A DNA stretch of 56,878 nucleotides, taken from Candidatus Omnitrophota bacterium (GTDB lineage: Bacteria > Omnitrophota > Omnitrophia > Omnitrophales > Aquincolibacteriaceae). Below, piece by piece: positions 1-56,878 of this stretch. Both the position numbers and the translations under genes were made by a program. Where the stretch lies: the NCBI GenBank assembly GCA_049324575.1, contig JBMONI010000020.1, forward strand, positions 1 through 56,878, given 5' to 3'. Position 1 is the stretch's first letter; each line of letters opens with the position of its first letter. Below the pieces are notes generated by a model. That model made no database searches. It was not told the origin of the DNA and was given only the letters and a program-made list of their open reading frames with translations.

Positions 1-510
1 CGAAGCGGACACGGCAGGAAGGGACGGGGGTTCACTCTGCTTGAGCTTGCGATCATCATGGTCATTCTCGGGATCCTGGCGCTTGTCGTGATGCCTCAGA
101 TCGTCGGAGCGATCCAAAGCCTGCGTTTGAATAACGCCGCCAATAAATTCGCTGCCGATGTAAGGTATATCCGGGATATTGCGCTTCAGTGGCATGATAC
201 TTACGGGGTCGAGATCAACGCGAGTACGGAGACCTACAGTTTTTTTCGCTGGACGGGATCCTCCAAACAGAATGTTCTGGATCCTTATAAAAATCAGCCC
301 ATGACCTATCAGATCTCAACGGCGATGGAATCTTCCGGCGTCGAGATCGCTTCATCTACTTTAACCGAGGTCCGGTTCGATGCTTTCGGGACCCCCCGTG
401 ATCTGAATGGGACCGCTCTAAGCGGCCCCGCGACCGTGGTCTTGCAGATCGGAGCCTTGAGCCGAACGGTCCGGATCACGCATCAGACGGGTTTTGTGGA
501 GATCGTTTGA
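1..510 (+). CDS. Type IV minor pilin / GspH-FimT-like pseudopilin, 5'-truncated by the window
   Basis: Frame 1 is open from base 1 and reads RKGRG|FTLLELAIIMVILGILA (class III signal, G|FxxxE at 28-48), upstream of the track's Met at 58. C-terminus has GspH-like 'VRFDAFGTP...RTVRI'. Confidence 0.85.
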   Translation, partial: RSGHGRKGRGFTLLELAIIMVILGILALVVMPQIVGAIQSLRLNNAANKFAADVRYIRDIALQWHDTYGVEINASTETYSFFRWTGSSKQNVLDPYKNQPMTYQISTAMESSGVEIASSTLTEVRFDAFGTPRDLNGTALSGPATVVLQIGALSRTVRITHQTGFVEIV

Positions 511-580
511 AGATCGGGCGGGGGGGGATAACTTCGTCAAAAGAACTGAGGCTGTTTGGCCGTAATATAGGCGGGAGACT

Positions 581-2194
581 GTGTCAACACGGGACGATAA
601 GATGCCCATAGAACCCGAGAAACCTCAAAAGCCTGAAGCTGCGGCAGCCGGCGATGACGAGATCGTTCTGGAAAGTTCCAAGAAACCGTTGCTTGATATT
701 TCCAAATATTCGATCGCGCCTGATATCTTGAAGCTCCTTTCCAAGGCCGATGCCGTCCGGTTGTGCACGCTCCCTCTCTATCTGAACGGGCAGGTCCTGT
801 TCGTGGCGATGGCCGATCCCCAGGATATCACCGCGATCGATGAAGTGAGGCGGATCGCGAAGATCCACGCGATCATTCCCATGTTCGCTCCCAAGCAGGA
901 TATCCTGGCCGCGCTGGACCGGCATTACGGCCTCCAGGAGAAGGTCCAGGACATCGTCCATGAGATCCAAAAAGAAAGGCTCGAGCAGATCACCGAAACG
1001 GAAGAAAGGGTCGCCGGCGAGACGCAGAGCCTTTCGGACCAGGCGCCGGTCATCAAGCTCGTCAATCACATCATCCAGCGCGCGGTGCAGGACCGTTGCA
1101 GTGATATCCATATCGAACCCGACGAAAAACTGCTGAGGGTCCGATGCCGTCAGGACGGTGTGTTGAAGGAGAATTATGTCTTTCAGAAAGCGATGGAGAA
1201 TTCGATCCTGGCCCGGGTGAAGATCGCTTCCGGGATGGACATTGCGGAAAAACGCAAGCCCCAGGATGGGCGCATCCGGTTCAAGCTTGAAAGCAAACAG
1301 ATCGATGTCCGTGTTTCTTCGCTCCCGACCATGTACGGCGAGAACATCGTCCTGCGTATCCTCGACAAGACCGCGGTTCGCATGGACCTTTCCAGCCTCG
1401 GGATGGAGCCGGAAACGCTCAAGCGTTTTGAGAAGATCATCCGTCATCCGCACGGCATTATTCTGGTCACGGGGCCGACCGGGAGCGGTAAATCGACGAC
1501 CTTGTATGCTGCTTTGTCGGCGATCAATAGCGTGGAAAAGAACATTGTGACCGTCGAAGATCCGATCGAATACAACCTGGACCTGATCCGCCAGACGCAG
1601 GTAAACCCGAAAGTGGGGCTGACCTTCGCGAGCGGGCTCCGGAGTATTTTGCGGCAGGACCCCGATGTGGTCATGGTCGGAGAGATCCGGGATACGGAGA
1701 CGGCCGAGATCGCCTGCCAGGCGGCTCTGACCGGACACCTCGTTTTCTCGACGCTCCACACGAATACCGCCTGCGGCGCCGTCACGCGTCTTGCCGATAT
1801 GGGGATCCAGCCGTTTTTGATCGGGAGTTCCGTGATCGGGATCTTGGCCCAACGGCTTGTGCGGAAGGTCTGTCAGAATTGTAAAGAGCCGGTCAAAGTT
1901 CCCGCCAATTTTCTCGAAGAGCTCGAGATCCAAGACCCCAAAGCCGTTTTTTACAGGGGGAAGGGTTGTGATCAATGCCAGAATTCCGGCTACGCGGGGC
2001 GGACCAGCATTCATGAATTCGTCATTATCAGCGACAAGATCCGGGAGATGATCGTGGCCCGGGTGAGTGAGGCCGAGATCGAGGCGCAGGGCAAAAAGGA
2101 AGGCATGAAGACTTTGCGGGATTCGGGCCTTGCCCGGGCGCTCGAAGGACTGACGACACTTGAAGAAGTCCTTAAAGTGAGCGTGCGGGGATAA
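581..2194 (+). CDS. pilB: Type IV pilus/T2SS assembly ATPase (PilB/GspE/MshE family)
   Basis: Walker A GPTGSGKST, TVEDPIE, LRQDPDVVMVGEIRD, tetracysteine CQNC...CDQC, SDIHIEP. Confidence 0.95.
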   Translation: MSTRDDKMPIEPEKPQKPEAAAAGDDEIVLESSKKPLLDISKYSIAPDILKLLSKADAVRLCTLPLYLNGQVLFVAMADPQDITAIDEVRRIAKIHAIIPMFAPKQDILAALDRHYGLQEKVQDIVHEIQKERLEQITETEERVAGETQSLSDQAPVIKLVNHIIQRAVQDRCSDIHIEPDEKLLRVRCRQDGVLKENYVFQKAMENSILARVKIASGMDIAEKRKPQDGRIRFKLESKQIDVRVSSLPTMYGENIVLRILDKTAVRMDLSSLGMEPETLKRFEKIIRHPHGIILVTGPTGSGKSTTLYAALSAINSVEKNIVTVEDPIEYNLDLIRQTQVNPKVGLTFASGLRSILRQDPDVVMVGEIRDTETAEIACQAALTGHLVFSTLHTNTACGAVTRLADMGIQPFLIGSSVIGILAQRLVRKVCQNCKEPVKVPANFLEELEIQDPKAVFYRGKGCDQCQNSGYAGRTSIHEFVIISDKIREMIVARVSEAEIEAQGKKEGMKTLRDSGLARALEGLTTLEEVLKVSVRG

Positions 2195-2206
2195 CGGGGG
2201 AAGGCT

Positions 2207-3430
2207 ATGGCAAAATTCGCTTATCGCATCCAGGATCCGCAGCACCAGGTGCTTGAAGGGGTGATGGAAGCGGCTTCCGAGGGGCATGCGCGCCGCTTTT
2301 TGCTTGAGCAGAAATACCAGGTGCTTTCTCTGAAGCGCACGCGCGATTCGATCTCGCTCGACAAATTTCTTGCTGCTTTCGATACGGTCAATCAGGTTCA
2401 ATTCAATTTCTTTGTGCGTCAGCTTTCAGTCATGCTGAAGGCGGGGGTGCCGATGCTGCCGAGCCTTGCGACCCTAAGCGACGGGCTTCGCGATAAGGTG
2501 CTGAAGCGGATCGTAATGGCCGTTTATGCGGACGTCGAGAAAGGGAGCAGCTTTTCGGAGGCGATCGGACGGCATCCGAAGGCGTTTAACGCGCTTTTCC
2601 GCGCGACGGTTCGTTCCGGCGAAGCGATCGGCGAACTGGACGGCGTCCTCGGGCGATTGGCGGATATCCTGGAGCGCGATTATCAGACCACGACCAAGAT
2701 TAAAGCCGCCCTCCGTTATCCGTTATTCGCTTTGGCGACGATGCTGGCCGCCTTTCTTGCGGCGACGCTGTTCATCATTCCCCGTTTCAAGGACCTGTTC
2801 TCGTCTTTCGGCGCGAACCTTCCGCTGCCGACCTTGATCCTGATGACGACCAGCGATCTTTTGCGGGCCTACTGGTATGTGGCGCTTGGAGCGCTGATCG
2901 CAGGGATCATCGGGATCGCTTTGCATTACCGTACCCGTTCAGGCCGCCGGTTCTGGGACAGGATCTTCTTCTATTTCCCGGTCTTCGGCGTTTTTATCCA
3001 GGATGCGGTCTATTCCCGTTTTGCGCGTATGCTCGGGATGATGCTCAAAAGCGGGGTGAATGTGCTTCAGGCGCTCGAGCTGATCGCCGAGATCGTCGGC
3101 AATGCGATGGTCGAGGATTCGATCCTCAGGATCAAGGACCGCGTGGCGCAGGGGGACGCGATCGCCGAACAAATGAAGGCGGAGAAGATCTTTCCTCTCC
3201 TCCTGACCCAGATCGTCAAAGTGGGGGAGGAATCCGGCAAGGTCGACGATCTGCTTCTGCATATCGCCGAATTCTTCGACGCGGAGCTTGAGATCCGCAC
3301 GAAAAATATCGAATCCATGATCGAGCCGATCTTCATTTTCATTTTGGGCGGATTTGTACTGATCATGGCCCTCGGGATCTTCCTTCCGATGTGGAATCTC
3401 TTCGGCCTTATGAGCAGTTCGGTCCGATAA
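2207..3430 (+). CDS. pilC: Inner-membrane platform protein (PilC/GspF/MshG)
   Basis: Duplicated GspF domains (FFVRQLSVMLKAGVP; RFARMLGMMLKSGV), GEESGKVD, IEPIFI, C-terminal IFLPMWNL. Confidence 0.95.
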   Translation: MAKFAYRIQDPQHQVLEGVMEAASEGHARRFLLEQKYQVLSLKRTRDSISLDKFLAAFDTVNQVQFNFFVRQLSVMLKAGVPMLPSLATLSDGLRDKVLKRIVMAVYADVEKGSSFSEAIGRHPKAFNALFRATVRSGEAIGELDGVLGRLADILERDYQTTTKIKAALRYPLFALATMLAAFLAATLFIIPRFKDLFSSFGANLPLPTLILMTTSDLLRAYWYVALGALIAGIIGIALHYRTRSGRRFWDRIFFYFPVFGVFIQDAVYSRFARMLGMMLKSGVNVLQALELIAEIVGNAMVEDSILRIKDRVAQGDAIAEQMKAEKIFPLLLTQIVKVGEESGKVDDLLLHIAEFFDAELEIRTKNIESMIEPIFIFILGGFVLIMALGIFLPMWNLFGLMSSSVR

Positions 3431-3617
3431 AGTGCGCCATCCTCCTTGTCTCCATTCTTTTTTCTTTGGATCGGACCCCTTTCGGAGATTTTTAAAAGCA
3501 AACGCAGATAAAAACAGATCATAAAAAAATTTAAAAACTAATAAAGGAATTCTAGGCGCCGTCGATAATCCATAGAGATAATGCTTGGGTGAGGTTTGTT
3601 TATAGGTTAGATGGTGC

Positions 3618-3647
3618 TTGCCGAAGCGTTGCGTTGTGTGATATAAT
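3618..3647 (+). promoter_or_regulatory. Putative sigma70 promoter of the major pilin gene
   Basis: TTGCCG (3618-3623), 18-nt spacer, extended -10 TGaTATAAT (3639-3647) in an AT-rich intergenic region; SD AAGGAGG at 3673-3679. Confidence 0.55.
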
Positions 3648-3687
3648 TAAGCCGAGTACAAGGAAGTTAAACAAGGAGGTTTTTATC

Positions 3688-4110
3688 ATGTCAAAAATAA
3701 CCTTGATCAGGAAAGCTAAAGGCTTCACCCTGATCGAAATCGTGATCGTGATGGTCATTCTTGGTATTTTGGCCATCGTGGCAATTCCGAAGTTCGTGGA
3801 TCTGACGACCGATGCCAAGATCGCCGCGACGAAGGCGACCTTGGGCAGTGTTCGTTCAGTTCTGGCAGTGACATATGCAAGCAACGCCGCGGCGGGTAAT
3901 GCAGCTTTTCCGACGACCGATCTTACGGTCGGTGATTTCGCGGACGGCAAATTACCGGTGAATAAACTCACCGGCAATGATGGTGCCAAAGCTGTTGCTG
4001 CAGCCCCGGCGGGAACTGCTACGGACGCTGCGGATGGTTTCTGGTTCGTGACGACGACCGGTGTTGCCGGCGCGTATTCGGACGGAACCGAAGATACGTC
4101 GACTTGGTAA
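3688..4110 (+). CDS. Major type IV pilin, MshA-like (140 aa from ATG 3688)
   Basis: Strong SD then MSKITLIRKAKG|FTLIEIVIVMVILGILAIVAIPKFVDL; own promoter and terminator. The track's 3589 start is upstream of the promoter. Confidence 0.9.
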   Translation: MSKITLIRKAKGFTLIEIVIVMVILGILAIVAIPKFVDLTTDAKIAATKATLGSVRSVLAVTYASNAAAGNAAFPTTDLTVGDFADGKLPVNKLTGNDGAKAVAAAPAGTATDAADGFWFVTTTGVAGAYSDGTEDTSTW

Positions 4111-4136
4111 TTGGCAGTTCGTTTTCGCAGTCCAAG

Positions 4137-4174
4137 AACGGGGAGATCGTTCCGATCTCCCCGTTTTTGTTTTT
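4137..4174 (+). terminator. Rho-independent terminator after the pilin
   Basis: AACGGGGAGATCG-TTC-CGATCTCCCCGTT stem followed by a T-rich tract. Confidence 0.85.
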
Positions 4175-4231
4175 AAGTTTATCCCCGAAAAACACGATGA
4201 TTCTAAGAGCGCTTTAACCGTCTAGGCATGG

Positions 4232-5968
4232 ATGACCATGAAGGTCCAAGCGGATCTCACGACCTCAGAAAAAAAGTTCAAAGGCACACGGACCCTGGGC
4301 TTGGGGATCGACCCTGGGACGGAGGCCTGGCGTTATGTCCTGACCGATCTTGCGGCAATGCAGGTGCTTCAATGGGGCGAATGTCCAATGAAGGTTTCGC
4401 CCCAAGAAAAAGACAAATTCGTCCGCCAATGGCTGCGTTCTCTTTCCAAGGAAGTTCCGAAACGCCGTCTTCATTCGATCAGCGTCAATATCCAGGGACA
4501 ATCGGTCCTTCTCGGTAAGATCCAGGTTACAAAAGCTTCGCCCGCGGATCAGGAGAACCTTATCGCGGGCGCCCTTGCGGGACAGGTCCCTTTCCCCGCT
4601 GCGAATATGGTCTACTTTTGCCGCGAATATGCGCCGGGGGAGATCAAGCCGGCCGGGGGGGCGCCGGCCGCGGACCCATTATTCCTTCATTATGCCGTGA
4701 CCCAAAGGAATGCCTTGACTTCGATCGTCGAACCGGTCGTGGAGCATTTTCAAATGGTCCCGGATGTGACGGTTCAGGGCTATGCTTTTGAAAGCCTGCT
4801 TCAGACCCTGGGGCTTTCGGAAGAAGGGAAAACCCAAGCGATCGTCAATATCGGGCGGGGGATCACTTCGATCTGCCTCTTCAAATCCGGAAAGCTCCTG
4901 CTCCAACGGGATGTCCCGCTCGCAAGCCAGGACATGACGCGTTCCATCATGATCATGCACCGGGATCCGGCGAACCCCGAGAACATGCTGACCCTTGATA
5001 AGGCCGATGAGATCAAAAAAAGGCTCGATGTGACGCCGGGCCGTGAAATGCTGATTGCGGCCTCAGCGGATGCGGCCGAGATCATGGACCTCTCGGCGCT
5101 CGACGGCAAGAAAGTCTTTCAGTCGGTCCAGGGAGTCCTCTCGGCCTGGATCCAGGACCTCAAACTGACCTTCAGCTATTTTCACCAGAATTTCGAAGCC
5201 GAAAAAGTGACCCAAGTCTATCTCGCAGGGGGAGGGTCTAATCTCAAGAGTTTCCCGGCCTATCTTTCGCAGCAATTGAACGTGCCGGTCGAATACCTGG
5301 CGCATCGCGAAGGACAAGGGACCCTGACCTTGGCGGATGCTTCGGCGGCTCCGGGCCTGCGTTCCGAGTTCCATGCCTACGCGGCCTCTCTCGCTTTATC
5401 CATCAAGCCGGAAGGGTACGCCAGCTTGGGGATCAAACAGCCGGCTCCGAAAAATCTCCAGAAGATCTTTTTTTCAGCGGGCCGTATCGCCGCGGTGCTT
5501 CTGTCGGCGGTCCTGATCACCTGGGCGGTCTTTGTCCAGATCCAGCAATATTCGCTCGGCGATGTCTTCAAAGCGGTCAGCGGGCATCATGATTTCCTGA
5601 AGAAGATCGAATCGCCCTATCTGGAGTTGATGGAATGGCGGAACTTCCAGAAGGAGATCGACAGCACCTTTTATAAGACCTCCGAGATCTTGCAGGGCCT
5701 GAGCAAGACCCTTTCCAAAAAGATCCTGGTCTCCAAGATCGATATCCACCGCGCCGACGAGCGGGTGGTCGTGGAAGGGACCCTTGTGGGGAACGCCAAA
5801 ATGCGGGCGATCGAGGCCTCCGAATTCGCGCGCCTTCTTCGGGCGAGCGAGATGTTCGTTTCGGTCGGGTTCCCCCGTCTGAATGCGACCCCGGCCGGCG
5901 CGGAAGAGGGGACATTCTCGATCGAGGCGAAGATCAAAAAGATCGTCCGAACGGAGAAAGCGGTATGA
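4232..5968 (+). CDS. PilM (actin-like) plus PilN fusion, MshI-like alignment protein
   Basis: PilM motifs LGIDPG, VNIGRGITSI and VYLAGGGSNLK, then one TM helix (RIAAVLLSAVLITWAVFV) and a PilN-like periplasmic domain (VVVEG...SEMFVSV...FSIEAKI). Confidence 0.75.
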   Translation: MTMKVQADLTTSEKKFKGTRTLGLGIDPGTEAWRYVLTDLAAMQVLQWGECPMKVSPQEKDKFVRQWLRSLSKEVPKRRLHSISVNIQGQSVLLGKIQVTKASPADQENLIAGALAGQVPFPAANMVYFCREYAPGEIKPAGGAPAADPLFLHYAVTQRNALTSIVEPVVEHFQMVPDVTVQGYAFESLLQTLGLSEEGKTQAIVNIGRGITSICLFKSGKLLLQRDVPLASQDMTRSIMIMHRDPANPENMLTLDKADEIKKRLDVTPGREMLIAASADAAEIMDLSALDGKKVFQSVQGVLSAWIQDLKLTFSYFHQNFEAEKVTQVYLAGGGSNLKSFPAYLSQQLNVPVEYLAHREGQGTLTLADASAAPGLRSEFHAYAASLALSIKPEGYASLGIKQPAPKNLQKIFFSAGRIAAVLLSAVLITWAVFVQIQQYSLGDVFKAVSGHHDFLKKIESPYLELMEWRNFQKEIDSTFYKTSEILQGLSKTLSKKILVSKIDIHRADERVVVEGTLVGNAKMRAIEASEFARLLRASEMFVSVGFPRLNATPAGAEEGTFSIEAKIKKIVRTEKAV

Positions 5969-6576
5969 ACCTCGCATCGTTACCTCCGATCACGAGATCT
6001 TTCGCGATCCGGGCCGGGATCCTGGGCGGGGTCGCTTTGCTGCTCTGTGTTTTTTGGATCTTCCCGCATCTGATGAAGGTCCGGGAACTCCGCAAAGAAG
6101 TGGATGGGCTGTATCTCGAGAATCAGAAGATCCAGGAATCGGTTCTGCTCGAAAAGAATTCGACCCAAAAACTGGAGGAAATCGAGCGCGAATTGAGACA
6201 ATACGAGGCTTCGGTTCCTACGCCGGCGAAGCTTTCCGCGATCATCAATCAGGTCGGAAGCCAAGCCCAGGCCTACAAGCTGGAACTGGTCTCGATCAAT
6301 CAGACACAGAATATCCCCTATATGAAAGTCTATCCGAAATCGATCCAGGCGAAGGGGGATGCCCTGTTCCTGACGGTCCTCAGCCTGGAGGTCGAAGGAA
6401 GTTTTTCGAAATTAGGCCAATATGTGGCCAGCTTGGAAAAGATCCCGTATCTGATCGTTCAGCGAATGCATTTGCAGCGCAAGGGGGAAGAGACCGCGAA
6501 GGCTTTCAATCTTCGGGCTTCTCTCGAGCTGGGTATCCTGATGCGTTTTCCCAAAGAAGAAATGAACTCCGTTTGA
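5965..6576 (+). CDS. pilO: PilO/MshJ-like protein
   Basis: N-terminal TM, coiled coil, 'LEVEGSFSKLGQYVASLEKIPYLI' ferredoxin-like PilO pattern; overlaps the pilM/N stop. Confidence 0.75.
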   Translation: MNLASLPPITRSFAIRAGILGGVALLLCVFWIFPHLMKVRELRKEVDGLYLENQKIQESVLLEKNSTQKLEEIERELRQYEASVPTPAKLSAIINQVGSQAQAYKLELVSINQTQNIPYMKVYPKSIQAKGDALFLTVLSLEVEGSFSKLGQYVASLEKIPYLIVQRMHLQRKGEETAKAFNLRASLELGILMRFPKEEMNSV

Positions 6577-6597
6577 ACGGAAAAAGGAAGGTGGACT

Positions 6598-7137
6598 ATG
6601 GTCGATGATCCGAAGATCTTGTTATCCAAGAAAGTGGAAGGCTCCAAAGGCAATCCGAAGGCCATGATCCAGATCGTGGTGCTGGCGGTCTTGGGCCTGG
6701 TGCTTGCGGTCCTGCTCTTTAATACTTTTCTGGGAGGGAAGAAAAAAGCCCCGCCTCCGGCGGTGCCCGCTGCGGCGGTCCCCGCGCCTGCGGCGGCTGC
6801 GCCTCCTGCGGCTCCCCAGGCGGTGTCGGCTCCTGCGGCCGCTCAAGACACCGCGAAAACGGTCCCTGCTGTTCCGGGAGTCCCCGCCAGCGGTAATGAA
6901 TGGGGTGCCGACGCCTTTCTTTTTGGGGAGGAGGATGAGGAGGATGCTGGAGCGGACGATACGGGTCGGCTGGAGCTCCAGGGCATTGTTTTCTCTTCTG
7001 AAAATCCCTATGCGATTATCGACGGAAAAATCGTTAAAAAGGGTGATGCGATAGCCGATAATAAGATCGTAGAGATATCTCAGGATGCCGTGGTCCTGGA
7101 GGATGGCCAGGGGGAACGCCAGACGCTGAAAAGCTAG
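6598..7137 (+). CDS. PilP/MshK/GspC-like bitopic protein
   Basis: TM, Pro/Ala-rich linker, C-terminal 'LELQGIVFS..PYAIIDGKIVKKGDAI..KIVEISQDAVVL' beta domain. Confidence 0.65.
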   Translation: MVDDPKILLSKKVEGSKGNPKAMIQIVVLAVLGLVLAVLLFNTFLGGKKKAPPPAVPAAAVPAPAAAAPPAAPQAVSAPAAAQDTAKTVPAVPGVPASGNEWGADAFLFGEEDEEDAGADDTGRLELQGIVFSSENPYAIIDGKIVKKGDAIADNKIVEISQDAVVLEDGQGERQTLKS

Positions 7138-7195
7138 CGCGGGGCGGGCCGGCCGGAGATCCTCGGATCTTAACTTGTAGGATCGGCTTGAACGT

Positions 7196-8131
7196 GTGAC
7201 TTTGGATACTCTGACCGAATCGATCGAAAAACCCGCTGAGGTGCTTCTGGACTCTTTCCAGGGCACCGATCGTTTTGTTACCTTGTTCCACGAGTTTTTT
7301 GGGTTCAAAGAGAATCCCTTTGCGAATACTCCCGATCCTTCGTTCTTCTACCTGAGCCCCAGGCATAAAGAAGCGCTTACGAATCTTGCGTTCGGGGTGC
7401 GTCAGCGTCGTGGTTTTATCGTGATCACCGGCGAGGTCGGTTCTGGCAAAACGACCCTTTGCCGTTATTTTCTCCGTTTTCTTCCGCCTGAAATGAAAAC
7501 GGCGGTGGTCCTGAACCCGATGATCTCGAGTTCTCATTTGCTTGCTTCGATCGCGGCCGATTTCGGGATCCCGGAGCCCGGCCGCAGCAAACGGGTGATC
7601 TATAGATCCCTTTTGAAATTCCTCCTCGAGGGGATCGAGCGCCAGCAGAACGCGTGCTTGGTGATCGACGAGGCCCAATGCCTGAGCCGGGACCTCCTGG
7701 AAGAGATCCGTCTTCTTTCGAATCTCGAGACCTCGAAACAAAAATTATTGCAGATCGTCCTGATGGGGCAACCGGAATTCCAGGGCCGGCTTCGCCAGAC
7801 CGGATTGAGACAGCTGCGCGAGCGGATCAGTATCTACATGCATTTGGACGGGCTCGGCATGGAGGAGGTCGGACCCTATATCCGCCACCGGCTCGAAATG
7901 GGGAGCGTCGGTCCGGTCACGGTCCGTTTTCAGGAGGAGGTCATCGAAAAGATCGCGCGTATGAGCCGCGGGATCCCCCGTTTGATCAATACGATCTGCG
8001 ACCGGATCCTGATGGCGGCCTTCGCGGCCGGGGAACGGGAGATCTCGATGGCGCTTGCGGCCGGAGCTTTCCAGGAAATGAACTTTATCTGCGGCGGGGA
8101 GAAGAAACCGCGGGAGGAAAGACCCACATGA
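7196..8131 (+). CDS. ExeA/GspA/MshM-family AAA ATPase
   Basis: FGFKENPFANTPDPSFFY, Walker A GEVGSGKT, Walker B LVIDEAQ, GQPE, GIPRLINTICD; no peptidoglycan-binding tail. Confidence 0.9.
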   Translation: MTLDTLTESIEKPAEVLLDSFQGTDRFVTLFHEFFGFKENPFANTPDPSFFYLSPRHKEALTNLAFGVRQRRGFIVITGEVGSGKTTLCRYFLRFLPPEMKTAVVLNPMISSSHLLASIAADFGIPEPGRSKRVIYRSLLKFLLEGIERQQNACLVIDEAQCLSRDLLEEIRLLSNLETSKQKLLQIVLMGQPEFQGRLRQTGLRQLRERISIYMHLDGLGMEEVGPYIRHRLEMGSVGPVTVRFQEEVIEKIARMSRGIPRLINTICDRILMAAFAAGEREISMALAAGAFQEMNFICGGEKKPREERPT

Positions 8132-8700
8132 GCCTGATCATGGATGTCCTTAACCGGACCAAAACCTCCTCAAATCAGACGATTTCGCCGGGGGTAAGAC
8201 CGCCGGTCCAGAACATCCCGGAGACAGAGACCCGTACGGTGACCCCGGAACAGAGCCGTCCGGAGATCTTTCCTGGGGAAAGCGGAGGAGAGATCGCGGC
8301 CTATGCGAATGTCTTTGTGGTGGGGGCCGAAGCCCCGGCGGGTTCGGGGCCGTCGTTTTTCCGTCTCATGTTTTATATTTTCCCGGCCGTATTCTTAATA
8401 GGCGCGCTCAGTTACGGATGGATGAGAACGCGGCCCGAAGTGCCGGAGACATCGCCGAAGGCGGCGGCATCGCTGGCCGCTTTTTCTTCGGCTATCTTTG
8501 CGAGCGCAGAAAAGAAGCCGGCGCGCTCTATGCTGGAAGGGACCTTTGTCGGAAGCGGCGGGGCTTATTGTATCCTGGAAGGCGATATTTACCGCGTCGG
8601 GGATGTCTGGAAGAAAGCGAAGCTTGTTTCGATCGAGGCGGGGCGGGTAAAGCTTCAAAAACCGAATGGCAGTGAAGTGGAACTGAGGACCGATCCATGA
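8128..8700 (+). CDS. ExeB/GspB-like bitopic protein (real start at ATG 8128)
   Basis: MSLIMDVLNR resembles the GspB-type N-terminus; single TM (IFPAVFLIGALSYGW); C-terminal LEG..VG..AY.IL.G.IY.VGD beta domain; coupled to the ExeA stop. Confidence 0.55.
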   Translation: MSLIMDVLNRTKTSSNQTISPGVRPPVQNIPETETRTVTPEQSRPEIFPGESGGEIAAYANVFVVGAEAPAGSGPSFFRLMFYIFPAVFLIGALSYGWMRTRPEVPETSPKAAASLAAFSSAIFASAEKKPARSMLEGTFVGSGGAYCILEGDIYRVGDVWKKAKLVSIEAGRVKLQKPNGSEVELRTDP

Positions 8701-10256
8701 TGAGAAAAAAATACTTTTGGGTTCAACGGGCGGAGCGGGCACTCGCCTCGGGCTGTATCGTTTTATTGACGCTCGGAGCGCCGGTGGGCGCGGCGGAACC
8801 TGTCGGAGGGGTTCCGGGCCCGGAAAAGATCATCTCGATCAATCTGACGGAAGCCGATATCGGGATCGTTTTTCGCGTGCTGGCGATGGAGGCCGGCGTC
8901 AATATCGTGACGGGGCCTGAGATCAGCGGCAATGTGACGATCCAGCTGACGAATGTTCCCTGGCAGAGCGCTTTTGATACGATCGTGAAAACCTATGGCT
9001 ATGCGTATGAAAAAGAGGGGAATATTTTCTACGTGACGACCGAGGAAGCCATGAGCAAAAGGCGGTCTCTGGGGGTGAGGACCGAGGTCTATGACCTCAA
9101 GTATGCCAAGTTATCGGAAGTGATCGCGGCCTTGGGGGCTTCGGTCCGGAATGTCCGCATCCAGCCGGTGCAAGGGACCAATCAGATCATGCTTACAGCG
9201 TCTCCCTCCGAGGTCGAATCAGCGCGTGAGATCATCAGCCAAGTCGATTTTCGTCAGCCCCAGGTCCATATCGACGCCAAGATCATCCGCACGGCCCTAT
9301 CCAAAGGGGAGAATATGGGCGTGGATTGGGGGACGGCCATCCGCATGAGCGGGGCCCGAAGACCCTGGACGTTCCCGTTTGATGATGACGGTGCCAGCAA
9401 TCAAATATCGAAATTCATGCAGAAATACAGTATGTATCCTCAAGGACAGACGGCCAGCGAGTCGACCTCCACCATCACGGATAGCGGAGGGACTGCGACG
9501 ACCAACTCCCAGGATTTTCCCATGGCGCGCAGTTTCCCTTATATGCAGCCGGAAGATTTCACCTTTGGTACGCTTGATTTTTCACAGTTCTCCGTGGCGA
9601 TCAATATGCTGAAGACCCGGGCGAATACCAAGGTCGTATCCAATCCGAGGATCGTGGTGCAGAACCATCAGCCGGCGAGGGTCCAGGCGGGCCGCGAGAT
9701 CGGCCTTCCGACCTTCGAGCGGAACGAGACGACCGGATCGCTCGAGATCACAGGATACGAGCCCCGCAATGACGGGATCTCCCTCGATGTGACGCCCCAT
9801 ATCATCAATAAAAAAGAGATCCTGCTCACCGTGAAACCGGAATTGACCCGCTTTCTTGGCTTTCAGGAAGTGATCACGGGAGAGAACGTGCTTTCGCCGG
9901 AATTCGAGACGACGGTTGCGGAGACCCAGGTCCTGATCAATAGCGGGGACACGCTCGTGATCGGAGGTCTGATCAATGAGGCCGAGACCGACAGCCACAG
10001 AAAAGTGCCTTATGTCGGCGATATCCCGCTTCTTGGTTGGGTCTTCAAAAGGGTGGCGCCCACCAAAGAGCGGTCGGAGACGATCATTTTTGTGACCGTT
10101 CGAGTTGCCGATGACCGTTTTAATCAAGAGGCGCTTGAGAACTGGGAAAAAACGGAGGAGGCTCTCGCCGAATTCAAGCGCGAGAACGAGAAGTTCATGA
10201 AGTATTCAAAAATGGACAATAAGCTCGAGGAAGCCCTTGAAACCCCAAAAGGATAA
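8697..10256 (+). CDS. Secretin (PilQ/GspD/MshL family)
   Basis: Signal peptide, STN-like ISINLTEADI...NIV, N-domain, 'RQPQVHIDAKII', 'VVSNPRIVVQNHQPA', 'GISLDVTPHI', 'KVPYVGDIPLLGWVF', 'ETIIFVT'. Confidence 0.93.
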   Translation: MMRKKYFWVQRAERALASGCIVLLTLGAPVGAAEPVGGVPGPEKIISINLTEADIGIVFRVLAMEAGVNIVTGPEISGNVTIQLTNVPWQSAFDTIVKTYGYAYEKEGNIFYVTTEEAMSKRRSLGVRTEVYDLKYAKLSEVIAALGASVRNVRIQPVQGTNQIMLTASPSEVESAREIISQVDFRQPQVHIDAKIIRTALSKGENMGVDWGTAIRMSGARRPWTFPFDDDGASNQISKFMQKYSMYPQGQTASESTSTITDSGGTATTNSQDFPMARSFPYMQPEDFTFGTLDFSQFSVAINMLKTRANTKVVSNPRIVVQNHQPARVQAGREIGLPTFERNETTGSLEITGYEPRNDGISLDVTPHIINKKEILLTVKPELTRFLGFQEVITGENVLSPEFETTVAETQVLINSGDTLVIGGLINEAETDSHRKVPYVGDIPLLGWVFKRVAPTKERSETIIFVTVRVADDRFNQEALENWEKTEEALAEFKRENEKFMKYSKMDNKLEEALETPKG

Positions 10257-10488
10257 CCGCCGCAGGGCGGTGGCCGGGCTGGTCCTTTTTGCGGCGGCGG
10301 TTTTAGCGCCGGGCGGTCAAGCGGCCGAGCTTACTTTGAAAGACCTGGCGCTCAAACTGGACCGGATGGAGCAGAAGCTCGAGAAGGTGCAGGCCCAGGT
10401 CGATGAAGTCCTCAAGAACCAGACAGCGATGCAAAAGCAAATATCCGATGAACATCAACAGATCCGCTATTGGGTCAGGAAACGCTGA
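10237..10488 (+). CDS. Small exported coiled-coil protein
   Basis: Signal peptide (RRRAVAGLVLFAAAVLAPGGQA) then heptad coiled coil; coupled to both neighbours. Confidence 0.6.
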   Translation: MKPQKDNRRRAVAGLVLFAAAVLAPGGQAAELTLKDLALKLDRMEQKLEKVQAQVDEVLKNQTAMQKQISDEHQQIRYWVRKR

Positions 10489-10874
10489 TGAAAAAAAATA
10501 ATCCGGTCTGTTCAGGGTTTTTTTGGGGATCCCTTATACTGATGAGTTTTTGCGGCTGTGCGACCCTTCATATGAGGGATGCCGAGATCTACCCGATGTC
10601 GTACGACAAAACGTTCATGCTGGCCGTGGGCGCGCTGGATGATATGGGTTCCTGGCGGGTCGCCGAAACGGATCATCAGAACGGGAAGATCGTGATCGAA
10701 AATTCCGGCTATGTCCGGCCGACACAACGCCACACGATCCTTGTGCAAAAACTGGAGCCGTTCAGAACCAAGGTCGAGCTTTCCAGAAGCATTCCGACGC
10801 CGTTTAACCAGCATTTCTTCCGCGCGATCGACCGTCGCGTCGAAGAAACGCTCGTCAATCAGACCGCGGCCTAA
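10488..10874 (+). CDS. Lipoprotein of unknown function (start at ATG 10488)
   Basis: MKKNN...LILMSFCG|C lipobox; TGATG overlap with the previous gene. Confidence 0.65.
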   Translation: MKKNNPVCSGFFWGSLILMSFCGCATLHMRDAEIYPMSYDKTFMLAVGALDDMGSWRVAETDHQNGKIVIENSGYVRPTQRHTILVQKLEPFRTKVELSRSIPTPFNQHFFRAIDRRVEETLVNQTAA

Positions 10875-10982
10875 AGAAGATCTTCACGTCCCTTTCGCTC
10901 CTTCCGGAGGTATGTCCGGGGCCGGAAGCGCACACTTCCTTTGAAGGGGAAGGATCCGACTATGCCTGGGTGGAAGCGGGGA

Positions 10983-12041
10983 TCAGAGTTTGAGACGGCG
11001 GGCGGTATCGTCCTGATCGATGGAATAGAACAAGGTATCTTCTTTGGAGATGATGCCTTTTTTCATGAGATCGATCAGGTGATTCTGGAGCGAAACCATG
11101 CCGAAACCCGCGCCGGTCTGGATCTCGTTCTGGATGTTGTAGGTCTGCCCTTTGCGAATCAGGTTCTGGACGGCCGGAGTGGCCACCATGATCTCGAAAG
11201 CGGCGATGCGGCCTTCCTTGTCCTTGCGTGGGATCAATTCCTGCGAAAGGACCGCGGCCAGATTGAGCGACAATTGCGTGCGGATCTGGTTCTGATGCTC
11301 GGCCGGAAAGGCGTCAATGATCCGGTCGAGGGTACGCGCGGAACCAAAGGTATGGACCGTTGAAAGCACCAGATGGCCTGTTTCGGCTGCCGTCAACACG
11401 GTCTCGATGGTCTCGAGGTCCCGCATTTCGCCGACCAGGATGACGTCCGGGTCCTGACGGAGGGCTTCCCGGAGCGCTTTCGCGAAACTGTCTGTGTCGG
11501 AACCCAGCTGTCTCTGGTTGATAATACTTTTCTTATGACGATGAACGAACTCGATCGGATCCTCGACCGTAATGATATGGCGGTCGTCCGTCTCATTGAT
11601 GTAATCGATCATGCTGGCCAGGGTCGTCGATTTCCCGACCCCCGTCGGCCCCGCGACAAGGATCAGGCCGTGATTGCGGTCCAGCAGCCGCTTGATCGTG
11701 TTCGGCAGACCGATCTCTTCCATCGTGAAGATCCGGCTCGGGATCAACCGCATCGCGGCGGCAAAGTGCGTGCTTTGGCGGAAGATCGAGACGCGGAAAC
11801 GGTTCCCGCTCGGATGCGCGTAGCTGAATTCCACGGTGGGTTTCGTTCGGAGATCTTCCCGGTATTTTTCGCCCGCGAGTTCGTGGACCAGGGCTTCAAG
11901 GGTTTCATGGGTCAGCACGGGCTCCCCAAAATGGCGGAGGCGGCCGTTGATCCGGTACGTGGGGGGAATGTCCACGGACAAGTGGATGTCCGAAGCATTC
12001 TTCTCGATGCAGCGGTTAAAGATAGATTCCAGCGAGCTCAT
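10983..12041 (-). CDS. pilT: Type IV pilus retraction ATPase
   Basis: ASDIHL, Walker A GPTGVGKST, TVEDPIE, LRQDPDVILVGEMRD, AETGHLVLST, AVQNLIR. Likely start MSSLES at 12041. Confidence 0.95.
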   Translation of the reverse strand: MSSLESIFNRCIEKNASDIHLSVDIPPTYRINGRLRHFGEPVLTHETLEALVHELAGEKYREDLRTKPTVEFSYAHPSGNRFRVSIFRQSTHFAAAMRLIPSRIFTMEEIGLPNTIKRLLDRNHGLILVAGPTGVGKSTTLASMIDYINETDDRHIITVEDPIEFVHRHKKSIINQRQLGSDTDSFAKALREALRQDPDVILVGEMRDLETIETVLTAAETGHLVLSTVHTFGSARTLDRIIDAFPAEHQNQIRTQLSLNLAAVLSQELIPRKDKEGRIAAFEIMVATPAVQNLIRKGQTYNIQNEIQTGAGFGMVSLQNHLIDLMKKGIISKEDTLFYSIDQDDTARRLKL

Positions 12042-12304
12042 GAATAAGATCCGGTATTGGTCCTGAAAGATACTATAACAAATCTCCGATGGGCTCACAA
12101 TCAAGATATTCGGCGCCGACGCGCATCTGATCTGCGGGAAGACATTTACCCGGCTGTTATACTATGTTCCGGTAACGAATCTGGCCAAAAAGGCTGTCTG
12201 CGGTTATAATGCCCAGCAAATCTTCAGCACACCGTGCTTAGACCTTATAAGCGATCCGGATCTTTTCCGCTCGTATCGCGAAGCGTTTTAAGACCTGAAA
12301 GACT

Positions 12305-14753
<2,449 letters not shown>

Positions 14754-14759
14754 GGTCTT

Positions 14760-15689
14760 ATGTCGGCCCCCACCAAGCCCCAACTAGTCGAAGAGATCAT
14801 GGCGTGGAAGAAGAAAAGGAACGCCTTGATCCTGGCGCACAATTATCAGACCGGAGATATCCAGGATATCGCCGACCTGACCGGCGATTCGCTCCTGCTT
14901 TCCCAGCGCGCCGCCGCCAACGATGCGGAGGTCATTCTTTTTGCCGGCGTCCACTTCATGGCCGAGACCGCGAGTATCCTGAGTCCCCAGAAAAAAGTGA
15001 TCATCCCGGACGTCGATGCCGGCTGTTCGCTGGCGGACATGGTCAAACCCGAGGATATCCGGGCCTGGCGGGAAAAGAATCCGGACGGGGTCGTCGTGTG
15101 CTATGTCAACACGACCGCTGCGGTGAAGGCCGAATGCGATTACTGCTGCACTTCCTCGAACGCCGAACGGGTCGTTCGGGCCATCCCGGCGGATAAAAAG
15201 ATCCTTTTTGTGCCGGATCATTTCCTGGGAAGCTACGTGAAGGCGAAGACCGGGCGCGAAAATATCGAATTGTGGCGGGGCTATTGTCTTGTCCATATGA
15301 TGATCCAGGCCAACGATATCGAGAAGATCCGCGAACAGTATCCGGATGCCGAGGTCCTGGTCCACCCGGAGTGTGCGTCGGTGCTACACTGTATCCAGTG
15401 CGGATATACGATCGCTTCGACCGAGGGCATGATCCGACGGGCCCGGGAGAGCCAGGCGAAGACCTTTATCGTGGCGACCGAACCCGGGATCCTCCATCGT
15501 CTTCAGAAAGAAAATCCCGGAAAAACCTTTTTGCCGGCCGTGCCGGATGCGATCTGCTGTTATATGAAGGTCAACACCCTCGAGAAAATGCTGGCGGCGC
15601 TGAAGGATCTGTGGCCGGAGGTCAAGGTGCCGAAGGCGCTGGCAGACCGGGCGAGGCTTTGTATCCAGAGGATGCTCGAGATCTCATGA
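14760..15689 (+). CDS. nadA: Quinolinate synthase
   Basis: ILAHNYQ, GDSL, GVHFMAE, AGCSLAD, YVNT, CTSSNA, VHPEC, STEGM. Confidence 0.96.
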   Translation: MSAPTKPQLVEEIMAWKKKRNALILAHNYQTGDIQDIADLTGDSLLLSQRAAANDAEVILFAGVHFMAETASILSPQKKVIIPDVDAGCSLADMVKPEDIRAWREKNPDGVVVCYVNTTAAVKAECDYCCTSSNAERVVRAIPADKKILFVPDHFLGSYVKAKTGRENIELWRGYCLVHMMIQANDIEKIREQYPDAEVLVHPECASVLHCIQCGYTIASTEGMIRRARESQAKTFIVATEPGILHRLQKENPGKTFLPAVPDAICCYMKVNTLEKMLAALKDLWPEVKVPKALADRARLCIQRMLEIS

Positions 15690-16753
15690 TCGTTCGAAAA
15701 AAGACAAGACAGGTTAAGGTGGGCGATGTTCTCCTGGGCGGGGACGCGCCGGTCAGGATCCAGTCGATGACGACCACGCCGCCCCGCGAGGTCCAGGCGA
15801 CGGTCGATCAGATCCACGGGCTGGAAGAGGCGGGCTGCGAGATCGTGCGCGTCGCCTGTCCGACCGAAGCGGATGCCCGTTCGCTCGGAAAGATCAAGTC
15901 CAGGATCCGCATTCCGCTCGTGGCCGACATCCATTTCAATTATCACTTTGCGCTGATCGCGCTCGAGGAAGGGGTCGATAAACTCCGTCTCAATCCCGGC
16001 AATATCGGTTCCCGGGACCGGGTGGAAGCCGTGGTGAAGAAAGCGTCCGAAAAGAAGGTGCCGATCCGCATCGGTGTGAATGCGGGTTCCCTGGAAAAGG
16101 ACCTTGAGGAAAAGTTCGGACGAACGCCGGCCGCGCTCGTGGAAAGCGCGAAACGGCATGTGGGGATCCTGGAGGCGATGGATTTCCGGGATATCGTGAT
16201 CTCGCTCAAGGCTTCCGATGTGCCGACCATGATCGAATCTTACCGTCTGGCAAGCCGGACGTTCGACTATCCGCTCCATTTGGGCGTGACCGAGGCGGGG
16301 ACCCTGCTCCGGGGGAGTATTCATAACGCGATCGGGATCGGCACGCTGCTTTACGAGGGGATTGGAGACACGCTCCGGGTCTCTCTGACCGCGGACTCGC
16401 GCGAAGAGATCAAAGTGGCGAAAATGATCCTCGAGGCGCTCGGCCTGCGCAAAGGGGTGCGGGTGATCTCCTGTCCGAGCTGCGGCCGCGCGGAGGTCGA
16501 TGTGTTCAAGCTTGCCGAAGAGGTCGAGAGGCGCGCGATGGGCCTCAAAAATCCGTTAACGCTTTCGGTGATGGGCTGTGCCGTGAACGGGCCGGGCGAA
16601 GCGCATGAGTCGGATTTCGGGATCACGGGCGGGAAGGAAAAGGGCATCCTTTATATCGACGGCAAGCAGCACCGCGTGGTGGATGAAAAAGATCTTGTCG
16701 ATGAGCTTTTCCGGGAGATCGAAAAGAAGAAAGGCAAGTTAAAACGGTCATGA
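15686..16753 (+). CDS. ispG: HMBPP synthase (MEP pathway)
   Basis: IQSMT, LVADIHF, RLNPGNIG, IRIGVNAGSL, SLKAS, PLHLGVTEAG, GDTLRVSL, SCPSCGR, MGCAVNGPGE. Start at ATG 15686. Confidence 0.97.
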   Translation: MIVRKKTRQVKVGDVLLGGDAPVRIQSMTTTPPREVQATVDQIHGLEEAGCEIVRVACPTEADARSLGKIKSRIRIPLVADIHFNYHFALIALEEGVDKLRLNPGNIGSRDRVEAVVKKASEKKVPIRIGVNAGSLEKDLEEKFGRTPAALVESAKRHVGILEAMDFRDIVISLKASDVPTMIESYRLASRTFDYPLHLGVTEAGTLLRGSIHNAIGIGTLLYEGIGDTLRVSLTADSREEIKVAKMILEALGLRKGVRVISCPSCGRAEVDVFKLAEEVERRAMGLKNPLTLSVMGCAVNGPGEAHESDFGITGGKEKGILYIDGKQHRVVDEKDLVDELFREIEKKKGKLKRS

Positions 16754-17850
16754 GTTCGGGGCCTGAGTCTTCCGAGTGGCGTGATCTTGCGCGTAAGATT
16801 GAGTGCGGAGAGCGGCTGGGTCTCGAGGACGGCCTCCGGCTTTACCGCACAACCGACCTTCACGGTCTCGGAAAATTGGCCCGGCAGGTCCGTGAACGTT
16901 TGAACGGACGCCGGGTTTTTTATTCGGTCAATCTCCACCTTAATCACACCAATATCTGCTCGTCAGCCTGCCTGTTCTGTTCGTTTGCGAAGGGCAAGCG
17001 GGCGCCTGAGGCCTATGCGCTTTCACCCGCGGAGATCTTCACGCGTGTGCGCGAAGCGGTCGAGACGTGGCATATCCATGAAGTCCATATGACAGGCGGG
17101 CACAATCCCGACCTGGGGCTTGATTATTATCTCGAGGTGCTCGGCGGGCTGCGCAGTCTTTATCCCGGGATCTTTCTCAAAGCGCTGACCGCGCCCGAGA
17201 TCGACGATCTTGCGTCGCGCAGCGGGCTCGACGCCGAGAAGGTCCTGAAGACGCTGAAAGCCGCCGGACTCGACGGACTGCCAGGCGGCGGGGCCGAGAT
17301 CTTTGATGAAGAGGTTCGCGGCAAGATCTGTCCTCAGAAGATCACGGCCGGGCGGTGGCTTGAGATTCACGGGATCGCCCATCGTCTGGGGCTTGTCACC
17401 AACGCCACCATGCTCTACGGTCATATCGAGACCGATGCGCACCGCGTCGATCATGTGCTGCGTTTAAGGGATCAGCAGGACGCGACCGGGGGTTTCCAGT
17501 CGTTCATTCCGCTTGCGTATCAGCCGGTGGCGAATCCCATGCGGGATCTTGGCGCGCCCGGCGGAGTGACGGACCTGAAAGTGTATGCGGTTTCGCGGCT
17601 TTTATTGGATAATATCCCGCATCTCAAGTGCTACTGGGTGACGACCGGGCTCAAAATGGCGCAGGTCGCGCTTTCTTTCGGGGTCGATGATCTGGGCGGA
17701 ACGAACCTGGAAGAACGGATCATGCATGAGGCAGGCTCCGGCGAGCCGCGCGATCTCGGTGACGAAGATCTGGTGCGATTGATCCGGGAGGCGGGTTATG
17801 AGCCTTGCCGGGTGGACAGTGCTTACCGGCCGGTGGCGATGCATTCTTAG
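16750..17850 (+). CDS. mqnE: Aminofutalosine synthase (radical SAM, futalosine menaquinone pathway)
   Basis: HTNICSSACLFCSF, EVHMTGG, LKALTAPEI, LPGGGAEIF, NATMLYGHIE, HLKCYW, GTNLEERI. Confidence 0.85.
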   Translation: MSSGPESSEWRDLARKIECGERLGLEDGLRLYRTTDLHGLGKLARQVRERLNGRRVFYSVNLHLNHTNICSSACLFCSFAKGKRAPEAYALSPAEIFTRVREAVETWHIHEVHMTGGHNPDLGLDYYLEVLGGLRSLYPGIFLKALTAPEIDDLASRSGLDAEKVLKTLKAAGLDGLPGGGAEIFDEEVRGKICPQKITAGRWLEIHGIAHRLGLVTNATMLYGHIETDAHRVDHVLRLRDQQDATGGFQSFIPLAYQPVANPMRDLGAPGGVTDLKVYAVSRLLLDNIPHLKCYWVTTGLKMAQVALSFGVDDLGGTNLEERIMHEAGSGEPRDLGDEDLVRLIREAGYEPCRVDSAYRPVAMHS

Positions 17851-17951
17851 AGCGTTTGATAAAAAGGGCAGAGAGAGTCGAATGCCCTGCTTGCGAAAAA
17901 GCGTCAGGATTTTTTCAGGGGGGCTTTCATTCGGAGCCAAAGGGGGATTTT

Positions 17952-18857
17952 ATGAAGCTCAGAACCAATGAAGACCGTCTGGTCCGTATCGCGGTCCAGG
18001 GGAAAGTGGCCAATGCCCTGCAATTTTCGGAATTTGAGGTAGCCCATGACGGACGGCCGTTCGCGGTGCCGTCCTCGGGCGGGATCGTTTATAACGTGAA
18101 GGTCGGCGACAGCGCGTTCGCGTGGGAAGGGGACCATATCGAGCCGGCGGTCTCGGCGGTCGTCCACGAGGAGAAAAGATCTTCGAAGCCGAACATGGGA
18201 TTCAATTTTCTTGCCTGTGTCGGGAACCGCGCGCGGATCGTGAGCGGAGAAGCCAAAGGGGATGTCGGCATGGTGACGGGCCGGCACGGCGGGCTCGAAC
18301 ATGTGTTAATCGATTTCCCGGACGCGACCTTGCGGAAAATGAACGTGGGGGACAATATCCTGATCGAAGGCTATGGGCAGGGGCTCAAGCTGACGGCGCA
18401 CGGCAATATACGGATCTATAGTCTCGATCCGGCCGTGCTCGCGAAAATGCCGGTCCGGGAGGTCCGGGGCGGTCTTGAGGTCGGGGTGACGGCCATGATC
18501 CCTGCGGCGCTGATGGGTTCGGGACTCGGACACAACAATATCGGGACGGGAGACCTCGATTTCATGACCCATGACGCCCGAGAGGTCGCAAAACTCGGGC
18601 TGGAAAAGATCTGCCTCGGAGATTTCGTGGCGATCCTCGATCATGATCATTCGTTCGGAAGGACTTACCGGCGCGGGGCGGTCACGATCGGGATCGTGAT
18701 CCATACAGACAGCCTGCTGCCGGGGCATGGGCCCGGAGTGACCACCCTGATGACCTCTCCGGAAGGCGCGTTGCGGCCTGTGATCGATCCCAAGGCCAAT
18801 CTCGGGAGGATCCTCAAGATCGGGCGGTATCGCACCCCAAAGCGTCCGGCCCGGTGA
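17952..18857 (+). CDS. DUF4438-like conserved protein
   Basis: GGIVYNVKVGD..F...GDHIEPAVS, GRHGGLEHV, MGSGLG, HGPGVT match my recollection of DUF4438. Start ATG 17952. Confidence 0.7.
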   Translation: MKLRTNEDRLVRIAVQGKVANALQFSEFEVAHDGRPFAVPSSGGIVYNVKVGDSAFAWEGDHIEPAVSAVVHEEKRSSKPNMGFNFLACVGNRARIVSGEAKGDVGMVTGRHGGLEHVLIDFPDATLRKMNVGDNILIEGYGQGLKLTAHGNIRIYSLDPAVLAKMPVREVRGGLEVGVTAMIPAALMGSGLGHNNIGTGDLDFMTHDAREVAKLGLEKICLGDFVAILDHDHSFGRTYRRGAVTIGIVIHTDSLLPGHGPGVTTLMTSPEGALRPVIDPKANLGRILKIGRYRTPKRPAR

Positions 18858-19019
18858 AAAGGCGCTCTCTGTTCGAATGGGGCAAAAGGTTACACCCAAG
18901 GCACCTTTTATCAAATCCCGGGGGTTTGATTAGGTTTAAAGATTTAGGACAAATGATCCGAATCTAATAGGTGATCTTGGAGCCGTTCTTATCGGGAAGG
19001 ATCCGAAAGGGAATTATCC

Positions 19020-19493
19020 ATGGAAAAAGTCGTTTTAACGCGTGAAGGCTATGACAAACTGGTCGAGGAACTGAATTTCCTCAAGAGCAAGAAGCGCAAA
19101 GAGGTGGCCGAGCAGTTGGCGACGGCCCGCGCTCACGGCGATCTCCGGGAGAACGCCGAATATGACGCGGCCAAAGAAGCGAAGCGCCACCTTGAGACCC
19201 GCATCGCGAAACTCGAAATGAGGCTCGGCAACGCGCGGATCGTCGAAGCGGGCGAGATCCCGGCCGACAAGGCCTATCTCGGGGCGAAGCTTGAGCTCAG
19301 GAACAGCGATACCGACGACCGGTTCACCTACCAATTGGTCGCCCAGGACGAAGCGGATTTCGCCAAAGGAAAGATCTCCATCACCTCCCCGATCGGCAAG
19401 GGGCTTCTCGGCAAAGCGGTCGGCGAGACGGCCGAGATCCAAGTGCCGGCGGGCAAGGTCAAACTTGAAATTCTCAAGATCCGGAGGGATTAG
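19020..19493 (+). CDS. greA: Transcription elongation factor GreA
   Basis: AHGDLRENAEYDAAK, ISITSPIGKGLLGK. Confidence 0.97.
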   Translation: MEKVVLTREGYDKLVEELNFLKSKKRKEVAEQLATARAHGDLRENAEYDAAKEAKRHLETRIAKLEMRLGNARIVEAGEIPADKAYLGAKLELRNSDTDDRFTYQLVAQDEADFAKGKISITSPIGKGLLGKAVGETAEIQVPAGKVKLEILKIRRD

Positions 19494-19494
19494 C

Positions 19495-20298
19495 ATGAAT
19501 ATTTTCACCGCGCCTTTTTTCGCTCTCTTCAGCATTCCGTTCTACCGGCAGGCTCTCCAGGCCCGGGTCTGGAAAGCCGTCCAGTACGCGCTCTTCCTTT
19601 CGGCGGTCTCGACCGCGCTCGTCATGTTCCAGCTGACCCGCGTCGGGGTCCCGGAGGCCGACCGTTTTGTGGACTGGCTCCAGAGCCAGATGCCGGTCAT
19701 TACGCTGACCTCCGAAGGCCTTTCGATGGACCGCGAAAGCCCCTTCAGCATCGTTCATGAAGAATTCGGCCCTCTGGCCACGTTCGATCTTTCCAAAAAA
19801 GAAGCGGGAGCCCGGGACATGGAGAATATTTTCGTCTATGTTACGGCAGGGAAGATCTACCTGCAACAGGCCGCGGGGGATATCCGGGCTTACAATGTCC
19901 AGGATTTCATCGACAGGAACCAGGAACGCCTCGCCCAGGGGCCGCTGGCCATGTCCCCGGACACGATCGGCCGTTTTTACAAGACCGTGAAACCGTGGTT
20001 CCTCGTCCTGATGACGATCGTCGTTTTTCTTTTCGATGCGGTCGTGCTGCTGGTGGGCGGGCTCCTGCTTTCCTGGATCGGCCTCGTCCTCAACATGAGC
20101 CGCGTTCCGCCCCTTTCGTACGGGGCTCTCTACACGGCGAGTATTTTCGCCCTGACCGCCGGCACGGTCTTCACTTGGCTCGGGACCCTTCTGCCACCGC
20201 TCGGCGCGATCCCGTTCGGTTACGTGATCAGCGTGATCCTGAACATCGCATACCTTTTCGTGGCGGTCCGGATGACGACGGAAACTAAGTCAGCGTGA
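19495..20298 (+). CDS. Membrane protein (DUF1189-like), start at ATG 19495
   Basis: N-terminal TM, periplasmic loop, three C-terminal TMs; immediately follows the greA stop. Confidence 0.6.
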   Translation: MNIFTAPFFALFSIPFYRQALQARVWKAVQYALFLSAVSTALVMFQLTRVGVPEADRFVDWLQSQMPVITLTSEGLSMDRESPFSIVHEEFGPLATFDLSKKEAGARDMENIFVYVTAGKIYLQQAAGDIRAYNVQDFIDRNQERLAQGPLAMSPDTIGRFYKTVKPWFLVLMTIVVFLFDAVVLLVGGLLLSWIGLVLNMSRVPPLSYGALYTASIFALTAGTVFTWLGTLLPPLGAIPFGYVISVILNIAYLFVAVRMTTETKSA

Positions 20299-21166
20299 CC
20301 TTGGCGGGTTTTTTCTTCGTCTCGAAAAAAGAGATCCATCCTCCCGAAGCGATGACGAGGAGCGCGCCCAGCGTTCGCGCGGGGGTCAGCGTTTCTCCGA
20401 AAAAAAAGACGCCGTAAAGAAAGCCGAGAAAAGGCGTCACATAGATGAAGGGGCTTACCAGCGACGCCCGTGCCCGGCGGAATGCGATCGTCATCCAGAT
20501 CTGGCCGTAAAAAGCGAAGACTGCCATTGCGATCACGATCCCCAGGGTCTTCGTGTCAGGGACGCGGAATCCGAAGGGCAGACAGGCCAGTGACCCCCCG
20601 ACGCAGATCAGCATGAAATAAAAGACGACCGTCAGCGGCGATTCGCTTCGCTGGATGGAGTGCAGCGAAAAGTAGGCAAGGGCGAGAAAGACCGCCGAGA
20701 CGAGCCCGGCCAGCATCGGGAAATTCCAGGTGCGGACATCGGCTCCGACCACCAGATAAAGTCCCGCGAATGCGATCCCGATCGCGGCCCAAAGCCCCGG
20801 ACTGAGTTTTTCCTTCAGGAAGCATGTGGATAAAAGGGCGACGAAAAGAGGGGCGGTGTGGTTCAGGATGACGGCGGTCCCCAGGGGGAGTTTCGAGAGC
20901 GTATAGAAGTAGAGACTGAGCGCGATGAATCCCGCGACCCCGCGCTGGATCAGGAGCCTTTTTTCCTTGCCCCAGAATGAAACATGTTTTTTGCGGATCC
21001 AGTAAACGAGCAGGGCGAGTCCGATCACACTGCGCGCAAAGACGATCTCGTAACTCGGCAGTGTCCGGCTTGCGATCTTGACGCAAAGCGCCATCAGGGA
21101 AAAGGCGACCGCGGCCTGGATCATCGTCACAATGGCCGAGAGCTCGAGTTTAGAGCGTTTGTTCAT
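20285..21166 (-). CDS. DMT/EamA family transporter
   Basis: About 10 TMs in two repeats; 'EIVFARS', 'LPLGTAVILNHTAPLF', 'ASLVSPFIY'. Confidence 0.9.
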   Translation of the reverse strand: MNKRSKLELSAIVTMIQAAVAFSLMALCVKIASRTLPSYEIVFARSVIGLALLVYWIRKKHVSFWGKEKRLLIQRGVAGFIALSLYFYTLSKLPLGTAVILNHTAPLFVALLSTCFLKEKLSPGLWAAIGIAFAGLYLVVGADVRTWNFPMLAGLVSAVFLALAYFSLHSIQRSESPLTVVFYFMLICVGGSLACLPFGFRVPDTKTLGIVIAMAVFAFYGQIWMTIAFRRARASLVSPFIYVTPFLGFLYGVFFFGETLTPARTLGALLVIASGGWISFFETKKKPAKVTLT

Positions 21167-21182
21167 GGCGATGCGGAGGGGG

Positions 21183-22229
21183 TCAGATCTTCAGCACGAT
21201 CTTGCCGAAATGGTCGCGGCTTTCCATGCGCCGGAACGCTTCCGGCGCCTCGCGCAGGTTGTAGACCTTGTCCACGACCGGTTTGAGCACTTTCCTCTTT
21301 ACGAGCGCAATCACCTTTTTGAACTCTGCGAACCCGCCCATGTAACAACCCAGGATCGAAAGCTGGCGTGAAAAGACCAGCCTCAGATCGAACGAGACGG
21401 TGGGGCCGCTCGTCACGCCGCAAGTCACCAGGCGGCCTTTCCGCTGAAGGCAGGCGAGGCTATGGGCGAAGGTCGCGGGGCCGATATGGTCCAGCGCGAC
21501 TTCCACGCCTTGGCCGTGGGTGATCTTGAAGACCTCTTCGCGGAAATCTTTTTCCTGGTACGGAATGACATGGTCGGCGCCGAGCGCTTTGGCCTTGGCG
21601 ATCTTTTCCGGCCGGCCGACGGTCGTGATGACCGTGGCACCGAGGTGTTTGGCGATCTGGATGGCCGCGCTCCCGACCCCGCTCCCGGCCGCGTGAATAA
21701 GGACCTTCTCTTTCTTTTTGAGCTGGGCCTGCGTGACGAGCATATGCCAGGCCGTGATAAAGACCAGGGGAACCGAGGCCCATTCTTCCGGGGACCAGGC
21801 CGAGGAGACCGGAAGCACATTGGCGGCGGGCACCTTGACATATTCCGCGAACCCGCCGTTGGACTGGAGGCCGAGGATCTCGTAATGAGGGTCCCGACTG
21901 TCCCAATCCGTTCTGAAATAAGGACTTTTCCGGGGACAAATGCCGGGCGAGGCCACGACCAGTTTGTTCTTGGGGACGCCGCGTGTGCGGGGGCCGCATT
22001 CGACGACTTCTCCCGCGACATCACAGCCGGGGATATGGGGAAGGGGGATCTTGACGCTCCGCATGCCGAGCAGCATCCAAAGATCCAGATGATTCAGGGC
22101 GCAAGCCCTGACTTTGATCAGGACCTCCCGCCGGCCCGGTCTGGGGCGGTTAACATATCCGTGCCGCAGTTTTTCGGTCCCGCCGTGTTCGTCAAAGTAA
22201 ACGGCAAGCATTTTATTCATCGGGGTCAC
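21183..22229 (-). CDS. MDR-family (zinc/NADPH quinone) oxidoreductase
   Basis: EVLIKVRACALNHLD, PHIPGCDVAGEV, GGFAEYV, HAAGSGVG, HFGKIVL. Confidence 0.88.
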   Translation of the reverse strand: MTPMNKMLAVYFDEHGGTEKLRHGYVNRPRPGRREVLIKVRACALNHLDLWMLLGMRSVKIPLPHIPGCDVAGEVVECGPRTRGVPKNKLVVASPGICPRKSPYFRTDWDSRDPHYEILGLQSNGGFAEYVKVPAANVLPVSSAWSPEEWASVPLVFITAWHMLVTQAQLKKKEKVLIHAAGSGVGSAAIQIAKHLGATVITTVGRPEKIAKAKALGADHVIPYQEKDFREEVFKITHGQGVEVALDHIGPATFAHSLACLQRKGRLVTCGVTSGPTVSFDLRLVFSRQLSILGCYMGGFAEFKKVIALVKRKVLKPVVDKVYNLREAPEAFRRMESRDHFGKIVLKI

Positions 22230-22360
22230 TGCCTTTCGATGGCTCGAGCCCGAAAGTATCGGATTTCAACGGGATTTGCAAGCGGAAAATGGGCTTTGGG
22301 ACGGCGACGCTCCGGTCCTGCGAATGAACCGATATACAGACCGCGCCTTCCTTCATTATA

Positions 22361-23032
22361 ATGAACCGCAACTTGGAGGCATGTCTTTTGAGAGAAAATG
22401 CGACGCAGAAAAAACGCAGGATCACGAAGATCATTGCCAAACTTAAACGCGCCTATCCCGAAGCGCATTGCGCGCTTCATTTCCGGGACCCTTGGCAGCT
22501 TCTCGTGGCGACCGTCCTTTCCGCCCAATGCACGGACAAACGGGTGAATCTCATTACCCGCAATCTTTTCCGGAAATACCGCAAAGTCCGGGATTATGCC
22601 CGAGCGGACCTTGGGACTTTTGAAAACGACATTCGTTCCGCCGGTTATTACCGGGCGAAGGCCCGGAACATTATCGGCGCAGCAAAGCGGATCCTTGGAT
22701 GTTTCGGAGGAAAGGTCCCCGGGACGATGGAGGCGCTTGTGACGCTGCCTGGGGTCGGTCGTAAGACCGCCAATGTGATCTTGGCCAACGCGTTCGAAGT
22801 GCCCGGGATCGCGGTCGATACGCATATGATCCGCCTGAACCGGCGGCTGGGACTGACCCGGAGCACGGATCCGGTCAAGATCGAACGGGACCTGATGAGG
22901 CTTCTCCCCGAGCGGGAATGGTCGCTTTATTCGCACCGGATCATTGCCCACGGGCGGGCCTGCTGTAAAGCCCGGAACCCGGATTGCCGGAATTGTGCTA
23001 TAGTGGAATTGTGCCCAAGCCGAAGAATATAA
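22361..23032 (+). CDS. nth: Endonuclease III
   Basis: LLVATVLSAQCTD, HhH LPGVGRKTANV, AVDTH, FCL motif CCKARNPDCRNC...LCP. Confidence 0.95.
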   Translation: MNRNLEACLLRENATQKKRRITKIIAKLKRAYPEAHCALHFRDPWQLLVATVLSAQCTDKRVNLITRNLFRKYRKVRDYARADLGTFENDIRSAGYYRAKARNIIGAAKRILGCFGGKVPGTMEALVTLPGVGRKTANVILANAFEVPGIAVDTHMIRLNRRLGLTRSTDPVKIERDLMRLLPEREWSLYSHRIIAHGRACCKARNPDCRNCAIVELCPSRRI

Positions 23033-23070
23033 CCTAGGAAATAAGGGTGTTTTCGTTTGATAAAAAATAT

Positions 23071-23162
23071 TGTCATTCCGAGCGACTGTCCCGGACCAAG
23101 GAGCCGAGGAATCCAGATCCCTCGGATCGTCCCGCCGAGGGCGAGACTCTCTCGGGATGACA
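23071..23162. repeat. 92-bp palindromic REP/MITE-like element, copy 1
   Basis: Terminal inverted repeat TGTCATTCCGAG...CTCGGGATGACA; internal GAGGAATCC/AGATCCCTC and GTCCCGCCG; same length and ends as 38394-38485. Confidence 0.8.
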
Positions 23163-23228
23163 AGAAGAGCGAAGACTTTTGAAATGGCGTGTGACCTAAA
23201 AGCTCATACACAACGCTAGAGATTTCAT

Positions 23229-24941
23229 ATGCTCCGATACGAAGATGAGATCAGGGAACAGATCGAGGGGAATCTTCTTCGCGTCTTTTTTCCGGTTCTC
23301 ATGCCGCTGTATCTGCTCCTCTTCGTTCTCGATCTGAAGATTTATCCGAACCGGGCGCTGGATTTCTTTCTGATCCGGGCGAGCTTGCTGGTCTGGGGGG
23401 TTCTTTGTTTTGTCGGCCTCAAGGTGAAGGTTTCTGCTCGCTGGTATAACTTCACGGCCTGGTCCCTGGCGTTACTCCTTTCCCTCCAGGGGACGGTCAT
23501 GGGCCTCCTGGCCGACGATTTCATGAAGGCCTATCCTTTGTTCGTGCTGAATATCCTCGCCGGACTTTTCGTTTTCCTTTTTACGGTCCGTTTCTTGGAC
23601 GCATTGATCCTGATCGGGCTTTTTTATTTTCCGCCGGCCTTGGTCATGTTCCTCCACGAACCTCCGGAGGTCCTTTTTTCGCCGCGCGTTCTTTTTTCAG
23701 CGAGCTTGGTCGCGGTCTATTTGACCGGGGCCAAAGCGATCGATTTTCTGAGCCAGCGTTCGTATCGGCAAAAGGCCCATCTGTTCTTTTACGCGACCAC
23801 CGACGGCCTGAGCGGACTCAAGCTGCGCCGCTACTTTTTCGCGCGCTTTATCCAGGAACTGAGTCTTTTCCTGAGGCAGGGGAACTCCTTCAAGATCAGC
23901 GTGGCGATGATCGATATTGATTCCTTCAAGAAGATCAACGACCGTTACGGGCATGAGACGGGGGACCAGGTGCTGAAACACGTGGCAGACCTTCTGAAGG
24001 CCACGATCCGCGTCTATGATGTGGCCTGCCGTTTCGGAGGCGAGGAATTCGTCATCCTTTTCCCCGAGGCGGGGGCGTGGGAAGCCGAGGCTATTTGCGA
24101 ACGTATCCGGAAAGTGATCGAGGAAACGCCGTTCGTGATGCCTGACCGGACCCCGGTCCCGCTGACGATCAGCCTTGGCTACAGCGTTCTCGTGGGCGAG
24201 GATCCCGAGAAATTCCAGAAGATCCAGCGCGACAGCCAGTATAAGCTGCTCTTGTGCGGACATATGCATCGCCTGCTTTGCCAGGCGGATCAGGCACTCT
24301 TTGAAGCCAAGAAAGCGGGCAAGAACCGGGTCGCTGCCGGGGCCTCGCTGGCACTCGCGGATGAGATCGATCCGAGCGAGCAAGAGGCCATGCGCGGCAA
24401 TCTGGTCTATTTTGATCAGGACGTTTTCCAGTTTGGGACCGCCCAGACCGACAGTCCGGAGAGCCGGGAAATCACCGAACTTAATTTTTACAGCGTGGAG
24501 TTCTTTTTCCGCCGCGTGGTCGAATCGCTTTACCGTGCTTACCGGAATCCCGAATGGCATGAGGTGCTGGCCGTGATCCGGATTACGGCGAAGGATACGG
24601 CGAGGGTCCGCGATGCGATGAGCCGCATGTTCCGGTTGTCGGATACGCTGTGCGAGATCGAAAAGAACGTCTATGGCGCGATCTTCTTCGGGCTGGCGAA
24701 AGCGGAGCTTGAGCGTGTCCATGCGCGGATCAGCCGTCAACTGGAGGAAAAAGTCGCCGCTCAAGGCTGTTGGGCGCAGATCGTGGCGGCCCCGCTGGTT
24801 TTTCATCCGGCGAAAATACACCGTTCGCCCGGGAAAGTGGTCACTTACGAAGAATTCTCCGACCAGGCCAATGAACTTTTCGGCATTCTCCGTCGGTACC
24901 GTTTTGCGGCCGGGGAGACCGTTCGCTATTACTCTTCCTGA
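23229..24941 (+). CDS. Membrane-bound diguanylate cyclase with a C-terminal degenerate GGDEF-like domain
   Basis: About 5-6 N-terminal TMs; TDGLSGL, DIDSFKKINDRYGH..GD, I-site RVYD, GGEEF, TISLG, ADQALFEAKKAGKNRV. Confidence 0.9.
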   Translation: MLRYEDEIREQIEGNLLRVFFPVLMPLYLLLFVLDLKIYPNRALDFFLIRASLLVWGVLCFVGLKVKVSARWYNFTAWSLALLLSLQGTVMGLLADDFMKAYPLFVLNILAGLFVFLFTVRFLDALILIGLFYFPPALVMFLHEPPEVLFSPRVLFSASLVAVYLTGAKAIDFLSQRSYRQKAHLFFYATTDGLSGLKLRRYFFARFIQELSLFLRQGNSFKISVAMIDIDSFKKINDRYGHETGDQVLKHVADLLKATIRVYDVACRFGGEEFVILFPEAGAWEAEAICERIRKVIEETPFVMPDRTPVPLTISLGYSVLVGEDPEKFQKIQRDSQYKLLLCGHMHRLLCQADQALFEAKKAGKNRVAAGASLALADEIDPSEQEAMRGNLVYFDQDVFQFGTAQTDSPESREITELNFYSVEFFFRRVVESLYRAYRNPEWHEVLAVIRITAKDTARVRDAMSRMFRLSDTLCEIEKNVYGAIFFGLAKAELERVHARISRQLEEKVAAQGCWAQIVAAPLVFHPAKIHRSPGKVVTYEEFSDQANELFGILRRYRFAAGETVRYYSS

Positions 24942-25037
24942 AGGTTCCTGCCGTCCGGTTATGGACAAAACGAGGGCATGCAGTGTATAGTATCGCCCTT
25001 TACGCCGGGTTTAGAATAGCCAAGAAAGGGTATCCTC

Positions 25038-25364
25038 ATGGGAAACGCGAGATCCTTCACTGATCAGAACTTTAAAACGGATGTTCTGGGTTCTTCCATT
25101 CCTGTGCTCGTCGATTTTTGGGCCGAATGGTGCGGGCCCTGCCGCATGATGGCGCCGGTAATCGACCGGCTTGCTTCCGCCAATGAGGGGAAGATCGCTG
25201 TGGGCAAGCTCAATGTGGACGAGAATCCCGACGCTCCTTCGCAATACGGGATCCAAGGGATCCCGACGCTGCTTGTGTTCAAGGGGGGGCAAGAGGTCCA
25301 GAGGATCGTGGGATTTCAGTCCCAGGAAGCAATCCAGAAGGTCTTGGATGACGTTGCTCGCTAA
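25038..25364 (+). CDS. trxA: Thioredoxin
   Basis: VDFWAEWCGPC, GIPTL. Confidence 0.96.
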   Translation: MGNARSFTDQNFKTDVLGSSIPVLVDFWAEWCGPCRMMAPVIDRLASANEGKIAVGKLNVDENPDAPSQYGIQGIPTLLVFKGGQEVQRIVGFQSQEAIQKVLDDVAR

Positions 25365-25389
25365 TCCGGAGATCCATCGCTGTCATTTT

Positions 25390-26166
25390 ATGAGAGACGC
25401 GGAAATAGAACTTCCGTTGCAGGACAGTGTTGTTTACGGGCCGATCGCCTCGCGCCGGCTTGGTTATTCGCTGGGGATCAATCTGCTTCCGCTAAGCTAT
25501 AAATTCTGCAATTTTGACTGCGTCTATTGCCAATACGGGCCTACGTCCTCGAAAGGGACCGGCGAACGGATCAAGCCGGCCGTGGAACTTTTGGCCGAGA
25601 TCCGGGCTGCTTTCGAGAAACACAAGCAGGAAAGGACCCCAGTCGATTGTCTGACGATTGCCGGCAACGGTGAGCCGACCCTGCATCCCCAGTTCCCGGC
25701 GCTGGTCGAAGGGCTCCTGTCCCTGCGCGACCAGTATTATCCGGGCGTGAAGACGGGGATCCTCTCCAACGCCTCGCAAGTCCACCGCAAACCTATTCGC
25801 ACAGCGCTCGACCGGCTTGACGAGCGCTATATGAAGCTTGATGCCGGGACTCCCGAGAAGCTTCGCGAGATCAACAGGAGCCGCGGGCATTTTGATTTTT
25901 CCCGTACGGTCCGTGCGCTGGCCTCGATGAAAGGGATCGTGATCCAGACGCTTTTTGTGCAGGGGAGCCATGACAATACGACGGAAGCGGCGGTGACGGC
26001 TTGGATCAAAACGGTCAAAAAGATCAAACCGCGTGAAGTCCAGGTCTATACGATCGACCGCAAGCCCGCGGACCCCCATCTTCGGCGTGTTCCATTCGAA
26101 AAACTTCAGGAGATCGCCGACCGTTGTCAGCGGGCGGCCGGGATCACGGCCGTCGTCTACGATTGA
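25390..26166 (+). CDS. Radical SAM protein of unknown function
   Basis: YGPIASRRLGYSLGINL, CNFDCVYC, GNGEPTLHP, LSN. Start uncertain (25348 or 25390). Confidence 0.85.
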   Translation: MRDAEIELPLQDSVVYGPIASRRLGYSLGINLLPLSYKFCNFDCVYCQYGPTSSKGTGERIKPAVELLAEIRAAFEKHKQERTPVDCLTIAGNGEPTLHPQFPALVEGLLSLRDQYYPGVKTGILSNASQVHRKPIRTALDRLDERYMKLDAGTPEKLREINRSRGHFDFSRTVRALASMKGIVIQTLFVQGSHDNTTEAAVTAWIKTVKKIKPREVQVYTIDRKPADPHLRRVPFEKLQEIADRCQRAAGITAVVYD

Positions 26167-26228
26167 GCGGTCCGGCTGCGGACATTCCTTTAAACACCAA
26201 CAACAACCTCAACGACAAGGAGAAGACA

Positions 26229-27278
26229 ATGAAGATGACCGAAGGTAAGTTCAAACATATGATAGCGCTCTCGAACGAGAAAGGCGTGATCGCCGCCGCG
26301 GCGATGGACCAGCGTGGTTCGCTCCGAAAATCGATCGCCAAGTTCAAGAACGTGGACCCCAAGGCGGTGACCGATGCCATGATGCAGGAATTCAAGGTGA
26401 AGGTCAGCAAGGTCCTGACGCCTTATGCGACCGCTATCCTTTTGGATCCCGAATGGGGGCTTCCGGCGGTGAAAGCGCGCGCGAAGAACGCGGGGGTCCT
26501 TCTTGCTTATGAGGATTCCGGCTATGACAATACCAAGCCAGGGCGTATTCCGGATCTCCTCAAGTTTGTCACGGCCCGTGATCTGGCGGCCTACGGGGCG
26601 AATGCGGTCAAGATCCTGATCTATTACACGCCGTTCGATCCGAAAGAGATCAACGATCTCAAGCACGCGTGGGTGGAGCGGATCGGCTGCGAATGCGCGG
26701 ACCGCGATATCCCGTTCTTCCTCGAGTTCGTGGGGTATGATCCGGGCGGCATGGACGTGAATACGCTTGAGTATGCGAAGATCAAACCGGAAGTGGTCGC
26801 GAAGAGCATGGAGGAGTTCTCCAAGGACCGCTATCAGGTCGATGTGCTCAAGGTCGAAATGCCTATCAACATGAAATTCGTGGAAGGGACGAAGTCCTTT
26901 AAAGGGCAGGCGGCGTATTCGCGTGCGGAAGCGATCGCCTATTTCAAGAAGACCGCGAAGGTCACGAAAAAGCCGTTTATCTATCTCAGCGCGGGGGTGG
27001 ACGACGATGAATTTCGCGAGAGCCTTGAGCTCGCGGCCGAATCCGGGGTCCGCTACAACGGCGTGCTTTGCGGCCGGGCGACCTGGAAAGAGGGAATGCC
27101 GGTCTATGCGAAGGAAGGGCCGGAGGCGCTTGAGAAGTGGCTTCTTGACCGGGGCGTGAAGAATATCCAGGCCTTGAATGCGGTCCTCAACAAGGGGGCG
27201 TCGGCGTGGTGGGATGTGTACGGCGGCAAGAGTAAGATCGAGGTGGTGAAGAAGAATCCGCCGGTCGCCGGCGCTTAA
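26229..27278 (+). CDS. lacD: Class I aldolase of the tagatose-1,6-bisphosphate (LacD) family
   Basis: AAAMDQRGSL, ILLDPEWG, AVKILIYY, PFFLE, DVLKVE, YLSAGV, GVLCGRATW. Confidence 0.85.
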   Translation: MKMTEGKFKHMIALSNEKGVIAAAAMDQRGSLRKSIAKFKNVDPKAVTDAMMQEFKVKVSKVLTPYATAILLDPEWGLPAVKARAKNAGVLLAYEDSGYDNTKPGRIPDLLKFVTARDLAAYGANAVKILIYYTPFDPKEINDLKHAWVERIGCECADRDIPFFLEFVGYDPGGMDVNTLEYAKIKPEVVAKSMEEFSKDRYQVDVLKVEMPINMKFVEGTKSFKGQAAYSRAEAIAYFKKTAKVTKKPFIYLSAGVDDDEFRESLELAAESGVRYNGVLCGRATWKEGMPVYAKEGPEALEKWLLDRGVKNIQALNAVLNKGASAWWDVYGGKSKIEVVKKNPPVAGA

Positions 27279-27347
27279 GCGCTTCCTTTCCTCTGATTTT
27301 CTTTCGGCCCTTTGTGCATACCCGGTATGCACAAAGGGTGGGAGAAT

Positions 27348-28247
27348 ATGAACTACCGCGAACTGGGAAATACAGGGCTTAAAGTTTCGGAACTGGGCAT
27401 GGGATGCTGGGCCCTGGGCGGCGACAGTTACGGTTCTGTCGAAGAGAAGGATGCCCTGGCGGCTCTCGAAACCGCGTGGGAAGGCGGCGTCAACTTCTTC
27501 GATACGGCGGACATGTATGGTTTAGGCCGCAGCGAAAAGATCGTCGGCCAATTCCTCAAAGGGAAGCCCCGTGAGCGCATTCTTATCGCTTCGAAAGCCG
27601 GACACGATTTTTACCGTGCCGGCGGGATCAAAAAGAACTTCGAGCCGGCCTACCTCCGCCTGGCTTGCGAGAAGAGCCTCGGCCGCCTCGGCGTCGATTC
27701 GATCGATCTCTATCAGCTTCATAGCGCGACCGTCGAGGCGCTTGAACATGGGGAGGCGATCGGCGAGTTCGTCAAACTCCGCGACGAGGGCAAGATCCGC
27801 GCGATCGGCGTAACGGTCTGGAGCGAAGAGGAAGCCCTTGCCGCTCTCCGCGATCCGCGCATCCAGTCCATCCAGCTTATTGTGAATCTGATCGACCGCC
27901 GGATGGTCCCGAAAGTGCTGCCTTCCGCCCGGGCCCAGAAGATCGGCATCCTCGCCCGCGAGCCTCTTGCCAAAGGGCTCTTGAGCGGAAAATACGGACC
28001 CGACAGCCATTTCCCAGAACGGGACCACCGGCAGGGATGGAGCCGCGAGAAACTTCAGGCTGATCTTGCGAAGGTCCGTGAAGTCCAGGAACAATACAAA
28101 GCGCTCGCGCTGCCTCTGAAGACCCTGGCCCTCCGGTATGTGATCGGCATCCCTGGAGTGACCACGGTCATTCCCGGAGCGAAATCCGCCGGGCAGTTTC
28201 GCGATCATCTGGCCGCCATTTCCCAAGGTCCGATCGAAGGCCATTGA
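27348..28247 (+). CDS. Aldo/keto reductase
   Basis: LGNTGLKVSELGMG, FFDTADMYG, SL.RLGVDSIDLYQLH, PL..GLLSGKY, VIPGAK. Confidence 0.93.
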   Translation: MNYRELGNTGLKVSELGMGCWALGGDSYGSVEEKDALAALETAWEGGVNFFDTADMYGLGRSEKIVGQFLKGKPRERILIASKAGHDFYRAGGIKKNFEPAYLRLACEKSLGRLGVDSIDLYQLHSATVEALEHGEAIGEFVKLRDEGKIRAIGVTVWSEEEALAALRDPRIQSIQLIVNLIDRRMVPKVLPSARAQKIGILAREPLAKGLLSGKYGPDSHFPERDHRQGWSREKLQADLAKVREVQEQYKALALPLKTLALRYVIGIPGVTTVIPGAKSAGQFRDHLAAISQGPIEGH

Positions 28248-28347
28248 AAATTAAAAGGTAAGAATTGAAAATGGATCTGCGGAAAAGGCGGCTTTTCCGG
28301 AGCCCCGATCGAAGGCCATTGAAAATTAAAAGTTAAGAATTAAAAAT
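28230..28347 (+). repeat. 43-bp direct repeat (28230-28272 and 28305-28347) containing the last 6 codons of the AKR gene
   Basis: CCGATCGAAGGCCATTGAAAATTAAAAG(G/T)TAAGAATT(G/A)AAAAT, 2 mismatches, 75-nt period. Confidence 0.9.
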
Positions 28348-28428
28348 CGATTCGGAAAAAAGACAACTATTTCCGGCTCTCTCTTTCCGGCCTTGAATTC
28401 TTCATTCTTCATTCTTCATTCTTAATTT
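28321..28428. repeat. Heptad-periodic inverted-repeat element (AAGAATT / TTCTTCA type)
   Basis: A-rich left arm GAAAATTAAAAGTTAAGAATTAAAAAT; right arm TTCTTCA x3 plus TTCTTAA (28398-28425). Confidence 0.75.
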
Positions 28429-28511
28429 CTCTACCAAGGTTTTTCCCTCTCTTGTCGGCCGATTCTCCTTTTTTAAAAATTAGGGATAAGTCCTTTTAAG
28501 CAAGTTTATAG

Positions 28512-28649
28512 CTATTTAATGCTATATATAAGTAGCATATTAATTAAATAGAGCGTCTATAAGTCTATATAGATAAAGAAGATATGAATAACTAAAAAAA
28601 GATATAAAGAGATTTGAAATATGTCATTTAATATGGTAATAATTATAAG
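28512..28649 (+). promoter_or_regulatory. AT-rich upstream region of the giant gene with a palindrome and a candidate promoter
   Basis: CTATTTAAT/ATTAAATAG and ATGCTA/TAGCAT arms (28512-28551); ATGTCA-N17-TATAAG (28621-28649); SD GGGAG at 28712-28716 before GTG 28724. Confidence 0.4.
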
Positions 28650-28723
28650 TGGGATAGAGTAAACAAGCAGTCAACCGAAAGGACAGGATTGTTGAGCCAA
28701 GACCTCTTTCAGGGAGCCCATTC

Positions 28724-31700
28724 GTGAAAAGAGCCGTCGCTTTATTTGCGTTGGTGACGTTTGTGGTGACGAACCACTGCGTGAGCCCTGCGTTCGGAGC
28801 CGGGGTCTGGACGGATGCTGCAAAACCCGCGATCCGGGACGCCATTCCGTCGGAGGCTCTTCGCACTCTGCGGATCCCCGATCATCTCGGCACCGTCGAA
28901 GAACATTTTGAAGGGACGAAAGGCAAGACCGTGCTCGTCATCCAGGATGCGCATTCGATCCCCGACGCCCAGCTGGCCATTCATCGCCTGATCGACCATT
29001 TCCGCCGCCAGTACGGTGTGCGCCTCGTTGCGGTCGAAGGGGCTTCCGCCAAACTCGACGCCGTGATTTTCCGCGCATTCCCGGACAAAAAACTCCTGAA
29101 GGACGTTTTCAAAAGTTATCATGAGAAAGGCGAGCTTGCCGGCGCCGCGGCAGCCGCCGTTTTTGGCGATCCGGGCGCCGATTATGTCGGCGTCGAACAA
29201 TGGGGGCTTTACGAGGAGGGGGTCAGCCTGTATCTGGCGGCGATGGAAAAACAGCCGGCCATTCTCGAAACGCTCCGCGCCGAGCAGGAGGCCCTCGATC
29301 GGAAAAAACAGGAGATCTATTCGGCCGAGCTTCTCGAGGTCGACCGCGCGCTGGAGGCCTTCGAGGAAGAGCACGCCGATATTCTCGGGACCCTGAAAAC
29401 GCTTGCGAAATATCGCGCGCCCGAGGCCGGTTCGGAGATCGCCGCCCTTTTGCGCGAGACCGGGCACCCCGTTTCCGATCTCGACCAGGCGAATATCGAA
29501 GTCCGGGAGCTTGGGGCGATCGTCTCGAAGCATTTGCGCGCTTTGCCGCCCGATGCCCTTTCGAAAGAGAAACTCAGGGCTTTCCACGAAAAAGAGCAGG
29601 CCTTCATGACCTCTGCCATCACGCCCCATGCCTTCGGACTTTTTCTGAAAGAGGTCGCCGAGGCCGAAGGGCTCAAAGTCGAGACCTCCGAGGCGCTTGC
29701 CTCGCTGATGGACGGACAGCAAAAACTCCGCGATATCAAAGGAACGCGCTTTTTCGAACGTTTTAACGATTACGCGGCTTCCGTCAAGGAAAAGCTCTTC
29801 GCCAGCGACGACGAGCGCGATCTCGACGCCCAGACCGACGAACTCGGCCTTTGGCGGCGCTTTGCGATGCTCGAACTCTCGAGCAAAGACTGGGAGCGGA
29901 TCAAGGAAGAATTAAGAATTAAAAATGAAGAATTGAAAATGCAGGATCGGGAAAAGACAAATCCTCTCCTTCGTTCTTCACTCTTAATTATTAATTTTAA
30001 ATTATTCGCTGCGCATATGGCCTTCTACATGAACGCCGAGGCCCGCGACGGCGAATTCATGAAGAACCTTTCGCGCGAGATCGGCGGGCGGCAGGCCAAG
30101 TCGGCCGTCTTCGTGGCGGGCGGTTTCCACGCCGAGGCGATGACGCGCCGTTTCCGCGAAGCGGGGATCTCCTATGTGCTCATCATGCCGAAGATCGGTC
30201 TTTTGCCCGAGAACCCCGCTTACCGCGACCATATGCGGGGGCTCGTTTCCTGGCGCGATTATTTCGAGGTCGAGAACAGCCGCATCGATCTCTATAAGGC
30301 GTTCGTGCGCGCGACAAGGGACAAGCTGCTGGGGCGGGAAGGACGCATGGCGAAGGACGAAGGGCGCGGCGCGTCCCTCGTCTCTCGGTCCTCTTCTTCA
30401 GGTCTCTCCGATCCGCGCCTTCTCAAAGATTGGCGCGACGGGATCATCCGTGAAATGGCCGGCCAGGGCGCGATCGAACGCTCCGGCGAGTACACAAAAT
30501 TCCTGGATGAGGTCGCGGGTCCGCAGCCGAAGGACCCCGAACTTGAAAAACGCCTTGCGCGCGTGGACGCTTTCGTCGAAGGCCTCAAACGCCTCGAGTC
30601 CGAGAACGCCATCACGCCCGACAATGTTTTGAAGCTATTTCAGCCTGCGACGGTTCAGGATCCGTGTGCCGTGGTTCCTTTTGCCCCAGGCAACAGTGTC
30701 CCGGGCGGGTGGGTAGTTCGGCCTTCCGGCTTGGCCGTCCCTCTTGAATATGCCGAGCCCACAGCCGTCAGTCCTCAGTTGCCAGATCAACCCGGGGCCG
30801 TAGCCCCAGTATCCGGTCCCCGCGCGGAAACGCGGATGACCCCATATAAGTATAATGTAACAGCTGCAATAAGGAGAGTTAATGCATCGCAACAAAAGGC
30901 TGCATCCAAAGACAGGAGTTATATTTTCAGCCGTTTTTTGACCCCCGTTTTTGGCGCGGTGATCGCATTGCTGCTCATCGATGCACTTACCGGAGGCGGT
31001 ATCGTCAATGTAGTGGTTGCTCTCTGGAAAAGTCTGCATCTTTTTGAAGCGCCGATCTTCCAGCCCGCAGCAGCGGCGGGTATTTTTGGTTTGTTTGGTA
31101 TCCCTGTTGGTTCCCGCGCGGAAATACGGAGTCCGTTCCTCGATTTTATCGGTCGGCAGAGCTTTTGGACGCTTTTGACCGTCGGATTGGTTTCGACGCC
31201 GACCATGTTTGCGGTTATTCAAATGAGTCTCGCGAGCGGAGCCGTGGTGGCTTTTCTTTCGGGGCTTTTGGGGGGAGGCGTTTTTGCGTCCGCGATCCTT
31301 TACCTGATGTATCTGGCGAATCTTTACCGTGGGAATCTGTCGGAATTTGCGGGCGGATTGATCCGCAACGCTTCCTTTCTCCGGCCGGTTGTCCAGATGG
31401 CGGAAGAACGTTTCGCCGAACGACTTCATGACGATGTCGCGGCGCATTTCACGGAATCTTATCTCATTGAGCCCGAGCGAATGCAGGATTTTATCCGGGG
31501 ATGGACACAAGCGAGTTTTCTTCGAGGGTTTTTCCTGTCCGAACAAAGCCCAATGATCTCGAATATTTCCGTAGATGCACAAAGTCCGGAGGGGCAACCG
31601 TCAACCCTCCGCATGAATTTCAGAAGCGGAAGGGAAATTCTCCTTAAGTGGACCGTCGACGGAGAACGCGCGAAAGTTGAGACTGTGATCCAGCCTCGCG

Positions 31701-34700
31701 GCCCAATTTCCCGCGCGGAAATGAGAAATGGGGCTGCGAAGGCCCTCGCCTTGGCAGGGACCGCAGGGATCCTGTATGTGGCTCTGATGATTGCACCGGA
31801 CCTGCGCGGAGTTCCGCTAGCGCCTGATTTGACCGTTCCCGCAATAACGGAACATATCAATTCGATCATCGGTCTTTTGGGGAACATGTTTCAAGGCCTG
31901 TTCCTGTGGGCGCGGGAGAATCCAGGGCAGGCTTTCGGAGGCGTTGTCGTGTTCGGAGCGCTTCGCCAGATTATTCGTTCATCTTCCCGCGCGGAGTCGA
32001 GGATGGTGCCGGCTGAAGCGGAAATACAGCCCGAAGGGCTGACGCGGCCTGTGATTCTTGGTCTCGTTACCTTGACGACGGTGGTTGTCTTTGGCGCGGT
32101 GTGGGCGGGATTCGCGGTCCTGACGGGTTTATTCGGCGCTTCAGTGGCGCAAGCCGTGATGTTGCCTTTGTTGGCGATCATCGTTGTCGGGGCGGGTTTT
32201 ATGTATGCCCGTCCCCAAGTCTTTACCGGGCTCAAAGGATTTGTCCAGGACTTGCGAACGGAGCAGCCTGATGATACGGAGGCTATTGCCCGGCTGACAG
32301 AACTGCAAGAGACCGCAACGGAGATCCTGAGAAGCCAAGAGACCCTAGCCGGAAAGACGGCATCTGCAAGAGAAAAAAGAAACGCCCGTGATAATCTCGA
32401 TTTTTTGATCCGGGGGCTTCCGGTATTTATTGCAGAAGCGAGGCTAGTTTCGGAATTTGTCGACGATGCCTCCTTGAGTGTTGATTTGGAGCAGCTAGCG
32501 GATAGTTTTGGGCAATTCATCGGGAATGCAGATCTTCGAAAAGAGCAGATCATTATATTGCCCAAGGATTTGAAGGAAGCTTTAGCCGAAATATCCGAGA
32601 AACTTCGAAATAGTATCGAAGCTTTGACCCGCTTGCCCGGGGGTGAGCAGGACCAGGTCGCAGCTGAGCCGCGAGACATTCCGATGTGGGCCGTCTTTAT
32701 GGCGGTGCTCGGGATTCATATTTTGGTCATCGGTTCTGCGCTGCTTTACCAATATTTGAGAAGTCCGAGCGGCGCTCAAGCGCTTGCCGATGTTTCTGCG
32801 GTTACGGCGCTTGCGGGCGCCATGCTGGCCTCTTACAGCCCCTTCGCGATCCCGCTCGGATTTCTCGCGGGCATCGTTTATCTCATCATGGGCACCCGCG
32901 ACCGCCGCGCTGGAATAACCGCTGATGGACAAGAAGGCCCTTCCCCGACAGCCGGCCGCGCCGAGAATCGGATGGTGGAAAACCAGGGGGGGGGTGCGCC
33001 ATCCATAGACATACTAGCTTTGAGACTATTAGCAAGATTTTCTCCAGAAGAATTGAAGACATTAGCGGCGGTATCCAAAATGAATCCCGAGGCTCTTGCG
33101 ATCATTGCCGCCAGTCCAATTTTCCGCCAGACATTAGAAGCCCTTGCCGCTCTTAATCCACTTGGGAAGCAAGAAGTCGAAATTTTGGGACCAGGGAGAC
33201 TCGATTTGACGTCAGGCGGTCGCGCGGAGATAAGAATGGCGATGGCTCGTCGGCAATTTCTGAAAGCCGCGGCGAGCTTTGCTATCGCGAGTTTCATGGG
33301 GGGATGTTCTCGTTTTTTCATCCAGTCCGAAAGACCTGACTATCCCTTCCATCGTTATGCTGGGCCGCTTGATCTCGATGCCATGGCGCGCGTTCCGCAG
33401 TTGGCCGGGGCGCTTTCGCGTGATGAAATAAAACGGTTGGGGACCGAGCCCTTTCCGGACCGTCATAAAGACCGCGAAGGACTGGGGAAGGTCAGTTCAT
33501 TGGATGAAGCAGAGTTTGCGAGAAAGATCTCGGCGATCGCGGCGATCCTGGATGAGAAAAACAGAAATGAATTCAGTCGGGAGGAACGTTTTAAAGCAGC
33601 GCGGCTTTTGTGGAGGATCTTTGAAGAGGATGATAAAGCCATGGGGACGGATGGAGAATATTTGGGAGGGCGGCCGCTCCAGGCGTTGCAAGCGGTCGTG
33701 ATCGCATTGACGAAGATGAGCCCCGAAGATCTGGAGCTGAAAGTGGTCGATTATCCTGTGAGACTTCATGCTCTCTATGACCGTGTCATGAATTTTTTGG
33801 CTCGCAAAGCCGATCGCGGTCGCCCCCGGTCGATCGACGATCCAAAGATCGAACCGCGCTATCACGGCATGGTTGGACAAGCCCATCTTGCGGATGTCCT
33901 TGCTGCGGCGATCGTTTATACGCATCCGGCATTTGAACGCCTGCGCTATTCCATATTGAACGGGGCGCATTCCATGAGAGAGGCTGCGGAAGCCAAGCTC
34001 AGGGCCTATAGCGGAGCTTCTCGAAATCCGAAAGTTATCCTCAATGAGGGGTTCATGCCTTGGAAAACGACCGATGATGCTGATGCGATTGCAGCTCAGG
34101 CGCTGGGGGAAGAACCTCAGCGTGCGGGCGTGGTATCAGACATGAGCGCGCTTGATGAGACCGATCAGGCGATCGCTGAATATTTCAAATACCAGCGAAA
34201 GAACAAAAAGCTTCTTTTGAGCAATGAACCGGCAGTCATAGAAAAATATTTTAATGCTGCCGGGATTCCGATCCGCGATCCGGGGGCGGTAACAGAACGA
34301 TTGAGGCAACTCTACAATCAGGCGTTGAAAGAGGTCAGTAACAATGGTCTCCAAAGATTTTCGTCATTAGAACTTTTAAATAAGATGGAAAGCTTATTGC
34401 TTACCCCCCGCGCGGAGTTGAGGAAGCGTGAGGGAACGCCAGCAACTGCGCGACAACCCCGGAGGGCGAGGGGACAGAAAGCCGCAGCTCCAAAACGAGC
34501 GGAGCGGAAAAAAAGAACATCCGTGGCCCCAATCACCGGATATCCTCAAATTACATTCTGGGGTGAAATAGAAGGGCCGGGAGTAGGAGTTCCTGCTGCC
34601 GTTCCATGGAAAAATGAAAAATTTCCAGAGCCTACACCGGGGCGAGAGCCGAGTTTGCCGCGAGAAGGGCCGAACTTTACCGCGGCGGTGACATTGGAAG

Positions 34701-37700
34701 TCGCGGGGGAGCCGGTCATTGTTTCCAGCGGGACCGAGATGGAAGAGCTTATTCGCGAGGAAGAATTCGTTCGGACTCCAGAACAGGCGAAAATCCAAGT
34801 GACGGCGCTTATTACGAGCATAAAGGAGAGATTTCCTGCGTTGGAGCAGACGAAGCTTGATGCGCTGCAAGAAGCTCTCGAAAAACGGCTGAAAACCTAT
34901 ATCCAGGAAGGGGATGAAACAAGTATTTTAAAAGCCGGGGCTTTGCTGGCGGCAGTGCGCATTCTTTTCGAACGCTATGAGGTCGTCCTTCCTGCGGAAG
35001 CAGTGACTTCTCCGAAGATGCAATTGATATCTCAGGGGAGGATCGAAGAGGCTCCTTTGAGCGATTCGAGCCGATGGTTCGAGAATGCGGGTGGTTGGCA
35101 GATCTCTGTCGATTCCGAAGACGCCCTGATTGCAGCTCCTGCAAGACCCGCTGAGCCTGAAGCTCCTGCTTCCGAAGAGCCGGCGGAAGCGATGTCCTCG
35201 ATCGAAGTCTTCAATGAAAATGGCGAATTTATGGGGATGGCTCCTCAAGAGGTGATCGATGCGGTCCTCGCGGAAGATTCCCGGGCCGGACAAATGTTTT
35301 CCCAGGGGGGATTCATTACCATTATCCAGGATCGGGGGACATGGGAAAATAAAGCGCAGGTGTTTGGATCGCGGGGAGTTGTTTTCATTATTCAGATGAA
35401 TGTTTCCTATGCGGCCTATGATGTTGATGGCCAAGCCCGGACTCAACTGACCGATGCGGAACGCAGTCTGGTCAGTGACGGATTGACGGCGGCTTTCGGC
35501 CAACAGGAAGAGATCCCACCGCTCGGTTTTGTCGAGCTTCGCCGAGGAAGTGTCCCGCCCGAAGAACGTCCTGATTCGCTGTTTGTTTTTGATGTGGTCA
35601 GCGAAGATGAGCAGCCTGTTTTTACGGGGATCGGTTACAAAACCAAGCTGGAGGATGTGACTCCGGACGGAACTGTGCGGCCTGCTGTTCCGCCGCCTTC
35701 AGCGGCTCCTTCTGCCGCGACACGTTCCACCCAGGTTGATTTCAAACTCGGCAGTATCAAGGAGTTTTCACTATTGACTGGCACGGATACCGTGGCAGTG
35801 CATATGGACACAGCAGGGACTCCGGGTGGGGCGATCATCGATATTCAGGGCCTTATCCGAGATGATCTGAATCCTCAGCGGGATATCGACAGGGGCATTC
35901 AGATCAATAATGTGGTTAAGCTAGGTGATTGGAAAGAAGATGAAGAAGGCCGATTGGCAGGGATCCGTATTGGAGAGGCAAGTCTTACGGATCTCGGAGA
36001 GTTCGCGCAGAGTAATGGTTTTGATCAGCCCATTCGGTCCTGGGAAAGAGTGATTCGGGTTGTGTCGCATGAAGCCCCTACGGAGGAAGGCGGACAGGTC
36101 ATCGAAAGAGCGAATATTGAGGCTGCGACACGGGCAGTTGTCGAGCTGGCCGCCAAAAATGGCGCGAAAAAGATCGTGATGCCACTTTTCGGGACAGGAA
36201 GCCGAGAAGCATCGGCCCGGGATGTCGCGAGCTGGATGCGCGCGGCTGTCGAGGCTTATATCCAGGAAACGGGATCTCCGATTGAAATAACGATCGTGAC
36301 TAACGATGAGGAAATCTTTGGCCAGATCAAAGACATGGCTTCCTCCCGCGCGGAGACGAGGGCGGATATCGGCGAGATGATTGAGCAGGTCAATAGGATC
36401 CTCGACTCAATTCCAATGCCGTCACCGAGAATGGAGGATCTTAGCGGCGTGCGGAATGTTTTCGCCCCCCAAAATACACGGGTGGGATGGCTTGAAATGG
36501 GAGCGATGCTCCGCGCTTTCGAAAAACACCTTGCCAACCGCGCCGGGGATAGGACACCCCTTACGAACGACGAGCTCGAAATCATTCGCTTTGTGTTGGA
36601 GAAGTTGCGCTTGTCGGAGAACAAAGGACGTCTTGAAGCGCTTCGACAAATGACGCCGGTTGTTGCGAAGAAATTGGAGAACATTGATCTGGATCAACTG
36701 GAAAACCAGGTTAACGCGCGACTCGGTCTTACAACGGCGGCGATTCCGGTTGCGAACGGTGCCTTGGCGGGAGCTTACGGTAACCTCTTCAAAACCGCTT
36801 ATGTCATGTTCGAGACACTTTATGCGAGCAATGTAGCCGGGGAAGTGCTGACGGCGCTTCAGGGCGATCTCGATCCTTACGCATTGATCGAGGCCATGTC
36901 GGCCCTTGCGATCGTTTTAGCGGCTGATCAGATCGAACAAAAAACCCCTGACATGGTTCTGGACATGCTTCAAGGGGCGCTCACTGCTGTCGAAGAGCGA
37001 CTTTCATCCTTCCGCGCGGAGTCGAGGATGGTGCCGGCTGAATTTGCTCGCGCAATAGCTTCACGCTCTCAAATAGGCGGACCGGTCCGGGGCGCAGAAA
37101 GAGAGGGGTTTGCTCTTGCGCAATTGAACGTAGCGAGAAACGCGATCCTTGAAGCATTAAAGAGGGTCCCAGGCGATTTTGAGGCAGAAGTGAGTTTGGG
37201 GAATGAACCGGCGGCTTGGATCACTTCGAGTGAACTGAGCACGCGGATCCAGAATAACCCGACAGGGACCGAGAATGAGCGGAATCAACTCAGGAGGCTT
37301 ATTGATGCTGCGAATGAACTTTTGAATTTACATGCAAAACAACCTGCGGCAAGGCCCCGCGCGGAACAGAGGCAAGCCGAGATGCCGAAGGTGGTGGTGG
37401 ATCTTGCCGGTGAAACGGCCCAGGTCATTTTGACGGGGAGCGATCCGGCCAGGGTGGCGGGGAGGATCCCGGAGATCCTCAGGATGCAGGGGCTCTCGGC
37501 CCAGGTATTCGGAACTATGGTCCGGAACCAGGCGGCGGTCGCGATCCAGCGGCTCGAAACGGTTGGTGTCGTGAGCCCCTACTTGGTGACGCCGGAAGTG
37601 GCGCGCGCCGTGGTCGATTTTGTGATCGAGAACTTCGTCGCCCGGATGAATTTGATCAGCGAGGAAGAGGGGAATTTCGTGATCGGACTCGATACGGAAG

Positions 37701-38224
37701 TGACGAACAGTTTCTCGGAGGCTTTGGCCAAGGTCGCGCCTTATATCCAGCTTGCGCTGGTCAACCGCGGCATGCTTAAGCAAATGGGCCGGGTGAGGGG
37801 GATGAATGTCCAGGGAGTTCCGGATTTTGAGAACATCAGAAAACCTGCCATGGCCGATAATGAGACGATCCCCGTGGTGAATGGCGAGGCGAGTCCGGAT
37901 TATCTCGGGACCAATCCGATCGTGATCGGGATCACGACCGAGGCAGGGGAGATGACGCGGGAGGATCCTTATCTTCTGGTCGTTGAAAATGTCATTAAAC
38001 TGCTTGCGGCAGTCTCGCTTGCTCGACGCGTGAAGAATACCAAGATCAAGGACGATCCTAGGGTTCAGAGCGCGATGGAGGCCGAACTGATTAAAGATCT
38101 TTTTGAGACCGGGGTCGAGACGGTCATTTCCTTCAAGAATGGTGTCCTGTCAGTGAACCGGCCGGCACTCTACGACTTCATCAAGGATTTCGCGACCCGC
38201 AAGGCGGTCGAGAAAGCCGCGTAA
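28724..38224 (+). CDS. Giant (3166 aa) modular exported protein: TraB/Tiki/ChaN-like N-terminal domain, modules delimited by RAExR motifs, Macro-like domain
   Basis: Uninterrupted 9.5-kb ORF with SD; Sec signal MKRAVALFALVTFVV...PAFG; QDAH / VAVEG / RD / GGFH motifs; ten in-frame R-A-E-x-R motifs. Confidence 0.9.
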   Translation: MKRAVALFALVTFVVTNHCVSPAFGAGVWTDAAKPAIRDAIPSEALRTLRIPDHLGTVEEHFEGTKGKTVLVIQDAHSIPDAQLAIHRLIDHFRRQYGVRLVAVEGASAKLDAVIFRAFPDKKLLKDVFKSYHEKGELAGAAAAAVFGDPGADYVGVEQWGLYEEGVSLYLAAMEKQPAILETLRAEQEALDRKKQEIYSAELLEVDRALEAFEEEHADILGTLKTLAKYRAPEAGSEIAALLRETGHPVSDLDQANIEVRELGAIVSKHLRALPPDALSKEKLRAFHEKEQAFMTSAITPHAFGLFLKEVAEAEGLKVETSEALASLMDGQQKLRDIKGTRFFERFNDYAASVKEKLFASDDERDLDAQTDELGLWRRFAMLELSSKDWERIKEELRIKNEELKMQDREKTNPLLRSSLLIINFKLFAAHMAFYMNAEARDGEFMKNLSREIGGRQAKSAVFVAGGFHAEAMTRRFREAGISYVLIMPKIGLLPENPAYRDHMRGLVSWRDYFEVENSRIDLYKAFVRATRDKLLGREGRMAKDEGRGASLVSRSSSSGLSDPRLLKDWRDGIIREMAGQGAIERSGEYTKFLDEVAGPQPKDPELEKRLARVDAFVEGLKRLESENAITPDNVLKLFQPATVQDPCAVVPFAPGNSVPGGWVVRPSGLAVPLEYAEPTAVSPQLPDQPGAVAPVSGPRAETRMTPYKYNVTAAIRRVNASQQKAASKDRSYIFSRFLTPVFGAVIALLLIDALTGGGIVNVVVALWKSLHLFEAPIFQPAAAAGIFGLFGIPVGSRAEIRSPFLDFIGRQSFWTLLTVGLVSTPTMFAVIQMSLASGAVVAFLSGLLGGGVFASAILYLMYLANLYRGNLSEFAGGLIRNASFLRPVVQMAEERFAERLHDDVAAHFTESYLIEPERMQDFIRGWTQASFLRGFFLSEQSPMISNISVDAQSPEGQPSTLRMNFRSGREILLKWTVDGERAKVETVIQPRGPISRAEMRNGAAKALALAGTAGILYVALMIAPDLRGVPLAPDLTVPAITEHINSIIGLLGNMFQGLFLWARENPGQAFGGVVVFGALRQIIRSSSRAESRMVPAEAEIQPEGLTRPVILGLVTLTTVVVFGAVWAGFAVLTGLFGASVAQAVMLPLLAIIVVGAGFMYARPQVFTGLKGFVQDLRTEQPDDTEAIARLTELQETATEILRSQETLAGKTASAREKRNARDNLDFLIRGLPVFIAEARLVSEFVDDASLSVDLEQLADSFGQFIGNADLRKEQIIILPKDLKEALAEISEKLRNSIEALTRLPGGEQDQVAAEPRDIPMWAVFMAVLGIHILVIGSALLYQYLRSPSGAQALADVSAVTALAGAMLASYSPFAIPLGFLAGIVYLIMGTRDRRAGITADGQEGPSPTAGRAENRMVENQGGGAPSIDILALRLLARFSPEELKTLAAVSKMNPEALAIIAASPIFRQTLEALAALNPLGKQEVEILGPGRLDLTSGGRAEIRMAMARRQFLKAAASFAIASFMGGCSRFFIQSERPDYPFHRYAGPLDLDAMARVPQLAGALSRDEIKRLGTEPFPDRHKDREGLGKVSSLDEAEFARKISAIAAILDEKNRNEFSREERFKAARLLWRIFEEDDKAMGTDGEYLGGRPLQALQAVVIALTKMSPEDLELKVVDYPVRLHALYDRVMNFLARKADRGRPRSIDDPKIEPRYHGMVGQAHLADVLAAAIVYTHPAFERLRYSILNGAHSMREAAEAKLRAYSGASRNPKVILNEGFMPWKTTDDADAIAAQALGEEPQRAGVVSDMSALDETDQAIAEYFKYQRKNKKLLLSNEPAVIEKYFNAAGIPIRDPGAVTERLRQLYNQALKEVSNNGLQRFSSLELLNKMESLLLTPRAELRKREGTPATARQPRRARGQKAAAPKRAERKKRTSVAPITGYPQITFWGEIEGPGVGVPAAVPWKNEKFPEPTPGREPSLPREGPNFTAAVTLEVAGEPVIVSSGTEMEELIREEEFVRTPEQAKIQVTALITSIKERFPALEQTKLDALQEALEKRLKTYIQEGDETSILKAGALLAAVRILFERYEVVLPAEAVTSPKMQLISQGRIEEAPLSDSSRWFENAGGWQISVDSEDALIAAPARPAEPEAPASEEPAEAMSSIEVFNENGEFMGMAPQEVIDAVLAEDSRAGQMFSQGGFITIIQDRGTWENKAQVFGSRGVVFIIQMNVSYAAYDVDGQARTQLTDAERSLVSDGLTAAFGQQEEIPPLGFVELRRGSVPPEERPDSLFVFDVVSEDEQPVFTGIGYKTKLEDVTPDGTVRPAVPPPSAAPSAATRSTQVDFKLGSIKEFSLLTGTDTVAVHMDTAGTPGGAIIDIQGLIRDDLNPQRDIDRGIQINNVVKLGDWKEDEEGRLAGIRIGEASLTDLGEFAQSNGFDQPIRSWERVIRVVSHEAPTEEGGQVIERANIEAATRAVVELAAKNGAKKIVMPLFGTGSREASARDVASWMRAAVEAYIQETGSPIEITIVTNDEEIFGQIKDMASSRAETRADIGEMIEQVNRILDSIPMPSPRMEDLSGVRNVFAPQNTRVGWLEMGAMLRAFEKHLANRAGDRTPLTNDELEIIRFVLEKLRLSENKGRLEALRQMTPVVAKKLENIDLDQLENQVNARLGLTTAAIPVANGALAGAYGNLFKTAYVMFETLYASNVAGEVLTALQGDLDPYALIEAMSALAIVLAADQIEQKTPDMVLDMLQGALTAVEERLSSFRAESRMVPAEFARAIASRSQIGGPVRGAEREGFALAQLNVARNAILEALKRVPGDFEAEVSLGNEPAAWITSSELSTRIQNNPTGTENERNQLRRLIDAANELLNLHAKQPAARPRAEQRQAEMPKVVVDLAGETAQVILTGSDPARVAGRIPEILRMQGLSAQVFGTMVRNQAAVAIQRLETVGVVSPYLVTPEVARAVVDFVIENFVARMNLISEEEGNFVIGLDTEVTNSFSEALAKVAPYIQLALVNRGMLKQMGRVRGMNVQGVPDFENIRKPAMADNETIPVVNGEASPDYLGTNPIVIGITTEAGEMTREDPYLLVVENVIKLLAAVSLARRVKNTKIKDDPRVQSAMEAELIKDLFETGVETVISFKNGVLSVNRPALYDFIKDFATRKAVEKAA
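29909..30003. repeat. Heptad-periodic hairpin element embedded in-frame in the giant gene
   Basis: GAATTAAGAATTAAAAATGAAGAATTGAAAATG...TTCTTCACTCTTAATTATTAATTTT; AT-rich island in GC-rich CDS, similar to 28321-28428. Confidence 0.8.
30338..30399. repeat. Second heptad-periodic hairpin in-frame in the giant gene (GAAGGAC / GTCCCTC type)
   Basis: GAAGGAC GCATGGC GAAGGAC GAAGGGC - spacer - GTCCCTC GTCTCTC GGTCCTC TTCTTC. Confidence 0.65.
30821..37372 (+). repeat. Ten dispersed in-frame R-A-E-x-R motifs (CGC GCG/GCC GAR NNN MGR)
   Basis: Motif starts at 30821, 31115, 31712, 31988, 32957, 33221, 34409, 36347, 37013, 37358; 31987-32017 and 37012-37042 are identical over 31 bp. Confidence 0.92.
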
Positions 38225-38230
38225 AAAAGC

Positions 38231-38262
38231 AGCTGATAGCTTTTAGCTGGCTAGCTTTTAGG
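38231..38262. repeat. Heptad-periodic AGCT-core tract directly after the giant gene stop
   Basis: AGCTGAT AGCTTTT AGCTGGC T AGCTTTT AGG. Confidence 0.5.
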
Positions 38263-38393
38263 AAAACCAATACCATACCCGGAGGTGCGCCTCATTTCCC
38301 GATGTTGCATGCCTCCGGTGGGGCATGAAAGCGCAAAAACGGTTTTGGATCAGAAGCATCCCTTATTGCGCAGAGCTTTCCAGAGCCCATCTT

Positions 38394-38485
38394 TGTCATC
38401 CCGAGCGAACAACCCAAACGAAGTAGTCGAGGGATCTGGATCCTTCGACTCGTCCCGCCGTCGGCGGGACTCGCTCAGGATGACA
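38394..38485. repeat. 92-bp palindromic REP/MITE-like element, copy 2
   Basis: TGTCATCCCGAGCGA...GAGGGATC/GATCCTTC...GTCCCGCCG...CTCGCTCAGGATGACA. Confidence 0.8.
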
Positions 38486-38542
38486 GGAAAAATTTCTCCT
38501 TATCGCTTACCGCTTTCTTCTTGTGTTATAATTCCTTCCTTT

Positions 38543-39697
38543 ATGAAATTCACAACCGAACAACTTCAGCGCTACAGCCGTCACTTCATCCTTCCCGAGA
38601 TCGGCGAAGAGGGGCAGAAAAAACTTCTCCATGCCCGAGTCCTCATCGTGGGGACCGGCGGGCTCGGTTCGCCGGTCGCGCTTTACCTCGCGGCGGCTGG
38701 GGTCGGCACGTTGGGGCTTGTCGATTTCGACACGGTCGATCTTTCGAACCTCCAGCGTCAGATCCTCCACACGAACGATTCCATCGGGACGCCGAAACTC
38801 GATTCGGCCGAAAAGCGGATCAAGGCGATGAACCCCGATACGAAGATCGTCAAACATCCGGTCCGGATCTCTTCCGCCAATGCGCTCGGGATCATCGAAA
38901 ATTACGATATCGTCGTGGACGGGACCGACAATTTCCCGACGCGGTATCTGATCAACGACGCATGCGTGCTTCTGAAAAAACCGAATGTCTACGGCTCCAT
39001 TTTCCGTTTTGACGGGCTTGCCACCGTCTTTTGCACCGAAGCGGGCCCCTGCTACCGTTGCCTTTATCCCGATCCTCCGCCGCCGGGGATGGTCCCGAGC
39101 TGTGCGGAAGGGGGAGTGCTCGGCATTCTTCCGGGCGTGATCGGCGTGATCCAGGCCACCGAGACCGTAAAGCTGATCCTCGGGATCGGTCGGACACTGG
39201 TGGGACGCCTGCTCGTTTATGACGCGCTTCAGATGACTTTCCGCGAACTCAAGATCCGGCGCGATCCGGCCTGGCCGGTCGGGGCGGCGCATCCGACGAT
39301 CCAAGGACTGATCGATTATGAACAGTTCTGCGGGCTCGGGCGCGGGAGCGAGGCTTCCCGGGGGGATGAAGCGATCCCGGAGATCTCGCCCGACGCTTTG
39401 AAAGAGAAGATCGACCGTGGCGACGATCTTTTGCTTTTGGATGTCCGCGAGAATTTCGAGGTCGAGATCGGTTCGATCCAGGGCTCTCTGTTCATTCCTT
39501 TGGACCAGCTTCCGGCCCGTCTCGGGGAGCTTGACGCGTATAAAGACAAAGAGATCGTGGCTTATTGCCATCACGGCAATCGCAGTATGAAAGCGCTCCG
39601 GATCCTCCGAAAGGAAGGTTTCCGCGATCTCAAGAACCTCGAGGACGGGATCGACGGCTGGTCGCTTTTCGTCGATTCTTCCGTGCCGCGATATTAA
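38543..39697 (+). CDS. moeB: MoeB/ThiF-family adenylyltransferase fused to a rhodanese domain (MoeZ-like)
   Basis: RYSRHFIL, GTGGLGSP, SNLQRQILH, GPCYRCLYP, SCAEGGVLG, LLDVRE, YCHHGNRS. Start ATG 38543. Confidence 0.92.
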   Translation: MKFTTEQLQRYSRHFILPEIGEEGQKKLLHARVLIVGTGGLGSPVALYLAAAGVGTLGLVDFDTVDLSNLQRQILHTNDSIGTPKLDSAEKRIKAMNPDTKIVKHPVRISSANALGIIENYDIVVDGTDNFPTRYLINDACVLLKKPNVYGSIFRFDGLATVFCTEAGPCYRCLYPDPPPPGMVPSCAEGGVLGILPGVIGVIQATETVKLILGIGRTLVGRLLVYDALQMTFRELKIRRDPAWPVGAAHPTIQGLIDYEQFCGLGRGSEASRGDEAIPEISPDALKEKIDRGDDLLLLDVRENFEVEIGSIQGSLFIPLDQLPARLGELDAYKDKEIVAYCHHGNRSMKALRILRKEGFRDLKNLEDGIDGWSLFVDSSVPRY

Positions 39698-39703
39698 GAG
39701 CAG

Positions 39704-39853
39704 GCCATTAGGCAATTAGCGATTAGGTTATTAGAAACAGGCTATGAGTTTTCTCTCCCCCAATGATCGTCTTAAGGGGCATGTTTTTTTTCATAGTTTC
39801 CTAATAGCGAATGGCCTAATGATCTTCCTAATAGTTGATCGCTAATGGCTAAT
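39704..39853. repeat. Heptad-periodic inverted-repeat element (ATTAG / CTAAT type)
   Basis: Left GCCATTAGGCAATTAGCGATTAGGTTATTAG; right CTAATAGCGAATGGCCTAATGATCTTCCTAATAGTTGATCGCTAATGGCTAAT. Confidence 0.75.
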
Positions 39854-39931
39854 CCCTGTTTTGCTTGTTGACCTTTCCCGGTGCTTCCGCTATTTTCCTT
39901 CCGGGGACTTTCCCGAGGGGATGAGACGCGC

Positions 39932-41113
39932 ATGAAAAAAATACTCTTGCAGACGCTGATCGTGCTTGCGGCTTCGTTGGCGATCCTTTTCGCCGTTTCG
40001 GGGTGGGTGGTCGGCGCGGTGTTTGAGCAGCCGCTCGAGCGGAGCCTCTCGCGTCTTTTCAATGTCCCGGTCGAGATCGAGAACCTCTATATTCACCTTT
40101 GGCCGGGGGCAGCGACCGCGGATCGTATTACCTTCTATATGCAGCCGGAATTCCAGCCGGGGCCCCATTTTGATATGCGCGATGTGCGTGTGCGTTTCGA
40201 CAGCGGCGCGATCTTGGACAAGCGCGTCGAGATCAGCTATCTCAAGCTCAACCGGCCCTTTTTTTTGATCGACCGGCGGACCTTTCCCGAGGGCGCACGC
40301 AATAACGTGATCACCTGGTACCGTCACGCGCAGATCTATACCCGCCGCCGGGATCCCGGGACGAAGTGGCCGGTCCATATCGCGCGCTTCGAGATCGAGA
40401 ACGGCACTTTTATTTTCCAGGACCGCACCGACGGCCATGAACCGCGTATTTTCAAATTCCAGGAGCTTCGGGCGGAGCTGGAGAATCTGGTCTGGCCAGT
40501 CGAGGACCCGTCGGAACTGATCCAGACGATCTGGGCGCGGGGGACCTTCGGGGAGCGGGATCCGGCGCCGCTGTGGGCCGGGGGACTTGCGAATTTCGCG
40601 ACGAGCCGGACGAGTTTCGATCTTGTCGGCGTTCTCCCGGACGGGGTCGTCCATCCGGAAAATCCTTTTTGGAACGAATTGCCGGTGAAATTCAAGGGCG
40701 GGCGGTATACGCTTCGCGCCCATGTCATCAGCCGCCTCAAGAAGCTTGAAGCCGATACCGAATTCAAATTCAGGGAATTGCAGATCCAGCCGCGGGGAAA
40801 AGGGACCGAGGCTTTATGGGGGACGACGATCAAGGCCGTTCTGAAGACCATGGAGCAGGAAAAGGAAATGGAACTTCGGATCCCGGTGCGGGGGACGCTG
40901 GCACAGCCCGAGTTCGAGTTCATGCGGGCGTTCAGCGAATCGTTCCAAAAAGCGATGGGAGAAAAAATGAAAGCGGGGGTCCAGCAGATCGGGGCTTCCG
41001 CATCGAAACTTGCCGGCGCGACCCAGGAACTGATCGTGACGGCGCCGTTGAAAGCCGTGGGGGGCGTGGTGCCGTTGCCCGAGAAGAACCATTCTCAGAA
41101 GGAGAGAGCATGA
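39932..41113 (+). CDS. AsmA-like / DUF748-type envelope protein
   Basis: N-terminal TM anchor, beta-rich 'VEIENLYI...VEISYLKLNRP...IARFEIENG.FIFQD', C-terminal 'LRIPVRGTLAQPEF'. Confidence 0.6.
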   Translation: MKKILLQTLIVLAASLAILFAVSGWVVGAVFEQPLERSLSRLFNVPVEIENLYIHLWPGAATADRITFYMQPEFQPGPHFDMRDVRVRFDSGAILDKRVEISYLKLNRPFFLIDRRTFPEGARNNVITWYRHAQIYTRRRDPGTKWPVHIARFEIENGTFIFQDRTDGHEPRIFKFQELRAELENLVWPVEDPSELIQTIWARGTFGERDPAPLWAGGLANFATSRTSFDLVGVLPDGVVHPENPFWNELPVKFKGGRYTLRAHVISRLKKLEADTEFKFRELQIQPRGKGTEALWGTTIKAVLKTMEQEKEMELRIPVRGTLAQPEFEFMRAFSESFQKAMGEKMKAGVQQIGASASKLAGATQELIVTAPLKAVGGVVPLPEKNHSQKERA

Positions 41114-41499
41114 AAAAATTAGCGTGGGTCTTGGGACTTGGAGCGGTGTGGGTGGCCGGGTGCGCTTCGTCGGAGAAGCCGGCTTTTATGAGCGCGGTCG
41201 AGACGACGCAGGGCGGGGTTTCCGAGGTCAAGCTGAAGGCCGATTACAATACGATCTGGCTTGCGGTGGAAAAGGCGGTCCGTGAGCGGGGCGAGATCGA
41301 TGCCAACAATCTTTTCCTGGGGAAAATGTTCGGCCGCATCGGGAATGCCGATCTCCTGATCCGTTTAACGCAGCTACAAAGCGACTATGCCGCGCTCCGG
41401 GTGAGGGCCGTGGACCGGATCACCGGAGCGGGCGATACGGCGATGGCCGCGGAGGTCACGGAAGCCGTGACGCGCGAGATCCGGCAGAAGGCGCCATGA
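41110..41499 (+). CDS. Lipoprotein (DUF3568-like)
   Basis: MKKLAWVLGLGAVWVAG|C lipobox; start at ATG 41110. Confidence 0.65.
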   Translation: MKKLAWVLGLGAVWVAGCASSEKPAFMSAVETTQGGVSEVKLKADYNTIWLAVEKAVRERGEIDANNLFLGKMFGRIGNADLLIRLTQLQSDYAALRVRAVDRITGAGDTAMAAEVTEAVTREIRQKAP

Positions 41500-42380
41500 C
41501 CGCGACCCGCGCGGGATTTGTCGCGATCGTCGGCGAGCCGAACGTCGGCAAGTCGACGCTTCTTAACGCCATGCTGGGCGAAAAACTGGCGCCGGTCTCC
41601 CGGCGGCCGCAGACGACGCGGGGCGTTGTGCGCGGGATCCTCACAGGGAAAACCTCCCAGATCGTTTTTCTCGATACGCCGGGGCATCACCGGCCTTATG
41701 ACCGGCTCGGCGAATGGATGCAGCAGGAGATCGAAAAGGCGCTCGAGTCGGCGGACCTCGTTTACTGGATGGTCTTTCCGCGCCTGCCGTCGGAGGCGGA
41801 CCGCAAGATCGCGGGACTTTTGGGCCGTTCGGAGAAGCCCGTTTTTCTGGTCGTGAACCAGATCGACCGCGTTTCCAAACCGGAGCTCTTGCCGGTGCTC
41901 GAGGCTTTCGCGAAACTGGGGTCTTTCCGCGAAATGATCCCGGTCTCGGCCGAACGGCGCGAGCAGATCCCGCTGCTCCTCCGCAAAACGGAGGAATGCC
42001 TTCCGGCCGGCGAGTTCCTTTATCCCCCGGACGATATCTCCGACCAGCAACAGCGTTTTTTTGTCCAGGAGCTGATCCGCGAGAAGATCTTCCGCTTTAC
42101 CGGGCAGGAAGTGCCGCATGCCTCGGGCGTTCTGCTTGAGCATTTCAAGGACCGGAGCGAGCGGCTCGTCGATATCCGGGCGACGATCGTGGTCGAAAAG
42201 GATTCGCAGAAGGCGATCCTGATCGGCAAGGGCGGGGAAAAAATGAAGCAGATCGGCCGCGAGGCGCGGCAGTCGATCGAAAAATTCCTCGGCAAGAAGG
42301 TCTTTCTCGAGCTGTGGGTCAAGGCGGTCCCGGGATGGCGCAAAGATCCCAAGATGCTGAAGGCCATGGGCTGCGAGTGA
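41496..42380 (+). CDS. era: GTPase Era
   Basis: GEPNVGKST, PQTTR, DTPG, KH domain (ELIREKIF, EVPH, SQKAILIGKGG, LELWVK). Confidence 0.95.
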   Translation: MTATRAGFVAIVGEPNVGKSTLLNAMLGEKLAPVSRRPQTTRGVVRGILTGKTSQIVFLDTPGHHRPYDRLGEWMQQEIEKALESADLVYWMVFPRLPSEADRKIAGLLGRSEKPVFLVVNQIDRVSKPELLPVLEAFAKLGSFREMIPVSAERREQIPLLLRKTEECLPAGEFLYPPDDISDQQQRFFVQELIREKIFRFTGQEVPHASGVLLEHFKDRSERLVDIRATIVVEKDSQKAILIGKGGEKMKQIGREARQSIEKFLGKKVFLELWVKAVPGWRKDPKMLKAMGCE

Positions 42381-42406
42381 TGCGGCCCCGAACGGACGCG
42401 ATCAAT

Positions 42407-42546
42407 AAATTCGAAATCCTAAATTCGAAATCCTAAGCAATGCGGGAACGGATCTGAAAGGCGAAACTATAAATTCGGGATTGTCCCGGGTTTCGCATTT
42501 CGAATTTCGAACTTGTTTAGGATTTCATATTTCTGATTTAGGATTT
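42407..42546. repeat. Heptad-periodic inverted-repeat element (AAATTCG AAATCCT type)
   Basis: Exact tandem AAATTCGAAATCCT x2 (42407-42434); right arm TTTCGCATTTCGAATTTCGAAC...TTTAGGATTTC...TTTAGGATTT. Confidence 0.8.
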
Positions 42547-42560
42547 ATTTAGAGGGTGGA

Positions 42561-43586
42561 ATGAAGATCCTTGTCTTTGGCGCGGGAGCGATCGGGCTGG
42601 CCTTTGGCGGATTTCTTTCGCGTGAACATGAAGTCGCGCTGGTGGGGCGCCGTTCCTATCTGGACCTGATCCGCAAAGGCGGTCTGCGGGTCACGGGGAT
42701 CTGGGGGCGGCATACGTTCCGCTCTTTCGCTCTTTTTGAGGATGCGGAGGCGGTCCGTAAGGCCGGCCTCAAATTCGATCTTATTCTCGTCACGGTCAAA
42801 TCCTACGATACCCAAGCCGCAGCGCTTGCCTTGAAGAAGAACCTTTCGCCGGAGACGATCGTTCTTTCCCTTCAGAACGGGCTTGGAAATATCGAAACGC
42901 TTGAAAAATATTTACCCCGGCCGCGGATCCTTGCCGGCCGCGTTATTTTCGGGGTCGAGTTGAAGCCCGTCCGGCATGGAGCCAAGGCGGCCGAGATCAA
43001 AGTGACCGTATGCGCTCAGCCGACGGCGGTGGGGGAGGTTCGGGGGAAGAAGATCACGCCGCGGGTGCGGCGGATCGTGCGCGCGATGGCCCGGGCCGGC
43101 ATTCCCGCCGTAACCACGCACGATGTGAGAAGACTTCTTTGGGCGAAGGTCGTCTATAACTCGGCCCTCAATCCACTCGCTTCGCTTATGGATTGTCACT
43201 ATGGAGCGCTGGGGGAGGATCCTTCGACGCGTCTTGCGATGGACCGGGTGATTACGGAAGTGTATGCGGTGGCCACACGCGCGGGTCTGACTCTAAAACC
43301 GTCTCGGGTGGAGGCTTACCGCCGTTTTTTTTACGGGAAGCTCCTGCCGAAGACCTATTATCACCACCCTTCGATGCTTCAGGACCTGAAGCGGGGCAAG
43401 CGTACGGAGATCGAGTCGCTGAACGGGGAAGTGGCGAGGATCGGAAAACGCTACGGGGTTCCCACTCCGGTGAACGAATGGCTGGCGGAACTCATCCGCA
43501 AAAAAGAAAAAGTCTTTTCCGCCCCCAAAGGCACCTTATCAAACCCCCGGTGTTTGATAAAAGGGGCTTGGGGTGGATCGTTTTGA
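42561..43586 (+). CDS. panE: 2-dehydropantoate 2-reductase
   Basis: GAGAIG, VKSYDT, LQNGLGN, WAKVVYN...NPL, SMLQDL..GKRTEIESLNG. Confidence 0.92.
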   Translation: MKILVFGAGAIGLAFGGFLSREHEVALVGRRSYLDLIRKGGLRVTGIWGRHTFRSFALFEDAEAVRKAGLKFDLILVTVKSYDTQAAALALKKNLSPETIVLSLQNGLGNIETLEKYLPRPRILAGRVIFGVELKPVRHGAKAAEIKVTVCAQPTAVGEVRGKKITPRVRRIVRAMARAGIPAVTTHDVRRLLWAKVVYNSALNPLASLMDCHYGALGEDPSTRLAMDRVITEVYAVATRAGLTLKPSRVEAYRRFFYGKLLPKTYYHHPSMLQDLKRGKRTEIESLNGEVARIGKRYGVPTPVNEWLAELIRKKEKVFSAPKGTLSNPRCLIKGAWGGSF

Positions 43587-43691
43587 CACAGGATGTTTGC
43601 CTTGACTCTTTTAAGATGCTGTTGTCCACAGAGGGCCATTGCTTCGGGATGTAATCCGAGACATTTTTGATATAATGCCTCCCTTTAAAGG

Positions 43692-44321
43692 ATGCGGGTG
43701 ATGAAAAAAGGTCTTCCGGATATTCAGGCGGTCATTTTCGATCTCGGGAACGTCCTGGTCCGCTATGATGCCAGGATCGCCGCGAGGCGCCTGGCGCGCG
43801 AGGCGGGGATTCCCGTACTCCGGGTCTGGCATTATTTCTGGACCTCGCCGGTCGAGAAGGCGTATACGCGCGGGGAGATCACGACCCGGCAGTTCTTCAT
43901 CGCGATCCGCCGCGATCTGAGCTTGGACATCTCCTACCGGCGTTTTTGCGAGATCTGGAACGATATTTTCTGGCCCAATCCCGGCATCGAAGGCGTCCTC
44001 AAGCGCCTGGCCACGCGTTATCCGCTTTTCCTGATCTCGAACACGAACGCGCTCCATTTCAGTTACATTCGCCGAAAATTTAGCGTGCTCAACTACTTTC
44101 GGAAGACCTTTCCATCCCACGAAGTAGGCCATCGCAAACCGGACCGGGCCATCTATGAAAAGGTGCTGCGCCGGATCCGGTACAAACCGGAGCGCACGGT
44201 TTTTATCGACGATGTCCCGGATTTTGTGCGGGGCGCGCGACGGGCGGGCATGCACGCGATCCGCTATCGCCACAACCTTCAGCTGATCCGGGACCTTCGC
44301 AGGATGGGAGTGAAACTATGA
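43692..44321 (+). CDS. HAD-superfamily phosphatase (YihX-like)
   Basis: IFDLGNVL, LISNTN, RKP, VFIDD. Confidence 0.88.
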   Translation: MRVMKKGLPDIQAVIFDLGNVLVRYDARIAARRLAREAGIPVLRVWHYFWTSPVEKAYTRGEITTRQFFIAIRRDLSLDISYRRFCEIWNDIFWPNPGIEGVLKRLATRYPLFLISNTNALHFSYIRRKFSVLNYFRKTFPSHEVGHRKPDRAIYEKVLRRIRYKPERTVFIDDVPDFVRGARRAGMHAIRYRHNLQLIRDLRRMGVKL

Positions 44322-45181
44322 ACGAGAACATCCTCAAAACCATTTTTCTTCTGACCCTCCTGACCTGCCTGATGGTCCTTTTCGGGGCCGCGTTCGGCGG
44401 GGGGAGCGGTGCCCTGACCGCTTTTCTTTTTGCCTGTGCGATCAACTTTGCGAGTTACTGGTTCAGCGATGCCATCGTTCTTTCGATCTACCGGGCCCAG
44501 CCGCTGGATCCGGGTTCCTGGACCGGCGTCCATGAATCGGTTCGGGAACTGGCCGACGAAGCCGGCCTGCCGATGCCGAAGCTCTACCGGATTCCGTCCG
44601 CCGCGGCGAATGCGTTCGCCACAGGGCGTGACCCGGCCCATGCAAGCCTCGCGCTTACCGAGGGGATTCTGGAACTGCTTTCGCCGGAAGAGCTCAAAGG
44701 GGTCGTTGCGCATGAGCTCTCGCATGTGAAGCATTACGACATCCTGATCGCCAGCCTGGCTGCTACCTTGGCCGGGGCCGTGACCCTCATGGCCGATTGG
44801 GCGCGATGGATGTTCTTTCTCGGCGGCCACCGGAGCAGTGAAGAGCGCGAGGACAACCCACTTGTGCTTCTGCTGATGGCGTTCCTGATGCCGATCGCCG
44901 CGGTCCTGATCCAGCTTGCGATCTCGCGGAGCCGCGAATACGACGCCGACCGCGAAGGGGGACGGATGACGAAGAACCCTCTGTATCTTGCGAGCGCGCT
45001 TCAGCGCATCGACGCTCACGCGCGCCAGATCCCCATGCGCGAGATCCAGCCGGCTTCAGCCCATCTCTTCATCCATCATTCCGAGAGATCCCATCCGCTT
45101 CAAGCCCTCTTCAGCACCCATCCTCCGCTGGAGGAGCGGCTTGCGCGTTTGGAAGCCCAAGCGCGGGCCATGGGACTGTGA
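44318..45181 (+). CDS. htpX: Membrane zinc metalloprotease HtpX
   Basis: ANAFATGRDP, HELSH (HExxH), SRSREYDAD, LFSTHPPLEER. Confidence 0.95.
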   Translation: MNENILKTIFLLTLLTCLMVLFGAAFGGGSGALTAFLFACAINFASYWFSDAIVLSIYRAQPLDPGSWTGVHESVRELADEAGLPMPKLYRIPSAAANAFATGRDPAHASLALTEGILELLSPEELKGVVAHELSHVKHYDILIASLAATLAGAVTLMADWARWMFFLGGHRSSEEREDNPLVLLLMAFLMPIAAVLIQLAISRSREYDADREGGRMTKNPLYLASALQRIDAHARQIPMREIQPASAHLFIHHSERSHPLQALFSTHPPLEERLARLEAQARAMGL

Positions 45182-45306
45182 GACCGGCCCAGTCCTTCGA
45201 GAGGAAAAATTTTTGATTTTTTTCTTCGAGCCCGATATAATGCCGAAAAGTTTTCATCGATCGTCATTAAGTTTTTCAAAAGCAAGTTCCCATAAGGAGG
45301 TTTGAA

Positions 45307-45621
45307 ATGGCGTATGTGATCACTGAAAAATGTCTGGGCGAACGGTACGCGACCTGCGTGTCGGTCTGTCCGGTGGATTGTATTTATCCGGGCGAATACA
45401 AGGGGCAGGAATTCATGGTCATTGATCCCCAGGTCTGCATCACCTGCGGCGCATGCCTTCCGGAATGTCCGGTCGGTGCGATCGTCGAAAGCGAGGATTA
45501 TGACGCGGCTTATGCCAAGATCAACGCCGAGCTTTCTCCCCAGTTCAAGGATAATCCCAAAGTGACCGAGCGGGCGAAGAACGATCCGCCGAAGAAAGCC
45601 GGCAACAAGCTCGTCAATTAA
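45307..45621 (+). CDS. Ferredoxin (FdxA-like, 7Fe type)
   Basis: CLGERYATCVSVCPVDC and CITCGACLPECP; SD AAGGAGG. Confidence 0.9.
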   Translation: MAYVITEKCLGERYATCVSVCPVDCIYPGEYKGQEFMVIDPQVCITCGACLPECPVGAIVESEDYDAAYAKINAELSPQFKDNPKVTERAKNDPPKKAGNKLVN

Positions 45622-45651
45622 AAGCCTTTTAAGAGCCGATTTTTTTACTGA

Positions 45652-45690
45652 CCGTAGGGCAGGTTTAAACCTGCCCTGCGGTTTTTTTTG
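45652..45690 (+). terminator. GTAG-type REP-like hairpin, probably acting as a terminator
   Basis: CCGTAGGGCAGGT-TTAA-ACCTGCCCTGCGG followed by a T8 run. Confidence 0.7.
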
Positions 45691-45754
45691 AGGTTCTATT
45701 TTTCCGGGACTGTTCCTTTGACTTTCCCGGGAAAATCAATAAGATAACCGCATC

Positions 45755-46768
45755 ATGATCCTCGGCCTTACGGGAAAGAACGGTTCCGGCAAAGGCGAAG
45801 TTGCGAAATTCCTCAAAGAACGCGGCTTCCAGTATTACTCGCTTTCCGATGCTCTCCGCGAAGAAGCGGCCTGTGAAAAGGTCGAGGTCACACGCGACAA
45901 TCTCATCCGGCTTGGCAACCGCCTTCGTGCGGATTTCGGCCCTGGCGTCCTTGCCGAGAGGATCTTTCAGCGCCTGGACCCCGAAAAGAACTATGTGGTC
46001 GATTCCATCCGCCATCCCTCTGAAGTCCAGGTCTTCCGCCGCCGCAAGGATTTCACGCTGATGAACATCCAGGCCAACGTCGAAGCCCGTTTCGAGAGGC
46101 TTTGCGCGCGGCGCCGGGAGAACGATCCCACGACGCTCGAAGCCTTCAAAGCGCTCGAGGCGAAAGAGGCCAAAGGTGCAAATGCGAGCGACCAGCAGCT
46201 CGACGCGGCGGTCCATTTGGCCGACCTGACGGTCGAGAACAACGGTTCGCTTGAAGATCTCCACCACCGGCTCAAGAAGATCGTGCTCGATCTGACGCGT
46301 AAACAGCCGCGCCCGAGTTGGGACGAGTATTTCATGGGAATCGCCAAGGTGGCGGCCTTGCGGTCGAACTGTGTCAAACGGAAGGTGGCGGCCGTGATCG
46401 TCAAGGATATGCGGATCATTTCGACGGGTTACAACGGGACTCCTCGCGGGATTAAGAACTGCAATGAGGGCGGTTGTCCGCGCTGCAACAGTATGGGGGA
46501 GTCCGGCAAGGGGCTCGACGAATGCCTGTGCTCGCATGCGGAGGAGAACGCGATCGTCCAGGCTGCCTATCACGGCGTCGGGATCAAGGATTCGGTCCTT
46601 TACACGACCTTTTCCCCCTGCCTCAACTGCACCAAGATGATCATCAATGCCGGGATCCGTGAAGTGGTCTATAACGAAGAATATCCGATCAGTGAAGTTC
46701 CGATGAAGCTTTTGGCCGAGGCGCAGATCCGGGTCCGGAAATTCAAGATCGACCACGGCCGCGGCTGA
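45755..46768 (+). CDS. P-loop nucleotide kinase-like domain fused to dCMP deaminase (ComEB-like)
   Basis: N-terminus GLTGKNGSGKG...VVDSIRHPSE; C-terminus RPSWDEYFM, RSNC..RKV, TGYNG, HAEEN, PCLNC. Confidence 0.88.
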   Translation: MILGLTGKNGSGKGEVAKFLKERGFQYYSLSDALREEAACEKVEVTRDNLIRLGNRLRADFGPGVLAERIFQRLDPEKNYVVDSIRHPSEVQVFRRRKDFTLMNIQANVEARFERLCARRRENDPTTLEAFKALEAKEAKGANASDQQLDAAVHLADLTVENNGSLEDLHHRLKKIVLDLTRKQPRPSWDEYFMGIAKVAALRSNCVKRKVAAVIVKDMRIISTGYNGTPRGIKNCNEGGCPRCNSMGESGKGLDECLCSHAEENAIVQAAYHGVGIKDSVLYTTFSPCLNCTKMIINAGIREVVYNEEYPISEVPMKLLAEAQIRVRKFKIDHGRG

Positions 46769-46809
46769 GACGGACGCCTTGCGGTTTCCCGTATACTGTT
46801 ATCATCCTT

Positions 46810-48009
46810 ATGGAACCGGCATCTCCTCTCCAGCGTAAAAGTTTCGGCCTCAAAGAAGCCGTGCGTCCGGCCTTGCAAGCCGATTATCACAGCGCTCTCA
46901 TCGACCGGATCCGCGCGAACGGGGCCCGGCTCAAAAAGGGAAGGGTTACGGTCCGGCTCGCCAAGGAGTTCGGATTCTGCTACGGGGTCGATCGCGCCAT
47001 CGACTACGCGTATGAAGCGCGTGCGAAATTTCCCGGCAAGCGGATCTTCCTCACCAATGAGATCATCCATAATCCGCAGGTCAATTCCAAGCTGAAGGAG
47101 CGCGGCGTGAGGTTTTTGTCGGGGCCCTATGCGGACGGGACGGGGATCGGCTCGATTACGCGTGAGGATATCGTGATCATTCCCGCATTCGGCACGACGA
47201 CAGGGGCGTTGGCCAAACTCCAGAAGATCGGCTGCGTGCTGGTCGACACGACCTGCGGCTCGGTGATGAGCGTTTGGAAACGCGTCGAGTCCTATAGTCG
47301 CGACGGATTCACCTCCCTTATCCACGGCAAATACGACCATGAAGAGACGCGCGCCACCTGTTCGCGCGCGCTGCTCCATCCCGGCGGGAAATATATCGTG
47401 GTCCGGGATATGGCTCAGGCCGAAAAGGTATGCGCCTATATTCGCGGAGAAGGGGATCGCAAGGCATTCCTTGCGGAATTCGCCGGAGCGGTTTCGGAGG
47501 GTTTCGATCCGGACCGGGACCTCGAGCGGATCGGGTGCGCGAACCAGACGACCATGCTTTCGAGCGAATCCATGGAGATCGCCGACCGGGTTGCTTTTGC
47601 TTTTACAAAACGTTACGGCAAAGAGGATCTCGCCGCGCGGTTCCGGCATTTCGACACGATCTGCTCGGCCACCCAGGACCGTCAAGATGCGGTCCTCGCG
47701 CTGGCCTGTGACGGCGTCGCATTGATGCTCGTCGTGGGCGGCTACAACTCAAGCAATACCGGGCATCTGGTCGAAATATCGCTGAAACATTGTCCGGCCT
47801 ACCATGTGCAGGACGCGGCCTGTCTCCTTTCCGCCCAGGCGATCCGGCATAAGAACGTCCATGATGTCCGTATCATCGAAACCCGGGACTGGCTTCCTCC
47901 GGGAGAGATCACGGTCGGCGTAACGGCCGGGGCTTCGACCCCGAACCGGGTGGTAGAGGAAGTCATCGAAAGGATCTGGCAGGTGGCCGGAGCCCAGGGA
48001 GAAACATAA
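46810..48009 (+). CDS. ispH: HMBPP reductase
   Basis: FGFCYGVDRA, IIHNP, AFG, DTTCG, HEE, NQTT, DTICSATQDRQ, VGGYNSSN, AGASTP. Confidence 0.95.
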   Translation: MEPASPLQRKSFGLKEAVRPALQADYHSALIDRIRANGARLKKGRVTVRLAKEFGFCYGVDRAIDYAYEARAKFPGKRIFLTNEIIHNPQVNSKLKERGVRFLSGPYADGTGIGSITREDIVIIPAFGTTTGALAKLQKIGCVLVDTTCGSVMSVWKRVESYSRDGFTSLIHGKYDHEETRATCSRALLHPGGKYIVVRDMAQAEKVCAYIRGEGDRKAFLAEFAGAVSEGFDPDRDLERIGCANQTTMLSSESMEIADRVAFAFTKRYGKEDLAARFRHFDTICSATQDRQDAVLALACDGVALMLVVGGYNSSNTGHLVEISLKHCPAYHVQDAACLLSAQAIRHKNVHDVRIIETRDWLPPGEITVGVTAGASTPNRVVEEVIERIWQVAGAQGET

Positions 48010-48012
48010 GCG

Positions 48013-48273
48013 ATGGAACCCAAGGTGAAGATCTATACGACCCAGTATTGCCCTTATTGTCGGAAGGCCAAAGACCTGCTCGCCCGGAAAGGCATCCGTT
48101 TTGCCGACTATGACCTTACGAATGATGAAGAAAAAAAGGAAGAAATGATGGAAAAGACCGGCTGGACCACGGTTCCCATAATCTTTATCGGCGAAGAGTT
48201 CATCGGCGGGGCCGACGATCTTTTTGCGCTTGAAAATTCCGGACAACTTGACGAAAAACTCCGCAAAATCTGA
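48013..48273 (+). CDS. grxC: Glutaredoxin 3-like
   Basis: CPYC, TVP.IFI...FIGG.DD. Confidence 0.92.
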   Translation: MEPKVKIYTTQYCPYCRKAKDLLARKGIRFADYDLTNDEEKKEEMMEKTGWTTVPIIFIGEEFIGGADDLFALENSGQLDEKLRKI

Positions 48274-48376
48274 GCGAAAAAGCCCCTCCCGCGGTTTTTT
48301 AACTTTCCCGGCTTTTAGGCCCGCCCGGCCGCCCCTTTAATTGCCCCTCCTTTGACACTAAAAAAAAGCTTTAAGA

Positions 48377-48394
48377 AACGGCAATTTTGCCGTT
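48377..48394. promoter_or_regulatory. Palindromic candidate operator
   Basis: AACGGCAA-TT-TTGCCGTT (perfect 8-bp arms) between TTGACA (48352) and TATTAT/TATAAG (48394-48402). Confidence 0.4.
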
Positions 48395-48448
48395 ATTATA
48401 AGTAAAGTCCGGGTAATCTTTCCATGGCTGGATCGCACAGGGAAGGGG

Positions 48449-48907
48449 ATGCTCATGAAAGAGACCACCTTATTGCGCAAGGTCTTTGAACTGGTGAAAG
48501 CTTCCGGTGTCTTTCAGAAGAAATGGGACTCCGAACTCATGGACGATCTCTTCCGCATGCATGACCGCCGCTGGCTTTATTGTTCCTTCCGTGGGAGCGA
48601 TCTCCTCGCGGTTGCCGGAGCTTTCCGGATCCCCGAATGGGATGACCGGTATTTCAATGAATTGCCCGAGGTCGACGAAGGGGAGATCCTCTATGTCCCT
48701 TTCCTGGTCTCCACTGCCGACGAGCCCCTTGTGCCGCTACGTCTCGTGAAATTCTGCCTGCGCGAGAACGCCTCGATCAAAGAGATCATCTATTACAAGA
48801 AATACCCCGAAGAACGGGGACGCCGCGTCGCGCTCCGCTCACGCTTTTCGGTCCAGGAGGTCAAGCCGGATCTGGATCTTTTGGCCGAGTCGGTCGCTTT
48901 GTCCTAG
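48449..48907 (+). CDS. Hypothetical protein, possibly GNAT/HlyC-like fold
   Basis: SD GGAAGGGG, host-like codon usage; weak pattern resemblance only. Confidence 0.6.
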   Translation: MLMKETTLLRKVFELVKASGVFQKKWDSELMDDLFRMHDRRWLYCSFRGSDLLAVAGAFRIPEWDDRYFNELPEVDEGEILYVPFLVSTADEPLVPLRLVKFCLRENASIKEIIYYKKYPEERGRRVALRSRFSVQEVKPDLDLLAESVALS

Positions 48908-48999
48908 AACTTTCATACCGGGATTTCTTCGACTCCTTCCAGAGCTTGTTTTGTTGTCCTGCTTCATTCCGCCGGTCTTTTGTGATATTTTAATGGCTT

Positions 49000-49809
49000 A
49001 TGGAAGAAAGAGTTTCTATCCAGGCGCGCATTGAGAAAGCCGCTGCGCTTGAGCGGCAGGGACATGAATATCGCGCGCAGTCGAAGATCCACGAGGCTTT
49101 CAGGGCTTTCGATGAGGCGGGACATCTTTACCGTTCGGTGGGGGATCATCTGAAGGCCTCGGTTTGCTTTGCCTCGGCCGGGACTTGTTGGAATATCCAT
49201 ACCGGCTGGCAGCCTCTGCAACGTGCTGCATTGCGCCATCAAATGGCGGCCGAAGAGGCTATGAAAGCCAGCAGCTATGACTACGCGAACTCCCTTTTCC
49301 AGGATGCCGCGCTGTTGTTCGAAAAGGAAGGGGATTTCTCGGCTTATTCAAACTGTTATATCAAGTCCAAAGTCGCATGGCGCAAACATCTCTGGGCAAT
49401 CGTGTTTGGCAGCAGAGCGGGTGACGTTTGCAGCGATCCCAGGCATCGATCGTTTGGCGAGCGAGTGACCGCTTTTTTGAAATGCATCTTCAGTTTGGCC
49501 AGCTATCTGCTCTGGGGACACGGGGAGAAACCCTTTCGGACCTCTGGGTGGGCGCTTCTTGTGATCGCTGGTGCGACCGCGTATTATGACCGTACGGGGC
49601 TGCTGGTGAGTTCGGGAGGGGAGCGGATCGGTGACTTCTTCAGTGCGCTTTATTTCAGTGTGGTGACCTATACGACTGTTGGGTATGGCGATCTGCTAGC
49701 GCTTGAGGGGGCGCGATGGGTTGCCTGTTTCGAAGCTTTGGCCGGGATCGTCCTGACACCGCTTTTTTTGATCTCGTTGAGCCGCCGCTACCTTCGCATG
49801 TCACGCTGA
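49000..49809 (+). CDS. TPR/SNAP-like repeat protein fused to a 2-TM potassium channel pore
   Basis: Helical Ala-rich repeats, then WGHGEKP.R, TM, YFSVVTYTTVGYGD selectivity filter, TM. Confidence 0.85.
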   Translation: MEERVSIQARIEKAAALERQGHEYRAQSKIHEAFRAFDEAGHLYRSVGDHLKASVCFASAGTCWNIHTGWQPLQRAALRHQMAAEEAMKASSYDYANSLFQDAALLFEKEGDFSAYSNCYIKSKVAWRKHLWAIVFGSRAGDVCSDPRHRSFGERVTAFLKCIFSLASYLLWGHGEKPFRTSGWALLVIAGATAYYDRTGLLVSSGGERIGDFFSALYFSVVTYTTVGYGDLLALEGARWVACFEALAGIVLTPLFLISLSRRYLRMSR

Positions 49810-50011
49810 GAAAGAAAGCCATTAGCGATGAAGCCATGGGGTGCGCGGCCTTATGAAAATCTTCAATCGATATATGCGGCTCGGTTCTTTCTGCTAACGC
49901 CTGATTTTGTGTCGGCCTCCTCTTGCACCGTTGTTTATAATTGATTCGGCATTTTTTCCGGGGTAAGATACCCGCCCTGGAAGAAGCCATTTTTTAAGGA
50001 GGATCCAAGGG

Positions 50012-50200
50012 ATGATGAAACCTTCGCAATGCCCGTTCTGCGGCCGGGTGGTCGACCGTGAAATGCTGGCGGCCGGTGTTTGCAGTGAATGCGGCGCCGA
50101 GCTTGAGGAGAATGAAACGGAAGAGCGGGAACGCGGGGATCTTTTGGAAGAGGACGACGAGGACGGTAAATCCCGCCGGGAGGATGAAGAAGACCTCTGA
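50012..50200 (+). CDS. 62-aa zinc-ribbon microprotein with an acidic tail
   Basis: SD AAGGAGG; CPFC...CSEC; C-terminal Glu/Asp-rich tail. Confidence 0.7.
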   Translation: MMKPSQCPFCGRVVDREMLAAGVCSECGAELEENETEERERGDLLEEDDEDGKSRREDEEDL

Positions 50201-50340
50201 CCCGTTTTGCCTTGCGTGCGTTCTTTCGCCTGCTTTGGGCGGAAATCGTTTTGATGAATAAACCGGGATCCCCTCCCGTCTAAGAGAAAAAAAGATCCCA
50301 CGTTCGTTTTTTGTTCCCCTAACCAGAAAGGAGCCATAAG

Positions 50341-50820
50341 ATGGCAAAGAAAATAGCGATGTTCGTCGCATTGGTCATGCTTCTTTCCGCAACGCATGTT
50401 TGGGCGGAAGAAGGGGCCAAAAAGCCCTGGTGGCAGTTCGGCAAGGCCAAGCGAGCTGAGATCAAAGAAGCTCATAAGGCCCGGCATCAGGAAATGAAAA
50501 AGAACCGGGAAGAGTTCCGCGAGGAAGCCAAGGAGGCTCGGAAGGCATGGAAGGACATGACGCCGGAGGAGCGAAAAACGGCTGAAGAGGAGCTCAAAGC
50601 CAAACGGGAAGCGTTCAAGACCGAGCAGGCCGCGACCCGGGATGAATGGAAAAAGAAAAGAGAAGAGATGAGGGCCGAAACGAAGGCTGAGATCGAAAAG
50701 AAGAGAGAAGAATGGAAGCAAAAGCAAGGCAAAGCCGAAGAAGCAGCTTCCGAAGGAACGGCCGTGACCGAAACCACGGCGACGGAAGCGGCCGAGGCGG
50801 TCGAAACGGCAGTTCAGTAG
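50341..50820 (+). CDS. Exported Lys/Glu/Arg-rich helical protein
   Basis: SD AAGGAG, signal peptide ending VWA, highly charged helical body, terminator downstream. Confidence 0.75.
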   Translation: MAKKIAMFVALVMLLSATHVWAEEGAKKPWWQFGKAKRAEIKEAHKARHQEMKKNREEFREEAKEARKAWKDMTPEERKTAEEELKAKREAFKTEQAATRDEWKKKREEMRAETKAEIEKKREEWKQKQGKAEEAASEGTAVTETTATEAAEAVETAVQ

Positions 50821-50842
50821 ATCCTGTCCGTTATGTTTCTGC

Positions 50843-50878
50843 AAGAGGGCGGCTGAAACCAGCCGCCCTCTTTTTTTT
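50843..50878 (+). terminator. Rho-independent terminator
   Basis: AAGAGGGCGGCTG-AAAC-CAGCCGCCCTCTT plus T tract. Confidence 0.88.
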
Positions 50879-51003
50879 CATGGGATCCCGCCTCGGGGCC
50901 TTGATTTCTGAGGTGTCTATGGAAGCGGAGGCCCAGGGACCTGCTCCAATCTTGCCTCTTGAAAGCCTCTTTCCATCCTTTATAATCGCAGGCGGAGCGT
51001 TCC

Positions 51004-51747
51004 ATGAATATCCGCGGCAAAACCATCCTTATTACCGGAGCCGCCGAGCGAATCGGCCGCGCGATCGCGCTTGCGATTGCCAAATACGGCGCGACCATCC
51101 TCATTCACTACAATCGTTCGCATACAGCGGCGCAGGCGCTTAAACGCGAGATCCAGAGCATGGGGTATGAGGCGGAGTGTCTGCAGGCGGATTTCAGCAG
51201 GAAGAACTTTGCGAAAATCCTGCGGGTTTTTCTCGAGGATCTTGGAAGATTTCACCGGCCCGTCGATATTTTGATCAATAACGCCTCGGTTTTTGCTCCG
51301 GCCCCGCTCGAAACCCTTAGCGAAAAGGATTGGGACAGCACTTTGAATATCAACCTCAAGGCGCCTTTTTTGCTGGCGGCGGAACTGGGCAAGAGGATGA
51401 AGGCCCGGCGGTCCGGCAAAATCATCAACATTGTCGATTCCTCTTTGGGCCGCCCGCCAGTCCGCTATTTGCCTTATGCGGTCGCCAAAGCGGGCCTCCA
51501 TGCCGCGACGGTGGGTCTTGCGCGGGCCCTGGCCCCTTATGTCCAGGTCAACAGCATTGCGCCAGGGCCCATCCTGCCGGTCCGGGGAGCCAGCGCGAAG
51601 CAGAACCGTCTTGCGGCGGAGCGGACGCTTCTGAAAAAGTTCGGGAGTCCCGCGGATATCGTGGCGGCGGTCCAATTCCTGGTGCAGGGGACCGATTTTG
51701 TGACCGGGGCGCTGATTCCGGTCGATGGAGGAAGCGCGGTCGCGTGA
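51004..51747 (+). CDS. SDR-family pteridine reductase (FolM/PTR1-like)
   Basis: TGAAERIG, IHYNRS, NNAS.F, YAVAK (YxxxK), VNSIAPG, VDGG. Confidence 0.82.
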   Translation: MNIRGKTILITGAAERIGRAIALAIAKYGATILIHYNRSHTAAQALKREIQSMGYEAECLQADFSRKNFAKILRVFLEDLGRFHRPVDILINNASVFAPAPLETLSEKDWDSTLNINLKAPFLLAAELGKRMKARRSGKIINIVDSSLGRPPVRYLPYAVAKAGLHAATVGLARALAPYVQVNSIAPGPILPVRGASAKQNRLAAERTLLKKFGSPADIVAAVQFLVQGTDFVTGALIPVDGGSAVA

Positions 51748-51752
51748 ATCCC

Positions 51753-52154
51753 ATGTTCAAGATCGAACGAAAGATCCATTTTAGCTATGGGCATCGGATC
51801 ATGAAGCACGAGGGCCACTGTTCCCATCTGCACGGTCACAACGGCCGGGTCCATATCGAGATCGCGAGCGAAAAACTAGACGCGCTGGACCGCGTGATGG
51901 ATTTTTCCAGGATCCGCGACTCGATCGGACGGTGGATCGATGGCGAGTTAGACCACAAAATGATTCTTTGGGAAGAGGACCCGCTGGCTTCGGTCCTTCA
52001 GCAGGCCGGCGAACCGGTGGTCCTGATGAAAGAAAATCCTACGGCGGAAGCCATGGCCCGGTGGATCTTTCGCGAGGCGCGCCGCATGGGACTTCCAGTC
52101 ACGAAGGTGTCTTTCTGGGAAACGGAGCACTCATGCGGCATGTATGAAGAATAG
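51753..52154 (+). CDS. queD: 6-carboxytetrahydropterin / 6-pyruvoyltetrahydropterin synthase (QueD/PTPS family)
   Basis: FSYGHRI, CSHLHGHN, DF, LDH, NPTAE, WET. Confidence 0.85.
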   Translation: MFKIERKIHFSYGHRIMKHEGHCSHLHGHNGRVHIEIASEKLDALDRVMDFSRIRDSIGRWIDGELDHKMILWEEDPLASVLQQAGEPVVLMKENPTAEAMARWIFREARRMGLPVTKVSFWETEHSCGMYEE

Positions 52155-55100
52155 GACCCTCCTCGTCGGCCCTGCCGGCTCCGGCAAGACCCACACCCTT
52201 CTTGACGAATTCCACCGCGAACTTCAGACCTCTTCGACCCCGCTTTCCGCGGACAGTTTTTTTCTTCTTCCTTCGGCCGAACACGTGGGCCGCATCGCTT
52301 CGCGGATCATCCAGCGCGGGATCCCCGGTTTTTTTCACCGCCGTGTGACGACTTTTAGCCGCTTGATCGAGGAGCTTTTCTCCGGCGGGGAGGGGGCTTT
52401 CGCGACGAGTGTCCAGCGCTATTTGATCCTGAAAGAAGTGCTCGAAAAGAAAAGCGGTCCTTTTTTCGGCCCCGTCAAGAGCGCGCCGGGTTTTATCCAC
52501 CGCCTGCTTTCTTTTATTTCCGAGCTCAAAGAATCCCGGGTCCGGGCGCCTCTTTTCAGAGAAAAAATGAAGGTTCTTGGAAAAGAGGTCCCGGAATTCG
52601 GGGACAAGTACAAGGAACTGGCCGATCTCTATGATCAGTATGAAAAAACGCTCGCGGAACACGGATTGAAAGACCGTCAAGACCTGCTTTTTTCGGCTGA
52701 GATGTTTCAGCCGCCCGCGAGACGTTTTAAAAAGATATGGATCGACGGGTTCTACGATTTTTCGGGTCTTCAGTTCGCCTATCTTGAAAAACTTCTGGCC
52801 GTGACGGACGAGGTCACTATGACCCTGACCCTGGACCCTGCGCGGGAACGCGAACCCCTTTTCCGGCCTCTCCTTGAAACGCAAAAAAACCTCATGGGGC
52901 TCGGCTTTCAAGTGCGTGAAATCAAAAGGTTGTCTTCGGTCCGAGTTTTCTCGCCGGCCCTTGCGGCGATCGAGGCCGGACTTTTTACGTCCGGGGAGTC
53001 CCCGGCGGCGCTTTCTGCGGACGGCGTCGAGATCTTTGAAGCGGTCGGACTCGAGGGCGAGGTCGAAATGATCGCGCGCACGATCGAGCGGATGATGAAA
53101 CAAGGGGATCACCGCTTCAGCGATTTTGCCGTCCTGCTCAGACGGATCGGCGACTATCAGCCTGTGATCCGTTCGGTCTTTTCTCGCTACACAATTCCTG
53201 TTGAGATCCATGAGCGCGAACGTCTTTCCTGTGCGCCTGCGATTCAGGCCATCAGCGGCCTTCTTCGCATTTTTTGCGACGGGTGGAAACGGGAGGACTT
53301 GATGGGATTTCTCCGGTCCTCTTATGTGCGCTCGCTCGGGGACGCGGCGAAGGTCTCTGCGGAGATCTGCGCACTTGAGCACCGGGCGATCGTTCAAGGA
53401 ATCTTCGAAGGAAGGACGGCCTGGACGGCTTTTGGGGGCGGCGATGCCGGAAAGGGGGCCGGGGAAGCGGTCTTTGGCTTGTTGGCGTCCGTGGAGGACG
53501 AATTAAGGGGTGCGGGAAGCTCCGAAGCGTTCATCGAATGCCTGCGCCGCCATGTGTTCAAAACCTTCGGAATCTTTGAAAGGGCCGATGGGTTCACCGA
53601 TGTCATCCGGCGGGATGCCGCCGCTGAGTGCCGTTTTGAGACGGTACTCGAGGAGATCGAACTCTCTTTCCGTCGCGGCTGTCAGACACCCGTCATCACG
53701 CTTGAAGCGTTCGCGGAAAGGTTCTTCCGCCTGGTCGAGCTCGACCTTTTCTCACTGCATGAACGCGGGACCAACAAGGTTCAGGTTTACGACGTATCCC
53801 TTGCGCGGCAAAAGGAATACCGCGTGGTTTTCCTGGCGGGACTGCTTGAGAAACACTTTCCCGTTCAATTCCGCGAAGACGCGCTTTTGTCCGATGCCGA
53901 ACGGAAGCTCTTCAATCGCGGATCCTCCCTTTGGCTTGAAGAGAAGCTCGCGCAGCAGGCGACCGAACGATATCTTTTTTATCTCGCGGTCACGCGGGCG
54001 CGAGAAAAGCTTTTTTTGAGCTATCCCTATACCGATCTCGACGGAAACGAGGAACTGCCTTCCTACTATGTGGAAGAAGTCCGCAGGGTCTTTGGAGCTT
54101 CCGAGCCCGCGGTGCGCCGGCAGGAGCTATCCCGGCCCTATCCGGGGATCGAGCAGGCGGTCAATGAGCATGAGCTTGAGATAGCGCTTCTGGGAAGCCT
54201 TGCAGCGGGTCCCCGAGAAAACTCCGAAGAGGAACGGATAGCGGTCGTTTTGCTGAATGAACTTTTGAAGCGTCCTGCGAGCCGTGAGCGGTTTTGCCGG
54301 GCCTTTTATGAGATTCCAAGCGCTTTAACCGACCCGCGCATCCGCGCCTTGGGGGTCTTTTTGCGCGATCCGATGAGCGCATCCCGTTTTGAAGATTACG
54401 CCAAATGCCCTTTTGCTTATTACGCCGAGCGGGTGTTGCAACTTAAAGATCCCGAAGAGGACCTGAATGCGGCGACGCGGGGAACGGTCCTGCATGAAGT
54501 CCTTGAAGCTTGTTTCAACGACTGGAGCCGGGACAAGACTTGGGGGCGCGATCTTGACCGGGCGGTCCGATCGGCAAAAGACCATCTCGAGGCGACGCTC
54601 AAAAAGCATTCTTTTCGTTATGAGAAACTTTTCCAAAAGGCGCTCGAGCGCGAAGATCTCGAGCGCATTCTTGAACATTTCTTGCTCCGGGAACTGGAGC
54701 GTCTCGCCGAAGCGCCTTTCCGGCCGAGTCAATTCGAATGGAGTTTTGGCGACAAGGGGGACCGGGCCGGGCCATTGGAATTTTCCGGCGAAGGCCGGAA
54801 GATCCGTTTACGAGGGAGGGCCGATCGCGTGGACGTTGATTCCTCCGGCAAACTGGCCATCGTCATGGATTATAAGACCAATGCGATTTTTAAAAAGAAA
54901 ACGCTGGCCTCCGGAATTGCGCTCCAGCTTCCTTTGTACCTTTTGGCCGTTGAGAAATGGCTCGGACTCAAGCCGGTGGCGGGGCTCATCTACAATTTGC
55001 AAAAGGCGCGATTGAATGGATTCTACCATGAAGACCATAAGGGGCTTTTCCCGGAAGCCTCTTCCCAGGCGCCATTCTATTCCGAAGAGGAATTCCGGGA

Positions 55101-55296
55101 GGTCCTCGACCTCGCGCGGCGTTTTGTCCTTCGCTTTGCTGCGGACATGGAAGCGATGGCGATCCCGGTCAAGCCGCGCGAATGCCGGGATGGATGCTCT
55201 TTTGCGGCGGTCTGCCGCATCGAGAAATGGAAGATACCGTATTTCAAATTGGAGCATGAACGGGAGGACGCGGCGTGGCGGAAACGATCAGCCTGA
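52144..55296 (+). CDS. addB: ATP-dependent helicase/nuclease subunit B (AddB/RexB)
   Basis: GPAGSGKT, IDGFYDF, ERYLFYLAVTRAREKL.LSY, PSYY, CPF plus C-terminal CRDGCSFAAVC Fe-S staple, RGRADRVD...DYKT nuclease. Confidence 0.88.
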   Translation: MKNRTLLVGPAGSGKTHTLLDEFHRELQTSSTPLSADSFFLLPSAEHVGRIASRIIQRGIPGFFHRRVTTFSRLIEELFSGGEGAFATSVQRYLILKEVLEKKSGPFFGPVKSAPGFIHRLLSFISELKESRVRAPLFREKMKVLGKEVPEFGDKYKELADLYDQYEKTLAEHGLKDRQDLLFSAEMFQPPARRFKKIWIDGFYDFSGLQFAYLEKLLAVTDEVTMTLTLDPAREREPLFRPLLETQKNLMGLGFQVREIKRLSSVRVFSPALAAIEAGLFTSGESPAALSADGVEIFEAVGLEGEVEMIARTIERMMKQGDHRFSDFAVLLRRIGDYQPVIRSVFSRYTIPVEIHERERLSCAPAIQAISGLLRIFCDGWKREDLMGFLRSSYVRSLGDAAKVSAEICALEHRAIVQGIFEGRTAWTAFGGGDAGKGAGEAVFGLLASVEDELRGAGSSEAFIECLRRHVFKTFGIFERADGFTDVIRRDAAAECRFETVLEEIELSFRRGCQTPVITLEAFAERFFRLVELDLFSLHERGTNKVQVYDVSLARQKEYRVVFLAGLLEKHFPVQFREDALLSDAERKLFNRGSSLWLEEKLAQQATERYLFYLAVTRAREKLFLSYPYTDLDGNEELPSYYVEEVRRVFGASEPAVRRQELSRPYPGIEQAVNEHELEIALLGSLAAGPRENSEEERIAVVLLNELLKRPASRERFCRAFYEIPSALTDPRIRALGVFLRDPMSASRFEDYAKCPFAYYAERVLQLKDPEEDLNAATRGTVLHEVLEACFNDWSRDKTWGRDLDRAVRSAKDHLEATLKKHSFRYEKLFQKALEREDLERILEHFLLRELERLAEAPFRPSQFEWSFGDKGDRAGPLEFSGEGRKIRLRGRADRVDVDSSGKLAIVMDYKTNAIFKKKTLASGIALQLPLYLLAVEKWLGLKPVAGLIYNLQKARLNGFYHEDHKGLFPEASSQAPFYSEEEFREVLDLARRFVLRFAADMEAMAIPVKPRECRDGCSFAAVCRIEKWKIPYFKLEHEREDAAWRKRSA

Positions 55297-56878
55297 ATGA
55301 AGACCAGAAGCGCGCGGTGACCTTTTCGGGGCGGAACCTTCTTGTTTCGGCGGGTGCCGGGACGGGGAAGACGCGCGTTCTCGTGGAAAGGTTTTTGTAT
55401 TTTGTGACCGAGCAGCGGGTCCCGGTCGACCGGATCCTGGCCTTGACCTATACGGAAAAGGCCGCCAATGAAATGAGGTCCCGCATTCAAAAACGCTTGC
55501 GCGAACTGGGACGCGAAGAAGACCTCCGCGGACTGGAGTCTGCCTATATTTCCACGATCCATGCTTTCTGCGCCCGGCTTTTGAAAGAACACCCGGTCGA
55601 GGCCGGTGTGGATCCGGAGTTCCGCGTCGCGGAAGAGGAGACCGCGGATTTTTTGATCGCGCAAAGCATGGCCGAGGTGTGCGAAAGTCTCTGCGGTACC
55701 GACCGGGAAATCTTTGACCTCCTTCGCGCTTTCGGTCAGGAAAAGATCACCCACGGGATCCTGAAGGTCCTGACGGCCGCAAAGCGGGAGGCCAGGACCT
55801 TGGAAGAATATTTTGCGGTTTATCCCGCGGCTTCTCCCGGAAAAAAGACCTTCGAGAAGGTCTCTTCGCTTCTGCGGGAGCTGGGAGCCGAGGACCGGAT
55901 CCCGGACTGGGAGGTTTTTTTAAAGGACGAGGACTGGGATTGGAAAAAGATCACGGACTACAAAAACTGGCAGAAGGGATTTTCAAGGAACAAGAAGACG
56001 CCGTGGCCGGAGGTCAAAGAGCTTGTCCGGGAGCTTCTTGAGCTTCGCCTCTTTCCGCACGTCCTGCGGTCGCGGAAAGTCTTCGAGAGACTCGCCATTG
56101 CGTTCGAAGCGCATTATGAGAAAAAAAAGAACGAGCAGGGGCTGCTCGATTTCGAAGACTTGCAGGTGCGTGCGCTGCGCATGCTGGAACGGCCGGACAA
56201 GGCTTCCCGGCGCCTTTACGGCGACCTGCGAAAGAAATTCAACCAGGTCCTGGTCGACGAATTTCAGGACACCGACCCGCTTCAGCTTCGTTTGATCGAA
56301 ACGATCTCCTCCGGGACCAACCTGCTTCTGGTGGGAGATTACAAGCAATCCATTTACCGCTTTCGCGGAGCGGAGCCGTCCCTTTTTCTTGCCCAAGAGC
56401 GGCGCTACCGCAAACAAGATGCGGGGGAACGGATGACGCTTGCGAAGAATTTCCGAAGCCGGCCGGAGGTGCTGGAATTCGTGAACGGTTTGTTCGGACG
56501 TCTGTGGGGCGGGGCCGGGACGTTTTATGAGCCGCTTGAGGCGGTGCGGGAGGGTTGGGGGAAAACGGCGGTTGAATCGATCGTGATCGAAGCGGAAGAA
56601 GAAGAGGACGAGAGTCTCGATGCCGGACGGATGCGGGAAGCGGAAGCGATCGCGCGCCGGATCCTTGCTTTGACCGAGGAAGGGGTGGATTACGGGGAGA
56701 TAGCGGTACTTTTTCCGGCCGTTTCCCAGCTGGGGATCTACGAACAGGCGTTCCGTCAGCACGGGATCCCGTATTACGCGGTTTCGGGTCGCGGGTTTTA
56801 TCATCAGCCGGAGATCCGCGATATCACGAGCTATCTTTCGTTTCTTGAGGATCCGGCCCGGGATGTGGCCGTGGCGGC
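55275..56878 (+). CDS. addA: ATP-dependent helicase/nuclease subunit A (AddA, UvrD-like), 3'-truncated; missing from the ORF track because it has no stop in the window
   Basis: From GTG 55275: LNEDQKRAV, VSAGAGTGKT, ILALTYTEKAANEM, ISTIHAFC, LLDFEDL, LVDEFQDT, VGDYKQSIYRFRGA, NFRS. Confidence 0.92.
   Translation, partial: MAETISLNEDQKRAVTFSGRNLLVSAGAGTGKTRVLVERFLYFVTEQRVPVDRILALTYTEKAANEMRSRIQKRLRELGREEDLRGLESAYISTIHAFCARLLKEHPVEAGVDPEFRVAEEETADFLIAQSMAEVCESLCGTDREIFDLLRAFGQEKITHGILKVLTAAKREARTLEEYFAVYPAASPGKKTFEKVSSLLRELGAEDRIPDWEVFLKDEDWDWKKITDYKNWQKGFSRNKKTPWPEVKELVRELLELRLFPHVLRSRKVFERLAIAFEAHYEKKKNEQGLLDFEDLQVRALRMLERPDKASRRLYGDLRKKFNQVLVDEFQDTDPLQLRLIETISSGTNLLLVGDYKQSIYRFRGAEPSLFLAQERRYRKQDAGERMTLAKNFRSRPEVLEFVNGLFGRLWGGAGTFYEPLEAVREGWGKTAVESIVIEAEEEEDESLDAGRMREAEAIARRILALTEEGVDYGEIAVLFPAVSQLGIYEQAFRQHGIPYYAVSGRGFYHQPEIRDITSYLSFLEDPARDVAVA

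Follow-up and report, generated by a model that had tools for sequence, protein, structure and literature searches.

Does a single bacterial open reading frame (ORF) of 3166 amino acids (aa) encode one giant protein, or a chain that is divided into many? The question is raised by a locus of a Candidatus Omnitrophota bacterium, where a first-pass annotation had noticed ten copies of the pentapeptide R-A-E-x-R and suggested a constant N-terminal domain, an exchangeable array of cargo modules and a terminal domain, with the pentapeptide marking the junctions. We analysed the ORF within a window of 56,878 nucleotides, the whole stretch of DNA under study, and compared it with related proteins and loci. 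Omnitrophota are ultra-small bacteria that are suspected to live on other cells. Giant proteins have been described from this phylum, among them the 'Archaeovorins' and the 'Dockerin-type' proteins, which carry signal peptides near the N-terminus and are suspected to be processed into several products (West-Roberts et al., bioRxiv 10.1101/2023.11.21.568195). For proteins of >10,000 aa C39 or S8 peptidases were proposed in the same study, the cleavage points were stated to be unknown, and according to its authors their lack blocked the analysis of the giant proteins.

Results

Location of the giant ORF

The ORF starts with GTG and occupies positions 28724..38224 of the forward strand, on which all features given below are located. 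An SD-like AGGGAG was found 8 nt 5' of the start codon. A promoter-like site (TTGAAA-18-AATAAT, 28614..28643) lies within an AT-rich intergenic region of ~470 bp and a terminator-like hairpin (38230..38249) 6 nt past the stop codon, both being consensus matches only. The first 26 residues (28724..28801) read as a putative signal peptide, with MKR, a hydrophobic core and AFG/AG, and a counterpart was seen in nearly all relatives. The surrounding genes are housekeeping genes (aldo/keto reductase, DeoC, ThiF, Era, PanE, LytB, ThiC, GcpE, AddAB), as are the neighbours of the related loci L001-L003. A protease gene conserved in the neighbourhood was found neither in the window nor at the other loci with listed neighbours; M48 genes lie at a distance of a few kb in the window as well as in L003, and are not constant across loci.

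RAExR junctions

Re-reading of the translation confirmed all ten copies, both in position and in the variable fourth residue: junctions 1 (RAETR, aa 700, 30821..30835), 2 (RAEIR, aa 798, 31115..31129), 3 (RAEMR, aa 997, 31712..31726), 4 (RAESR, aa 1089, 31988..32002), 5 (RAENR, aa 1412, 32957..32971), 6 (RAEIR, aa 1500, 33221..33235), 7 (RAELR, aa 1896, 34409..34423), 8 (RAETR, aa 2542, 36347..36361), 9 (RAESR, aa 2764, 37013..37027) and 10 (RAEQR, aa 2879, 37358..37372). The spacings from motif to motif are 98, 199, 92, 323, 88, 396, 646, 222 and 115 aa. As had been noted earlier, the residue ahead of the motif is usually small or flexible (P, S, S, S, G, G, P, S, F, P), Met follows directly in five copies, and aa 1-699 are free of the motif. 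Junction 1 is preceded by a Pro/Gly/Ala-rich linker (aa ~643-699, 30650..30820), of which the modelled part (to aa 659) was of low confidence, with a pLDDT below 50 at the linker start.

Ten copies are far above the 0.18 expected from composition (Poisson P ~1e-14). In 20000 shuffles of the protein at most four copies occurred. Among all patterns made of three fixed residues, a one-residue gap and a fourth fixed residue, RAE.R was the most repeated, and none of this form exceeded five copies in 300 shuffles. A six-frame scan of the whole window revealed only four copies beyond those of the ORF, and no repeat family besides the junctions was found in the protein. The modules between the junctions had been described as unrelated to each other, and no significant mutual similarity was detected by BLASTP (best E = 0.29).

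At the DNA level the first Arg of the motif is encoded by CGC at all ten junctions and the Ala by GCG at nine, giving the palindrome CCGCGCGG. Junctions 4 and 9 share an identical stretch of 27 nt, encoding RAESRMVPA.

A protein family with module turnover

More than 150 giant ORFs with a common architecture, ~1500 to >5000 aa in length, were found in Candidatus Omnitrophota genomes. An N-terminal signal-peptide-like segment is followed by a ~600-aa head, mostly unrelated modules separated by R[AS]ExR sites, and a ~285-aa tail ending in -[AS]A. Several paralogs are present per genome, often in tandem. This is a large protein family previously undescribed in Omnitrophota; literature searches on the phylum and on the motif found no earlier description of it. 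A further database search, run with a spliced alignment of the core, yielded nothing longer than short fragments and contributed little.

Both constant ends proposed in the first-pass annotation were recovered. All 71 database matches and all 79 genome loci align at their own N-terminus to aa ~40-650, and the C-terminal domain of ~285 aa, always terminal, is present in 21 of the 29 closest matches. In most relatives R[AS]ExR is the top repeated pattern, and the 71 relatives contain 278 further junction sites, which brings the total with the query to 288, where 0.1-0.5 would be expected per protein. The motif is concentrated in the family: its density in family ORFs is ~8-fold that of flanking ORFs, where most RAExR-type copies lie within tandem family members. 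The first junction always comes after the head, and the last internal one typically stands ~290 aa from the C-terminus. The junctions are flanked by S/A/P at positions -3 to -1 and S/A/T at +1, with acidic residues next. In the two relatives checked, Pfam domains were located inside modules and none spanned a junction.

Number, order and identity of the modules vary, as had been proposed, and for only 101 of the 448 interior modules was a relative found in another family member. That the exchange follows the junctions is seen in P0017 and L063, whose heads are 69% identical. Their two shared modules (2908-3230 to 1789-2108; 3222-3770 to 2902-3433) align to within a few residues of the junctions and the surrounding modules differ; one protein carries the two side by side, the other with two unrelated modules in between. 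In L066, tandem mini-modules of 21 aa each end in RTEMR and resemble a multi-copy peptide precursor. An apparent stand-alone head, L076, was rejected as an artefact of a masked N run, because the ORF goes on in another frame with RSEVR sites.

Variants of the junction motif

Paralogous loci of the same genome share the residue at the fourth motif position; in one case L occupies 13 of 13 sites of four loci. This position matched at a rate of 0.28 within genomes and 0.15 between genomes, the within-genome rate being reached in none of 500 permutations, which is consistent with a shared recognition factor. Some relatives use [AG]xSLG in place of R[AS]ExR. Junction type and head lineage are discordant, as the heads of [AG]xSLG proteins are closest to those of R[AS]ExR proteins, and neighbouring paralogs share the motif type. 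The close relatives P0004, P0012 and P0013 have only one or two strict sites each. In distant clades no junction motif was detectable despite intact heads, and a search for a third motif there found none. In some members the C-terminal tail itself carries the motif (…ARAEVRKAA).

Junction codons are homogeneous in L001 and L002. In L003 each of the five motif codons shows synonymous variation with the peptide unchanged, and we concluded that the constraint acts on the protein.

The head domain

The conserved head (aa ~40-650, 28841..30673), defined by alignments and an AlphaFold2 model, contains a core like that of TIKI, ChaN and EreA, split by a helical insert of ~270 aa. Its invariant residues are H77, E105, Y163, R441, G466-G467-x-H469 and Y500. 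Among 26 aligned heads, H77, E105 and G466-G467-F-H469 were found in all and D75 in 23; by regular expression, the H-27-E and GG[FYH]H motifs are kept in 65 of the 71 matches. The TIKI superfamily has a catalytic set of the 2His/2Glu type, with acid-x-His, a Glu ~28 residues later and a His in G-x-x-H (PMC6254334). The head has this set with Asp replacing the first Glu, and E105 stands 28 residues after H77, the same spacing as in Bcr135 and RRSP. In the AlphaFold2 model (pLDDT 85.7) H77, E105 and H469 come just after the strands 69-75, 101-104 and 460-466, which puts each of them where a predicted strand ends on its C-terminal side; superfamily members carry their catalytic residues at strand ends of an alpha/beta fold with a parallel beta-sheet core. 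The head keeps the constellation of acid-x-His, Glu (+28) and Gly-x-x-His known from the superfamily (Tiki1/2, RRSP, Bcr135, EreA-C, ChaN, HopBA1; TraB-PrgY) and differs from it by the helical insert that splits the core.

The query head matched no Pfam model of the TIKI clan, and profile searches of PDB sequences with the full-length head and with the core only gave no match. Among relatives, the head of P0067 matched PF04187 with 34.8 bits (cut-off 27.7, E = 2.2e-8), and three more heads gave weak matches to PF04187, PF05139 or PF18950. Foldseek with the head model returned weak matches to 3b55, 2rad, 6xcs and 5t09 (E = 0.2-3.7), where TM-scores of 0.3 or less are due to the large helical insert. 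Of these, 3B55 (Bcr135) and 5T09 (HopBA1) are TIKI-superfamily structures, and the Ere family is also counted in (PMC6254334); 2rad and 3b55 stem from one structural-genomics target, and 6xcs belongs to an erythromycin esterase. Judged from its sequence, the head is a divergent domain of the TIKI/ChaN/erythromycin-esterase superfamily with an intact D-x-H…E…H set. A Sec-type signal was predicted in nearly all members, about half of which lack any other transmembrane segment, and the head is accordingly predicted to be exported.

The tail domain

The tail (aa 2884-3166, 37373..38221), supported by alignment and an AlphaFold2 model, starts directly after junction 10 and ends in -KAA. An alpha/beta fold was predicted, with a pLDDT below 50 at the N-terminal edge. 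The terminal Ala is the sole invariant residue and the tail is thus no enzyme candidate. Foldseek yielded only generic Rossmann-like matches (E > 0.03), and Pfam scans of 22 tails revealed no family in common. That the -AA terminus mimics a processed end was considered and rejected, because [AG]xSLG-type proteins end in -AA too.

The cargo modules

Apart from a weak Macro domain, the cargo (aa 705-2883) had no detectable homolog in billions of proteins. Modules 2-5 (aa 705-1411, 30836..32956) are four membrane modules with several predicted transmembrane helices, for which no homologs were found. Module 7 carries a twin-arginine (Tat) signal and lipobox (MAMARRQFLKAAASFAIASFMGGC, 33236..33307) from the first residue after junction 6. 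A Tat-lipobox signal also occurs in P0031, ~10 residues past a junction of the other type (ASSLG); the two cases are anecdotal. The idea that modules generally begin with signal peptides was dismissed, as hydrophobic starts were found after 3.4% of junctions and in 2.3% of controls.

Module 8 closes with the Macro domain (aa 2424-2531, 35993..36316), the only Pfam match in the protein (PF01661, 25.4 bits, cut-off 22, E = 1.5e-5), which covers only profile positions 42-117. By phmmer, this region weakly matched the PDB chain of TTHA0132 (2dx6), deposited as a hypothetical protein, which we take to be a macro-domain protein; modules 7, 8 and 9-10 gave no other match in the PDB. In relatives, much of the cargo consists of proteins typical of the cytoplasm (kinases, radical SAM, adenylate kinase, GGDEF).

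Discussion

The architecture described here can be read as a polyprotein that is cut at its junctions, with the head as the prime protease candidate, and we put the probability of this reading at roughly 0.55. One ORF would combine a signal-like start, a TIKI-superfamily hydrolase head, variable unrelated cargo and a constant -AA tail, the parts being set apart by a short motif (R-[A/S]-E-x-R here) within a small-residue, acidic linker. The junctions would be recognition sites of a sequence-specific endopeptidase, and one translation product would give rise to many separate proteins. From the query these would be the head and the tail and, out of the cargo, four small membrane proteins, a lipoprotein exported by Tat, a protein with the Macro domain and several orphans. 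As the part that is made first, and with a complete D-x-H/E/H set, the head would be the prime candidate for the junction protease. The data show the architecture, the motif statistics, the turnover of modules at junctions, the genome-specific motif variants and the likeness of the head to the TIKI superfamily with its conserved catalytic residues; we infer the cleavage, the position of the cut within the motif and the responsible enzyme. Cleavage is supported by the Tat signal and lipobox of module 7, which normally work at a free N-terminus and start right after junction 6, by modules that behave as junction-bounded cassettes with linker-like flanks, and by a motif far over chance that is found only at inter-module positions. 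By analogy, superfamily membership and the precedent of RRSP, a proven sequence-specific TIKI endopeptidase (PMC6254334), support the head as a possible protease.

Several observations speak against this reading. A Tat signal in module 7 implies that the precursor resides in the cytoplasm, while the head is predicted to be exported. With cytoplasmic-type cargo in addition, one periplasmic head could not reach all junctions. Few strict sites in some close relatives, intact heads in motif-less distant clades, and the lack of a general enrichment of signal-like starts after junctions also do not fit well. Moreover, a junction type that is independent of head lineage and shared by neighbouring paralogs favours a trans-acting factor or concerted evolution. 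The junctions might then be cut by a separately encoded protease common to the polyproteins of the cell, while the TIKI-like head would serve otherwise, on envelope or target-cell substrates, in export or in anchoring. The motif variant, and even the motif type, would follow the genome for this reason, the compartment problem of an extracytoplasmic head and cytoplasmic junctions would not arise, and catalytic residues would be kept where no junction motif is detectable. We nevertheless regard a separate enzyme as unlikely: no conserved protease gene is located nearby in the window or at the other loci with listed neighbours, M48 genes are not constant, and a catalytically intact head, as judged by sequence, in every paralog would be needless without a role in processing.

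The chain could also stay intact as a giant membrane-anchored or secreted multidomain protein, in which the motif is a conserved part of the linkers, for example the place where a partner, or the chain's own head or tail, docks. We only infer cleavage, giant proteins that stay uncleaved occur commonly in Omnitrophota (bioRxiv 10.1101/2023.11.21.568195), and the motif in the tails of some members could be a binding element instead of a cut site. A Tat/lipobox signal at the first post-junction residue is on the other hand hard to use within an intact chain. The motif-bounded tandem 21-aa units of L066, the swapping of unrelated, mostly orphan modules as cassettes, and the same positional role being filled by two unrelated motif types are likewise difficult to reconcile with an uncleaved protein, which we consider quite unlikely. 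It is very improbable that the motif is chiefly a DNA-level recombination site for cassette exchange with the pentapeptide as its translated footprint. The junction sequence CCGCGCGGAR of the window, with codon preferences well over codon usage, the shared 27 nt, the homogeneous codons of L001 and L002 and module exchange at junction boundaries would all agree with such a site. However, the S/A alternation and the flanking residue preferences are protein features, the peptide is conserved over many divergent genomes with differing codons, and the synonymous variation in L003 rules out a DNA-level explanation as the general cause. A DNA-level effect can play a part in module turnover, but cannot on its own account for the motif. 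A protease-free, co-translational separation of the chain, like that of viral 2A 'StopGo' peptides, would account for a short, protein-level motif placed exactly between modules where the protease is only a candidate. No mechanism of this kind is, to our knowledge, established in bacteria, the motif does not resemble the 2A sequence (D-x-E-x-N-P-G-P), and two motif types with genome-specific variants fit enzyme specificity better than a ribosomal effect, which makes this the least probable explanation by our estimate.

The first-pass annotation had compared the logic with that of MARTX and polymorphic toxins. For MARTX the comparison holds as logic, a variable array between constant ends; the parts that define MARTX are absent. 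The MARTX toxins of Vibrio and relatives are huge polypeptides with constant ends and shuffled unrelated effectors, cut in the inter-module linkers by an in-built protease (PMC3153235, PMC6254334), and RRSP, a site-specific endopeptidase of the TIKI fold, is one of their effectors (PMC6254334). MARTX have RTX/glycine-rich repeats, an internal Peptidase C80 activated by inositol phosphate (CPD), a type 1 secretion signal and a Leu-containing linker, whereas the query has no RTX-type Pfam or NCBIfam match over the whole protein, no C80 domain, a Sec-type signal at the N-terminus and an N-terminal TIKI-like head as candidate protease, and its family a strict pentapeptide junction. Membrane proteins and a Tat lipoprotein among the cargo and several, often tandem, paralogs per genome further set it apart. 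The likeness to polymorphic toxins did not stand, as the C-terminus is conserved and not a variable toxin, and the next gene downstream encodes a ThiF/MoeB-rhodanese protein and not an immunity protein.

Other systems share part of the plan. We know of no TIKI-superfamily member that heads a polyprotein or processes its own chain. The gingipains RgpA/Kgp of Porphyromonas gingivalis have a signal peptide, a protease on the N-terminal side, modules freed at Arg/Lys and a C-terminal domain for export. Their C25 protease and type 9 secretion domain have no counterpart among the Pfam matches of the query, and their adhesin modules are related repeats from another phylum, unlike the unrelated orphan modules found here. 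Polyvalent proteins of phages and conjugative elements reportedly release parts through embedded peptidases. Iyer et al. 2017 (PMC5512222) describe 2-15 unrelated enzymatic domains per polypeptide and high turnover; such proteins are found on mobile elements and delivered with DNA, whereas the query lies among chromosomal housekeeping genes and has a fixed head, tail and junction motif. Viral polyproteins, for example with potyvirus NIa-Pro sites, resemble the proposed system in having one ORF, an embedded protease and a short junction consensus that varies by lineage, and differ by a fixed gene set in place of hypervariable cargo on a cellular chromosome with many paralogs per genome. Within Omnitrophota, the Dockerin-type proteins contain HEAT, HATPase_c, radical SAM, PPDK_N, NUDIX, GGDEF, HAD and AAA_5, a domain mix similar to that in the query's relatives; the head, tail and junction motif of the query family are not described for the giants of West-Roberts et al.

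A wider view, which we put forward as a doubtful possibility, is that of exported 'effector polyproteins' throughout Omnitrophota, with a Sec signal and TIKI-protease head, hypervariable strings of orphan and enzyme modules, a pentapeptide cut site whose variant is set by the genome and cassette exchange aided by homology of the junction DNA; the released parts would have their site of action in the envelope of the producing cell or in a host or prey cell. Such a system, if real, would amount to an 'operon in one ORF', a novel class of gene organisation in bacteria, and would give the TIKI fold a new function.

The cleavage question of the Omnitrophota giants is now testable. The query family supplies a statistically solid junction motif and a candidate protease with named residues (D75, H77, E105, H469), and genomes using [AG]xSLG are natural controls. 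The exchange of junction-bounded cassettes is a clean case of modular protein evolution. If the polyprotein is cut as proposed, the family would represent a new polyprotein system of bacteria, with several copies in each genome and a new role for the TIKI superfamily, and the motif would provide a rule to split thousands of unannotated residues into foldable, searchable units.

The junction motif and the giant protein

The giant ORF on the forward strand (28724-38224, GTG start) encodes 3166 aa, and RAExR was found in its translation at aa 700, 798, 997, 1089, 1412, 1500, 1896, 2542, 2764 and 2879. The first-pass annotation had read ten such junctions from the sequence alone; its x residues, spacings, small preceding residues and five following Met, as well as the absence of RAExR from the first 699 aa, were all reproduced on translation. 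By composition 0.18 copies were expected in the protein (Poisson P ~1e-14 for ten). In 20000 shuffled versions RAExR reached at most 4 copies, and patterns of the same shape never exceeded 5 copies in 300 shuffles. Outside the ORF, the other 47 kb of the window contained only four copies in all six frames. No similarity was found when the eleven modules were compared with one another. We concluded that the junction observation is real and highly non-random.

Pfam and NCBIfam recognised a sole domain, Macro, at aa 2424-2531. The N-terminal segment resembles a signal peptide, modules 2-5 contain many transmembrane helices, and in module 7 a twin-arginine signal with lipobox (MAMARRQFLKAAASFAIASFMGGC) begins at the first residue past junction 6. 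The interior (aa 705-2883) gave zero homologs at E <= 0.001 among 5.8 billion proteins, a full HMMER scan with modules 7-8 gave zero among 1.84 billion representatives, and modules 7 to 10 matched nothing among PDB sequences beyond one weak macro-like match; the cargo is therefore almost entirely orphan.

Genomic surroundings

A 470-bp AT-rich spacer with a promoter-like site lies upstream of the ORF, an SD-like AGGGAG precedes the GTG, and a terminator-like hairpin is located 3' of the stop. Within the spacer (region 28240-28430) two ~30-nt copies (gccattgaaaattaaaag.taagaatt.aaaa) lie around 28240 and 28317, together with a short cattctt run (about 28398-28424). The genes on either side are of an ordinary chromosomal kind: GGDEF, radical SAM, DeoC aldolase and aldo/keto reductase upstream, and ThiF/MoeB-rhodanese, DUF748, Era, PanE, M48 peptidase and LytB downstream, with no mobile-element signs among the neighbour genes of the window. 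More distant are ThiC, GcpE, AddAB and type IV pilus/type II secretion genes, the latter including a set at 566-10253 (T2SSE ATPase, T2SSF, PilM-like, secretin), 18-28 kb upstream. Pilus/secretion-type loci and pilZ genes have been reported near Omnitrophota giant genes (West-Roberts et al., bioRxiv 10.1101/2023.11.21.568195), and two PilZ genes lie directly upstream of the family member at locus L001.

Relatives with a constant head and tail

A search with the whole protein retrieved 71 proteins of 1800-5200 aa, each covering merely ~20% of the query. The common regions are aa ~40-650, which were N-terminal in every match (the head), and the last ~285 aa (the tail). Source-named relatives all derive from Candidatus Omnitrophota metagenome-assembled genomes but one, labelled Endomicrobia. 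Scanning one genome per species yielded 116 relatives, from which 79 loci were kept; the organism-named loci are all Omnitrophota except one labelled Planctomycetales. Genomes carry several copies each (e.g. five loci in CAYGIT; four each in JAHFHF, CAYWRU, CAYRBY and SICL; three in JACKFM), often in tandem. At four loci (L007, L015, L021 and L030, seen in their 5' parts) the matched head is preceded upstream by the 3' part of another member, an ORF that contains the same motif and ends in -[AST]A.

In most relatives no gapped pentamer was repeated more often than R[AS]ExR, which reached as many as 13 copies in the protein matches and 18 in the genome loci, against 0.1-0.5 expected per protein. 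The first copy always follows the head, and the last internal one typically lies ~290 aa before the C-terminus, immediately ahead of the tail. Over 288 sites the consensus was [S/A/P] at -3 to -1, then R-[S>A]-E-[L/V/M/…]-R-[S/A/T], followed by acidic residues; some genomes use a looser junction, [RK]-[S/T/P/A/G]-E-[L/M/V/I]-R. No junction motif was found in distant clades, although their heads are intact. The motif might have been no commoner here than in other large proteins, but its density was 1.98 per 1000 aa in family ORFs vs 0.25 in flanking ORFs. Moreover, 30 of the 35 flanking copies sit in ORFs that have the motif at least twice, and for at least 19 of the 30 the ORF ends confirm a neighbouring family member. 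In one relative (P0002, aa 34-40) the signal-peptide region ends in …CPIQARAEVSP, with a near-junction ARAEV where signal-peptide cleavage is predicted.

Modules as cassettes

For module comparison 87 family proteins were split at the motif. First modules were related in 87/87 and last modules in 34/71, many loci being truncated, while only 101/448 interior modules had a relative in any other member. The Pfam content of the 71 relatives is diverse (M48+ABC1, LRR, methyltransferases, HATPase_c, Fic, PP2C, FHA, HEAT, radical SAM, adenylate kinase, phosphoglucomutase, thiolase and others), and in two relatives checked the domains lay inside modules, none across a junction. Junction-to-junction spacing had a median of 344 aa (range 4 to 2658 aa). 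The relative P0017 and the locus L063, whose heads are 69% identical, have two modules in common (2908-3230 to 1789-2108; 3222-3770 to 2902-3433). These alignments begin and end no more than a few residues from junctions. In one protein the two modules are direct neighbours; in the other, two unrelated modules lie between them, and the remaining cargo is wholly different. The architecture proposed in the first-pass annotation, a constant head, exchangeable modules and a terminal domain, is supported by comparison across relatives. At another locus (L066, JACKFM010000005.1, aa ~1350-2375) tandem 21-aa units (PVTDVTGLHKSFDSLD-RTEMR), each ending in RTEMR, resemble a multi-copy peptide precursor.

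Head and tail domains

Among 26 aligned heads H77, E105, Y163, R441, G466, G467, H469 and Y500 are invariant, and D75 is kept in 23. In the AlphaFold2 model of the head (pLDDT 85.7) a helical insert of ~270 aa interrupts an alpha/beta core, and H77, E105 and H469 come directly after three strands. One head (P0067) exceeds the gathering score of PF04187 ('Haem-binding uptake, Tiki superfamily, ChaN'); others match PF04187, erythromycin esterase and DUF5694 weakly. Foldseek returned weak matches only, including 3b55/2rad (Bcr135), 6xcs (EreC) and 5t09 (HopBA1). 3B55 and 5T09 are TIKI-superfamily structures, the erythromycin esterase family is counted in the superfamily, and its catalytic set is Glu-x-His, Glu and His (PMC6254334). 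H77 and E105 are 28 residues apart, the same as the catalytic pairs His85/Glu113 in Bcr135 and His3902/Glu3930 in RRSP, the latter a demonstrated sequence-specific endopeptidase (PMC6254334). The head is probably a divergent TIKI-superfamily hydrolase, predicted to be active, and we infer a peptidase function for it.

The tail is conserved and always terminal, and its last Ala is the sole invariant residue. Whatever the junction type, nearly all members end in -[AS]-A, commonly -KAA, -QAA, -SAA or -QSA (query end at 38213-38221), and in some the junction motif falls inside the last ten residues (…ARAEVRKAA). The -[AS]-A ending is reminiscent of -LAA, with which the ssrA degradation tag ends. 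The tail was modelled as a generic alpha/beta fold, for which no significant structural or Pfam match was found.

Origin of the motif and proposed cleavage

The junctions could be maintained as DNA or as peptide. In the query the junction DNA (30811-37372) is (C)CGCGCGGAR, with the palindrome CCGCGCGG; CGC occurs in all 10 copies and GCG in 9 of 10, both well in excess of codon usage in the ORF. Such uniformity of the DNA goes far beyond what the peptide requires. Junctions 4 and 9 have 27 identical nt in common, and junction codons are homogeneous also at loci L001 and L002. At locus L003, however, all five junction codons vary synonymously over 12 junctions, which places the constraint on the peptide. 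We read the DNA uniformity as a secondary homogenisation within genomes, which could favour recombination between junctions, and not as what primarily explains the motif.

Motif position 4 is common to paralogous loci of one genome: L in 13/13 sites over four CAYRBY loci and in 13/13 in CAYSSX, mostly A in CAYGIT. The match rate at this position was 0.28 within vs 0.15 between genomes, reached by 0/500 label permutations. Four relatives (P0031, P0055, P0064, P0065) carry [AG]-x-S-L-G instead, 7-10 times per protein at the same positions. Their heads do not cluster together, being nearest to heads of R[AS]ExR proteins, and giant genes adjoining two of them have this SLG motif too, ahead of a tail that ends in -AA. 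Sites of the second motif include L083 (1-970) and L087 (1-893). It is thus the genome, and not the head lineage, that motif type follows. Such sequence patterns point to a recognition factor common to the cell, which could be one protease acting in trans, be it a head or a different enzyme, or could reflect concerted evolution of the heads.

We propose that a single transcript would give a single chain, in which a sequence-specific endopeptidase would cut each junction and release head, cargo proteins and tail. Taking this explanation and the trans-protease alternative together, we put the probability of cleavage at the motif at about 0.75. The head would be the prime candidate protease: no other conserved part has enzyme-like invariants, the head is translated first, and its superfamily includes a proven site-specific endopeptidase. 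Its assignment as the enzyme responsible is tentative, and we hold it at somewhat under even odds. The main difficulty for the proposal is the compartment. A Sec-type signal starts nearly all members, and in about half of them there is no further transmembrane helix, so that an extracytoplasmic head is expected. Much of the cargo, however, is cytoplasmic in type, and the Tat signal implies that the precursor is in the cytoplasm. The Tat-lipobox arrangement of query module 7 is paralleled in P0031, ~10 residues past an ASSLG junction; signal-like starts past junctions were not generally enriched.

Comparison with known systems

The family shares its logic with MARTX toxins, gingipain polyproteins, polyvalent proteins and viral polyproteins, but the query lacks the RTX repeats and C80 protease of MARTX, the C25 protease and type 9 secretion domain of gingipains, and the mobile-element context of polyvalent proteins. 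C39 or S8 peptidases have been suspected of processing Omnitrophota proteins larger than 10,000 aa, with cleavage points stated as unknown, in a study that describes neither head, tail nor motif of this family (bioRxiv 10.1101/2023.11.21.568195). The full-text literature, in the incomplete part covered, contained no mention of the motif strings, nor of Omnitrophota with 'polyprotein' or 'Tiki'. The 'Dockerin-type' Omnitrophota giants list HEAT, HATPase_c, radical SAM, PPDK_N, NUDIX, GGDEF, HAD and AAA_5 (bioRxiv 10.1101/2023.11.21.568195, Supplementary Fig. S1 legend), a domain mix nearly the same as the cargo described here, and these giants may use the same junctions. We concluded that the family and its junction motif are new, and that the general type, a modular and probably self-processed polyprotein, is known.

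Follow-up and report, generated by a model that had tools for sequence, protein, structure and literature searches.

A Tat-type lipoprotein signal directly after a recurrent junction motif deep inside a putative Omnitrophota polyprotein

How can a targeting signal of a kind that works at the start of a protein come to be encoded at residue 1505 of a 3166-residue chain? In the 56.9-kb stretch of Omnitrophota DNA analysed here (the window), a Tat-type lipoprotein signal peptide lies at this position, directly after the sixth of ten RAExR motifs in a giant open reading frame (ORF), where it would become N-terminal only through a cut at junction 6 or through a translation start at ATG 33236. The original prediction had located the RAEIR, the Met, the twin arginine (33248), the lipobox Cys (33305) and the module end (34408) correctly, the last because RAELR, the motif that follows, has its first nucleotide at 34409 (Table 1).

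Table 1. Coordinates in the window of the giant ORF, its modules and junctions, and the signal of module 7.
Feature	Position	Strand	Details
Giant ORF, putative polyprotein	28724-38224	+	3166 aa; GTG start; GGGAG 8 nt upstream; 11 modules, ten RAExR junctions
Module 1 (head)	28724-30835	+	Hydrophobic N-terminal helix aa 2-18, conserved alpha/beta + helical domain, disordered tail aa 643-704, junction 1 at end
Junction 1	30821-30835	+	RAETR, then M
Junction 2	31115-31129	+	RAEIR
Junction 3	31712-31726	+	RAEMR
Junction 4	31988-32002	+	RAESR, then MVPAE; within 40-nt stretch 95% identical (38/40 nt) to that around junction 9
Junction 5	32957-32971	+	RAENR, then M
Module 6	32972-33235	+	88 aa, soluble, without homolog; ends with junction 6
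Junction 6	33221-33235	+	RAEIR (CGC GCG GAG ATA AGA), aa 1500-1504; GGAG 33226-33229, 6 nt before ATG 33236
Tat-type lipoprotein signal peptide MAMARRQFLKAAASFAIASFMGGC	33236-33307	+	M1505 at 33236; n-region 33236-33247; RRQFLK 33248-33265 (RR 33248-33253); h-region AAASFAIASFMGG 33266-33304; lipobox Cys1528 33305-33307
Predicted mature part of module 7	33308-34408	+	All-alpha in low-confidence model; no Pfam domain; module aa 83-314 align with L029 aa 1445-1673
Junction 7	34409-34423	+	RAELR; closes module 7
Macro (ADP-ribose-binding) domain within module 8	35993-36235	+	Pfam PF01661, 25.4 bits against cutoff 22; homologous module in P0001
Junction 8	36347-36361	+	RAETR; column-for-column alignment with KSEVR (aa 1707) of P0001
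Junction 9	37013-37027	+	RAESR, then MVPAE
Junction 10	37358-37372	+	RAEQR
Module 11 (tail)	37373-38221	+	Conserved in ~7 family members; ends ...RKAVEKAA, the family C-terminal -AA end

The peptide reads A-R-R-Q-F-L-K at residues 1508-1514, matching the Tat consensus (S/T)-R-R-x-F-L-K with Ala at -1 as its sole departure. It continues into AAASFAIASFMGGCS, a 15-residue uncharged run with a 13-residue KD mean of 1.1-1.55, in keeping with the ~12-20 residues of an h-region. At 13-15 residues, this segment was not called in a 19-residue hydropathy scan, being too short and too weakly hydrophobic to score as a transmembrane (TM) helix, and its length does not suffice for a stable TM span. The PROSITE lipoprotein rule PS51257, which we take to be six non-charged residues, [LIVMFWSTAG]2, [LIVMFYSTAGCQ], [AGS] and C, with the Cys at position 15-35 and a K or R within the first seven residues, describes the peptide both by reading and by regular expression (SFAIAS-FM-G-G-C24, with R5 and R6, counted from M1505). 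Apart from one N-terminal signal at 10258, it is the only site in a credible frame of the window where RR.[FGAVML][LIVMF] leads into 12 or more uncharged residues in a row.

Profile searches returned Tat as the top match for the peptide in both libraries, at scores below threshold: 15.9 bits against a cutoff of 22.7 for Pfam TAT_signal (PF10518; E = 0.012) and 14.3 bits against 16.7 for TIGR01409, with 12.5 bits for the Pfam profile on the whole of module 7. The check by signal score that had been proposed at the outset came out divided, since the window peptide stays below the curated Tat cutoffs and four equivalent peptides of the family (in P0020, L042, L029 at aa 2221, and P0031) pass one of them. 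The low scores of the window peptide and its Ala at -1 count against the cleavage reading set out below.

The giant ORF belongs to a multi-copy family found nearly entirely in Omnitrophota MAGs, for which we collected 71 homologs of 1.8-5.2 kaa (Omnitrophota wherever named) and 80 genomic loci, with several paralogs per genome whose modules are mixed and matched. It is membership of this family that assigns the window to Omnitrophota here, a single-protein scan of GTDB genomes having brought up no close relative. Common to the family are a ~650-aa N-terminal head and a C-terminal -AA/-SA end, between which stand unrelated modules separated by [RK][SAT]ExR. Within the window protein, only the head, the tail (module 11) and the macro region of module 8 have relatives, the other modules being unique or shared singly with other members, and modules 2-5 carry about ten TM helices by the 19-residue hydropathy scan. 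The ORF is a cellular bacterial gene in housekeeping chromosomal surroundings.

Motif and signal statistics were computed on 137 non-redundant family members (411 kaa). In the window, RAE.R occurs ten times in the giant ORF against four times in the remaining six-frame translation; in the family set, R[AS]E.R occurs 497 times, whereas the control patterns R[AS]D.R, R[AS]E.K, R[AS]Q.R and E[AS]R.R occur 8-28 times each, which places the junction motif 20- to 60-fold above controls. The family consensus is a small residue, [RK]-[SAT]-E-x-R and a further small residue, with A/S/P enriched before and S/A/T after the motif in the family-wide logo, the pattern that would be expected of a protease site. 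Neither homology nor Pfam domains ever span a junction (the Pfam domains of P0032 and P0009 fall inside modules), and an AF2 model of module 1 is disordered at aa 643-704, directly ahead of junction 1. The ORF consists of independently evolving modules with this short conserved motif at every module boundary. Junction types vary between clades, P0031 using a different one, ASSLG. At least ten family proteins have ...R[SA]E.R-KAA, or a tail much like it, as their C-terminus, and junctions also occur in tandem, 15-30 aa apart; both arrangements would fit processing and not initiation.

Export signals recur directly after these junctions. Of the 23 internal Tat-like sites in the family set, seven fall in the 25 aa that follow a junction, against an expectation of 0.71 (~10-fold enrichment, binomial p = 4e-6), so that the placement of RRxFL motifs, for which a survey of homologs had been suggested, is not random. 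We considered whether positive-inside flanks of TM segments cause this enrichment and rejected the idea, as generic hydrophobic segments are enriched only 1.45-fold after junctions. Further post-junction Tat cases beyond the strict filter are present in L029 (aa 1351), L028, L016 and L048, and P0031 has a Tat-like leader after its ASSLG junction. TAT_signal is the top Pfam match for eight of ten post-junction peptides, and, besides the window protein, L029 and P0031 have a leader of the Tat-plus-lipobox kind after a junction. Sec-type leaders with AxA-like ends follow junctions in L009, L012, L027 (twice), L030 and L052. A Pfam search of eight signal-bearing modules of homologs gave no significant domain.

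Module 7 itself has one detected relative, which is likewise a module inside a family member (L029 aa 1356-1924); the two share 25% identity over 244 aa, with a pairwise E of 1e-7. This relative also begins at a junction, with RRDFLG...LTGC, and the RR-x-F-L, the h-region and the lipobox Cys are kept in both proteins, the Cys standing 24 (module 7) and 27 (L029) residues past the junction; the predicted leader is conserved despite the 25% identity. A cut after the final Arg in L029 would leave RRDFLG without an n-region, which speaks against the cleavage reading set out below. Single-sequence AF2 modelling of module 7 gave an all-alpha model at pLDDT 54.7, a quality insufficient for fold searching. 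No stand-alone homolog of module 7 was found in a word-indexed search of 5.8 billion proteins, in an exhaustive phmmer search of 1.84 billion representatives, or with a two-sequence profile, and the suggestion that the module is a captured former gene therefore finds no support, as a recent capture of a free-standing gene, in these three large searches. By contrast, the claim that RAExR marks a true module boundary, for which the signal had been offered as evidence, is supported by the non-random Tat sites, by homology that stops at junctions and by the L029 relative, which likewise starts at a junction with a Tat motif and a lipobox.

We propose that the 3166-aa ORF encodes a polyprotein that is cut at its junctions, exposing a Tat-lipoprotein precursor, and we put the probability of this reading at roughly 0.55. 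The chain would be made as one polypeptide, because the reading frame is unbroken over its whole length. A protease would then act at the junctions; in the simplest case, the last Arg would be P1, and P1' would be occupied by Met or a small residue. By the rules that govern such signals, cutting at junction 6 would free MAMARRQFLK... as an N-terminus, and module 7 would from there on behave as an ordinary Tat-dependent lipoprotein precursor, exported folded by Tat, lipidated, cut by signal peptidase II at Cys1528 and anchored in a membrane. The same layout would serve the Tat, Sec and lipoprotein leaders of other family members.

The strongest competing explanation is that no processing takes place: the protein would remain a single multi-pass membrane chain, RRQFLK...C would be the inactive remnant of a fused gene, or else a re-entrant or anchor segment within the chain, and the junction would be no more than a flexible linker. 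The helices of modules 2-5 are compatible with such a chain, basic residues commonly precede hydrophobic segments in membrane proteins, and the sub-threshold Tat scores of the window peptide point the same way, as do the preprints that we searched, in which each long Omnitrophota protein is taken for one chain anchored in the membrane and internal signal calls are dismissed as artefacts. A remnant would be expected to degenerate, but the distant L029 homolog still has the leader, and consensus leaders (RRxFL, lipobox, AxA) recur beside junctions in many unrelated modules. The excess of Tat-like sites over generic hydrophobic segments, the shortness of the h-region, and a five-residue motif far above its controls with defined flanks, which is more than a linker needs, likewise tell against an unprocessed chain, which we consider unlikely.

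Somewhat less probable still, in our judgement, is internal translation initiation at ATG 33236 (or 33242), in which the GGAG within the RAE codons would serve as a Shine-Dalgarno (SD) sequence and a Tat-lipoprotein precursor would arise without proteolysis at junction 6. The spacing of GGAG and ATG at junction 6 resembles that in several ordinary genes of the window, which have a similar GGAG/GAGG at that distance, and Met follows five of the ten junctions of the giant ORF, although family-wide Met at +1 is outside the five commonest residues. Met also stands at the would-be ancestral start in homologs (MNRRNFL in L042, MNRRDFM in L016, MDRRAAIK in L048 and MKSLGL in L009), but no Met follows the junction in the signal-bearing modules of P0006, P0020, L053, L028 and L029. 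Most family junctions (RSELR = CGC TCC GAA CTN ...) have neither an SD nor a Met, Glu is encoded by GAA at four of the ten window junctions, which abolishes the GGAG, and neither a junction-plus-KAA tail at the C-terminus nor a tandem junction can serve as a start. Without a stop codon, translation from M1505 would continue for 1662 aa, as far as the ORF extends, and yield a product of that length unless junction 7 is also cut, so that cleavage would be needed even with internal initiation.

The junctions also bear a signature at the codon level. Family-wide, the first junction Arg is CGY in 79% of cases against a background of 40%, while the last Arg is at background level and occurs in all six codons, and the junction Ser is TCN in 97%; in the window, C-CGC-GCG-GAR is found at eight to nine of the ten junctions, and the 8-nt palindrome CCGCGCGG has eight of its 11 occurrences at junctions. 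This signature is not explained by a purely protein-level site and in that respect counts against the cut model. RNA explanations were rejected, the 56.9-kb window holding no Rfam family and no tRNA and the CCGCGCGG palindrome being too short for a hairpin. That the junction acts instead at the nucleic-acid or co-translational level, as a recombination or microhomology site that shuffles modules between paralogs or by 2A-like skipping, would suit these codons, the 38/40 nt shared by junctions 4 and 9 and the several paralogs per genome with their mix-and-match modules, but we hold it to be very improbable: a shuffling site would account for the module architecture and not for export signals directly after junctions, and is compatible with proteolysis without replacing it; clades that differ in their codons (RAE/RSE/RTE/KSE) nevertheless retain the amino-acid motif, which, together with the free codon choice of the last Arg, indicates selection at the protein level; and bacteria are not known to have any 2A-like mechanism.

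Returning to the proposed cleavage at junctions, we asked which protease could act there. The head (module 1) is a candidate junction protease, because it alone is common to the whole family, it carries a set of His, Glu, Arg and His that never varies, and clades do not all use one type of junction; its invariant or near-invariant residues are D75, H77, E105, R441, G466, G467 and H469. Its AF2 model (pLDDT 78) resembles the TIKI/TraB-PrgY-GumN/erythromycin-esterase superfamily in a split alpha/beta core with an invariant His (QDAH77), Glu (E105G), Arg441 and His (GGFH469), reminiscent of the GxxH...E...R...GxxH pattern of that superfamily, and differs from it in that the core is interrupted by a ~260-aa helical insert and that the head has no sequence match in Pfam, NCBIfam or the PDB, the last searched by phmmer and two profile searches. 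Foldseek against the PDB and BFVD gave nothing significant (best E at least 0.2); the erythromycin-esterase-like structures 3b55, 2rad and 6xcs were among the top matches, at non-significant values (E = 0.26-2.7, probability at most 0.14). Identification of the head as a known protease was consequently rejected, and the erythromycin-esterase-like matches are kept as a lead only. With its N-terminal signal or anchor, the head would lie outside the cytoplasm, where it could not release a Tat substrate, which must be freed inside; this argues against the head as the junction 6 protease. No conserved neighbouring gene, sought as a possible cognate protease, was found beside the family loci.

For the export machinery, neither the window nor any of 84 loci scanned shows a TatA-like motif, and the 56.9-kb window contains no Tat, Lgt or Lsp gene; a literature search combining Omnitrophota with twin-arginine returned nothing relevant. 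The window also holds a secretin gene and genes for a type IV pilus/T2SS, indirect evidence that implies a diderm envelope. In ~1.2 Mb of sequence, made up of the window and of loci from Omnitrophota with a small number from Elusimicrobia or Auribacterota, no ordinary gene starts with a canonical Tat motif, which counts against the cleavage reading; the giant proteins, for their part, contain a dozen such motifs. This contrast is a hint that would fit a far bolder version of the model, in which the polyprotein is transferred into a prey bacterium and processed inside it, and the export machinery of the prey reads the leaders and sends effectors to its own periplasm or membranes. Omnitrophota are thought to be parasitic or predatory, and several putative effectors of the family have HExxH motifs; we regard such action in another cell as a long shot.

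Among known systems, Tat-dependent lipoprotein signal peptides have been described in Streptomyces and haloarchaea. The module 7 peptide shares with them the twin-arginine RRQFLK, the moderately hydrophobic 13-15-residue h-region and a lipobox Cys at position 24, and differs in lying 1,504 residues inside an ORF and in its scores below the Pfam and TIGR01409 cutoffs. A parallel in layout comes from viral structural polyproteins with internal signals, such as alphavirus capsid-pE2 and flavivirus C-prM, in which a signal is N-terminal and active only once the chain has been cut upstream of it. The giant ORF would resemble these in having one reading frame, a defined junction and a signal exposed by the proposed upstream cut; in contrast to them, it is a bacterial gene, its signals are of Tat and lipoprotein and not of ER type, and its modules are unrelated enzymes. 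Bacteria are generally thought to express sets of proteins from operons and not from polyproteins. If the cleavage reading is true, the RNA-virus principle of a targeting signal that stays silent until an upstream cut would extend to bacteria.

MARTX toxins are multi-kaa proteins with conserved terminal regions and variable effector modules, which are released by inter-module cuts through autoprocessing by a cysteine protease domain (CPD). The giant family is similarly large, with conserved ends and variable mix-and-match modules; however, the giant ORF has no RtxA repeats or CPD (no such Pfam or NCBIfam matches on the whole protein) and shows no detected homology to these toxins, its junction is an Arg-containing pentapeptide and not a Leu site, and its modules include membrane and exported proteins.

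Nearest in phylogeny are the Omnitrophota 'multi-enzyme metabolic clusters' (bioRxiv 10.64898/2026.06.07.730766) and Archaeovorin-type giants (bioRxiv 10.1101/2023.11.21.568195), proteins of at least 10 kaa for which cleavage into several products has been suggested, with the cleavage points stated to be unknown; one of these studies suppressed internal signal-peptide calls as artefacts. They share with the present family the phylum, the tiling of many unrelated Pfam domains along one polypeptide, and an N-terminal signal or TM helices, and they differ in size; the papers on Omnitrophota giant proteins that we searched contain no description of the junction motif [RK][SAT]ExR, of the head module, of the -AA tail or of signals after junctions. 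The junction pentapeptide together with the N-terminal-type export signals that follow it supplies this class of proteins with the first cleavage-site hypothesis that is concrete and open to testing, and the motif provides a rule for splitting giants into modules for annotation and structure prediction. Should the hypothesis hold, many 'giant proteins' would be strings of ordinary proteins, and the predicted proteomes, localisations and lifestyles of Omnitrophota would need to be read anew.

Directly downstream of RAEIR at junction 6, one of the ten pentapeptides that separate modules 1–11 of the giant protein, the sequence reads MAMA-RRQFLK-AAASFAIASFMGG-C, and the start, twin-arginine and cysteine positions of the original prediction proved exact. 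The stretch follows the twin-arginine consensus save for an Ala at position −1, its h-region comprises 15 uncharged residues and, numbered from M1505, R5/R6 and a Cys at position 24 agree with the PROSITE lipoprotein rule. A 19-residue hydropathy scan placed about 10 transmembrane helices in modules 2–5 and none at this signal. Profile searches returned Tat as the top match at sub-threshold scores (Pfam TAT_signal, 15.9 bits versus 22.7; TIGR01409, 14.3 versus a cutoff of 16.7), so that the proposed complete Tat-lipoprotein signal holds well by rule and moderately by profile.

Module 7 (aa 1505–1895), which begins with this signal and which the original prediction regarded as a possible captured gene, yielded no stand-alone homolog, nor any other relative, in a word-indexed search, an exhaustive search of 1.84 billion proteins or a profile search; its single-sequence AF2 model is all-alpha and of low confidence. 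When all family proteins were split at their junctions and the resulting 578 modules searched with module 7, one relative was found, aa 1356–1924 at locus L029 of the Omnitrophota MAG STB_104 (phmmer E = 1.1e-6 in this small set). Pairwise BLASTP aligned the mature parts with collinear offsets (E = 1e-7, 25% identity over 244 aa). This relative, too, directly follows a junction and opens with RR-D-F-L, continuing into an h-region and an LTGC lipobox, and retention of the leader at 25% identity argues that it is used.

We surveyed every family protein for RR.[FGAVMLI][LIVMFA] leading into a hydrophobic stretch free of charged residues. Of 23 internal Tat-like sites, seven lie within 25 aa downstream of a junction, a zone covering 3.1% of positions, against 0.71 expected (binomial p = 4e-6), bearing out the predicted association of RRxFL-type motifs with junctions. 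Outside this strict filter, L016 and L048 are clear post-junction Tat cases, L028 has ...SSRRYFLG...VLAQS, and Tat-plus-lipobox leaders follow junctions in L029 (RSEMR, then RRDFLGMMLKTSAAVVAAAVVPGLTGC) and, after another junction type, in P0031 (ASSLG, then ...SRRKLIQDLSVAAAGVALFGLSGC). In L009, L012, L027 (twice), L030 and L052, a junction is followed by a Sec-type leader with an AxA-like end. TAT_signal was the top Pfam match in 8 of 10 post-junction 45-aa peptides, and four peptides passed a curated cutoff. Hydrophobic segments in general show an excess of only 1.45-fold after junctions, indicating that the effect is specific to signal-like sequences; the placement of signals behind junctions is general in the family and no isolated case.

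Among the signal-bearing modules of homologs, several have HExxH motifs (P0006 aa 673–1391, L042 aa 360–643, L009 aa 648–1051 and P0031 aa 2727–3492; forms HESDH, HELFH, HEFIH, HEQIH and HEKQH) and may be exported metalloproteases; they gave no significant Pfam match, and window module 7 has no HExxH. Across the window and the 84 family loci (L001–L084, ~1.23 Mb), none of the ORFs of ordinary size has a canonical Tat motif at its start, the nearest case being a lipoprotein leader with RR at the Elusimicrobia locus L084, and no TatA-like motif was found, in a sample too small to infer Tat absence.

The junctions carry a genuine motif that coincides with module boundaries. R[AS]E.R has 497 occurrences across 137 non-redundant family proteins (411 kaa), compared with 15 for R[AS]D.R, 13 for R[AS]E.K, 8 for R[AS]Q.R and 28 for E[AS]R.R; the giant ORF holds ten RAExR (aa 700, 798, 997, 1089, 1412, 1500, 1896, 2542, 2764 and 2879), and six-frame translation of the rest of the window four. 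The logo is [A/S/P]-R-[S/A]-E-[L/V/A/M]-R-[S/A/T], with variants such as RTEMR and KSEVR and one clade using A[AS]SLG instead. By clade, the recurring peptide is A[AS]SLG or GKSLG in P0031, P0064 and P0065 and S.DRTEMR in L039 (7 copies), and P0001 has KSEVR at aa 1707. We regard junctions as boundaries because Pfam domains of P0032 and P0009 fall within junction-delimited segments, because the module 1 model (pLDDT 78) is disordered at aa 643–704, directly upstream of junction 1, and because of the macro module shared with P0001, the one case of common cargo. There, window junction 8 (RAETR) matches KSEVR column for column, and at the module's start RAEVR of P0001 pairs with window SAATR (nt 35711–35725), which looks like a decayed junction, so that module 8 may combine two formerly separate modules.

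From an uninterrupted ORF, an over-represented boundary motif, post-junction export signals and a conserved head and C-terminal end, we consider junction cleavage followed by Tat-lipoprotein export of module 7 the most likely reading. The chain would be cut at junctions, in the simplest case C-terminal to the last Arg; a cut at junction 6 would leave module 7 beginning MAMARRQFLK, and the released module would be exported by Tat and then lipidated at Cys1528. Internal initiation at ATG 33236, also envisaged originally, is plausible in the window gene, with GGAG 6 nt upstream and Met at +1 of 5/10 junctions (30836, 32003, 32972, 33236 and 37028), but it would still require a cut at junction 7 and cannot serve as the family's general mechanism; family-wide, Met is not among the top five post-junction residues. 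At least 10 family proteins carry a junction 3–5 residues before the C-terminus (...RAEVRKAA), and tandem junctions lie 15–35 aa apart in P0005 (aa 680/697), P0022 (735/752/772), P0015 (3047/3067 and 4071/4091) and P0032 (847/881), arrangements that fit processing and not initiation; tandem junctions, if cut, would release short spacer peptides.

Junctions may also act at the nucleic-acid level, for example in module shuffling. The first Arg is CGC in 10/10 window junctions (33% over the whole ORF) and Ala is GCG in 9/10; CGC-GCG-GAR occurs in nine, preceded by C in eight, and 8 of the 11 window copies of the resulting 8-nt palindrome, CCGCGCGG, lie at junctions. Over 305 family junctions, CGY encodes the first Arg in 79% (background 40%) and TCN the Ser in 97% (background 68%), while codon use for the last Arg equals background. 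Junctions 4 and 9 are duplicated with their flanks (31978–32017 and 37003–37042, 38/40 nt identical, both ...RAESRMVPAE), which points to a recent DNA-level copy; a recombination site and concerted evolution are possibilities for the codon-level conservation. Such a role would supplement a protein-level site, not supplant it. An uncut chain with the signal as a relic is disfavoured, as leaders recur and are conserved.

Features of the giant ORF and its surroundings
Feature	Position (nt)	Strand	Description
Type IV pilus or type II secretion cluster	581–10256		GspE/PilB-type ATPase, GspF/PilC protein, PilM-like protein, secretin
Giant ORF	28724–38224	+	3166 aa, GTG start, GGGAG 8 nt upstream
Head module	28724–30835		AF2 pLDDT 78; N-terminal helix, split alpha/beta core, ~260-aa helical insert
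Modules 2–5	30836–32971		Small, 92–323 aa; ~10 predicted TM helices dominate
Junction 6	33221–33235		RAEIR, sixth RAExR copy
Signal landmarks	33236, 33248, 33305		M1505, RR, Cys1528
CCGCGCGG at junctions	30820–30827, 31114–31121, 31711–31718, 31987–31994, 34408–34415, 36346–36353, 37012–37019, 37357–37364		Palindrome
C-terminal KAA-stop	38213–38221		End of the giant protein

A search of 5.8 billion proteins gave 71 relatives of 1.8–5.2 kaa, from Omnitrophota where named, except one Endomicrobia. They align to the first ~650 aa only, a few adding the last 290 aa; P0001 alone matches the macro region, and the Macro domain (aa 2424–2504) is the sole Pfam/NCBIfam match on the whole giant protein. 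Pfam sets differ between relatives (kinases, methyltransferases, PP2C/FHA, GNAT, adenylate kinase, phosphoglucomutase, radical SAM, HEAT or WD40 repeats and others). A GTDB genome scan found 80 loci, nearly all in Omnitrophota MAGs. Single genomes carry several paralogs (at least 8 in one MAG, 5 in another); Elusimicrobia and Auribacterota carry more distant versions. Of 103 complete family proteins, 74 have -AA or -SA at the C-terminus (at family loci, 30/39 giants versus 26/1026 ordinary ORFs), often as part of an extended conserved tail, YLEMKARAEVRKAA for example, that includes the junction motif, and this end may be a C-terminal recognition tag. Modules 2–5, for which homologs were found nowhere, would if released be small integral membrane proteins. 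The surroundings are ordinary-looking chromosome (ThiC, IspG, IspH, Era, a ThiF family protein, an AddB-like nuclease and type IV pilus/T2SS genes, the cluster with its secretin implying a diderm envelope).

The head is a candidate protease: it is universally conserved, it has an invariant residue set (D75/H77, E105, R441 and GGFH469, all but D75 noted in the split core), and the junction type varies from clade to clade. Its N-terminal anchor would place it outside the cytoplasm, a poor fit with release of a Tat substrate inside. No relative of the head turned up in Pfam, NCBIfam or PDB, nor any significant match by structure or sequence, erythromycin-esterase-like entries appearing only at E = 0.26–2.7, and its model makes us confident of a new fold-level unknown.

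Omnitrophota long proteins have been described as one polypeptide along which many enzymes are arrayed, their cleavage points given as unknown, and one of the two preprints suppressed internal signal-peptide calls (bioRxiv 10.64898/2026.06.07.730766; bioRxiv 10.1101/2023.11.21.568195). The literature searched held no link between Omnitrophota and polyproteins. The proposed architecture would resemble that of viral polyproteins, in which cleavage upstream exposes an internal signal, and its modularity that of MARTX toxins, with no homology found to either. Compared with a Tat-dependent lipoprotein leader, the window signal is not N-terminal as encoded and falls below HMM thresholds but, to judge from its sequence, would work alike.
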